Origin: Desulfonatronospira thiodismutans ASO3-1 | GTDB taxonomy: Bacteria > Desulfobacterota > Desulfovibrionia > Desulfovibrionales > Desulfonatronovibrionaceae | NCBI RefSeq assembly: GCF_000174435.1 | Contig: NZ_ACJN02000002.1 | Location: forward strand, 779,490 to 811,489 | DNA: 32,000 bases | Reading direction: 5' to 3' | Shown: positions 1-32,000 of the stretch, in pieces | Layout of the letters: every line of letters begins with the position of its first letter | How positions within the stretch are numbered: the stretch's first letter is position 1 | Translations under genes and position numbers: made by a program | Notes under the pieces: generated by a model | What the model was told of the DNA's origin: nothing | Seen by the model: the letters and a program-made list of their open reading frames with translations, nothing else | Database searches by the model: none

Positions 1-284
1 CCCTCCTGGCAGAAGATCAGACCAATCCTGCCTATATTTGTATCTGCGACAGCATAAATAGAATCCAGGTTGTTGCCATACAATTCCAGCCATTGATCCC
101 AAACATCATGCGGCACGGTAGAGTGCTCCCGGCAGAAGACCTGCATTTTATAACTCTGCAAAATGACCTCCCCTTCAGGATTTATAAGAAAGGCAGAATT
201 AAAAAACCGGTCTGGAAATTTGGGGTGTTTAACCTTTGCCTGAGCTATAAGGTACAAATCAAACTCTCTGGCTACATCACCGAG
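1..284 (-). pseudogene. carbon-nitrogen hydrolase (nitrilase/amidase superfamily) gene, 3' segment; split from its 5' segment by an IS21-family insertion and continuing past the window start
   Basis: The reverse-strand translation reads GDVAREFDLYLIAQAKVKHPKFPDRFFNSAFLINPEGEVILQSYKMQVFCREHSTVPHDVWDQWLELYGNNLDSIYAVADTNIGRIGLIFCQEG. It joins in frame to the ...GKETDMLG end of segment 3017-3316 once the IS and one ACCGAG copy are removed. The IGLIFCQEG stretch resembles the catalytic-Cys strand of CN hydrolases. Confidence 0.7.
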
Positions 285-528
285 TGCGTATTTCACGGGA
301 AAACGGACAGCATTCCACAGCAAAGTGGACAGTGTTCCATGGGAAAAAGGACAGCATTCCATGCTCATGATGGACAGTCATTCCACGGCAAGGTGGACAG
401 CATTCCACGGGAAGATGGACACCTTCACAATGAACTCGCCGCTCTAAGGAGCACCTCTTCTTTTTAAGTTTGACGCGGGATAACCTGTCAATCATGTACC
501 TCCAAACAAATTCAAACGGGAGGTACAA

Positions 529-2076
529 ATGCCACAGGAGAGGTTATCCATGCGAAAAATTTCTGAAATCCTGCGTTTAAAATACGGACAAGGCTTCAGC
601 ACCCGCCAGATTGCCAAGTGCTGCGATATAGGCAAGTCCACAGTTGCCACCTATATATCCAGAGCAAAAAATGCCGGGATTTTCTGGCCGCTGCCTGAGA
701 ATATGACAGAGGAGAGGCTTCACGAGCTTCTGTTTCCTCCGCAGCAAAATGAGCATAAAGTATCTACCCCAGTACCGGACTGGAACCTGGTGCATCAGGA
801 AATGCAAAAAAAGGGTGTGACCAAGTTTTTGCTCTGGGAAGAATACAAAGAGGCCAACCCAGACGGCTTCGAGTACAGCTGGTTCTGCCGGGAATACAGA
901 GCATGGCGCGGCAAGCTTGATCTGGTCATGCGCCACAACCACAGGGCCGGCGAAAAGCTCTTCGTTGATTATGCCGGCCATACTGTACCGGTTACGGATC
1001 CGGGAACAGGAGAAATAAGCCAGGCCCAGATCTTTGTAGCTGTCATGGGTGCAAGCAACTACACCTATGCGGAAGCCACCTGGAGCCAGAACCTCTGGGA
1101 CTGGATCAACTCCCATGTCCGGACCTTCAAGTTTCTACAGGGAGTCCCCTTGATTACAATCCCGGACAATCTCAAGTCCGGAGTCAATAAACCCCATATA
1201 TATGAGCCGGATCTGAACCCCACCTATCAAGACATGGCCCTGCACTACAATACGGCGGTCATCCCTGCCAGGAGAAAAAAGCCAAAGGACAAGGCCAAAG
1301 CCGAAAGCGGTGTGCTTCTTGTCTCCAGGTGGATTCTGGCCAGGCTCAGAAATCAGCAGTTTTTCTCCCTGTGGGAGTTAAACCTGGAAATCAGGAAGCT
1401 GCTGGAAAAGCTAAACGACAAGCCTTTCAAAAAACTGCCAGGGAGCAGGAAGTCGCTCTTTGAAGAAATAGACAGACCTGCTCTGCAGCCGCTTCCGGCC
1501 ACACATTATGAATATGCCCTCTGGAAGAAGGTTAAGGTGAACATAGACTATCACGTGGAGATTGACCGGCATTACTACTCAGTTCCCCATCACCTGGTCA
1601 AAAAAAGGCTTGATGCCAGGTACACGGAAAACACTGTGGAGCTGTTCCACAAGAACTCCCGGGTGGCCAGCCATAAAAGATCCTATAACAAAAGGAGCTA
1701 TACCACGGTCAAAGAACATATGCCCAAGGCTCACAGGGAGCATGATTACTGGAATCCGGAGCGGCTGATAAACTGGGCCAGCAAGACTGGACCTGCCACG
1801 GCCAAGCTGATCAAAACCATCATGGGCAAAAGGATCCATCCCCAGCAGGGCTTTAGGCCTTGCCTGGGCGTCATGCGCCTGGGCAAGCAATATGGAGAAG
1901 AAAGGCTTGAATCTGCCTGTTTAAGAGCCCTGACCCTGGGATCGACAAACTACAAGAGCGTAGAATCCATCCTGAAGAACAACCTGGACAAACAGCCTTT
2001 ACCAAGTCCGTCCGAGAATTCTGAAGCTCCGGTGCTGGAGCATGACAACATCCGGGGCGCAAACTACTATCATTAA
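529..2076 (+). CDS. istA: IS21-family transposase IstA
   Basis: A 515-aa ORF with an N-terminal HTH (MRKISEILRLKYGQGFSTRQIAKCCDIGKSTV) and a DDE-type core (LFVDYAGHT...; ...TIPDNLKSGV). Its size and its position upstream of istB are typical of IS21. Confidence 0.9.
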   Translation: MPQERLSMRKISEILRLKYGQGFSTRQIAKCCDIGKSTVATYISRAKNAGIFWPLPENMTEERLHELLFPPQQNEHKVSTPVPDWNLVHQEMQKKGVTKFLLWEEYKEANPDGFEYSWFCREYRAWRGKLDLVMRHNHRAGEKLFVDYAGHTVPVTDPGTGEISQAQIFVAVMGASNYTYAEATWSQNLWDWINSHVRTFKFLQGVPLITIPDNLKSGVNKPHIYEPDLNPTYQDMALHYNTAVIPARRKKPKDKAKAESGVLLVSRWILARLRNQQFFSLWELNLEIRKLLEKLNDKPFKKLPGSRKSLFEEIDRPALQPLPATHYEYALWKKVKVNIDYHVEIDRHYYSVPHHLVKKRLDARYTENTVELFHKNSRVASHKRSYNKRSYTTVKEHMPKAHREHDYWNPERLINWASKTGPATAKLIKTIMGKRIHPQQGFRPCLGVMRLGKQYGEERLESACLRALTLGSTNYKSVESILKNNLDKQPLPSPSENSEAPVLEHDNIRGANYYH

Positions 2077-2088
2077 AAGGAGGACAAA

Positions 2089-2844
2089 ATGTTAAACCAC
2101 CCCACTCTTGAAAAACTACAAACCATGCGACTGACAGGCATGCTTAAGGCCCTGCAGGAACAGCAGGAAACCAGGGAAATTGAGGCCCTGTCCTTTGAAG
2201 AAAGACTGGGCCTGCTCCTGGACCGGGAGATGACGGAAAGAGAATCCAAACGTCTGCAAACAAGGCTCAAAAAAGCCAAGCTGAGGCACAGGGCTGTGGT
2301 TGAAGACATTAACTACCGTCATCCCAGAAGACTGGACAAGTCACAAGTCTTCAAGCTTTGTGACTGCCAGTGGATAAAAGAGCATCAAAACCTGATTATT
2401 ACAGGACCCACAGGGATAGGCAAAAGCTGGCTGGCCTGTGCCCTGGCCCAAAAAGCCTGCAGAGAGGGATACAGCGCCCTCTATACCCGCATGCCCCGTC
2501 TCTTGCAGGATGTGGGCATATCCAGAGGTGACGGGCGTTACCCCAAAGTCATGAAAGAGCTGGCCAAAACAGATCTGCTGGTCCTGGATGACTGGGGCAT
2601 AAGCCCGCTTAAAGCTGAACAGCTAAGAGATCTACTGGAGATCCTTGAGGACCGGCACGGGCTGCGCTCCACCCTGGTTACAAGCCAGCTCTCAATCCAA
2701 AAATGGCACGAGTATCTGGGTGATCCCACCCTGGCTGACGCTGTCCTGGATCGCCTGATCCACAATGCACACCGAATGGATCTTTGGGGAGATTCCATGC
2801 GCGAACTGGAAGCATCGTTGACTTCAAAGAACAGTTTCGATTAA
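2089..2844 (+). CDS. istB: IS21-family helper ATPase IstB
   Basis: A 251-aa ORF with Walker A GPTGIGKSWLA and Walker B LLVLDDWG. An AAGGAGG RBS lies upstream, and the ORF immediately follows istA. Confidence 0.9.
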   Translation: MLNHPTLEKLQTMRLTGMLKALQEQQETREIEALSFEERLGLLLDREMTERESKRLQTRLKKAKLRHRAVVEDINYRHPRRLDKSQVFKLCDCQWIKEHQNLIITGPTGIGKSWLACALAQKACREGYSALYTRMPRLLQDVGISRGDGRYPKVMKELAKTDLLVLDDWGISPLKAEQLRDLLEILEDRHGLRSTLVTSQLSIQKWHEYLGDPTLADAVLDRLIHNAHRMDLWGDSMRELEASLTSKNSFD

Positions 2845-3016
2845 AACAAGGCATCCCGCGTCGCTTCGCTCCGATAAGCGCTTTGTTCTGTGAATGACAT
2901 CTGTCCACCATCAGCGTGGAACACTGTCCACTTTCCCATGGAATGCTGTCCACCATCAGTGTGGAACACTGTCCATCATGCCGTGTACTGACTGTCCACT
3001 TTGCGTGGAATACGCA

Positions 3017-3316
3017 ACCGAGCATATCTGTTTCTTTTCCTGGGATGTCGATAGCCATATTATTGGCAAAATCTACATGATCCCTGTCCATCAGCTCATC
3101 GTTAAACCCTTGCAGAGCGCCTTCAGGAATAGTTGCCAGTTTTACAGGCATTTCTATTCCGCCAAGCCAATAGCCTGCCCTTATGATATCTGTGATGTGC
3201 GAAATATTTCTTTTTATGTCTTCCCTGCTGGACGTACCTACCATAGCCGGCTGAATGGCCAGGGCCATATACTGCTCAATTGGCTTGTCGCTTCTGAGAT
3301 TTTTTTCTTTGATCAT
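3017..3316 (-). pseudogene. carbon-nitrogen hydrolase gene, 5' segment (start codon to the IS21 insertion point)
   Basis: The reverse strand shows AAAGGAGAG RBS - ATG (3316) MIKEKNLRSDKPIEQYMALAIQPAMVGTSSREDIKRNISHITDIIRAGYWLGGIEMPVKLATIPEGALQGFNDE... This is an N-terminal pattern typical of nitrilase/amidase-like CN hydrolases. The track ORF 2678-3367 runs on into the IS end only by chance. Confidence 0.7.
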
Positions 3317-3753
3317 GCTGCTCTCTCCTTTCAAAAGTTTTAGCAAAACTAGTTTGGCGTGCTTCAAAAATCAAATCTTTATCCTTAGCTTGCCTACCTG
3401 TTAGTTTTGGACTTAACACCGCGAGGGTTATTTGAACTCAATTTTTTAAGTTACTGTTCAGCCATGGGAGTTTAATTTGACAGCCCTGGAATCCTGCGGC
3501 AATAAGCATGGGGCTGTGAGACATGTGAGACAGTTGGACCTGGATTTTGTTTTCTTTAGTCTGATTTGTGTACTGGTATTAAACTTAACATGACAATCTA
3601 TCTCAACGTCTTTATTTATTGTATATAATATGGTATAATAGACTTTTTTACCAGACTTAGATTTTTCCTGCCCAACATTTTTTCTTTCCAAGATGCGACT
3701 GCAAAAAGTCTGTCTCGTAACACTTTCTCTGTGAACTGATTTTCAATATATTA

Positions 3754-3782
3754 TTGACAAATAACAAGGTTTTTGCTATGCA
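3754..3782 (+). promoter_or_regulatory. putative sigma70-type promoter for the IS transposase
   Basis: TTGACA (3754-3759), a 17-nt spacer, then TATGCA (3777-3782), lying ~30 nt upstream of the GGGAG RBS and ATG 3810. Confidence 0.35.
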
Positions 3783-3809
3783 GTCTCCTAACAACAGGGA
3801 GACATAAAC

Positions 3810-5513
3810 ATGTTACACGCAAAGAATAGAATGCAACCTTATCTGCCAATAAACGTTACTTATTTCAATGATAGAAAGTATGATTATTTACAGAAGACAA
3901 TATATCATACCTTCAGGACTGTCTTTTTGCCTTTTTTGCCTGTTAAAATTTACGGTAAGCACTTCGATAAAACAATGGGCAGAAAAACTAAAGACGTACA
4001 GTCAATGCTAGGACTCTTTATCTTGCAGGCGCTGTTTGACCTTAAAGATAGCGATGCCGTTGAAGCATATACTTTTGACCAAAAGTTTCATTATGCCTTA
4101 GATATTAAAGAGCAGGAAGCCTATTTATCAGCAAGAGCTTTTTACTACTACAAGACAATCCTGCTGGGCACGGAAGACCACATCTTCGAGCAGATCCTGG
4201 CCAAAATTTTTGACGAACTCCAATTTGACTACTCCCTGCAAAGAACCGATTCATCTCTTGTTCGCCTCAACCTCAAAAAAATGTCCCAATGGGAACTCTT
4301 CAAAAAAACTCTGATTAAAGCCCTGAACGACATCAAAGCCAAGCACCCCGTCATCTTCAAGAGTGTGCCTGAGCACATCCAGCAATACATCCAAAATGAC
4401 GAAAACAACACTTGGTTTTCAGACTTCACCCCCAGCAAGGCCAATGACTACCTCGTCCAAGCCGCCAGAGACGCCCTGGAACTAAAAGAGCTTTTCGAAA
4501 GCCATCCCAAAATCTCAAAACTGGAATCCTTTCAGCTGGTACAGCGCCTCATCAATGAACAGGTGGACGTGGATGATCAGGGCCAAATCAAAGTCGAGAT
4601 AAAAGAGGAATGCAAGGGATCCGCCATGGCCAATCCCCATGATCCCGATGCTCAGTACAATGGCCACAAAAAAGATATCGGAGTCAAGCTCAATACATCA
4701 GAAACCTGTGCACCTGACAAGGATACGCCTAATCCGCAAATTATCACCCATGCAGAGGTTACCCCCGCCAATATCTCGGACCATGAACTCCTGCAGCCAT
4801 CAATAGATGCCAGAGAGGAGAAGGGCTTTAAGCCTGATGTGGAACTGACTGACAATGGCTATGAATCCGATGCAAACCATCAGGCCCTGCAGGAAAAAGG
4901 CGTTGACCTCATCGCACCTCCCACCGGAAAGCCGCCTGAAGGCTTTGGAGTCATGGACTTTGAACTTCAGGAAAATGGACAATCCATTGATGCCTGCCCC
5001 ATGGGACAGACCTGTATTGAAAACAAAATTAATCAAAAAAAGCAAAAGACGGCTTCATACTTTGACCCCGAACAATGTCGAGCATGCCCGCATTCCGAGG
5101 ACTGTCCAATAAAAATCACCAAGCGCAAGGCAAAGGTGGAATGGCAATGGAGCAAACCTCGCTTGGAAGCCAGAAGACATGCCTTTCAAGAAGATCAGGA
5201 ACTAATCAATCTTTTCAAACAACGGGCCGGAGGTGAAGCCGGCTTTTCCCAGCTCAAGGTTAATCTTGGCCTGAGAAGATTGAGATGTCGTGGATCCGTG
5301 AAATCAAAGTTTAAAATTATCATGGCGGTCACGGCCTTAAACATCAAAAGAGCTTTCAACTGGATGAAGGGCGGCAGTAGTGGGTCCAGAGCCCGAAACA
5401 ATAAAGATTTTGAACCGGATACAGGCATACTTTTGTTTTTTTTCTGGCTTTTCTGTTCATATCTTCGCAAAATTTTGATCGTCTCGGGCCTGCGTCCGAA
5501 AATTTTTAGCTGA
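3810..5513 (+). CDS. DDE transposase, IS1182-like
   Basis: A 567-aa ORF. It contains LTDNGYESDANHQALQEKGVDLIAPP (DDE region), a Cys cluster CRACPHSEDCP, and a C-terminal GGEAGFSQLKVNLGLRRLRCRGSVKSKFKIIMAVTALNIKR. From memory, all three are typical of IS1182/IS5-type transposases. Confidence 0.75.
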   Translation: MLHAKNRMQPYLPINVTYFNDRKYDYLQKTIYHTFRTVFLPFLPVKIYGKHFDKTMGRKTKDVQSMLGLFILQALFDLKDSDAVEAYTFDQKFHYALDIKEQEAYLSARAFYYYKTILLGTEDHIFEQILAKIFDELQFDYSLQRTDSSLVRLNLKKMSQWELFKKTLIKALNDIKAKHPVIFKSVPEHIQQYIQNDENNTWFSDFTPSKANDYLVQAARDALELKELFESHPKISKLESFQLVQRLINEQVDVDDQGQIKVEIKEECKGSAMANPHDPDAQYNGHKKDIGVKLNTSETCAPDKDTPNPQIITHAEVTPANISDHELLQPSIDAREEKGFKPDVELTDNGYESDANHQALQEKGVDLIAPPTGKPPEGFGVMDFELQENGQSIDACPMGQTCIENKINQKKQKTASYFDPEQCRACPHSEDCPIKITKRKAKVEWQWSKPRLEARRHAFQEDQELINLFKQRAGGEAGFSQLKVNLGLRRLRCRGSVKSKFKIIMAVTALNIKRAFNWMKGGSSGSRARNNKDFEPDTGILLFFFWLFCSYLRKILIVSGLRPKIFS

Positions 5514-5593
5514 TCTTCGAAAAAAGTCGTAACACGAATTATTGGCCGTTAATCTTGATCTGGCAAAAAATGGACTTTTTGCAGACGCATCTT

Positions 5594-6485
5594 TGTTCAC
5601 ACTCATTTAAAGCAGCTACCCCTTTTTGCATCTCAAGATGGGCAGGTAGAACCTGTAGCTGAAAGACAGAATTATCTTCTATTTGACCGCATGATCGCTT
5701 TTCATGTCCAGCGCGGGGTGAGCGTGCCCATGTCTGCTGCTGAGTTTTACCAGGGACTGGCCCAGCGCTTTGATGAGCGGGATGGCATGTATTTTCTGCC
5801 TGAGCAGGCTGCTGAATACGACCGGAAACGCAGGACAGTAAAAATATTCCGAGAGCTGACGCTCATGGTCATTGACGAGGCTTCGGCCATTCAATGGCTC
5901 AAGCAGCAACTGTCCAGAAAGCCCCAGACCTTTCAGGAGTTGCATCCTCAGTTTATGAAAGAAATCGGGGGCTGGCAAAAACATGAGAAGATGCTGGAGC
6001 TCTCTGATCTGCTGGAGCAGAATTTTCTGATATATAGTGAGGGCAGCCCCATACCTGCCCAGATTGTTTCCTGGATGAAGCAAAGCGAGGAGATGCGAAG
6101 CATCATTGCTGAAGAGACTGAAGTTGGCCGCTTGCGTGAAGACCAGGGCGCTTTGCATATAGAGCAAACCACCCCGCAAATCTCCAAATTGATCAGCCGG
6201 GCCAAGTCCCGCTGGTATGTACCCAATCCCAACAGGGCTGCGGACCTGGAAAAACTCCGGGAGAAGTCCCTGCTCAAGGAGTTCGAGGAATACAAACAAT
6301 TCAAGGGCCGGAAGATGAAGCAATTCAGACTGGAGGCGGTCCGGGCCGGATTCAAAAAGGCCTGGCAGGACCGGGACTACGAGACCATCATCAATATCGC
6401 CGAAAAGATCCCGGAGAAGGTTCTCCAGGAAGACCCAAAACTGCTAATGTGGTATGATCAGGCGGTGACCAGGGTGGGGAATTAG
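5594..6485 (+). pseudogene. 3' remnant of a large defence-island DNA methyltransferase gene (PglXI/PglX-like C-terminal region), 5'-truncated at the IS end
   Basis: The reading frame is open from the first base after the IS right end (..VHTHLKQLPLFASQDGQVEPVAERQNYLLFDRMIAFHVQRG..) through to the stop at 6485. The C-terminal motif LLKEFEEYKQFKGRKMKQFRLEAVRAGFKKAWQDRDYETIINIAEKIPEKVLQEDPKLLMWYDQA is one I recall from C-termini of BREX/defence methylases. No methyltransferase catalytic motifs are present, so only the tail survives. Confidence 0.55.
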
Positions 6486-6487
6486 TA

Positions 6488-7126
6488 ATGAAGCTGGATG
6501 AGCCTATTCCTATTTATCGGCTCATGCATGTAGACAATCTGCCGGTTTGTTTGAATCGAGGTGGACTACACGCACCTCATTACGTTCCTGAAAACGGGCT
6601 CAGCTACACGGCAATTCACAATATTGACATCCAGCAGATCAGACGTGTCAGATATATAAAATGCGGTCCAGGAGGTACGGTGCATGATTATGTGGGTTTT
6701 TATTTTGGCCCACGCCCACCCATGCTCCTGCAATTGCATACCGGACAGGTACCTGGATATGATCAAGGACAGGAGCCATTGATTTATATCGTGTCTACAG
6801 TACAATCTGTAATTGAGGCGGGCCTTGATTATGTCTTTTCAGACGGCCATGGGATAGCCGCCTATACACAATGGTTTAGTAATATTGAAGATTTAGACAA
6901 GGTGGATTGGAATACGGTATAAGCAAATTATTGGGCTGATACCAATGAAGATATGGACAGGCAACGTCGCAAGCAAGCTGAATTTTTGGTTTACCAGTCT
7001 TGTCCATGGGATATTGTTAGCTCTATTGGCGTGTTGAGTGATAGTGTGAAGATCAAGGTAGAGAAAATCTTGAACCAATATTCCATGATAACGCCGGTAC
7101 AAATACAAAGGCAGTGGTACTACTGA
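6488..7126 (+). pseudogene. darT: darT (DUF4433 ssDNA ADP-ribosyltransferase toxin) interrupted by an in-frame TAA at 6920-6922
   Basis: N-terminal part: PIYRLMHVDNLPVCLNRGGL...DYVGFYFGPRPPMLLQL...YVFSDGHGIAAYTQWFSNIEDLDKVDWNTV, then a stop. The same frame continues ANYWADTNEDMDRQRRKQAEFLVYQSCPWDIVSSIGV...QRQWYY to TGA 7124-7126. The downstream part carries the conserved KQAEFLV motif. Confidence 0.8.
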
Positions 7127-7137
7127 GAGGATAAAAA

Positions 7138-8172
7138 ATGATAGAGCATGTCCAAGGAAATATTTTGAACGCCCAGACAGAAGCTCTGGTCAATACAGTG
7201 AACTGTGTAGGCGTTATGGGCAAAGGAATTGCTTTGCAATTCAAGAAAGCCTTTCCTGAAAACTTCAAGACATATAGAAATGCTTGCCAGCGAGGAGAAG
7301 TCAAGCCTGGTCGTATGTTTGTTTTTGATACCGGGCAAGAGCTTCCAAGATACATAATCAACTTTCCCACTAAGCGTCATTGGCGAGACAAAAGCAGATA
7401 TGAAGATATAGAAGCTGGTTTGCAAGCCTTGGTCAAAGAAATAACGGCTCGAAATATAAGCTCTATTGCCGTTCCTCCTTTAGGATCGGGCCTGGGTGGG
7501 CTGGATTGGGCAAAGATAAAGCCGATGATCGAAAGAGCATTCAGTGACCTCCCCAATGTACAGATTCAGTTGTTTAAGCCTGAAGGATCGCCCCAGGCTT
7601 CAGAAATGCCAGTAGGCTCTGACAGGCCGCATCTGACAACGGCCAGGGCCTTGTTTATCAAACTGATGCAGCAATATAAGCGTTTTGCATACAGGCTTAC
7701 CCTTTTGGAGATACAGAAGTTGGCCTATCTTCTTCAAGAGTCTGGGCTGAACCTGAGGCTTTCCTATGTCAGGCATTACTATGGACCATACGCACATAAT
7801 TTGAACAAGGTCCTGGAGATATTGGAAGGCCATTATATTTCAGGATATGGAGACACCCAAAAGCCTGATGTGGAGATCAAACTGTTGCCTGATGCAATTG
7901 ATGCTGCTGATGTACTCCTGAGCAAACATCTAGAAGCTTATAAACATCTCAACAGGGTTGCCGACCTTGTTGATGGCTTTGAAACACCTTATGGTATGGA
8001 GATGTTATCGTCGGTACATTGGCTGGCAGTTCACGAACGGCTGGCCGTTGATCAACAAAGCGCTATATCAGCCATGGCTGGATGGAATGAACGAAAAAAG
8101 TGTTTGTTCAAGCCAGAGCACATTTGTATTGCCTGGGACCGGCTTCAAGAAGAGGGCTGGATAACCTATTGA
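7138..8172 (+). CDS. darG: DarG antitoxin (N-terminal macrodomain plus C-terminal DarT-associated domain)
   Basis: A 344-aa ORF with macrodomain signature GNILNAQTEALVNTVNCVGVMGKGIALQFKKAFPENF and ...SIAVPPLGSGLGGLDW. It lies immediately downstream of darT and has a GAGAGG RBS. Confidence 0.85.
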   Translation: MIEHVQGNILNAQTEALVNTVNCVGVMGKGIALQFKKAFPENFKTYRNACQRGEVKPGRMFVFDTGQELPRYIINFPTKRHWRDKSRYEDIEAGLQALVKEITARNISSIAVPPLGSGLGGLDWAKIKPMIERAFSDLPNVQIQLFKPEGSPQASEMPVGSDRPHLTTARALFIKLMQQYKRFAYRLTLLEIQKLAYLLQESGLNLRLSYVRHYYGPYAHNLNKVLEILEGHYISGYGDTQKPDVEIKLLPDAIDAADVLLSKHLEAYKHLNRVADLVDGFETPYGMEMLSSVHWLAVHERLAVDQQSAISAMAGWNERKKCLFKPEHICIAWDRLQEEGWITY

Positions 8173-8229
8173 AATCAATTGACTTAGAAGAGGAAATTTA
8201 TCTCTCATCAGATAAATGGTTGAGTCCTG

Positions 8230-9601
8230 ATGCATGACTGGCAGTACAGCATTCAGCATAATCAACCCTGCCGGGTATTGGAAAAGCACTCTCTCTGGGG
8301 CCAAGACATATGCCGGGTCTGGCTGCCTGAGCAGGATGCTGTGGTCCGGGTTCCTGCCGGTGCGCTCACTCCTCTTGAAAAAGGCGCTCGCTACTCCACC
8401 AGCGCCATTATCTATATCTCCACAGCCGCCAGAATTGCTGACGCCCTGACTCAGGATGTCTTGCTTGCGCCCATAGAATCTCAGGTAATCCCTCTGCCGC
8501 ATCAGATCCACGCCCTGGCCCGGGCGACTTCCGGGGACAAAGTACGCTACCTTCTGGCTGATGAAGTCGGTCTGGGTAAGACCATTGAAGCCGGTCTGAT
8601 CATGCGGGAGCTAAAACTCAGGGGCCAGGTCCGGCGTGTGCTGATTGTGGCACCCAAAGGTCTGGTCTCCCAATGGGTGGCTGAGATGCAGTTTCATTTC
8701 AGTGAACATTTTCAGCTTATGCTGCCAGGAGATGTGCAGGGACTTGGCCGCATGGCCCCTGCAATATCCAGAGATTATACAAATGCAGATTCCCTGGACA
8801 ATCCGGCCAACCCATGGCGGCTGCTTTCTCAGGTGGTGATTCCCCTGGATTCCTTCAAGCCTCTGGACAACAGGCAAGGCATGTCCAGATCTTGCAGCTT
8901 ATGGCGGCAGGGCGGAAAACAAAGGCAGCTTCTGGAATCTGATCTGGCCTGGAGACGACAATGTTCTTGCTGCTGCCTTTACTGCCAGGGATGCTGAGAT
9001 AACTCCACAAGCCAGCCTGTTGACCCTGGAGGATTCCAGGATACGAGCTTTGGCCATGCGGCTTCCTTGTTGGGCGCCTGGCCAGCCACTGCCCGTGACC
9101 ACAATTCCTGGTGCTGCTGCTTCTCTTCAAGGGGTGTGGTCTTTGTGGCGTATTGCTATTATCACCCAGGACTGGAAAAAGGTGCGGATCATGCCCCTTT
9201 TCATCGATGATCAGGGCAAGAATTTCAGTTTAAGCGCCAGGAACATCTGGGATCTGTTGCTCAGTGCAGAGCCTGTTATACATGATTATCTGGGCAGCCA
9301 GAGTTCTTACAAAAGGTATGGGTATTCTTCCAGGGTTGCGGAAAAGCAGGGTCAGCCTCAGTATCAAGAGCTTTTACAGGAGCATGCAAGCCAATTGAGC
9401 CGGGAGCAGGAAAAAATGCGTTATTATTTCGCAGCCAGAAGAAAAATAATCGAGAGCATTGGACTGCCTGAAGTGCGTGCATATCGCTTCAGGAAGCTGG
9501 AACAAGAAGAACAGGCCAGCCAGGCCGAGTTGCAGAGAAAGGCTGAGGTTATTCCTGAGATTGAGCCCTTGCTTATGCTGCGTATACAGGGGGAAAAATG
9601 A
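8230..9601 (+). pseudogene. SNF2-family helicase gene (BrxHII-like) with a large internal deletion and frameshift
   Basis: ORF 8230-8997 carries SNF2 motifs I/Ia (LLADEVGLGKTIEAG; LIVAPKGLVSQWVAEM) and then degenerates after ~8885. A different frame is open from ~8840 and reads ..DLAAYGGRAENKGSFWNLIWPGDDNVLAAAFTARDAEITPQASLLTLEDSRIRAL.. into ORF 9020-9601. No DEAH box and no helicase-C motifs appear anywhere. The last codons overlap the pglZ start (ATGA). Confidence 0.7.
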
Positions 9602-11601
9602 CTGGATGGCGGGAGCATATCCTTGCTGATTTCAGCCCGGGAACAGTCGGATTAACCCTGGTTGCGGACCCTGATGGCCTGCTGCTGGAAGCAGGTATGC
9701 TGGAGAGGATTCAAGAGAGAGGATTTGCTCTGATTCCCTTTGAAAGCCATGTCGAGTTTCGCTTTGCCTTTGAATCCAGTTTCAGATCAAAGTGGGATGA
9801 GAACCTGGAGAAAGAACAGGCTGTGGTGGTGCATGTAACTCAGGATGATCTCCAGACTCTGCCTTATGACCTTTTACAGGCCGGACGCAGGCTGCATTTT
9901 TCTCTGGCAGGGATTTTCCCCAATTTCAGCTATCCGGTGCTGGCAGCTTTGGATAAGTCTGATTTGGATGCCTTGTATCTGGCCCAGAAGGATCTGGCCT
10001 CTGAAAGGCTTGGGGACAGAAGCAGTAAAGATTTTATTCTGCGTCATGTCTACTCCATTGCCCCGGAACTACTGAAGCATACTGCTGATCTTCTGCGCAT
10101 GCTGTTACGGATGCATTACAGGCAAATTCACCTGCCATCCCTGTTCCAGGAGCACCTGATCCAGGAGATTGAAAAAAACGGACGTTTTTCTGATTGGCCC
10201 CTGGGAACAATAGTCCCTGATAGAGAGGCATTTTTGGCCTTTTTGCAGGAGCGCTGGGAGTATTTTATCCAGCAAAAATCATCGCAACAGATTGCGTCTC
10301 TTCAGGAAAACAGGGGAGTCTTCAATCCAGTCTATCCCGGCCCTGTTGATCTGCCGTTTGAACATCACGACGTCCGTGTCTATCTGGACACACTTTTTTT
10401 GGATGGACTGCTGGAGCCTGTAGATCATCCCCAGAGTCAGGCCTTGAGCGAAACCTGGGTCAGTCTGGGGGTGCGCATTGATCCAGAGGCGGATCGCATA
10501 AAAAGACTGGAAAAGCTGTATTCCTCCCTGCGGGATGACCTACCCGGTCAGCAGGCCCGGCACGGGAAGTGGCTGACTTTTGCCAGAAGCTGGGCTGAGC
10601 TTCTGGCCTTGTGGCTGCAAACCGATAAGGAGCCGGTCCCCGGTATTGAAGACAAGATCCGGGCTGTTCAATTGGAGCTGGATAATACTCTTGCTGTCTG
10701 GGCGGAAAATAAGCTTGGCGGGCTGATCAACCTGCCCCCCGTACCCCCGGTTATGCTGCATCATATCCCGCGCTTCCTGGCCCGCAGTCTGGAGCAGACC
10801 CAGGGTGGCAAAGTAGCTCTGGTAGTCCTGGACGGACTTTCTTTTGATCAATGGGTGACCATGCGCAAGGTGCTTGCTTTGAACACAGATTTTCTTTTTC
10901 GAGAAAATGCGGTTTTTGCCTGGCTGCCCACAACCACCTCCATTTCCAGGCAGGCCCTGTTTGCGGGACGTCCTCCTGTGTTTTTTCCGGACAGCATTCA
11001 TACCACTGGTAAAGAAGCGTATCTCTGGCGTCAGTTCTGGGCTGATCATGGTATCAAAGAACAGGAAACAGTCTACGCCAGGGGGCTGGGTGATGATATC
11101 ACTGATGAACTGCACCATCAGCTCGTCAGCCCGCAGACCAGGGTGGCCGGTCTGGTGGTGGATAAGGTGGACAGGATAATGCATGGAATGGAGCTTGGAT
11201 TGTCAGGTATGCATAATCAGATCAGGCAGTGGGCCGGGCAGCCTTTTCTGGGTTATCTGCTGGATGTGCTTTTGCAGGCCGGATACCAGGTGTTTTTGAC
11301 CTCTGATCACGGAAATATCCAGGCTGCAGGATGCGGACGTCCAGCAGAAGGAGCCCTGGCCGCTAGCAGGGGGGAAAGGGTCCGCATATTTCGTGATCCA
11401 GCATTGCGGGAAAGAGTTGCATCCAGCTTCCCCGAGGCCATCGCATGGTCCGGCTCCGGTCTGCCAGAGGATGTTTTTCCTTTGATAGCCCCCCACAGGC
11501 AGGCTTTCGTTTCAAACACCAGGCAGCTGGTTTGTCATGGAGGAATTAGCCTTGAAGAACTGGTTGTGCCTTTGGTGCAGATTGAGAGGAAGCAGACGTG
11601 A
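9598..11601 (+). CDS. pglZ: PglZ-domain alkaline-phosphatase-superfamily protein (BREX PglZ)
   Basis: A 667-aa ORF with PglZ-type motifs VALVVLDGLSFDQW, TTTSISRQALFAG and FLTSDHGN. Its start overlaps the helicase stop. Confidence 0.85.
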   Translation: MTGWREHILADFSPGTVGLTLVADPDGLLLEAGMLERIQERGFALIPFESHVEFRFAFESSFRSKWDENLEKEQAVVVHVTQDDLQTLPYDLLQAGRRLHFSLAGIFPNFSYPVLAALDKSDLDALYLAQKDLASERLGDRSSKDFILRHVYSIAPELLKHTADLLRMLLRMHYRQIHLPSLFQEHLIQEIEKNGRFSDWPLGTIVPDREAFLAFLQERWEYFIQQKSSQQIASLQENRGVFNPVYPGPVDLPFEHHDVRVYLDTLFLDGLLEPVDHPQSQALSETWVSLGVRIDPEADRIKRLEKLYSSLRDDLPGQQARHGKWLTFARSWAELLALWLQTDKEPVPGIEDKIRAVQLELDNTLAVWAENKLGGLINLPPVPPVMLHHIPRFLARSLEQTQGGKVALVVLDGLSFDQWVTMRKVLALNTDFLFRENAVFAWLPTTTSISRQALFAGRPPVFFPDSIHTTGKEAYLWRQFWADHGIKEQETVYARGLGDDITDELHHQLVSPQTRVAGLVVDKVDRIMHGMELGLSGMHNQIRQWAGQPFLGYLLDVLLQAGYQVFLTSDHGNIQAAGCGRPAEGALAASRGERVRIFRDPALRERVASSFPEAIAWSGSGLPEDVFPLIAPHRQAFVSNTRQLVCHGGISLEELVVPLVQIERKQT

Positions 11602-12338
11602 CAGCAGATAAATTTCAAATAGGCTGGAGCCAGCGCATCCGTCTGGAGTGGCTGGAACGTACAGCAAATTTGGTTTTGGCGGGCAATGACAAAGACACTG
11701 TTTTTGCCTCTCTGCAGCAGGATTTACAAGATCAGCTCTCCATCGGCGGAACTGCTAAACGGGGCAACAGGGAAAAAGTTATTACCATCTTAATGAAGCT
11801 GTGGTCCGTTCCTCCCAGGCATTTGCAGGATTTTCGCAACCGAGGGCTTAATCTGCTGCAGGTTCTTCCGGTAAAGCAACATCTTCTGGTTCATTGGGGC
11901 ATGGCCACGGCTGTATATCCATTCTGGGCCGGTGTAGCAGAGCAGACAGGCAGACTTTTGCGTCTGCAGGGTCATGTTGCCGCTGCCCAGGTTCAACGAC
12001 GCATCAGGGAACGCTATGGTGAGCGGGAGACCGTTTCCAGAGCAGCCAGGCGGGTGTTGCGTTCTTTTATGGACTGGGGGGTGCTTGAGGATTCTGGCAA
12101 GAAAGGAGTATATGTACAAGGGCGGAATTTGCCTGTGGATACTTCCGAATCCATGGGCTGGCTGATAGAGGCCTTGCTGCGGGCAGGCTCCAGGGACTCG
12201 GCATCTCTGCACAGCCTTATGCATAGTCCCAGCCTGTTTCCTTTTTCATTTTCCGGGAGCGTTTCCTTGAATACATATTCCGGTCTTGAGTTTATGCGCT
12301 TTGGTATGGATGAGGATATGGTAATGCTGAGCAAGTGA
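11598..12338 (+). CDS. hypothetical protein translationally coupled to pglZ (occupies the position of brxA in type-3 BREX; family not recognised)
   Basis: A 246-aa ORF with a GTG start overlapping the pglZ stop (GTGA) and a GAGAGGA RBS 7 nt upstream. It has no motifs I can assign. Confidence 0.6.
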   Translation: MTADKFQIGWSQRIRLEWLERTANLVLAGNDKDTVFASLQQDLQDQLSIGGTAKRGNREKVITILMKLWSVPPRHLQDFRNRGLNLLQVLPVKQHLLVHWGMATAVYPFWAGVAEQTGRLLRLQGHVAAAQVQRRIRERYGERETVSRAARRVLRSFMDWGVLEDSGKKGVYVQGRNLPVDTSESMGWLIEALLRAGSRDSASLHSLMHSPSLFPFSFSGSVSLNTYSGLEFMRFGMDEDMVMLSK

Positions 12339-12365
12339 GAATTTATCAGGGCATGTGTTGTTCTG

Positions 12366-12470
12366 TTGTTCGGGTTGTTGTTCGGGTCGGACCCAGCCAA
12401 TATATTGAAAATATTCGATAAGAACTCGTTCTTTGCTTGATTTTGAGTCCTAGAACAGCCATTTTGATAT
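12366..12470 (+). repeat. interspersed ~155-bp repeat family, copy A (left ~105 bp only)
   Basis: GTTGTTCGGGTCGGACCCAGCCAATATATTGAAAATATT...CTCGTTCTTTGCTTGATTTTGAGTCCTAGAACAGCCATTTTGAT aligns with copies B-D. It begins ~30 bp after the stop of the pglZ-coupled gene, and the short unit GTTGTTCGGG is duplicated. Confidence 0.85.
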
Positions 12471-12836
12471 ATTTTCTTTCATTTGGGTGCTTTCTTGTAG
12501 GAGTACTTTTGAGGGGATGAGTTCTGGCCATGGTGGTGGTCAGGGGCTTGGTTGTGCACTTGGTGCCTTTCGGGCCTTGCGAGTACTGGACGATCCAGGG
12601 TCTGCCGGTACGGGGATAGGTTCCTGCTTGGATTGTGTCAGTTCATGGGCATGATTGACTTTTTAGTGGGGACAAGGCATGGAATAAAGAAAGCATCTTT
12701 ATCAGAGTTTTTGGTTGGAGGTGTTCCTTGAGTGGACGGCAGGCCTGGCTCACCTCGTCTCATGGCAGGGGGCTCTGGTTGAGATTTAAATATAATGTAT
12801 ATTATATTTTTTGAGTGATAGAGGGAAATTTTGTAA

Positions 12837-13073
12837 TTGAAGACAACGAAATACTTTAAGGCGACCCGAATCAGGCCGGATCGAAAAATCATCAAGGACG
12901 AATGGATTCAGTATGTTGTCCAACATCCTGAGAGAGAACAAATACAGACGGATGGCCGAATAAAGCGATGGGCCAGAATAGAGGAAATGGAAGGCCGATA
13001 CCTTCGGGTAATTTTACTCGCGGATGGTGAAACTATCCACAATGTATTTTTTGATAGAGGATTCAAACCGTGA
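12837..13073 (+). CDS. small toxin-like protein (DUF4258-type partner of DUF2283, from memory)
   Basis: A 78-aa ORF with a TTG start and a GAGGGAAA RBS. The C-terminal GRYLRVILLADGETIHNVFFDRGF pattern and the 4-nt overlap (GTGA) with the downstream DUF2283-like gene indicate a two-gene module. Confidence 0.55.
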   Translation: MKTTKYFKATRIRPDRKIIKDEWIQYVVQHPEREQIQTDGRIKRWARIEEMEGRYLRVILLADGETIHNVFFDRGFKP

Positions 13074-13267
13074 AAGTTAGCTATTTTGATGATACTGATA
13101 CACTATACATCGAGTTCCGTGATAGTGATATAGCGGAGACCAAAGATCTGGATGAAAATACCATTCTTGATGTTGATGCGGAGGGCAACGTCTGCGCAAT
13201 CACATTCGAACATGCAAGCGAACGTACTGACGTGAGTCACCTCATCGTGGAGGGCATTGCGGCATAA
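13070..13267 (+). CDS. DUF2283-family small protein (putative antitoxin partner)
   Basis: A 65-aa ORF reading MKVSYFDDTDTLYIEFRDSDIAETKDLDENTILDVDAEGNVCAITFEHAS. This matches the remembered DUF2283 pattern (YD.e.D.LYI ... lD.d..G.i.gIei). Confidence 0.65.
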   Translation: MKVSYFDDTDTLYIEFRDSDIAETKDLDENTILDVDAEGNVCAITFEHASERTDVSHLIVEGIAA

Positions 13268-13281
13268 TCAGCCCATCAAAG

Positions 13282-13434
13282 GTTTGTTCGGGTCGGACCC
13301 AGCCAGTATATTGAAAATATTTTAGAAGAGCTCGTTTTTTGATTGATTTTGAGTCTTAGAACCGCCATTTTGATGTGGAAAAAGTAGTTCTAAACTTCTA
13401 TTCTCCGAGGCGACAACTATCCTGCCACATGGGG
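13282..13434 (+). repeat. interspersed ~155-bp repeat family, copy B (full length)
   Basis: The conserved blocks are TTCGGGTCGGACCC.GCCA.TATATTGAAAATATT, GCTCGTTTTTTG.TTGATTTTGAGTCTTAGAACCGCCATTTTGAT and GTAGTTCTAAACTTCTATTCTCCGAGGCGACA.CTATCCTG.CACATGGGG. Confidence 0.9.
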
Positions 13435-13749
13435 TTTGTGGTCATCTTTCGCATCCCAGAGGAGAAGTGGCTGACCCCGCAAGATACCCCGCAAGCCACC
13501 CCGCAAGATGCCCCGCAAGTCGAACAGCTTCTCGAAATCTGTATCCAGCCATTATCCCGGCAAGAGATGCAAGATAGGTTAGGACTCAAGGACCGTGAAC
13601 ACTTTCGGAAATACTATTTAAAGCCAGCACTTGATGCGGGGTTGATTGAGCAAACAATCCCCCAAACGCCTAAGAGCAAGTTTCAAAAATACAGATTGGC
13701 CCAGGCCGGACGCAACTATCTTCAAAACATGAAAAAGGGCAAAAAATGA
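13435..13749 (+). pseudogene. C-terminal winged-helix fragment of a larger regulator/ATPase gene (RecG-like/AlbA_2- or Fic-associated type), 5'-truncated at repeat copy B
   Basis: The sequence TPQDTPQATPQDAPQVEQLLEICIQPLSRQEMQDRLGLKDREHFRKYYLKPALDAGLIEQTIPQTPKSKFQKYRLAQAG matches the remembered C-terminal tail of that family, including a 4 x 12-bp CCCCGCAAG codon repeat at 13474-13521. The first ~20 codons of track ORF 13375-13749 are encoded by the repeat itself. Confidence 0.55.
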
Positions 13750-13829
13750 TGTCTGCCCCGACGATGATATTGGCACAGAGGGCTGCAAAAAACTGGGTAT
13801 GAATAGTTCAGCAATAACCCAGATTCACA

Positions 13830-13989
13830 GTTTGTTCATTTGCTCGGGTCGGACCCTGCCAATATATTGAAAGTATTTGATAAAAGCTTGTTTTCACTTG
13901 TTTTTGAGTCTTAAAACCGACATTTTGATGTGGAAAAAGTAGTTCTAAACTTCTATTCTCCGAGGCGACATCTATCCTGACACATGGGG
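13830..13989 (+). repeat. interspersed ~155-bp repeat family, copy C (full length)
   Basis: Aligns with B and D along its whole length and ends ...GAGGCGACATCTATCCTGACACATGGGG at 13989, 40 bp upstream of the next start codon. Confidence 0.9.
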
Positions 13990-14029
13990 TTACAACGGCT
14001 TTGTAAAAATAGAAAAATAAGGAGAGAGC

Positions 14030-14926
14030 ATGAAGATTGGTAGCTTGGAGATTGATTCGAGGTATCTGATTATAGCTGGGGTGATCTTGCTTCTGGTTGT
14101 GATTTTCGGGGTGAGACAGCATGCAAACAGACAGGCGCAGGAAGTGGCCGACGGGATTATTTCTGAAGTTTCAGATTATGTGAAGGTAGAGTATAATTCT
14201 GTAAGAGGGGAGATTTTGGGCAGTGCTATTGTTCTTAACGGGGTGACTGTCGCGCCAAAAAGCGATCCGGAACAGAAGTCTGAAATTGACAGGGTGCAAA
14301 TCCAGGCCAGGGATTTCAGTGATAATGGTGTACCATATACTATGAATGCATCGATTGAGGGTCTTGCTATATACATAGACGACATGAAACCGGATGATGC
14401 CAGAACCATGCGTGATCTTGGCTATGAAGAAGTTATGCGGGGCAATCTCCAGTTCGGATACAAATACGATTTGGATGAAAGCCATCTGTCCCTGCATGAT
14501 ATAGGTATTGGTATAGATGATATGGGGAGTATATCTTTTGATCTTGATCTTGGTAATATCACTCCTGACAAACGAGATCTGATGAACCTGCTTTTTACTC
14601 ACCAGGAGATATTGGTGGGTGATTTTCGGCTGCATTATAACGATGACTCTTTTATACCCAGGATAATTCAATATGTTGCAGATGATACTGGCATGAGCGA
14701 GGATGAAGTACTTGAAATGGTTATAGCAAAAGTTGAGCAGGACATCCGGGTTGCAGATACAAATTTTGCCAGAGAGTCCCTGAAAAACTTGAAAAGCTTT
14801 CTTGAGAACCAGGATTCCCTATCCATCACGGCCAGGCCAGAAGAGCCGCGTCCTTTGGGAAGGCTTATGCAAATTCAGAACACAGACGATATTATAGAAT
14901 ATATGAACATAAGTATTGAAAATTAA
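14030..14926 (+). CDS. hypothetical membrane-anchored protein, family not recognised
   Basis: A 298-aa ORF with a strong RBS (AAGGAGAGAGC-ATG). It has a single N-terminal hydrophobic helix (YLIIAGVILLLVVIFGV) and an acidic soluble domain, and its codon usage is AT-rich relative to the flanks. Confidence 0.7.
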   Translation: MKIGSLEIDSRYLIIAGVILLLVVIFGVRQHANRQAQEVADGIISEVSDYVKVEYNSVRGEILGSAIVLNGVTVAPKSDPEQKSEIDRVQIQARDFSDNGVPYTMNASIEGLAIYIDDMKPDDARTMRDLGYEEVMRGNLQFGYKYDLDESHLSLHDIGIGIDDMGSISFDLDLGNITPDKRDLMNLLFTHQEILVGDFRLHYNDDSFIPRIIQYVADDTGMSEDEVLEMVIAKVEQDIRVADTNFARESLKNLKSFLENQDSLSITARPEEPRPLGRLMQIQNTDDIIEYMNISIEN

Positions 14927-15015
14927 ATCAGTCTTGTTCGGATAGCTGAAAGAAGCTGAGATCGCCCCGACCAAAGGGAAGGCAAAATCCGACTCACAGT
15001 GAGGTTGCTGGTAAC

Positions 15016-15170
15016 GGTTCTTTATTCGGGTCGGACCCGGCCAATATGTCGAAAATATTTGAGAAAAGCTCGTTTTTTGCTTGATTTTAAGTCTTAGAAC
15101 CGCCATTTTGATATTGAAAATGTAGTTCCAAAGTTCTATTCTCCGAGGCGACATCTATCCTGACACATGG
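15016..15170 (+). repeat. interspersed ~155-bp repeat family, copy D (full length)
   Basis: Aligns with B and C and ends ...GAGGCGACATCTATCCTGACACATGG at 15170. Confidence 0.9.
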
Positions 15171-15185
15171 AAAATAAGGTAACAG

Positions 15186-15244
15186 GTAACCATTCAAGGG
15201 GTGCCAGCAATCGCCACCGGGAATAGGCCTGAGGCGTACTCCCC
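15186..15244 (+). repeat. half copy (one arm) of the GTAACCATTCAGGGG-type MITE
   Basis: GTAACCATTCAAGGGGTGCCAGCAATCGCC...GGCCTGAGGCGTACTCCCC resembles the arms of the complete element at 26845-27020. Confidence 0.6.
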
Positions 15245-15738
15245 AGCCGTGAGCGGCAGAGCCGCCCGCCTGTCCCGTGAAACAAACGTAGTTTCAGCGT
15301 AGCTGGTTTCACTGGGATGTGCAACGAAGTTGCCCGTGCCAAAAAAATCTTCTCTGGCACGGGAAGCCTTCAGGCTTCACACCCGACTAAAATACGCTTT
15401 GCTGTCCTGCGGAATTTTAGCGGGCAGGCAGGTGCTCCGCATACACGGTTTTGAAGAATAAAGATCCCCAGAAGCATGCCCCGCCCATATCTTTAAACAC
15501 AGTCTTGAGGTATTCATTAGAGTTTCTTCAGGCCTTGTGTGCGCAGGTAGCAAATAGTTTAAAGGATATGTGCGGGGGCATTGCCCACATGGCAGACAGG
15601 CAAATTGGCATATCTCCCCCCTGAAGAGTTACAAAATAAGGAAACTCTCACATTTTAAGCCCAGTTTTTTTAGGTATCCATCAAGAGAAAGACTATTATG
15701 CAATCAAAACCTTGCCCTGATAATTTATCGAGGTTCAT

Positions 15739-15951
15739 ATGGTCACAAAAGAAATAAAAGAAAAAATTCTGGCACTCAATGAAGTTGAGTGACTGCATTT
15801 AGCCGAGTTTATATTTGACAGCCTGGACAAACCCGACCCCGAAGTAGAACAAAAATGGATTGAAGAGTCGCAGCGGCGTTATCAAGCCTATAAAGAAGGC
15901 AGGATACAACCTGTAAGTATGAACGAAATCAGGCAAAGATATAAAAAATGA
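15739..15951 (+). pseudogene. addiction-module antitoxin gene (small helical antitoxin type) with in-frame TGA at 15790-15792
   Basis: It reads MVTKEIKEKILALNEVE, a stop, then LHLAEFIFDSLDKPDPEVEQKWIEESQRRYQAYKEGRIQPVSMNEIRQRYKK. The stop sits where this family usually has Arg (..ER..LA..), and the ATGA overlap with the next ORF is typical of TA pairs. Confidence 0.6.
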
Positions 15952-16010
15952 ACATTCATCTTTTGCCGCCGGCTGATATTGAGCTTGATGGTGCTATTTT
16001 AATATATGTT
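15948..16010 (+). pseudogene. N-terminal fragment of a ParE/RelE-type toxin gene, truncated
   Basis: MNIHLLPPADIELDGAILIY resembles the start of plasmid-stabilisation (ParE-like) toxins. Homology stops near 16010, where an IS-end-like motif begins; the ORF then runs into unrelated sequence to a stop at 16043. Confidence 0.45.
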
Positions 16011-16026
16011 TTTTTGCAGGTGCGTT
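16011..16026 (+). repeat. short motif resembling the right terminal IR of the IS1182-like element, at the truncation point of the second methylase remnant
   Basis: TTTTTGCAGGTGCGTT resembles IRR TTTTTGCAGACGCATC (5576-5591) and TTTTTGCAGGTGCATC (20961-20976). The match is short and imperfect. Confidence 0.4.
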
Positions 16027-16724
16027 ATGTATTTTCTGCCTGAGCAGGCTGCTGAATACGACCGGAAACGCAGGACAGTAAAAAAATTCCGAGAGCTGAC
16101 GCTCATGGTCATTGACGAGGCTTCGGCCATTCAATGGCTCAAGCAGCAGCTTTCCAGAAAGCCCCAGACCTTTCAGGAGTTGCATCCCCAATTCATGAAG
16201 GAAATCGGAGGCTGGCAAAAGCATGAGAAGACGCTGGAACTGTCTGATCTGCTGGAGCAGAATTTTCTGATATATAATGAGTTAGCCCCATACCGGCCCA
16301 GATTGTCTCCTGGATGAAGCAAAGCGAGGAGATGCGAAGCATCATTGCTGAAGAAACTGAAGCCGGCCGCTTGCGGGAAGACCAGGGTGCCTTGCATATA
16401 GAGCAAACCAGCACGCAAATTTCCAAATTCAACAGCCGGGCCAGATTCCGGTGGTATGTACCAAATCCCCATAGGGCTGCGGACCTGGAAAAACTCCGGG
16501 AAAAATCGCTGCTCAAGGAGTTCGAAGAATACAAGCAATTCAAGGGCCGGAAGATGAAGCAGTTTAGACTTGAGGCAGTCCGGGCCGGATTCAAAAAGGC
16601 CTGGCAGGACCGGGATTACCAGACCATCATCAATATCGCCGAAAAGATCCCGGAAAAGGTCCTCCAGGAAGACCCAAAACTGCTCATGCGGTATGATCAG
16701 GCGGTGACCAGGGTGGGGGGATAA
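16027..16724 (+). pseudogene. second paralogous copy of the methyltransferase 3' remnant, more truncated and frameshifted
   Basis: 16027-16717 aligns colinearly with 5787-6478 at high identity by eye. A 1-bp deletion near 16285 (AATGAGTTAGCCCC versus AGTGAGGGCAGCCCC) splits it into track ORFs 16006-16317 and 16314-16724. Confidence 0.8.
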
Positions 16725-16800
16725 AAATTTTTTCCTGATACATACAGAAGCGTTAACATTTCGTGATTTCAAGGTAAGAAAAAAAAAAAAGGAGGAGACT

Positions 16801-17322
16801 ATGAGGCTTGGAAGCTATGTGGCTTCAGCTGTCAGCGAGCTGAATAAGAACGATATTTTTGCAGGGAAAACCAATATTCAGAAGGTGGTTTATTTTGCAC
16901 TTCCAGCTGAGCTAAGAAAAGAATTCTACAGACCTTATCATTATGGCCCTTACTGTGCTGAAGTGCAGCAGGCTGTGAGTGCCCTGCTTAAAAGAGAAAT
17001 ATTAAGTAAGTCCGGCAAAGGATTTTCCCTAGCTGATAATCGAACTCTTAACCAGGAAACAGATCCGGTGATTGATCGAATTAAAGTTACAATTGACTTT
17101 TTTTATAAAAATAGCCTTACAGGGGCAGACGATATTGCCACATTGGCCAAAGCACATCTTTTATCCCGCTCAGAGCGGGAAGATGCCAAACAGAACCCTG
17201 TTGCTTATATCCAATCTCAGGCCAAGTTTTTGGGCTGGAAGGAATTGTCTGGCGAAGATCCTGAAAAGATACAAGCTTATTTACACCTGGCGAACAATTT
17301 GGACAAGGCTTTGGAAGTGTAA
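16801..17322 (+). CDS. hypothetical protein related to the C-terminal domain of DarG (SocA/Panacea-like antitoxin-type domain, tentative)
   Basis: A 173-aa ORF with a strong AGGAGG RBS. Its motif TNIQKVVYFALPAELRKEFYRPYHYGPYCAEVQQAVSALL parallels the DarG C-domain in this same window (LEIQKLAYLLQESGLNLRLSYVRHYYGPYAHNLNKVLEIL). Confidence 0.6.
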   Translation: MRLGSYVASAVSELNKNDIFAGKTNIQKVVYFALPAELRKEFYRPYHYGPYCAEVQQAVSALLKREILSKSGKGFSLADNRTLNQETDPVIDRIKVTIDFFYKNSLTGADDIATLAKAHLLSRSEREDAKQNPVAYIQSQAKFLGWKELSGEDPEKIQAYLHLANNLDKALEV

Positions 17323-17334
17323 GGCGAGAGAAGC

Positions 17335-17673
17335 ATGAGCTCTAAACGTATCCGAGATCCGTTATACGGCTTTATCGAGGTAGATGATCAGGATATTAAG
17401 CTTATTGATCATAGATTGACCCAGCGCCTGCGCTGGGTGAACCAGTTACCTTTGCCAGTTTTTGAACGTAGAGTACAACAGGATCTTTTGGTGCAGCAAG
17501 ACTCCGGAAAGGAAGCTCCTGTAGCAGAATATCTTGGATTCAAGATTTCAGACGAAGATGTTCTGGAAAAAGGGGACACATATCTGCACATATTCATCCG
17601 GCCATATTCTTCTATCAGGCACGATGAGTTAAGATTAAAAATAGATAATGTGCTTCATCGATTCGAGGCTTAG
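17335..17673 (+). CDS. small hypothetical protein; the N-terminus resembles the start of HD-domain phosphohydrolases, so this may be a deletion remnant
   Basis: A 112-aa ORF. KRIRDPLYGFIEVDDQDIKLIDHRLTQRLRWVNQL resembles the conserved N-terminus of SAMHD1-like HD proteins (..I.DP.HG.I.L...E..LID.P.FQRLR.I.QL), but the H..HD metal motifs that should follow are absent. Confidence 0.45.
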   Translation: MSSKRIRDPLYGFIEVDDQDIKLIDHRLTQRLRWVNQLPLPVFERRVQQDLLVQQDSGKEAPVAEYLGFKISDEDVLEKGDTYLHIFIRPYSSIRHDELRLKIDNVLHRFEA

Positions 17674-17737
17674 CGTGTTTTCTTTAATGACCAGAGTTGA
17701 TTATGGAAATCGTATCAATGTATGTATGGAGTAGTTC

Positions 17738-18760
17738 GTGACCTTAACGTATTTGAAATTTCACAGATTTACAGCCTTTGACCGGCTGGAGCTGGATCTA
17801 TCTCCAGGTATCAATGTCTTTATTGGAACCAATGGGACGGGCAAGACGCATTTGATGAAAGCCGCTTATGCAGCCTGTGATATTACCAAAAGCAAGCTTG
17901 GGCTGGCAGATAAGCTGGTCCGGGTTTTTTTGCCCTCAAACAGACATATCGGCCGCATGGTCAAACGGCAGAAAGGTAGCTCCAGGGCGAAGCTGGACAT
18001 CCGTCGCGGCAATAAAAAACTGACACTGTCCTTTTCCAACCATGCCAAGTTGTCCAGATCGGCAACAAGCACTGGAGAGAAGGATTGGGTCAAGGATCCT
18101 GTGGAAAGCGTATATATCCCGGTCAAGGAGATGCTGGCCAATGCAGTAGGTTTCAGATCCTTGTATGCTCAAAGAGAAATTCATTTTGAAGAGATCTATG
18201 CTGATATTCTGGACAGGGCTTATCGTCCTCCTCTGCGCGGTCCGGCTGAAAAAAGCCGCAAGTCCTTGATGAACAGCCTGCAAAAGATCATTGATGGGCT
18301 GGTCATTGTCAAAGAAGAAGAGTTTTTTCTGCGCAACAAGGAGGGCAACCTGGAATTCTCTCTTCTGGCCGAAGGCATGCGCAAACTGGGTTTGCTTTGG
18401 CTGCTTATTCAAAACGGCACCCTGCTCAAAGGTTCTGTCCTTTTTTGGGACGAACCGGAAAGCAATCTCAATCCCAAGCTTTTCGGGACCATGATGGAGA
18501 TCCTGCTCGCTCTGCAGAGGCAGGGAGTCCAGGTATTCCTGGCCACTCATGATTATGTGATCCTTAAAGAACTGGACCTGCGCCGCCGGAAAAGGGACAA
18601 GGTGGTATTCCATTCTCTGTACCGGGATGAAGAAACCAATGAAATCGCGCTGCAGGTTGCTTTGAATTACCAGCAGGTGCATCCCAACGCCATTGCCGAC
18701 GCTTTTTCTGATATCTATGACCGGGAGGTGGAAAGAAGCCTGGGAGCGGTTGAGGTATGA
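17738..18760 (+). CDS. ABC/SMC-like AAA ATPase (AAA_15/AAA_21-type defence-associated ATP-binding protein)
   Basis: A 340-aa ORF with a GTG start and a GGAG RBS. It has Walker A GTNGTGKTHL, a signature-like LLAEGMRKLGLLWLL, Walker B/D-loop VLFWDEPESNLNP and H-loop LATHD. Confidence 0.8.
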   Translation: MTLTYLKFHRFTAFDRLELDLSPGINVFIGTNGTGKTHLMKAAYAACDITKSKLGLADKLVRVFLPSNRHIGRMVKRQKGSSRAKLDIRRGNKKLTLSFSNHAKLSRSATSTGEKDWVKDPVESVYIPVKEMLANAVGFRSLYAQREIHFEEIYADILDRAYRPPLRGPAEKSRKSLMNSLQKIIDGLVIVKEEEFFLRNKEGNLEFSLLAEGMRKLGLLWLLIQNGTLLKGSVLFWDEPESNLNPKLFGTMMEILLALQRQGVQVFLATHDYVILKELDLRRRKRDKVVFHSLYRDEETNEIALQVALNYQQVHPNAIADAFSDIYDREVERSLGAVEV

Positions 18761-18900
18761 CGCAAATCAAGGAAGGCAGTATTGCTATAGATTTTTCCCA
18801 GGCCCTGAAGGTCCGCAGATTTGACGACATCAATCGCGGCCTTTCATTTTGTATGAAGGCGGTGGATTTTATTGTTGAGCTGGAAAAGAGCGTGATGTAA
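18757..18900 (+). pseudogene. 5' fragment of the ATPase partner gene, truncated by a MITE arm that supplies the stop codon
   Basis: Its ATG overlaps the ATPase stop (ATGA). It reads MTQIKEGSIAIDFSQALKVRRFDDINRGLSFCMKAVDFIVELEKSVM and then TAA, which lies inside GTAAGCATTCAGGGG (the repeat terminus at 18897). KAVDFIVE is compatible with the beginning of a PD-(D/E)xK-type core, which is speculative. Confidence 0.5.
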
Positions 18901-18977
18901 GCATTCAGGGGATACCGAAATCACGCCTCTGGCGTGACTGGGGACAGTCCCCGCGACATCTATCCTGACACATGGGG
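18897..18977 (+). repeat. composite repeat: one arm of the GTAACCATTCAGGGG-type MITE fused to the last ~24 bp of the ~155-bp repeat family
   Basis: GTAAGCATTCAGGGGATACCGAAATCACGCC...GGGGACAGTCCCCGCGACA is similar to the reverse complement of 26972-27020. It is followed by TCTATCCTGACACATGGGG, which is identical to the right end of copies C and D. Confidence 0.75.
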
Positions 18978-19313
18978 ATACTCATCTCAGACTTCATCCT
19001 CAACGAGTTCGAGACCAAACTGGTATCTAATCACGGTCGAAGAGGCTGCAGCCGCTACCGCGCTTGTCCACACCCGCGCGGTTCTGCATTCACCGGAGCC
19101 TCTGTCTGATCGGCATCCAGAAAGGACAGCCAAGTAGCCTGATCCTTCCCGACGCGTCGTCACGCCAGGCAAGATATGCCTGCGTACCGCCGCCATGACG
19201 GCGGAGCGTTCCCCACGCCTGTGTGTCACCGTCGGTTTCAAGATCCATGTCGGCATTGACAAACCTCTCATTGATATGTACAGGAAATATGTACACCATA
19301 AACGGAGGCGAAT

Positions 19314-19592
19314 ATGGCAATCCAAACAACATACACACATGCACGCGCAAAGCTGTCTTCATTATTGGATGCGGTGACCCAAGATCGTGAAGTAGTCATC
19401 ATTCAGCGACGTGGGCAAGAGGACGTGGCCCTGATCAGCGCCGATGAACTGGCTGGTATTTTTGAAACCGCGCATCTGCTCCGTTCCCCCAAAAATGCAG
19501 AGCGGCTTTATGCTGCTTTGGACAGGGTGAAAAAACCATCAGGATCACCTCAAACCATAGAGGAACTTCAAAGCGAGGTTGGTTTTGAGTAA
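19314..19592 (+). CDS. yefM: Phd/YefM-family antitoxin
   Basis: A 92-aa ORF with a GGAGG RBS. The N-terminus TTYTHARAKLSSLLDAVTQDREVVIIQRRGQEDVALISADEL is typical of YefM, and the ORF is followed by yoeB. Confidence 0.85.
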   Translation: MAIQTTYTHARAKLSSLLDAVTQDREVVIIQRRGQEDVALISADELAGIFETAHLLRSPKNAERLYAALDRVKKPSGSPQTIEELQSEVGFE

Positions 19593-19605
19593 GGGGGCAT
19601 AGAAA

Positions 19606-19881
19606 ATGCCTCAAACAAAAATAAAGCGCGAATCCGTGTTTCAACCCGAATTCAGGGAAGACCTGAAATTCTGGGTTGAAACAGATCGCAAAACCGCACT
19701 TCGTATATTTCAGTTGATAGAGGCTGTTATGCGCGACCCATTTCAAGGCATGGGGAAACCTAAACCTTTAAAGTATCTTGGCCCGGGTGCATGGTCTCGT
19801 CGAATTACACAGGAACATCGGTTAGTTTATGTTGTCGGCCATGAAAGAGTGGATTTTGTTCAAGCTCGTTATCACTATTAA
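19606..19881 (+). CDS. yoeB: YoeB/Txe-family mRNA interferase toxin
   Basis: A 91-aa ORF. FWVETDRKTALRIFQLIEAVMRDPFQGMGKPKPLKYLGPGAWSRRITQEHRLVYVV...ARYHY closely parallels E. coli YoeB (..PFEGKGKPEPLK...WSRRITEEHRLVY...CRYHY). Confidence 0.9.
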   Translation: MPQTKIKRESVFQPEFREDLKFWVETDRKTALRIFQLIEAVMRDPFQGMGKPKPLKYLGPGAWSRRITQEHRLVYVVGHERVDFVQARYHY

Positions 19882-20127
19882 GAGATACGCCTTACTGAAT
19901 GGAGTTTCAAAAAAGCTCAAATACAAACCAATGTTGAAATTTATCCTTCATCCTATAATGGTTTGTCAAAAAAATAGATAGCAGACTGCTTGCAGACACG
20001 TCCAATAGATTATCGTCATAGGTTGGTCAAAATTCTAGTAAAATTGTCAAAAGATAAGGTACAGGAAAGTAACCAGTCTTTAAAGATTTTATTTGAACTT
20101 AATTCATAGCCCAAAATATCAGCGGCT

Positions 20128-20278
20128 GTATCTGTTTAGCGCTTTTAAGGAAAGCAGGGGACAGGCACTCCGGGACCCACTTGAGCATCATTTTGTGCTT
20201 AAAATATCTCATTTTTTGGGACAAGTGGGTCCCGGAAGAGCCAGTCCCCATGCCACATGCAAAGCGCTAAACAGATAC
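20128..20278. mobile_element. 151-bp MITE with terminal inverted repeats and an 8-bp target site duplication
   Basis: TIR GTATCTGTTTAGCGCTTT (20128-) pairs with ...AAAGCGCTAAACAGATAC (-20278). Inner arms also pair (GGGGACAGGCACTCCGGGACCCACTTG with CAAGTGGGTCCCGGAAGAGCCAGTCCCC). The element is flanked by CAGCGGCT at 20120-20127 and 20279-20286. Confidence 0.8.
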
Positions 20279-20495
20279 CAGCGGCTAACTAATAATGATA
20301 GAGTCGAACAGAAAGCCGTGAACGTATCTCAATTGGGGATAGTCCCGTACCTGCTTGATATTTTAGCAAGTTGCAGCGACATCATGAAATCATTCCCAAG
20401 CAGGTGCCGGACAGTCCACGGAGGTCAGTCATAAGTTTCACTGTAGAATTGAGAGTAAACTAAAAACTACTGTCTCAGCCACTATAGGATAGTGT

Positions 20496-20786
20496 ATGGA
20501 AAAGAAAGAGGAAATCCTATTTTTTCTGCAAGAGCACAGAAAAGAACTCAAGGAAAGATTTTCCGTGAGACGAATCGGTCTTTTTGGGTCTGTACTTAAT
20601 GATGCTGCAGAGACTGGCAGCGATGTGGATATTCTGGTAGAGCTGGATCAGCCCACATTTGACAACTATATGGACCTTAAATTTTTCCTGGAAGACGCAT
20701 TCGGCCGATCGGTGGATCTTGTTCTGGCAGACAACCTTAAGCCCCGCCTCCAGCCGATCATTTCCCAAGAGGTGACCTATGTATAG
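20496..20786 (+). CDS. nucleotidyltransferase-domain protein (MNT-type antitoxin of HEPN/MNT modules), with no HEPN partner present
   Basis: A 96-aa ORF. RIGLFGSVLNDAAETGSDVDILVE is the minimal nucleotidyltransferase GS...D.D motif. Its stop codon lies at the edge of the IS-IR-related element that begins at 20784. Confidence 0.8.
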   Translation: MEKKEEILFFLQEHRKELKERFSVRRIGLFGSVLNDAAETGSDVDILVELDQPTFDNYMDLKFFLEDAFGRSVDLVLADNLKPRLQPIISQEVTYV

Positions 20787-20976
20787 TTGTGACTGCAAAA
20801 AGTCATTTTTGCAGTCACAGACGTCAGAGATCAGAGGTCAGTAAAATCAAATAGTTATGTCACGCGAACCACGCTAACCACGCTAAGACGCGTGGCAGGA
20901 AAGCTTGGCAGGACGCGTGGCTGGACGCGTGAATGATATCTGCATTTTTCATTCCCCGACTTTTTGCAGGTGCATC
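20784..20976. mobile_element. ~190-bp non-autonomous element bounded by inverted repeats related to the IS1182-like element
   Basis: The left end TAGTTGTGACTGCAAAAAGTC resembles IRL AAGATGCGACTGCAAAAAGTC. The right end GACTTTTTGCAGGTGCATC resembles IRR GACTTTTTGCAGACGCATC. The left IR is immediately followed by its own inverted copy, giving a perfect 13-bp-stem hairpin GTGACTGCAAAAA-GTCA-TTTTTGCAGTCAC at 20788-20817. The interior has short ACGCGTGG and CACGCTAA repeats. Confidence 0.65.
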
Positions 20977-21055
20977 ATATTTCGAAAATAAATGATTACA
21001 GGTGAGAGACAAAGCCTTAAAGACACTGATCAGGGTAGGATATATATGGAGGATT

Positions 21056-21946
21056 ATGCAGCCGGGTGAAAAAGAACAGAACAACCTGTCCGGAAGCAGC
21101 CTTTTGCAGGTGCGCAGTCTGTGTATAGACTTCGAATCCCATGGTGAGGTACACCGGGCTGTGGACGGCGTGTCTTTTTCCATTGCCCCGGGAGAGGTCC
21201 TGGCGGTGGTGGGGGAGTCCGGCAGCGGCAAGAGTGTTACCGGACTGTCCCTGACCGGTCTTCTGCCTCCGCCTCCGGGATGCCGGGTGGGCGGTGAAGT
21301 GCTCTACCAGGGCCGCAATCTGCTTGAGTGCAGCGCCAGGGAGCTGAGGCAGTACCGGGGCAAGCAGATAGCTTATGTCTTTCAGGAGCCGGGCACTGCT
21401 CTGAACCCGGTTTTTACCATAGGCCACCAGATCGCCGAGGCCATCCGCCTGCATCGCCCCGAAGTAAAAGATATAAAAGCAGAAATCGTAAAGGCACTGG
21501 ACATGGTCAAGATTCATGAGCCTGAAAGGCGTTTTGAGGATTATCCGCATCAGCTGAGCGGCGGCATGCAGCAAAGAGTGATGATAGCCATGGCCCTGGC
21601 CTGCAACCCCAGGCTCCTGGTGGCGGACGAGCCCACCACAGCCCTGGATGTGACCATCCAGGCCCAGATAATAAACCTTCTAAGGGAGCTGCGGGAAAGA
21701 CTGGGCATGTCCATCATGCTCATTACCCACAATTTCGGCATTGTGTCCGGATTTGCAGACAGGGTGGCGGTAATGCGCCATGGCAGGATCGTGGAGCAAA
21801 AAGAGACGTCGGTGATTCTCAAAAGCCCGGAGCATCCCTACACTAAGGCCCTCATAGGCTGCATTCCTGTTCTGGGACGCAAGCTGCGCAGACTGCCCAC
21901 CATAGAATCCGAAACCAGGCAGGAACAAGAGCATGGCCATGCCTGA
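21056..21946 (+). CDS. oligopeptide/dipeptide ABC transporter ATP-binding protein (OppD/DppD-like)
   Basis: It has Walker A GESGSGKS, signature LSGGMQQRV, Walker [13 protein letters not shown], and the C-terminal oligopeptide-type extension [15 protein letters not shown] 21056 follows a GGAGG RBS, so the track ORF start at 21002 is probably too far upstream. Confidence 0.85.
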
Positions 21947-22808
21947 TGCACAAACTGACATGAGCCCGGCGGGGGAGGCGGTTCAGGACAAACCCGGGCA
22001 CACCGGGGACAGGACTTCAGCCCCGGCCCTGGTGCAGGTTAAAAATCTCAAGGTGTATTTCCCTGTTTACGGAGGTCTGTTCAGGCGGGTGCGGGGCTAC
22101 ATGCGGGCTGTGGATGATGTGGGTTTTAGTGTTCCGGAGGGCTCCACCGTGGGCCTGGTGGGGGAGTCAGGCAGCGGCAAGACCACCACAGGACGCAGTA
22201 TGGTCAGGCTTATTCAGCCCACCGCCGGAGAAATCCTCTACCGGGGCAGTGATGTAGTCGGCCTGAGCAAACGCGAATTTTTCCCCTACCGCAAAAAGAT
22301 GCAGATGATCTTTCAGGATCCCTTCAACTCCCTCAACCCCAGGATGAGCGTGGAAAAGATCCTCACAGAGCCCCTGGGCATCCACTTTCCCCGGATGAGT
22401 GCAGATGAAAGGCACATGCGCTGCGCCCGGCTCATGGAGATGGTAGGGCTCAAGCCTGATCAGCTGCGGCGCTATCCCCACGAGTTCAGCGGCGGACAGC
22501 GCCAGCGCATAGGCATAGCCAGGGCCCTGGCCGTGGAGCCGGAATTTATCATCTGCGACGAACCGGTAAGCGCCCTGGACGTATCCGTGCAGGCCACCAT
22601 AATCAATCTGCTGCAGGATCTGCAGGAAGAGCTGGGGCTTACTTACCTGTTCATCGCCCATGACCTGGCAGTAGTGGAGCACATAAGCGATTATGTCCTG
22701 GTGATGCACCAGGGCCGGATCGTGGAACAGGCAAGCTCGGAAGTTATTTACAGTGCACCGCAGCATCCGTATACTATAAAGCTGTTGCAGGCTGTACCGG
22801 GATTGTAG
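21933..22808 (+). CDS. oligopeptide/dipeptide ABC transporter ATP-binding protein (OppF/DppF-like)
   Basis: It has Walker A GESGSGKT, signature FSGGQRQRI, Walker B FIICDEPVSALD and C-terminal HPYTIKLLQAVP. It overlaps the end of the preceding ABC gene, and the exact start is uncertain (alternatives 21939 and 21960). Confidence 0.85.
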   Translation: MAMPDAQTDMSPAGEAVQDKPGHTGDRTSAPALVQVKNLKVYFPVYGGLFRRVRGYMRAVDDVGFSVPEGSTVGLVGESGSGKTTTGRSMVRLIQPTAGEILYRGSDVVGLSKREFFPYRKKMQMIFQDPFNSLNPRMSVEKILTEPLGIHFPRMSADERHMRCARLMEMVGLKPDQLRRYPHEFSGGQRQRIGIARALAVEPEFIICDEPVSALDVSVQATIINLLQDLQEELGLTYLFIAHDLAVVEHISDYVLVMHQGRIVEQASSEVIYSAPQHPYTIKLLQAVPGL

Positions 22809-22986
22809 AGCACTTCATCAGTCTTGACATTCTGCCTCTGCAGTGTACGTTCAAGTGTATATTGCAGAAGGGCAGGACCATAAAGCCTGTTGTTTTAACT
22901 GTTTTTAGCTGTATAAAAAGAAAAAAGAGAGTCTAAACCCGGCTGCGGGCACATCCCCTGTTGGAAGGTTTGCAGGCTGAAAATTC

Positions 22987-24546
22987 ATGCTGGAACTTTT
23001 AAGAATAAAAAACCTGGCCCTTATCCAGGACATGGAACTGGAATTCGACCCGGGGCTGAACGTGCTTACCGGTGAATCCGGGGCGGGCAAATCCTTTATC
23101 CTCAAGGCCCTGGATTTTATCCTGGGGGAAAAGATGTCCGCTTCCATGGTCCGTGCCGGGGAGGACAAGGCCGTGGTGGAGGCGGTCTTTGTCCTGGACG
23201 GGGAGGAGTATATCATCAAGCGCGAGCTTGCGGCCAGGACTTCGCGCAGCCGGTTTTACCTGAACGATTCCCTGAGTTCCCAGGACCGCATCCAGTCCCT
23301 GCGGGACAGTCTTCTTATCTATACCAGCCAGCACGGGCAGCAGAAACTTTTGAAGCCTGCCTACCATGTAAGGATCCTTGACGGATTCCTGGAAAACCCC
23401 GGAGTACTGCAGAAAAAGGACGAACTCTTGGAGAGCATGAACCAGGTCCTGGACAGAAAAAAAGAGATCCAGGGCAGGCTGGCCGAGCTTGAAGAGAAAA
23501 AAGAACTCCTGGAGTATCAGAAAGCCAGGATTGACGAGGTGCATCCCGAGGCAGGGGAGGAAGATGACCTCCTGGCCCGGCGAGATGAGATAAAATCCAG
23601 GGCGGACCTGGCCCAGGACGTGCAAAAGGGTCTGGACATCCTGCATTCGCCCCAGGGAAGTCTCCTGGATGGCATACGCCAGCTCTGCCGCATAGCCGAG
23701 CGTATGGAAGCCCTGGATGAAGGGTATGCCAGGCAGGCCGGGGAACTGGAGAACGCTGCCGCAGCACTGGAAGATTTTGACCGGGTCCTTCGAAGCACAA
23801 GGGTGCATGACGAAGAGGCGGAACTGGAAAAGGTGGAATCCAGGCTGTGGGAGCTGAACCAGCTGAAAAGAAAGCTTGGGCGCAGCCTGGATGAAATCCT
23901 GGACATGGAGCGAGAGATCCAGGAGCATCTTTCTTTTCTGGACCAGGGCCGCCTGGACCTGAAGCAGCTGGAGCGCCAGGAGGCCGGCCTGGCCCGGGAA
24001 CTGGACCAGGCCGCAGGAGAGCTCAACCAGGAGCGCAGGAAATGCGCCGGTGAGCTGGCCTCCAGGCTGGAAAAGGAGCTTCAGTGCCTGGGGTTTTCAG
24101 AGCATATCCGGGTGGAGTTTCAATTTTCCCCTGTGGAAATTTATCCGGGCATCAATGAAGACAGGCCAAGGCTATTGTGGATACCCAACCCGGGTCAGCC
24201 GGCCCAGCCCTTAGACAAGATCGCTTCCGGAGGCGAGCTTTCCAGGTTTTTGCTGGCCCTGGTAGGGCTGCGTTCGGAAAAGGGCATGCCCACCCTTTTA
24301 TTTGACGAGGTGGATGCAGGTATCGGGGGAGGCACCCTGATCCAGGTGGGACAAAGGATCCAGGAACTGTCCCGCAACCGGCAGATTCTCCTGATAACCC
24401 ACTGGCCGCAGCTGGCGGACCTGGCCGACTGTCATTTCATGGTGCAAAAAGAGGTCTACAGTGACCAGACCTATACCCTGTGTTCCAGGCTGGACGCTGA
24501 GCAGTCCAGAAGCGAGCTTGCGCGTATGGCTGGGGAAGGCGGATGA
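22987..24546 (+). CDS. recN: DNA repair protein RecN
   Basis: A 519-aa ORF. The N-terminus is MLELLRIKNLALIQDMELEFDPGLNVLTGESGAGKSFILKALDFILG, followed by a long coiled-coil middle and a C-terminal SGGELSRFLLAL...LLFDEVDAGIGG. Confidence 0.9.
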   Translation: MLELLRIKNLALIQDMELEFDPGLNVLTGESGAGKSFILKALDFILGEKMSASMVRAGEDKAVVEAVFVLDGEEYIIKRELAARTSRSRFYLNDSLSSQDRIQSLRDSLLIYTSQHGQQKLLKPAYHVRILDGFLENPGVLQKKDELLESMNQVLDRKKEIQGRLAELEEKKELLEYQKARIDEVHPEAGEEDDLLARRDEIKSRADLAQDVQKGLDILHSPQGSLLDGIRQLCRIAERMEALDEGYARQAGELENAAAALEDFDRVLRSTRVHDEEAELEKVESRLWELNQLKRKLGRSLDEILDMEREIQEHLSFLDQGRLDLKQLERQEAGLARELDQAAGELNQERRKCAGELASRLEKELQCLGFSEHIRVEFQFSPVEIYPGINEDRPRLLWIPNPGQPAQPLDKIASGGELSRFLLALVGLRSEKGMPTLLFDEVDAGIGGGTLIQVGQRIQELSRNRQILLITHWPQLADLADCHFMVQKEVYSDQTYTLCSRLDAEQSRSELARMAGEGG

Positions 24547-24627
24547 GTGAAGACGGATGTCAGCCTTCCACGCTTGCTCGTCCGGGACCGAATCTGCGAG
24601 TAAATGGATAAGGAAGTGGTTATTAGA

Positions 24628-24663
24628 ACGAACCACCCCCGGCCCCTCCTTAACCAAGGAGGA
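24628..24663. repeat. REP-like GC-rich palindromic element (solo copy)
   Basis: ACGAACCACCCCCGGCCCCTCCTTAACCAAGGAGG is nearly identical to 26561-26597 and inverted relative to 26761-26795. The core CCTCCTT-loop-AAGGAGG forms a hairpin. It lies ~80 bp after the recN stop. Confidence 0.8.
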
Positions 24664-24847
24664 GAAGGCTGTGCTGTACGCAAAAAAATGACAAACTTGT
24701 ATGACAGCAACATGCTGAACTTAATGAATTGAAATTATGATTATTTAGAAGAGGACAGAAGTTCGAGTGGCTTAGGACCTGTGGGAACAAGAAGGGTCTC
24801 TTGGGCGGAAGTACTTACAACCTGCAACTTAAAACTTTATAAATTTC

Positions 24848-25633
24848 ATGCATAAAAGCACTCAGACAAAATCGCGCTCCTGCGACAGGGTCAGGCTTTT
24901 GGGGCTGGACTTTGCCGCAAACCCGGATTTTGTTCATCTTTACCTTGAGCCGCCTTCCTGGGACTACACCCCGGGGCAGTTCGTCATGCTCAGGCCGGAA
25001 AAATGGGGCCAGGACCCGGTCTGGCCCAGGCCCTTTTCCATCTGCGAAAAGACCCGGGAATACGTGCGCATCTTTATGCAGGTGGTGGGACGGGGAACCA
25101 GTCTTTTGAGCAGTGCTGCACCGGACAGTGAAATCAACATGTGGGGTCCGCTGGGGCGCGGGTTCAGGCTCTCCCCTGAAAAACGCTACCTGATCCTGGC
25201 CGGTGGTATGGGCATCGCTCCTTTTATCGGCCTTTGCAAGGAGCATCCCTATCCCGGCAAGCTGAGCCTTATCTTTGGTCATCGCATGGACCGGTCCTGC
25301 TACCCCTTTGATGAACTGCCCGGGGAGATGCAGCGCCAGAACATGCGCCAGACGAACCAGGAAGACATGGAGCATTTCGGGCGGGTCCTCAGGGAGCAGA
25401 TATCCCGGTTTGCTTCCAGGGGAGAGATCCTGGCCTGCGGTCCCATGCCTTTTCTGCAGGTGGTGCAGAAGCATGTGCTGGAAGCAGGGGCCTCGGCCCA
25501 GCTTTCGGTGGAGACCAGAATGGCCTGCGGAGTAGGTGCCTGCCTGGGATGCGTGGTTGAGACGCGCAGCCAGGGTCTGGTACAGAGCTGTGTACAAGGA
25601 CCGGTCTTTGATGCCGGGGAACTGGTGTTGTAG
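24848..25633 (+). CDS. pyrK: dihydroorotate dehydrogenase electron-transfer subunit PyrK
   Basis: A 261-aa ORF with FAD/NAD-binding-fold motifs (PGQFVMLRP, RPFSI, GPLGRGF, LILAGGMGIAPF) and a C-terminal 2Fe-2S cysteine cluster MACGVGACLGCVV. It lies directly upstream of pyrD. Confidence 0.85.
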   Translation: MHKSTQTKSRSCDRVRLLGLDFAANPDFVHLYLEPPSWDYTPGQFVMLRPEKWGQDPVWPRPFSICEKTREYVRIFMQVVGRGTSLLSSAAPDSEINMWGPLGRGFRLSPEKRYLILAGGMGIAPFIGLCKEHPYPGKLSLIFGHRMDRSCYPFDELPGEMQRQNMRQTNQEDMEHFGRVLREQISRFASRGEILACGPMPFLQVVQKHVLEAGASAQLSVETRMACGVGACLGCVVETRSQGLVQSCVQGPVFDAGELVL

Positions 25634-25635
25634 CT

Positions 25636-26550
25636 ATGGATATAAGTGTCGATCTGGGCGGACTCCGCCTCAAAAATCCCATCATGAGCGCATCCGGGAC
25701 CTTTGGCTATGGCCTGGAATTTTCTCCCTACGGAGACCTGCAAAAGCTGGGAGCCATCGTGGTCAAAGGCCTGTCCCTGCATCCTCGAAGCGGCAATCCC
25801 ACACCGCGCATCACTGAAACACCCTGCGGCATGCTAAACGCCATAGGCCTGCAAAATGTGGGGGTGGAAAAATTTCTTGCACAGAAGCTTCCCTTTCTGC
25901 CTGCGGATGAAACCCCGGTGGTAGCCAATCTCTATGCCCAGGGTGCTGAAGAATTCGTGGAGCTGGCGGCAATCCTGGGGGATGCACCCCGAGTGGGGGC
26001 CCTGGAGGTGAATATATCGTGTCCCAATGTGCGCTGCGGCGGGGTGCAGTTCGGCCAGGACCCCGAGGCCGCGGCATCCGTCACCCGGGAAGTGCGCAGG
26101 GCCAGCCCGGACAAGCCGCTGATCATCAAGCTAAGCCCCAATGTCACGGATATCAGGGTCATTGCCCGGGCGGTGCGGGATGCCGGCGCGGATGTTATTT
26201 CCCTGATAAACACTCTGGGGGGCATGGCAGTGGATATCCACAGCAGAAAGCCCAGGCTGGCCAATATAGTGGGCGGTCTTTCCGGTCCCGCTGTGAAGCC
26301 GGTGGCCCTGAAGATGGTCTACGAGGTCTGCAGCGAAGTGGATATCCCGGTTATCGGCCTGGGGGGCATCTGCAACGCCCGGGACGTGCTGGAATTCATC
26401 ATGGTGGGGGCCCACGCGGTGCAGGTGGGCACGGCCAATTTCATGCGTCCGGACCTGATTTTCGACCTGGTGGACGAGCTGCCGGGCCTGCTGGCTGAAC
26501 TGGGTGCAGAGTCTCTCGAGGACTTCAGAGGTTCTCTGGAAACTCAATGA
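25636..26550 (+). CDS. pyrD: dihydroorotate dehydrogenase catalytic subunit (class 1B PyrD)
   Basis: A 304-aa ORF with LKNPIMSASGTFGYG, MLNAIGLQNVG, EVNISCPN, IIKLSPNVTD, GGLSGPAVKPVALKMV and IGLGGI. Confidence 0.9.
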   Translation: MDISVDLGGLRLKNPIMSASGTFGYGLEFSPYGDLQKLGAIVVKGLSLHPRSGNPTPRITETPCGMLNAIGLQNVGVEKFLAQKLPFLPADETPVVANLYAQGAEEFVELAAILGDAPRVGALEVNISCPNVRCGGVQFGQDPEAAASVTREVRRASPDKPLIIKLSPNVTDIRVIARAVRDAGADVISLINTLGGMAVDIHSRKPRLANIVGGLSGPAVKPVALKMVYEVCSEVDIPVIGLGGICNARDVLEFIMVGAHAVQVGTANFMRPDLIFDLVDELPGLLAELGAESLEDFRGSLETQ

Positions 26551-26552
26551 AA

Positions 26553-26803
26553 TATTCATAACGAACCACCCCCGGCCCCTCCTTAGCCAAGGAGGGGAGC
26601 AGTCCGTGCTGGAAATTTCATTTTTTGCATTTGAGCCAGGAACCAGGAACCAGAAAATAGTTGTTCAGGTGCTTAGTATAAATTTTATAACAACCTGCTG
26701 GTAACTGATTTTTTTCACTGGGTCTGCTCCTCTGGACAGGATACAGGCCCGGTGTGAACTCCCCTCCTTAGCCAAGGAGGGGCCGGGGGTGGTTGTATGA
26801 AAT
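26553..26803. repeat. MITE-like unit bounded by inverted copies of the REP-like palindrome
   Basis: TTCATAACGAACCACCCCCGGCCCCTCCTTAGCCAAGGAGGGG (left) is inverted relative to CCCCTCCTTAGCCAAGGAGGGGCCGGGGGTGGTTGTATGAA (right). Together they enclose ~160 bp of AT-richer sequence that includes a GGAACCAGGAACCAG tandem. The unit begins 3 bp after the pyrD stop. Confidence 0.7.
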
Positions 26804-26844
26804 CCCTTCATTACCCCAATCAACCATTAGCAGATAACTGGACT

Positions 26845-27020
26845 GTCACCATTCAGGGGGTCCTCGATGTTGATAACTGGCACAAGGCCTGGGGACTGTC
26901 CCTCGCTGTGTAGGTCTGTGCAGGATCACGGAATTTTGCGCTTGTAATATTGGTGATTGTGAAGGCAATGTGTCGCGGGGACTGTCCCCAGGCCGATTTC
27001 GGCACCCCCTGAATGGTTAC
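26845..27020. mobile_element. 176-bp MITE with long terminal inverted repeats and an 8-bp target site duplication
   Basis: TIR GTCACCATTCAGGGGG (26845-) pairs with ...CCCCCTGAATGGTTAC (-27020). Inner arms share GGCCTGGGGACTGTCCC and GGGGACTGTCCCCAGGCC. ACTGGACT is found at 26837-26844 and at 27021-27028. Confidence 0.85.
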
Positions 27021-27162
27021 ACTGGACTAAGGGTATAGCCATATTTAGCAGCTGTATCCTGCGGGGATAAATAAATCAGGGGCACCCGCCTGCTAAGACT
27101 TGAAAAAAATAAGGGTGTCAGATAGGCTGTAAGCTTGCAAACAAGCTGCACTGCTGGATTTG

Positions 27163-27200
27163 AAAGGGGTAGCCCTCCGGGAGGGCCGGCCCCTTTATTT
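27163..27200 (+). terminator. possible rho-independent terminator-like hairpin, with no clear upstream gene
   Basis: GAAAGGGGTAGCCCTCCGGGAGGGCCGGCCCCTTTATTT forms a GC-rich imperfect stem followed by a T-rich tail, 60 bp upstream of the 27261 start codon. Confidence 0.3.
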
Positions 27201-27260
27201 GCTGCAACCGGTTGAACCTTTGCAGGGTTTTGCTTCAAGGCGAAATCTTAAGGAGATAAA

Positions 27261-28586
27261 ATGTCCCAGCCCATAAAAGAAGCAGCAGCCGTGTGCAAGA
27301 CCATTATGCGCAACGGCTACGATGCATACGTCATCAATGCCCCCCTGCAGGAGCGGGCCATGGATCAGGACCACATGGAAGTGGATATCTGTACGGAACT
27401 GGACTTTACCGGCCTGACCAAGCTTTTTCCCAGCCTGGAGACATCCGGGGGACTGGATTTCCTTGGTTCTCTACGCCAGGGCCAGGTGACCTTCAATTTT
27501 TACCCCGCAGACGTCATAGAAAGTTCATACACCGACGGCACCATAGCCCGCATGACTCCCAGGCTGGTCAAGCGCCTGGAAGAGATGGGGGATATGCCCC
27601 TGACCTGGGCCTGTCCTTATATTCCGGATCCCAGGGCCGTTTACGACGGCTTTGAAGACCTGGATACAGGCAAAGTCACCCTTGAGGGGCTGCCCGACGA
27701 GACTCTGAAGAAAGATTATCTGCGGGCCATCAAGGCCCTGCGTTTTTCAGCCAATTTCGGCCTGCCCATAGAGGGTAACACCTGGCTGGCCATTCTCAGA
27801 TCTTCCAGGAGGGTTCTGGACTACGTGTCAGTTACAGATCTCATGGACGAATGGCGCAAGGTGGAAGCCGAAAATATGCACAGGTTCGTAAGTCTTCTGT
27901 TTGAATCCATGATCCTGCACGGTCTCATCCCGGAGCTTGCATCCCTCAGCAGGGTAAAGCAGGTGAAAAATCAGGAGGAGGGCCTGGAAAATGTATGGGA
28001 GCATACCCTTGGGGTGATGCGCTATTATCCGGAAGAACTTCCCTATGACTGGTACGGCACCATGGCCTGCCTCTTTCATGACGTGGGCAAGCTGTTTGCC
28101 GCGGAATATTTTCACGACAGAATCACTTTTTACCAGCACCACCGTATAGGGGCCAAGGTTGCCCGCAAGATACTTAAGCGGCTCAGGTTCAATACCGATG
28201 AGATCGATCTGGTGTGCCACCTGGTGCGCCATCATATGCGCTTTCATTTCATGCTCACAGACCGCGGCATCCGAAGGTTCATGGCCCTGGACGAGTATCC
28301 CAGGCTCATGGAAATGGTCCGGGCGGACATCAAGGCCAGGGACGGCAGCTACAAGGAATTCAACCACAACCTGAAGATGCTGCAGAAGGCCAAGGTCAGC
28401 GAGGATACTCTGGAGCCTCTTCTGAACGGGCACGAGATCATGGAGTTCACCGGCATCAAGCCCGGTCCCGGGGTAGGGGTGATCCGGGAGGCCCTGCTGC
28501 AGGCCCAGGCAGCTGGAGATGTTACTTCGGTGCCCGAGGCCATAGAATTTGTCATGCGCTACAAGGAAAAGGAGCATCTGCAATAG
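27261..28586 (+). CDS. HD-domain protein of the tRNA nucleotidyltransferase/poly(A) polymerase (CCA-adding-enzyme-like) family
   Basis: A 441-aa ORF with an AAGGAG RBS. It has an HD region (WEHTLGVMRY...CLFHDVGK...HHRIGAKVARKIL) and a C-terminal LLNGHEIMEFTGIKPGPGVGVIREAL typical of this family. The N-terminal head lacks a canonical GG.VRD motif (it reads YVINAPLQE). Confidence 0.65.
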   Translation: MSQPIKEAAAVCKTIMRNGYDAYVINAPLQERAMDQDHMEVDICTELDFTGLTKLFPSLETSGGLDFLGSLRQGQVTFNFYPADVIESSYTDGTIARMTPRLVKRLEEMGDMPLTWACPYIPDPRAVYDGFEDLDTGKVTLEGLPDETLKKDYLRAIKALRFSANFGLPIEGNTWLAILRSSRRVLDYVSVTDLMDEWRKVEAENMHRFVSLLFESMILHGLIPELASLSRVKQVKNQEEGLENVWEHTLGVMRYYPEELPYDWYGTMACLFHDVGKLFAAEYFHDRITFYQHHRIGAKVARKILKRLRFNTDEIDLVCHLVRHHMRFHFMLTDRGIRRFMALDEYPRLMEMVRADIKARDGSYKEFNHNLKMLQKAKVSEDTLEPLLNGHEIMEFTGIKPGPGVGVIREALLQAQAAGDVTSVPEAIEFVMRYKEKEHLQ

Positions 28587-28615
28587 ACAACCTGCTGGAA
28601 CAAGACCGCGAATCA

Positions 28616-29614
28616 ATGCAGAATCTGCTGAAAGAGCGCGGGGAACCGGCCTACAGGGCGGATCAGCTCTGGCAGTGGATATGGCAGAAAAAAGCCGGGG
28701 ATTTCCAGGAGATGACCAACATTTCCAAGGCCCTGCGCAGCAGTCTGCAGCAGGAGTTTGTCCTGCAAAGGCCTGCCGTGGTCCAGAAAAAGGAAAGTAT
28801 TGACGGGACAGTAAAGCTCCTGCTGGGTCTTAATGACGGCTTTTTTATCGAAACGGTCATCATCCCGGAAAAGGATTATTATACCCAGTGCATATCCACC
28901 CAGGTGGGGTGCCCCATGGGATGTGTCTTCTGCAGTACCGGGTGTATGGGGTTCAAGCGCAATCTCACCCCCGGAGAGATAGCTTCCCAGGTTCTTGTGG
29001 CATGCCGGCACCTGGAGGACACTGGCCTGGACAGTACCCGTCTGACCAACGTGGTGCTTATGGGCATGGGGGAGCCGCTTTTAAACTGGGATGCGGTGAA
29101 AAAGGCCATGTACATGATGACGGATTCCCTGGGACTGGGGATTTCCAGAAGAAGGCTTACCCTGTCCACGGTGGGGGTCAGGGACAGGCTGCAGGAATTC
29201 GGCAGCTCCCGTCTGGGGATGCTGGCGGTGTCACTGCATGCACCGGATCAGGATCTGCGCCGCAGGCTTATGCCCGGGGCCGCAACCTGGGATATAAAGG
29301 ACCTGGTCAGGGCCCTGGAGCAATACCCTCTTGCCCCCAGGGAACGTATTACCATTGAATACGTTCTGTTAAAGGATATAAACGATTCCCCGGCCCAGGC
29401 CAGGGCCCTTGTGCGTCTTTTGTCCCGGGTCAAATGCAAGGTGAACCTGCTGGCCTACAACCCCGGGGAGCAGGAAGGATATCAGCCGCCACAGGAGAAG
29501 ACCATACTGACGTTTGAGGAAGTGCTTCGCTCCAAGGGGCTGACTGTCACCCTGCGCAAAAGCAAGGGCCAGGACATAAGTGCCGCCTGCGGACAGCTCA
29601 TTGCCGATTCATGA
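28616..29614 (+). CDS. rlmN: 23S rRNA/tRNA (adenine-C2)-methyltransferase RlmN (radical SAM)
   Basis: It has GEPAYRADQLWQWIW, the radical-SAM cluster CISTQVGCPMGCVFCSTG, MGMGEPLLN and a C-terminal GQDISAACGQL. The start is uncertain: family-like sequence (IDNLLEQDRES) extends upstream to ~28583, where only ATA/CTG codons are available, and 28616 is the first ATG. Confidence 0.85.
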   Translation: MQNLLKERGEPAYRADQLWQWIWQKKAGDFQEMTNISKALRSSLQQEFVLQRPAVVQKKESIDGTVKLLLGLNDGFFIETVIIPEKDYYTQCISTQVGCPMGCVFCSTGCMGFKRNLTPGEIASQVLVACRHLEDTGLDSTRLTNVVLMGMGEPLLNWDAVKKAMYMMTDSLGLGISRRRLTLSTVGVRDRLQEFGSSRLGMLAVSLHAPDQDLRRRLMPGAATWDIKDLVRALEQYPLAPRERITIEYVLLKDINDSPAQARALVRLLSRVKCKVNLLAYNPGEQEGYQPPQEKTILTFEEVLRSKGLTVTLRKSKGQDISAACGQLIADS

Positions 29615-29691
29615 CCGGGTGATCAGGGGAAGAAATGATGAATGCGGAATGATGAATTATGAGCAAATTCTCACCATAATAATTATGTGCT

Positions 29692-29891
29692 CCAGTGGTC
29701 CGGGGGTTCGGCAAGCAGGACGTAAAAACTCGCTCCAAGGCAGCGTAAATCAAAACCTATACACGGCATTCTCAACCAGAATGACATCAAAAACATGCTT
29801 TGTATTAAATTCAGTGTTTAACGGTTTTGATTAACGCTGCCTACGTCGCTCAGACAGTTTACGCCCTGTTTGCCGAACCCCCGGACCCTGG
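29692..29891. repeat. 200-bp long-inverted-repeat element (MITE-like or structured RNA) between rlmN and hisI
   Basis: The left arm CCAGTGGTCCGGGGGTTCGGCAAGCAGGACGTAAAAACTCGCTCCAAGGCAGCGTAAATCAAAAC pairs with the reverse complement of the right arm GTTTTGATTAACGCTGCCTACGTCGCTCAGACAGTTTACGCCCTGTTTGCCGAACCCCCGGACCCTGG. The arms are ~65 bp with a ~65-bp AT-richer centre. I saw no clear target duplication. Confidence 0.75.
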
Positions 29892-30019
29892 CTATTTGCC
29901 CGCAGATGTCGAATATTTACAGTGATGGAAGGAAAAAAGAAGTTTGGAGTGTGGGTATAAGGGGGTTGTAAAACCCTGTATCAGTAAGAAATGATCAAGG
30001 GTAAACAAGGAGATATGTT

Positions 30020-30397
30020 TTGAAACCCGATTTTGACAAGGGAAACGGGCTGTTGCCCGTGATAGTCCAGGAGTGGGAGACCGGCGAGGTGCTCATGCTG
30101 GCCTACACCGACGAGCAGGCATGGGAAAAGAGTCTGGATACCGGTGAGGCCCATTTCTACAGCCGCAGCAGAAAAAGTATATGGCATAAAGGCGGAACTT
30201 CCGGACACGTGCAGAGGATCCGGGAGATACGCATAGACTGCGACTATGACACCATCTTGTTCATGGTGGAACAGGTGGGGGGAGCGGCCTGCCACAAGGG
30301 CTACAAAAGCTGCTTTTACACCCGGGTGGAAAAGGATGGCCGTTTTCTGGAACATGCCGAAAAAGTATTCGATCCCAAGGAGGTTTACAATAAATGA
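30020..30397 (+). CDS. hisI: phosphoribosyl-AMP cyclohydrolase HisI
   Basis: A 125-aa ORF with a TTG start 6 nt after an [99 protein letters not shown] is the classic PRA-CH pattern. Confidence 0.9.
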
Positions 30398-31275
30398 GCA
30401 GCGAGCAAGTCCTGAAGCTGGGCATCCCCAAGGGTTCCCTGGAGGAAGCCACCAGAAGGCTTTTCGCCCGGGCCGGATGGAAGATAAAGCCCCATCACAG
30501 GAACTATTTCCCGGAAATAAATGACCAGGAGATGCAGTGTTCTCTTTGCCGGGCCCAGGAAATATCCAGGTACGTGGAAAACGGGACCATGGATGCGGGG
30601 CTTACCGGAAAAGACTGGATCATGGAAAATGAATCCGACGTGGTGGTGGTCTCGGACCTGGTGTATTCCAAGGTCAGCAACAGGCCGGCCAGGTGGGTGC
30701 TGGCGGTGGCCGGTGATTCACCCTACCGCCGCCCCGAGGATCTGTCAGGCAAAAAGATAGCCACAGAGTTAAGAAACTTTACCCATAATTATTTTCACAA
30801 TGCTGGCATTCCCGTGGAGGTGGAATTTTCATGGGGGGCAACAGAGGCCAAGGTGGTGGAGGGACTGGCTGACGCCATTGTGGAGGTCACCGAAACCGGG
30901 TCCACCATCAAGGCGCACGGGCTAAGGATAATAGCCGAGCTTCTGCAGACCAATACCCAGTTCATCGCCAATAAAGAGGCCTGGGAAGATCCCTGGAAGC
31001 GAAACAAGATCGAGAATATCAACACCCTGTTGCACGGTGCTCTGCGGGCGGACCGGCTGGTGGGGCTGAAAATGAACCTGCCCGCGGACAGGGTGGAAGA
31101 CGTCATGGCCCTTTTACCCAGTATGACAGCCCCCACTGTTGCCCATCTGTACAATACAGACTGGCTGTCCGTGGAAATCGTGGTGGAGGAGGACCGGGTC
31201 CGGGAACTGGTGCCCAGGCTCCAGGAAAAAGGCGCCGAGGCCATTATTGAGTACGCCCTGAACAAGGTGATCTGA
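30394..31275 (+). CDS. hisG: ATP phosphoribosyltransferase HisG (long form)
   Basis: A 293-aa ORF overlapping the hisI stop (ATGA). It has [37 protein letters not shown] and [14 protein letters not shown], plus a C-terminal regulatory-domain length. Confidence 0.9.
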
Positions 31276-31305
31276 TTGCCTGGTTATCCACAATCAAGTT
31301 CAATT

Positions 31306-32000
31306 ATGCCCAGACTGATTTCTTTAATGCTGCTTGTTTTTCTGGCAGGATGCGCCCATACCGGGGCCGACCGCATGAGTCTGCATCAGGCCGAACTGCG
31401 CCTGGACCTGGCTGAGCGCTATCTCATCGAGGATGAGCCAAGGCCGGCCCTGGAGCAGTTGCAGCAGGTAAAGGAAGCCTCTCCGGATAATCCCAGGCTG
31501 TATTTCAACATGGGACTGGCCCATACCAGCATGGAAGACTGGGACAGGGCTGCCCGGGATTTTGAAAAGGCCCTGGAACTAAAGCCTGATTACGGAGAGG
31601 CCTGGAACAACCTGGGCCAGGTAAGAAAGGCCCAGGGCCGCACTCAGGAAGCCAGACAGGCCTATGAAGCGGCTCTGGAGATTGAAGAATACATGACTCC
31701 GGAGTTTGCATACTATAACCTGGCCTCGCTTTTTCAGGAAGAGGGAGATTTAGAAAGAGCCCTGGAATATGCAGTGAACTCCGTGGAAAAAAACAGGCGT
31801 TTTGTTCCCGGCTACGACCTGGCCGGCAGCCTTTACCAGGAACTGGATCTTTATGATGAGGCCCTGCGCATCTTCGAGCGGGGGGCCCAGGCCATGCCGG
31901 GCAATGCCCGGCTGAGTCTTGCCTATGCCGAGGAACTGGTTCGGGCCGGCAGGGACAGCGAAGCAATAACGTGGTTTGAGCACGTAATCGAGCAAAATGA
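31306..32000 (+). CDS. TPR-repeat lipoprotein (PilF/PilW-like), partial at window end
   Basis: This ORF is absent from the ORF track because it has no stop inside the window. It reads MPRLISLMLLVFLAGC (lipobox) AHTGADRMSLHQAELRLDLAERYL...PRLYFNMGLAHTSMEDWDRAARDFEKALELKPDYGEAWNNLGQV... and contains several TPR units. Confidence 0.75.
   Translation, partial: MPRLISLMLLVFLAGCAHTGADRMSLHQAELRLDLAERYLIEDEPRPALEQLQQVKEASPDNPRLYFNMGLAHTSMEDWDRAARDFEKALELKPDYGEAWNNLGQVRKAQGRTQEARQAYEAALEIEEYMTPEFAYYNLASLFQEEGDLERALEYAVNSVEKNRRFVPGYDLAGSLYQELDLYDEALRIFERGAQAMPGNARLSLAYAEELVRAGRDSEAITWFEHVIEQN

Follow-up and report, generated by a model that had tools for sequence, protein, structure and literature searches.

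What are the repeats of about 150 bp that separate small co-oriented genes in a BREX-type island of Desulfonatronospira thiodismutans ASO3-1? In the stretch of 32,000 nucleotides analysed here (the window), they give the impression of a cassette array, and the original prediction accordingly offered four readings: att scars of an integron-like or tandem integration array, a non-autonomous mobile element, a promoter or 5' leader, or small RNA genes. In our analysis, each full repeat consists of about 120 bp of a TIRtron left end joined to about 30 bp of an IS3-family IRL and is probably a chimeric non-coding relic.

The repeat family is real. Repeat search, alignment and direct reading identified three full copies in the window (13283-13434, 13839-13989 and 15021-15172), all on the plus strand and co-oriented with one truncated copy, together with a solo right end (Table 1), which confirms the inventory originally given. 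The original description of two palindromes (GGGTCGGACCC and CAATATATTG) and of a conserved right end was likewise borne out; a 25-nt pattern of the right end matches the window four times, compared with 0.00 matches expected from 100 shuffles.

Table 1. Repeat copies, their component parts and intervening genes in the window
Feature	Position	Strand	Remarks
Stutter: degenerate tandem of the pre-terminal motif (TGTTGTTC TGTTGTTCGGG TTGTTGTTC)	12356-12383	+	immediately outside left terminus of copy 1
Truncated copy 1 (R1p), limited to ~95 nt at the start of the unit; TIRtron-left-end module	12377-12470	+	terminus GGGTCGGACC at 12384-12393
Coupled pair of small ORFs separating copies 1 and 2 (78 aa, followed by 65-aa DUF2283 protein)	12837-13267	+	Pfam DUF2283, 65.8 bits
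Copy 2, TIRtron-left-end-derived part	13283-13405	+	homologue of the module that precedes the TIRYT gene in L152 by 133 nt
Copy 2, IS3-family IRL-derived part	13406-13434	-	minus strand reads CCCCATGTGGCAGGATAGTTGTCGCCTCG; outer terminus at 13434
Truncated gene, Fic-like_C winged-helix fragment	13429-13749	+	Pfam PF21247, 84.5 bits
Copy 3, TIRtron-left-end part	13839-13960	+	terminus at 13846-13855
Copy 3, IS3-family IRL part	13961-13989	-	CGAGGCGACATCTATCCTGACACATGGGG on the plus strand
298-aa orphan ORF between copies 3 and 4	14030-14926	+	without Pfam family
Copy 4, TIRtron-left-end part	15021-15143	+	terminus at 15028-15037
Copy 4, IS3-family IRL part	15144-15172	-	terminus degenerated to ..CACATGGAA
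Solo IS3-family IRL remnant, 25 nt (GCGACATCTATCCTGACACATGGGG), without TIRtron module	18953-18977	-	one of three solo IRLs genome-wide

BLAST and nhmmer searches of the host genome revealed 16 strong copies (E 1e-24 to 1e-55), scattered over three contigs and single at many loci; copies are present in other species too. Pairwise identity among the ten full genomic copies is 79-93%. When genomic copies are aligned, their ends are sharp: flanks differ immediately beyond the left boundary, where ..TTGTTC meets GGGTCGGACCC, and beyond the right boundary, ..CCTGACACATGGGG. Orientation is uniform within each contig for all 16 strong copies (plus in C4, minus in C5 and C3), and GC skew agrees with leading-strand orientation for most of the copies, not for all. 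In the window, a plus-strand gene does precede each copy, as originally stated; elsewhere, co-oriented ORFs that stop 4-175 nt ahead of the repeat are found for most copies only. Outside the window, genes downstream of the copies are often on the opposite strand. Truncated genes are frequent in the flanks. One of them, the Fic-like_C winged-helix fragment, abuts the right end of copy 2 as predicted: its sole start codon, ATG at 13429, lies in frame within the IS3 IRL terminus, and intact relatives exist, for example in G010:C25.

The first ~108-120 nt of the repeat align (nhmmer) with a superfamily of about 45 modules in the same genome, which include the ends of elements of ~0.93-1.0 kb carrying a 264-aa ORF. 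Two of these elements are intact (G000 C4:19469-20263 and C1:22828-23622) and several more are decayed. The ORF matches Pfam Y1_Tnp with 38 bits (cut-off 23), and its best NCBIfam match is REP-associated tyrosine transposase (REP_Tyr_transpos; 64 bits, under the equivalog cut-off of 80). By eye, we read an HUH motif NHIHLL and a tyrosine motif YIDMNM, that is Y---N and not the class-2 form Y---NP. The elements are bounded by terminal inverted repeats (TIRs), TTTGGGGTCGGACCTAA ... TTAGGTCCGACCCCAAA. The 10-mer GGGTCGGACC occurs 48 times in the genome versus ~8 expected, and ~44 of these occurrences are element termini. Ends of this type consist, in order, of a TIR (GGGTCnGnCC), ~55 nt with a TATTGA box, and an imperfect hairpin (CTTAGA..TCTAAG). 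Copy 2 displays the same layout, with pre-terminal TTTGTTC, the terminus GGGTCGGACC at 13290-13299, the TATTGA box and the imperfect hairpin CTTAGAAC..GTTCTAAG.

Similar ends occur well beyond this genome. In most of 59 homologous loci from other phyla, the motif precedes the ATG by ~110-120 nt, the inverse motif follows the stop codon after ~30 nt, and left and right termini co-vary across the loci (for example, GGGTCGCACC with GGTGCGACCC). Pairing in the subterminal hairpin amounts to 68.5%, versus 35-50% when slid; its covariation score is 0.224 versus ~0.10, a value reached by none of 500 shuffles. Stutter-type duplications adjoin 11 of the 48 GGGTCGGACC termini in the genome, versus 169 of 3000 random positions, and are also seen at TIRtron ends of many other phyla.

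These features lead to the published TIRtron/TIRYT class (Di Nocera et al. 2013, PMC3733652), which corresponds to subclass 2.1 of Quentin et al. (2018, PMC6006769) and RAYT group 1 of Bertels et al. (2017, PMC5581495). Its TIR motif is GGGGWSAS, and the distance of the motif to the gene is constant (PMC3733652; PMC6006769). Agreement with this motif is complete in gammaproteobacterial homologues (GGGTCAG) and extends to 7 of 8 positions in GGGGTCGG. The module of the repeats themselves, designated A-type, was found directly upstream of a TIRYT gene fragment in soda-lake metagenome contigs L152 and L148. There, the module terminus is located 133 nt upstream of ATG..MPRANRCFLPGYVRHITHRCH, and the contigs part from the repeat after ..TTCTATkCTC; the gene fragment in L152 matches Y1_Tnp with 48 bits. 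Judged by its sequence, the parental element combines a RAYT-like Y1/HUH transposase, flanking TIRs and a module between TIR and start codon, as TIRtrons do. The left part of the repeat thus represents the left end of an A-type TIRtron encoding such a transposase (TIRYT).

Since the module directly precedes the start codon of the parental gene in L152 and L148, it must hold the putative promoter of the transposase gene. This raises the possibility that the copies serve as portable promoters or 5' leaders directed outward, into the DNA on their right, which would be compatible with a chimeric origin. A sigma-70-like TTGAAA-17-TATTCT was detected by promoter scan at 15114-15142 in copy 4, and the spacing is equal in the other full copies; in copy 3, TGGAAA (13931-13936), a 17-nt spacer and TATTCT (13954-13959) can be read by eye, facing right and stopping ~30 nt ahead of the right boundary of the repeat. 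Every copy in the window is followed by plus-strand ORFs, and the ATG at 13429 opens the Fic-like_C frame. However, promoter-like matches in the region show no excess (8 versus a shuffle mean of 7.2), several copies elsewhere precede opposite-strand ORFs, and the -10 box is lost in copies with other tails. We therefore consider a promoter role conceivable, but rather improbable.

The right part of the repeat has an unrelated source. Of 41 related genomes, 20 contain its right end (25-36 nt), which often lies where a contig stops, and sequences part exactly after CACATGGGG. In G030 and G008 this end is the terminus of a 1.69-kb insertion sequence whose IRR is imperfect and whose flanks show target duplications of 4-5 bp, read by eye as GGGGA and GCTA. 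The G030 element is 1696 bp long and has two copies that are 99% identical. Its orfA matches HTH_Tnp_1 (53 bits) and its orfB matches rve (80 bits), and an inner block, AGTTGTCGCTTC, is common to IRL and IRR. An orfA with HTH, an orfB with DDE rve domain, imperfect inverted repeats and a target duplication of 3-5 bp place the elements of G030 and G008 in the IS3 family. The repeat tail matches the G008 IRL at ~28 of 30 positions (hand count), and the right boundary of the repeat is the IS terminus, CCCC. Full-length cognate elements occur in other genera of the family. A match to a known IS end, which the original prediction had named as speaking against itself, was thus obtained twice over, with the TIRtron left end and with the IS3-family IRL.

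With both boundaries identified as transposon termini, the cassette-array reading loses its ground. It holds that the repeats are attC-like sites or att scars of an integron-like or serial site-specific integration array, and species-specific ~150-bp repeats between co-oriented small genes, as in the window, are indeed a hallmark of integron attC sites and chromosomal cassette arrays. Unlike these, the repeats have neither IntI nor R''/L''-L'/R' symmetry nor a boundary GTTRRRY core, they fold no better than shuffles, and their copies are scattered singly over three contigs and in other species. The best match to the integron integrase model TIGR02249 in the genome reaches 87.6 bits versus a cut-off of 265, and no match falls within the island. 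An attC or cassette array is effectively refuted, and we regard it as the least probable of all readings.

Small RNA genes or a structured cis-regulatory RNA fare hardly better. Conserved, intergenic sequence with a hairpin is what such a reading would call for, but minimum free energy z-scores of +1.20 (plus strand) and +1.39 (minus strand) mean less structure than in shuffles, the RNAalifold consensus helix has no more than 2 pairs, and Rfam 15 yields no match at gathering score across the whole window. The covarying hairpin is common to both TIRtron ends and occurs in either orientation, which is how a DNA signal would behave. We consider an RNA function very improbable; in annotation, the repeats of this island should be taken neither for an integron-like cassette array nor for a set of RNA genes.

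Both parents are missing from the host genome. IS3 orfA and orfB gave no tblastn match in it at E<1e-5 (for orfB, none at E<=1e-10), and the A-type TIRYT gene is absent as well, its best match being the B-type gene of the resident elements with 72% amino acid identity. In the chimera, the IRL adjoins the TIRtron module with its inner side and ends, with its outer terminus, at the right boundary of the repeat. Since both sides of the junction lie inside their elements, TIRtron on the one hand and IS3 on the other, simple insertion cannot account for it. The junction would have arisen once, by illegitimate recombination or deletion, and the ~153-bp unit would then have spread within the genus. 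None of the ten full copies is flanked by target-site duplications, and a search of 26 family genomes gave no clean empty site for any copy; that the 153-bp unit has transposed in the past is for this reason only what we infer. Of the four options of the original prediction, a non-autonomous mobile element comes closest.

Termini of the repeat coincide with breakpoints. Contig L141 shares window positions 12379-13045 at 96% and has a different left flank; in it, a gene with an intact counterpart at G000 C3:392.6k is broken by the left terminus. Contig L149 shares 12615-13434 at 94.5% and parts exactly at the IRL terminus. The two contigs represent distinct copies of a 1.06-kb unit (12377-13434). 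Its first repeat, R1p, ends within the hairpin loop and lacks the IS3 tail, and this truncated form is also present in L141. The two small ORFs that the unit carries as "cargo" are probably a toxin-antitoxin-like pair. To the right of the copy at C4:440162 lies a flank with 98% identity to an internal stretch of a 494-aa ORF; the full ORF is found at C4:449581, 256 nt downstream of the copy there. These two copies are only 84% alike. In addition, a second chimera was found, in which the TIRtron module of the repeat is joined to another terminus, ..GGTCAATTTTCGGTTGTCACAACCAA (..GGTTGTCACAACCAA). It is a hint that the process is a repeated one and no isolated accident.

Breakpoints at both outer boundaries in independent contexts might also indicate that the unit is, or was until recently, a mobile hybrid: TIRYT acting in trans would cut the left terminus, the IS3 IRL would serve as a surrogate right end, and two copies could mobilise the DNA between them, as in R1p-TA-R2 (12377-13434). 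The 1.06-kb unit does recur with a new left flank in L141 and a new right flank in L149, a TIRtron-specific stutter is present at the left terminus, two intact B-type TIRYT genes reside in the genome, and the second chimera again combines the module with a foreign terminus. Read inward on the bottom strand, the IRL contains TGTGTCAG 5 nt from its tip, in correct inverted orientation and with 6 of 8 positions fitting GGGGWSAS, but this resemblance is weak and may be due to chance. On the other hand, likeness of 79-93% among copies argues against a recent burst, neither an empty site nor an excision product was seen, and the resident TIRYT is of the other subtype, with terminus TTTGGGGTCGGACCTAA instead of TTCGGGTCGGACCCAG. 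To our knowledge, no transposase is expected to use one Y1-type and one DDE-type end. A mobile hybrid therefore appears unlikely to us, and the general proposition that a Y1 transposase (TIRYT) can mobilise "hybrid-ended" units, with a TIRtron left end and an unrelated DDE-type IS tip as right end, seems more doubtful still. If it were true, hybrid units, from the minimal 153 bp to cargo-carrying ones such as R1p-TA-R2, would offer a recurrent route by which small toxin-antitoxin or defence modules are packaged by transposon debris and moved between islands, and the second chimera and the terminus-specific stutters would be its traces. The joining of a Y1 end to a DDE end is in itself a curiosity; mobility of such a chimera would have a bearing on the choice of the right end by HUH transposases.

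We favour the chimeric relic, whose copies are most likely immobile fossils today. They would sit at junctions of truncated genes and of segments shuffled by transposition-associated deletion and inter-copy recombination. Because fossils would mark such rearrangement junctions in a decayed defence island, truncated genes lie beside them and the window looks like a cassette array.

How do the repeats relate to known families? Like MITEs and solo IS ends, the unit is short, non-coding and multi-copy, with sharp ends taken from transposons and with intergenic or junction positions. Unlike in MITEs, its ends are not mutual inverted repeats (left end TTCGGGTCGGACCCAGCC does not match the reverse-complemented right end CCCCATGTGTCAGGATAG), they come from unrelated superfamilies (HUH-Y1 and DDE), and target-site duplications were found at none of the ten full copies; membership was rejected. 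With the REP/REPIN-RAYT system the repeats share derivation from a Y1 transposase gene flanked by inverted copies, by whose product such non-coding repeats are thought to be mobilised, and a hairpin as likely recognition signal. REPs are, in contrast, GTAG- or CGTC-tagged palindromes of 20-40 nt that occur mostly in inverted doublets and in hundreds of copies, and RAYT genes are single-copy and vertically inherited; the present unit has ~120-153 nt, no GTAG tag and tens of copies (16 of them strong), each standing alone and, within clusters, in one orientation, and its transposase genes resemble an IS in being multi-copy. It was not assigned to REPs or REPINs either. IS200/IS605 ends and their PATE derivatives resemble TIRtron ends in the related Y1 HUH transposase, in subterminal imperfect hairpins and in mostly contig-uniform orientation. 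TIRtron ends differ in that they form true inverted repeats, their hairpin is set back ~65 nt from the tip and tandem stutters lie outside the termini; no conserved tetranucleotide target was identified.

With TIRtrons the repeats share parental elements that encode a RAYT-like Y1 transposase, GGGGWSAS-like inverted repeats at constant distance from the gene, and solo and clustered end sequences dispersed in the genome. Here, however, the dispersed unit is a whole ~120-nt left end (TIR, spacer and hairpin) fused to a foreign IS3 terminus, and the cognate A-type transposase gene is missing from the present genome. Also unlike published TIRtrons, for which experimental movement and formal evidence of autonomous mobility are lacking in the literature (PMC6006769), resident B-type elements show IS-like behaviour. 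They are multi-copy and near-identical, and genomes from a different genus of the family contain their left end at 95-99% identity, which argues for autonomous mobility. The in-silico picture of TIRtrons becomes richer than published in further respects: their end architecture (TIR, ~55 nt, covarying hairpin) is conserved over several phyla, their termini co-vary, and tandem stutters accompany the outer side of their tips.

The repeat family described in the original prediction is real: the window, which spans C4:779490-811489, holds four co-oriented copies of a unit of ~153 bp and one solo right end, and the right-end pattern has four matches there against 0 expected. Counting by BLAST and nhmmer over the whole 4.1-Mb genome, as the prediction proposed, gives 16 strong copies. 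Pairwise identity among the 10 full genomic copies is 79-93%. In the alignment with flanks, all copies share the left boundary ..TTGTTC/GGGTCGGACCC and the right boundary of full copies is ..CCTGACACATGGGG/; beyond these boundaries the sequences are unrelated. Six copies have only the first ~95-125 nt in common and continue into different tails. The chimera also occurs in two other species of the genus (84-86% identity) and, with different flanks, in metagenome contigs. The repeat is a family of chimeric transposon ends, probably fossil, composed of a TIRtron end on the left and an IS3-family IRL on the right. It falls within known kinds, namely TIRtron end repeats and IS-derived miniature elements, as a new variation on them.

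Coordinates of repeat copies and related elements (C1, C4 and C5, contigs of the genome under study; L, loci or metagenome contigs)
Feature	Coordinates	Strand	Remark
Copy 1	window 12377-12470	+	first ~95 nt of unit only
Copy 2	window 13283-13434	+	full
Copy 3	window 13839-13989	+	full
Copy 4	window 15021-15172	+	full
Solo right end	window 18953-18977		25 nt
B-type TIRtrons, intact	C4:19447-20373; C1:22806-23732
B-type TIRtrons, decayed	C4:698692-699700, 756452-757460, 768565-769660; C5:1057580-1058588
Duplications outside TIRtron termini, examples	window 12356-12383; C1:22780-22805; L083, L097, L117, L118
Second chimera	C5:670077; C5:1024147; C4:992600; C4:1143551; L142, L146, L147, L154		L contigs from metagenome
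~105-nt repeat	G005:C373 (locus L072) 214-318	reverse	G005, a related genome

The left ~120 nt of the repeat is the left end of a TIRtron, an IS-like element encoding TIRYT, a RAYT-like transposase. A profile built from the first ~108 nt detects ~45 related modules in the genome. Those of subtype B, the resident one, are located ~110 nt upstream of a 264-aa ORF that carries an inverted copy at its 3' end. The resulting elements are 927-1009 bp long with termini TTTGGGGTCGGACCTAA...TTAGGTCCGACCCCAAA; two remain intact, and several others carry frameshifts. The ORF codes for a Y1 (HUH) transposase closest to REP-associated tyrosine transposases, and a PDB sequence search with TIRYT found nothing. 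The sequence GGGTCGGACC occurs 48 times, as compared with ~8 expected, nearly always as a TIRtron terminus. Homologues of 50-70% identity are found in Desulfobacterota, Gamma- and Zetaproteobacteria, Aminicenantes and Nitrospirota; they keep the same layout and their two termini co-vary. These elements match the TIRtron/TIRYT class of Di Nocera et al. (2013), which has the TIR motif GGGGWSAS, and also fit subclass 2.1 of Quentin et al. (2018).

TIRtron ends contain a subterminal imperfect hairpin. In a column-wise count over 56 ends it is 68.5% paired versus 35-50% when slid, and its covariation is twice that of controls. A crude anchored-stem count was not above shuffles, whereas the column-wise count with slid controls was. 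RNAalifold on the 56 ends does not call the hairpin and gives no support for a structured RNA. Folding of one repeat copy gives no excess of structure over shuffles for either strand (z +1.20 and +1.39), and a scan against Rfam yields nothing at gathering score; the proposal that the copies are small RNA genes was rejected.

The parent of the repeat is of a different subtype, A. Its module was found in 15 soda-lake sediment contigs by a scan of metagenome contigs. In two of them (L152 and L148), a TIRYT gene fragment starting MPRANRCFLPGYVRHITHRCH follows 133 nt downstream of the A-type terminus, and this arrangement is the parental context of the module. The repeat tracks its parent through ..TTCTATkCTC and then changes to the IRL.

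The right end of the repeat is the IRL of an IS3-family IS. The last 25-36 nt recur in 20 of 41 related genomes, often several times per genome and at fixed distances from contig ends, with divergence directly after CACATGGGG. In one of these genomes (G030), two copies, 99% identical, delimit a 1696-bp IS that starts CCCCATGTGTCAGG.., codes for orfA (HTH_Tnp_1) and orfB (rve), and has an imperfect IRR and target duplications of 4-5 bp. A 1687-bp relative is present in two further genomes, G008 and G013, and its IRL matches the tail of the repeat at ~28 of 30 positions, counted by hand. Because of this match, the IS3 origin is preferred to the view that the tail is a decayed start of the TIRYT coding sequence, to which, judged by eye, it bears only a loose resemblance. 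Three solo IRLs exist in the genome beyond the 10 within repeats. The IS1182-like IS of the window was ruled out as a source of the right end, its IRs being different. A two-IR MITE of the IS3-like element was likewise discarded: IRRs from G008 and G030 are unlike the left end of the repeat, and no good IRR-like site was found anywhere in the genome.

The chimera junction connects the inner side of the IRL to a point inside the TIRtron, ~15-20 nt short of the transposase start codon. As both termini are thus away from the junction, it cannot be the product of a simple insertion, whichever element was the target. The economical reading is a single illegitimate event, after which the chimera spread. 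Alternatively, the IRL tip may serve TIRYT as a surrogate right end: it bears TGTGTCAG, which matches GGGGWSAS at 6 of 8 positions in correct orientation, and such use would also account for the cargo-bearing unit 12377-13434 and for a second chimera with another foreign terminus; we nevertheless consider it rather unlikely. A-type TIRYT is absent from the genome (the best match is the B type, 72%) and the IS3 transposase has no match in it, so the copies are orphans of both parents. Their orientation is biased by contig (all plus on C4, all minus on C5 and C3); the bias is real and tied to GC skew only loosely. Replication-strand bias, examined with regard to single-strand transposition, is suggestive and not clean.

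In the second chimera, the A-type module extends ~8 nt further into the parent and is fused there to another sharply defined terminus, ..GAGGGTGGTCAATTTTCGGTTGTCACAACCAA/, with which other sequences of the genome end as well. At C5:1035195-1035483, a B-type TIRtron is cut after codon six of its transposase gene, where an A-type copy adjoins it (..ATGCCCAGAGCCAACAG/TTGTTCTGTTGTTC/GGGTCGG), one element end truncating another. A polymorphic segment of 1070 bp (C3:393704-394773), absent from metagenome contig L141, is a four-piece mosaic. Two of the pieces are a 35-nt fragment of a TIRtron right end and a small ORF; another is an A-type module whose tail is of a third kind, and the last is a miniature element, IS1182-like, with the IRs AAGATGCGACTGCAAAAAGTC that the IS at window 3690-5593 also has.

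Both termini of the repeat are breakpoints. L141 is 96% identical to window 12379-13045 with a different left flank, and there the left terminus of the repeat cuts a gene that is intact at C3:392.6k. L149, a different copy, is 94.5% identical to window 12615-13434 and diverges at the IRL tip. Next to the copy at C4:440162 is an internal piece, 98% identical, of a 494-aa ORF; this ORF is complete downstream of the copy at C4:449581, yet the two copies are only 84% alike. Similarly, the B-type TIRtron at C4:698692-699700 has on one side the 5' end of a gene that G013 keeps intact and on the other the middle of a gene intact in G007. No target-site duplications surround any repeat copy. A search for empty sites with joined flanks of 10 repeat and 5 TIRtron copies gave no junction-spanning match in 26 family genomes, the nearest candidates keeping one flank and having the other replaced. 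Repeats and TIRtrons thus mark rearrangement junctions, as would be expected from transposition-linked deletions and recombination between dispersed copies, and the cassette-like look of the window is due to this. The surroundings are a defence island in decay, in which PglZ, an AAA_21 ATPase, a DUF2283 pair and a Fic-like_C fragment are found. Integron and att-scar interpretations were abandoned, integron integrase being absent from the genome: the best match to TIGR02249 reaches 87.6 bits where the cut-off is 265, and no match falls within the island.

The copies may also act as outward promoters, keeping the putative promoter of the parent and firing it into downstream DNA. TGGAAA-17-TATTCT is retained in the copies and was flagged by a scan in copy 4; in copy 2, the ATG of the IRL opens the Fic-like_C frame.

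The TIRtron observations made around the repeat are a more useful by-product than the repeat itself. Formal evidence that members of this class move autonomously is said to be lacking. The genome has several nearly identical B-type TIRtrons, and sequences 95-99% identical to their left end occur in G013, G008, G041 and G017, which belong to another genus of the family; this is IS-like behaviour with recent horizontal spread. A stretch of 282 nt is 100% identical across different genera (G013:C26:32101-32382 and C4:698391-698672). Within it lies the start of a gene that G013 has intact and that a TIRtron interrupts here. This suggests that DNA was exchanged very recently or that the two genomes share a mobile region.

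Tandem duplication is common in the 5-12 nt immediately outside TIRtron termini and in some cases takes in the first 5-7 nt of the terminus as well, e.g. aatccgcgcGGGTCaatccgcgc/GGGTCAGACC. The duplicated unit differs between copies. Such duplication is found at 11 of 48 termini in the genome versus 5.6% of random sites.

Further, an insert of ~460 bp (window 15173-15635, core 15294-15473) separates copy 4 from a 367-bp block that comes immediately after the repeat at C4:755362 and C5:1059678. It opens with tandem AGGTAAC AGGTAAC and holds a 177-bp repeat found elsewhere in the genome in both orientations and many times in G005; a further miniature mobile element is the probable explanation. 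Short dispersed repeats are unusually abundant in the genome, and a different repeat of ~105 nt reaches high copy number both here (>30 loci) and in G005.

Follow-up and report, generated by a model that had tools for sequence, protein, structure and literature searches.

HEC-02 (Hma-embedded candidate 02) is an experimentally shown defence system, established with a Dickeya homologue, in which both genes are needed (Payne et al., bioRxiv 10.1101/2024.01.29.577857); HD, dGTPase and DarG go unmentioned in the supplements of that study. In DarTG, the ADP-ribosyltransferase DarT is bound by the C-terminal domain of DarG (PDB accession: 7YK3), a domain whose single known role is toxin neutralisation. 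In PanAT, the Panacea/DUF4065 antitoxin domain is found with many toxin types, an HD or phosphohydrolase toxin being mentioned nowhere in the paper (Kurata et al. 2022, PMC8832971). Anti-phage dNTP depletion is known from a one-gene system, the defence dGTPase (Tal et al., bioRxiv 10.1101/2021.04.26.441389).

Within the window (the whole 32,000-nt stretch of Desulfonatronospira thiodismutans ASO3-1 DNA that was analysed), two independent two-gene defence modules lie in tandem between pglX and brxH. Their four ORFs, here termed A to D, are all on the + strand, with spacers of 12 nt between A and B and 64 nt between B and C, and a 4-nt ATGA overlap between C and D; the co-oriented, closely packed arrangement had been recognised, and a split into two modules suggested, in an earlier, sequence-only reading. 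The host locus is a second, decayed, type-3-like BREX copy, and the BREX genes around the cassette are pseudogenes too. The left flank of the slot is a pglX remnant (16006..16724, + strand), a pseudogene, spread over two frames, for the C-terminal end of PglXI, a BREX methyltransferase (PADLOC MTase_II and PglXI, 1e-41 to 1e-49, from ORFs in two different frames). Its 3′ end (16027–16718) is 92.6% identical to positions 5787–6479 of the other BREX copy, and the two loci part directly past the pglX stop codon. There, the other copy carries a split darT, in two frames, and an intact darG (6488..8172, + strand; PADLOC DarT 2.9e-40, DarG 6.1e-135), the DarT C-terminus lying in the other frame at 6953–7126. 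Sibling contigs (L016–L018), 99.7% identical to the window across the common 1,450 nt, hold an intact D followed by the start of brxH, which is 93.6% identical to window positions 8214–8370. From the pglX identity and the brxH start beyond intact D, it follows that darTG and A–B–C–D share the same pglX–brxH position, and the earlier placing of the cassette in a darTG-equivalent slot stands. Scanning of 16500–19400 gave no promoter-like sites, and terminator-like sites on the minus strand only, no commoner than in shuffles; no Rfam RNA families were identified in the window.

The downstream pair is, on its profile matches, HEC-02, the published system (included in PADLOC-DB v2) in which an ABC ATPase is partnered by a NERD nuclease. 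Gene C (17738..18760, + strand) is an intact 340-aa ORF with a GTG start, and matches the PADLOC HEC-02A profile (PDLC04213) at 1.5e-130 over profile positions 1–336 of 337, and Pfam AAA_21 at 4e-21; its translation contains Walker A (GTNGTGKT), Walker B (LFWDEPE) and H-loop (LATHD) motifs, confirming the ABC-type ATPase proposed earlier. Gene D (18757..18900, + strand) encodes 47 aa, 46 of the codons being genuine, and is a 5′ remnant of HEC-02B, a NERD-like PD-(D/E)xK nuclease (PADLOC HEC-02B, 1.4e-10, profile positions 1–51 of 171). Homology stops at nt 18893, just 5′ of the E-V-K (ExK catalytic) motif, with ∼120 residues gone; the intact D of L016–L018 is 170 aa long and reads ...ELEKSVLFVEVKD..., so that the description of D as a truncated, translationally coupled, nuclease-like partner was correct. 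A (D/E/Q)xK motif is present in HEC-02B of L016–L018 and of another BREX locus (L015) and lost in the window. Gene order and the 4-nt overlap match intact HEC-02 copies, and, like the described HEC-02, the module is embedded within a larger defence system, here BREX and not Hma; the window copy should be non-functional, since its HEC-02B is cut off before the catalytic ExK motif. The ATPase/partner pair, previously taken to be unnamed, is thus placed by homology in a described system, and this half of the cassette is merely one more, broken, BREX-embedded example of it. Among the loci of gene A relatives, HEC-02 genes occur together with A in the window lineage and in L015 (a different BREX slot) and nowhere else, which argues that the two modules are independent.

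Gene A (16801..17322, + strand) is an intact 173-aa ORF and a macrodomain-less, stand-alone relative of the toxin-binding C-terminal domain of DarG, as judged by both fold and sequence profile. The AF2 model (pLDDT 93.6) has a sole significant PDB match in Foldseek, to the C-terminal domain of Mtb DarG (7yk3_B/D; E 8e-4, TM 0.61), and a 136-sequence profile of the gene A family reaches 7yk3_B at E 2.4e-9, confirming the DarG-like signature that had been noticed earlier. An hhalign comparison with residues 173–317 of the window's own DarG gives 95.6% probability, and more distant A-type partner proteins match NCBIfam DarG, that of L015 over positions 172–333 (1e-13) and that of L038 over 177–317 (2e-5). 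Gene A has no Pfam match at E ≤ 0.1, Macro included; SocA_Panacea (PF13274) likewise gives no match to gene A, 3 of 136 family members matching it at E ≤ 0.01 and the L015 partner protein matching weakly. Weak Foldseek matches to wHTH regulators are confined to the N-terminal half. The best 150 representatives of the family are all ≤280 aa, and the family is thinly and unevenly spread, with 235 clusters among 1.84 billion representatives; tblastn returned no match in plasmids or phage genomes, and a scan of viral contigs gave one orphan match. Gene A is under purifying selection: comparing the window with L020 gives a dN of 0.19, whereas dS is saturated.

Gene B (17335..17673, + strand; 112 aa) had been read as a small effector with an HD-like N-terminus; comparison with L002 and L019 confirms the HD-like start and recasts the protein as an in-frame deletion remnant of a ∼460-aa SAMHD1/EF1143-type HD phosphohydrolase, left without any catalytic residue. 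L019, which carries the full-length HD gene, is 99.5% identical to the window over 1,918 nt, the window missing 1,045 nt (L019 1914–2956) and with them codons ∼41–388. Codons 1–40 of gene B correspond to the N-terminus of the enzyme and codons 41–112 to its last ∼72 residues, with the deletion junction at 17453/17454; against the intact 450-aa partner in L002, the two ends alone align by BLASTP. The HD catalytic set (H50, H55, H114, D115, D198–D208) is invariant in 30 partner proteins, and all of these residues fall inside the stretch deleted from gene B. The identity of gene B was reached solely through the neighbours of gene A homologues, direct scans against Pfam, NCBIfam and PADLOC giving no match, and a homologue search returned only a 90-aa sibling variant, the fusion not being found outside the window lineage. 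The nearest solved relatives of the HD partners, by PDB matches, are 2hek, SAMHD1 and EF1143 (2o6i); partial matches to anti-phage dGTPase models were obtained at 3e-5 (PADLOC dGTPase) and 5e-5, and NCBIfam antiphage_dGTPase scored 22.6–28.6 bits against a cut-off of 400 bits.

Neighbourhood searches, the check proposed with the earlier claims, returned conserved co-occurrence of A and HD: loci were gathered by seeding on A motifs, and of the stand-alone A-like ORFs (n = 63, non-redundant), 47 have an adjacent HD gene, co-oriented in 46 of the 47, while five have no neighbouring HD despite adequate flanks, giving direct adjacency in 47 of 52 informative loci. The ends of the A and HD genes overlap in most pairs. 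Macrodomain-fused relatives of A adjoin DarT, not HD, and DarT is seen next to these only. Several pairs are found among defence genes, including the orders HmaA–HD–A–HmaB–HmaC (L038), HD–A–HmaB (L042) and BrxC–HD–A–PglXI (L015), pairs adjoining HmaC/DUF499 (L081, L008) and a pair adjoining a type IIG RM enzyme (L007); others lie in polysaccharide clusters (L001, L002, L004, L005) or, in Methanocella, on the chromosome near radA (L009), and many are outside recognisable defence loci. HD is deleted or split beside an intact A in that of the window, in L005/L023, in L001/L021 and in L020, at least four lineages that are independent of one another, with a frameshift in L001/L021 and complete loss in L020, a pattern subject to ascertainment bias because the loci were seeded on A motifs. 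In a dN/dS comparison of L004 with L005, the HD remnant was not separable from the intact gene, the divergence being mostly older than the deletion. The pair falls outside the models of Pfam, NCBIfam and PADLOC, and the literature search, one query of which was incomplete, found no publication on it; the A–HD pairing is conserved and, going by these models and that literature, appears to be undescribed. The label ‘uncharacterised’, applied earlier to the whole cassette, holds for the A/HD family and fails for genes C and D.

Conserved adjacency, recurrent loss of HD with A kept, and homology to a toxin-binding domain together suggest an antitoxin role for A, which, by analogy with DarG, would neutralise its HD partner. 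In an intact module, A would bind the HD enzyme and keep it inactive, much as the DarG C-terminal domain does with DarT; infection would take away or override A, and the released enzyme would deplete dNTPs, or attack nucleic acid, so blocking phage replication. Homology is what points to A–HD binding, toxicity and dNTPase activity, and dNTP depletion is a plausible effector activity given the full catalytic set of the SAMHD1/EF1143-type partner. Such a pair would resemble DarTG in the fold and profile similarity of A to the DarT-binding domain, in its use of the slot held by darTG in the paralogous locus, and in the juxtaposition of an antitoxin-like gene with a co-oriented enzyme gene; it differs in that A family members are ∼170–190-aa stand-alone proteins without a macrodomain or DarT neighbour, their partner being an HD phosphohydrolase, not an ADP-ribosyltransferase. 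PanAT is likewise comparable, in that a single antitoxin-type domain is found with unrelated toxins and both gene orders occur, and distinct, in that A has no Pfam match and would for that reason escape a survey at the DUF4065 gathering threshold. Anti-phage dNTP depletion of the dGTPase/SAMHD1 type shares the intact HD partner with its full catalytic set, whereas A–HD partners score far below dGTPase model cut-offs and always accompany an A-like protein, and in the window the enzyme core is deleted.

The explanation considered likely is that the cassette comprises HEC-02 and a remnant A/HD pair, both inactivated here, with A, in intact pairs, restraining its HD enzyme until infection. Both modules are inactivated in the window, the HD gene having lost 1,045 nt and the nuclease gene being cut after codon 46, and neither, despite the functional cassette implied earlier, has a working effector. 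Continued defence activity of the cassette in this genome is accordingly very hard to credit: A and C are intact ORFs, but B lacks any catalytic residue, D lacks the ExK motif and ∼120 residues of a system that needs both genes, and the surrounding BREX genes are pseudogenes too. Nor is it at all probable that A–B–C–D make up a single new system in which C/D are regulated by A/B. Close spacing, co-orientation, the lack of an internal promoter-like or + strand terminator-like site and the occurrence of the same four genes in L016–L018 would suit such a system; however, among more than 60 other A-like loci HEC-02 recurs only in L015, in its different BREX slot, A is limited to 235 clusters whereas gene C has >5,000 homologues (E ≤ 1e-30), and HEC-02 defends as two genes. 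Gene B could also be a selected mini-protein keeping the A-binding or regulatory ends of HD, leaving A and B partly functional, for example as a decoy or orphan antitoxin complex. Three deletions are in frame (the window; an extra 66 nt in L016–L018; L005), and those of the window and L005, although independent, both retain the N-terminus and the last ∼72–76 residues, with right breakpoints at most ∼7 codons apart. Three in-frame events would arise by chance about 1 time in 27, which is weak evidence, and the frameshifted HD of L001/L021, the HD lost from L020 and the lack of homologues of the fusion outside the window lineage make such a role quite improbable.

Whether the intact pair serves immunity bears on a further reading, in which a housekeeping dNTP triphosphohydrolase and a small regulatory or winged-helix subunit control dNTP pools, the BREX/Hma placement being incidental. 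Several pairs in polysaccharide-biosynthesis clusters or ordinary chromosomal settings (one archaeal), the weak wHTH-regulator fold matches of the N-terminal half of A, and the family's occurrence on one viral contig but not in plasmids or phage genomes are in keeping with this, as is the JGI annotation of some members as ‘YwgA’, a label which we take to recall the Bacillus subtilis core gene pair ywgA–ywfO. It is nonetheless rather unlikely, as at least six loci have the pair within a group of Hma, BREX or RM genes or as their immediate neighbour, in the same orientation as these genes, the family is rare and patchy, frequent HD deletion is unusual for a housekeeping enzyme, and A is homologous to a domain known only for toxin neutralisation. 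The proposal that intact A–HD is an undescribed, widely scattered toxin–antitoxin-like anti-phage system, in which a SAMHD1-like dNTPase is kept in check by a DarG-C-terminal/Panacea-like protein up to the time of infection, repeatedly embedded in Hma/BREX and with the costly enzyme deleted again and again while the neutraliser is kept, is put forward tentatively, at somewhat under an even chance. The A/HD half leads to a conserved combination missed by current Pfam, NCBIfam and PADLOC models, in which the toxin-binding domain of DarG occurs without its macrodomain and is coupled to a SAMHD1-like HD enzyme. Should the pair serve immunity, dNTP depletion, a strategy shared with human SAMHD1, would gain a variant kept under control by an inhibitory protein, and the C-terminal domain of DarG would, in the manner of Panacea, be a portable antitoxin unit for different toxins.

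The window is also a record of embedded-defence decay, with both effector genes (HD and HEC-02B) broken, and gene A, for the putative neutraliser, and gene C, for the ATPase, intact. The break in gene D had been attributed to a MITE arm; a repeat end is indeed present, as 29 nt that copy the 3′ terminus of a ∼150-nt repeat (18953..18981, + strand; 97% identical to the reference copy), but it is separated from the breakpoint by 59 nt of unrelated sequence. With 29 nt of the repeat only and no remainder of gene D anywhere in the window, a simple MITE insertion is ruled out, and the break is a deletion or replacement. The ∼150-nt repeat itself has four occurrences at 12377–15176, which have only their terminal ∼30 nt in common with the copy downstream of D.

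The cassette comprises four plus-strand ORFs of established identity, exactly as the sequence-only reading had placed them: gene A (16801-17322, 173 aa), gene B (17335-17673, 112 aa), gene C (17738-18760, 340 aa, GTG start) and gene D (18757-18900, 47 aa), with C and D overlapping at ATGA. Gene A has no Pfam match and weakly matches the C-terminal half of the antitoxin DarG in PADLOC and NCBIfam. The sole significant PDB match to its AlphaFold model (pLDDT 93.6) is 7yk3_B, the C-terminal domain of DarG in the DarT-DarG complex of Mycobacterium tuberculosis (E 8e-4, probability 1.0, TM 0.61/0.57); a 136-sequence A profile finds the same chain by sequence (E 2.4e-9), and hhalign pairs the A profile with residues 173-317 of the window DarG at 95.6% probability, which together identify A as a free-standing relative of DarG's toxin-binding domain. 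Only 3 of the 136 family members touch Pfam SocA_Panacea; A sits at the margin of the Panacea-like antitoxin superfamily, within no curated model. Its close family is small (16 matches among 5.8 billion clusters), some members carrying the JGI label 'YwgA', and a profile searched against 1.84 billion representatives returned 235 clusters, the best 150 of which are all short (280 aa or less).

Relatives of A adjoin a gene for an HD protein of ~430-495 aa, with which B aligns at both ends only, residues 1-40 corresponding to the N-terminus and 41-112 to the last ~72 residues; B, previously read as a small effector, is the two ends of this larger protein with the catalytic segment deleted. Locus L019, which shares 1,918 nt with the window at 99.5% identity, carries the full-length HD gene with one frameshift beside an ambiguous base, and the window is without 1,045 nt present there (junction 17453/17454, 2-nt microhomology). 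Metagenome contigs L016-L018 have the same deletion and an extra ~66-nt loss, giving a 90-aa product. Intact partners contain Pfam domains HD and HD_assoc_2, have PDB matches including 2hek (5e-30), SAMHD1 (~1e-19) and 2o6i, and are placed by homology among HD enzymes of the SAMHD1/EF1143 branch; the H...HD...D metal/catalytic set is invariant across 30 of them, and every residue of it falls within the segment missing from B. The known anti-phage dGTPase family was rejected as their identity, scores falling far under its cut-offs. The HD deletions of the window and of L005 (6540-7142) are independent and both in frame; each leaves the N-terminus plus ~72-76 C-terminal residues in place, with right breakpoints within ~7 codons of one another, and this likeness may be coincidental or reflect selection to keep those ends.

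Genome and metagenome collections scanned with A-family motifs, with local HMMs then run on the retrieved loci, gave 67 non-redundant A-like ORFs. Four are macrodomain-fused, that is, true DarG, with DarT just upstream in three and the fourth cut by a contig end; 63 stand alone. An HD gene is adjacent to 47 of these 63, co-oriented in 46 of the 47 and usually with stop/start codon overlap, with A first in the close clade and HD first in more distant ones; five have no HD gene, each flanked by 1.4 kb or more on either side, and 11 lie on contigs too short to judge. The adjacency is established as conserved, and the pair has no covering model in Pfam, NCBIfam or PADLOC, nor was a paper on it found in the literature. 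The sole viral-collection match of the A family (L041, identical to L088; IMGVR_UViG_3300014911_000009, 51.7 kb) is an orphan ORF of about 208 aa, with an HD gene absent within 7.6 kb either side, and may be a phage-borne antitoxin mimic.

Pairs occur within Hma systems (HmaA-HD-A-HmaB-HmaC in L038; HD-A-HmaB in L042; HmaC/DUF499 adjoining in L081 and L008), beside a type IIG RM enzyme (L007), in polysaccharide clusters (L001, L002, L004, L005) and in a Methanocella chromosome (L009). Recurrent PADLOC matches among 100 immediate neighbours at 34 loci are HmaC/DUF499, HmaB, PglX, MADS and RM methyltransferases, and dGTPase. The known anti-phage dGTPase is strongly matched (PADLOC 2.4e-125 in L066) by a gene convergent with, and immediately downstream of, an HD-A pair (L066 8425-9849, minus strand; L065 3533-4660), so that two dNTPase-type genes stand side by side. 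Locus L015 (GCA_964595165.1, CAZQPF010000053.1), ordered BrxC-HD-A-PglXI-helicase-DUF2290-HEC-02A-HEC-02B, embeds three modules in one BREX locus: HD and a DarG-C-terminal-domain-like protein in the brxC-pglX gap, a UvrD-type helicase with DUF2290 after pglX, then HEC-02.

In the window lineage, L005/L023, L001/L021 and L020, the HD gene has been split, has an internal deletion or is missing altogether; L057, L065 and L070, among the distant loci, have it split too. A is full length in all of them, an asymmetry biased by design since A was the seed for retrieving the loci. A costly or toxic HD, neutralised by A, would be expected to leave this pattern of broken HD and retained A. Purifying selection on A is evident from the comparison of the window with L020 (dN 0.19, dS saturated). 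The darTG pair next door has the same asymmetry, DarT split and DarG intact, and is another instance of toxin decay with antitoxin retained; darT has residues 1-144 in the frame of 6488-6922 and its C-terminal portion, with ...RKQAEFLV..., in a second (6953-7126), and darG (7138-8172) is intact.

For an intact pair, a mechanism is inferred by analogy with DarTG, whose DarG toxin-binding domain is the relative of A; DarG is macrodomain-fused beside DarT, and A stands alone with an HD gene as partner. A would bind the HD enzyme and silence it, in the manner of the DarG C-terminal domain with DarT; infection would lift this inhibition, and the freed SAMHD1-like enzyme would remove dNTPs or cut nucleic acid.

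Gene C fits the PADLOC HEC-02A profile over its whole length (1.5e-130), and D aligns with the opening ~50 positions of several HEC-02B profiles of 170-185 residues (best 1.4e-10). On these profiles the ATPase/partner pair, part of a combination that the sequence-only reading did not recognise as a named system, is assigned to HEC-02, an already known system. HEC-02, an ABC ATPase with a NERD-type PD-(D/E)xK nuclease, was discovered inside Hma systems and protects E. coli, neither gene being dispensable; both the ATPase-plus-nuclease logic and the two-gene requirement are taken from that study (Payne et al., bioRxiv 10.1101/2024.01.29.577857). The ATPase family of C is very large (>5,000 matches at E<=1e-30). 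Among the loci with A, HEC-02 is present only in the window lineage and in L015, where it occupies a different slot; the A-B and C-D modules are therefore independent, in keeping with the two-module split first suggested.

The intact D counterpart in L016-L018 and L015 (169-170 aa) reads ...AVDFIVELEKSVLFVEVKD...; identity with the window stops at nt 18893, and a stop codon follows two codons later, immediately ahead of the E-V-K motif. After 59 unrelated bases comes a 29-nt copy (18953-18981) of the 3' terminus of a repeat ~150 nt long, which has four copies in 12377-15176 (at 12377, 13283, 13838 and 15021; 63-89% identical to the reference copy). The MITE arm earlier thought to cut D is thus a genuine repeat fragment, but simple insertion as the cause is ruled out, only the 29-nt repeat end being there and no piece of D beyond the 5' remnant occurring anywhere in the window; the lesion is instead a deletion or replacement. 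Terminal inverted repeats were not seen in the repeat, for which a MITE, a cassette boundary and a regulatory element are candidate natures. A 12-nt tandem repeat lies at 13474-13519.

With two inactivating lesions established, and the surrounding BREX genes likewise pseudogenes, neither module is predicted to work in Desulfonatronospira thiodismutans ASO3-1. The local A-B copy is a wreck, yet it points to a well-defined, testable candidate family, the A-HD pair being apparently undescribed and HEC-02 already known.

Upstream of the cassette, the C-terminus of the BREX methyltransferase PglXI persists as fragments in two frames (16006-16724). The first BREX copy (5691-12338) runs PglXI C-terminus, DarT (split, two frames), DarG, BrxH (large internal gap), PglZ and BrxA. 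The pglX ends of the two copies, at 5787-6479 and 16027-16718, share 92.6% identity, the likeness ceasing at the pglX stop codon. Contigs L016-L018, 99.7% identical to window 17444-18893 across 1,450 shared nt, run on beyond D into a brxH start that matches window 8214-8370 at 93.6% identity. The cassette thus lies, as had been proposed, in the pglX-brxH slot that darTG fills in the other copy.

BrxH at 8230-9601 is two ORFs covering profile positions 5-212 and 740-931 of 933, implying internal loss of about 530 residues, and first-copy PglX keeps its last 264 residues only, with a DDE transposase (3810-5513) and an IS21 pair (529-2844) upstream of it. The stretch at 15253-15633 ends sharply at 15633, adjoining the pglX remnant, and its counterpart is inverted right after the brxH start in L016 (4512-4893) and L017 (4062-4202), which suggests the terminus of a mobile element at differing sites in near-identical genomes. 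After the cassette come a YefM/YoeB toxin-antitoxin pair (19314-19592 and 19606-19881), a lone MNT-type nucleotidyltransferase with no obvious HEPN partner (20496-20786) and, from 21002, oligopeptide-type ABC transporter genes.
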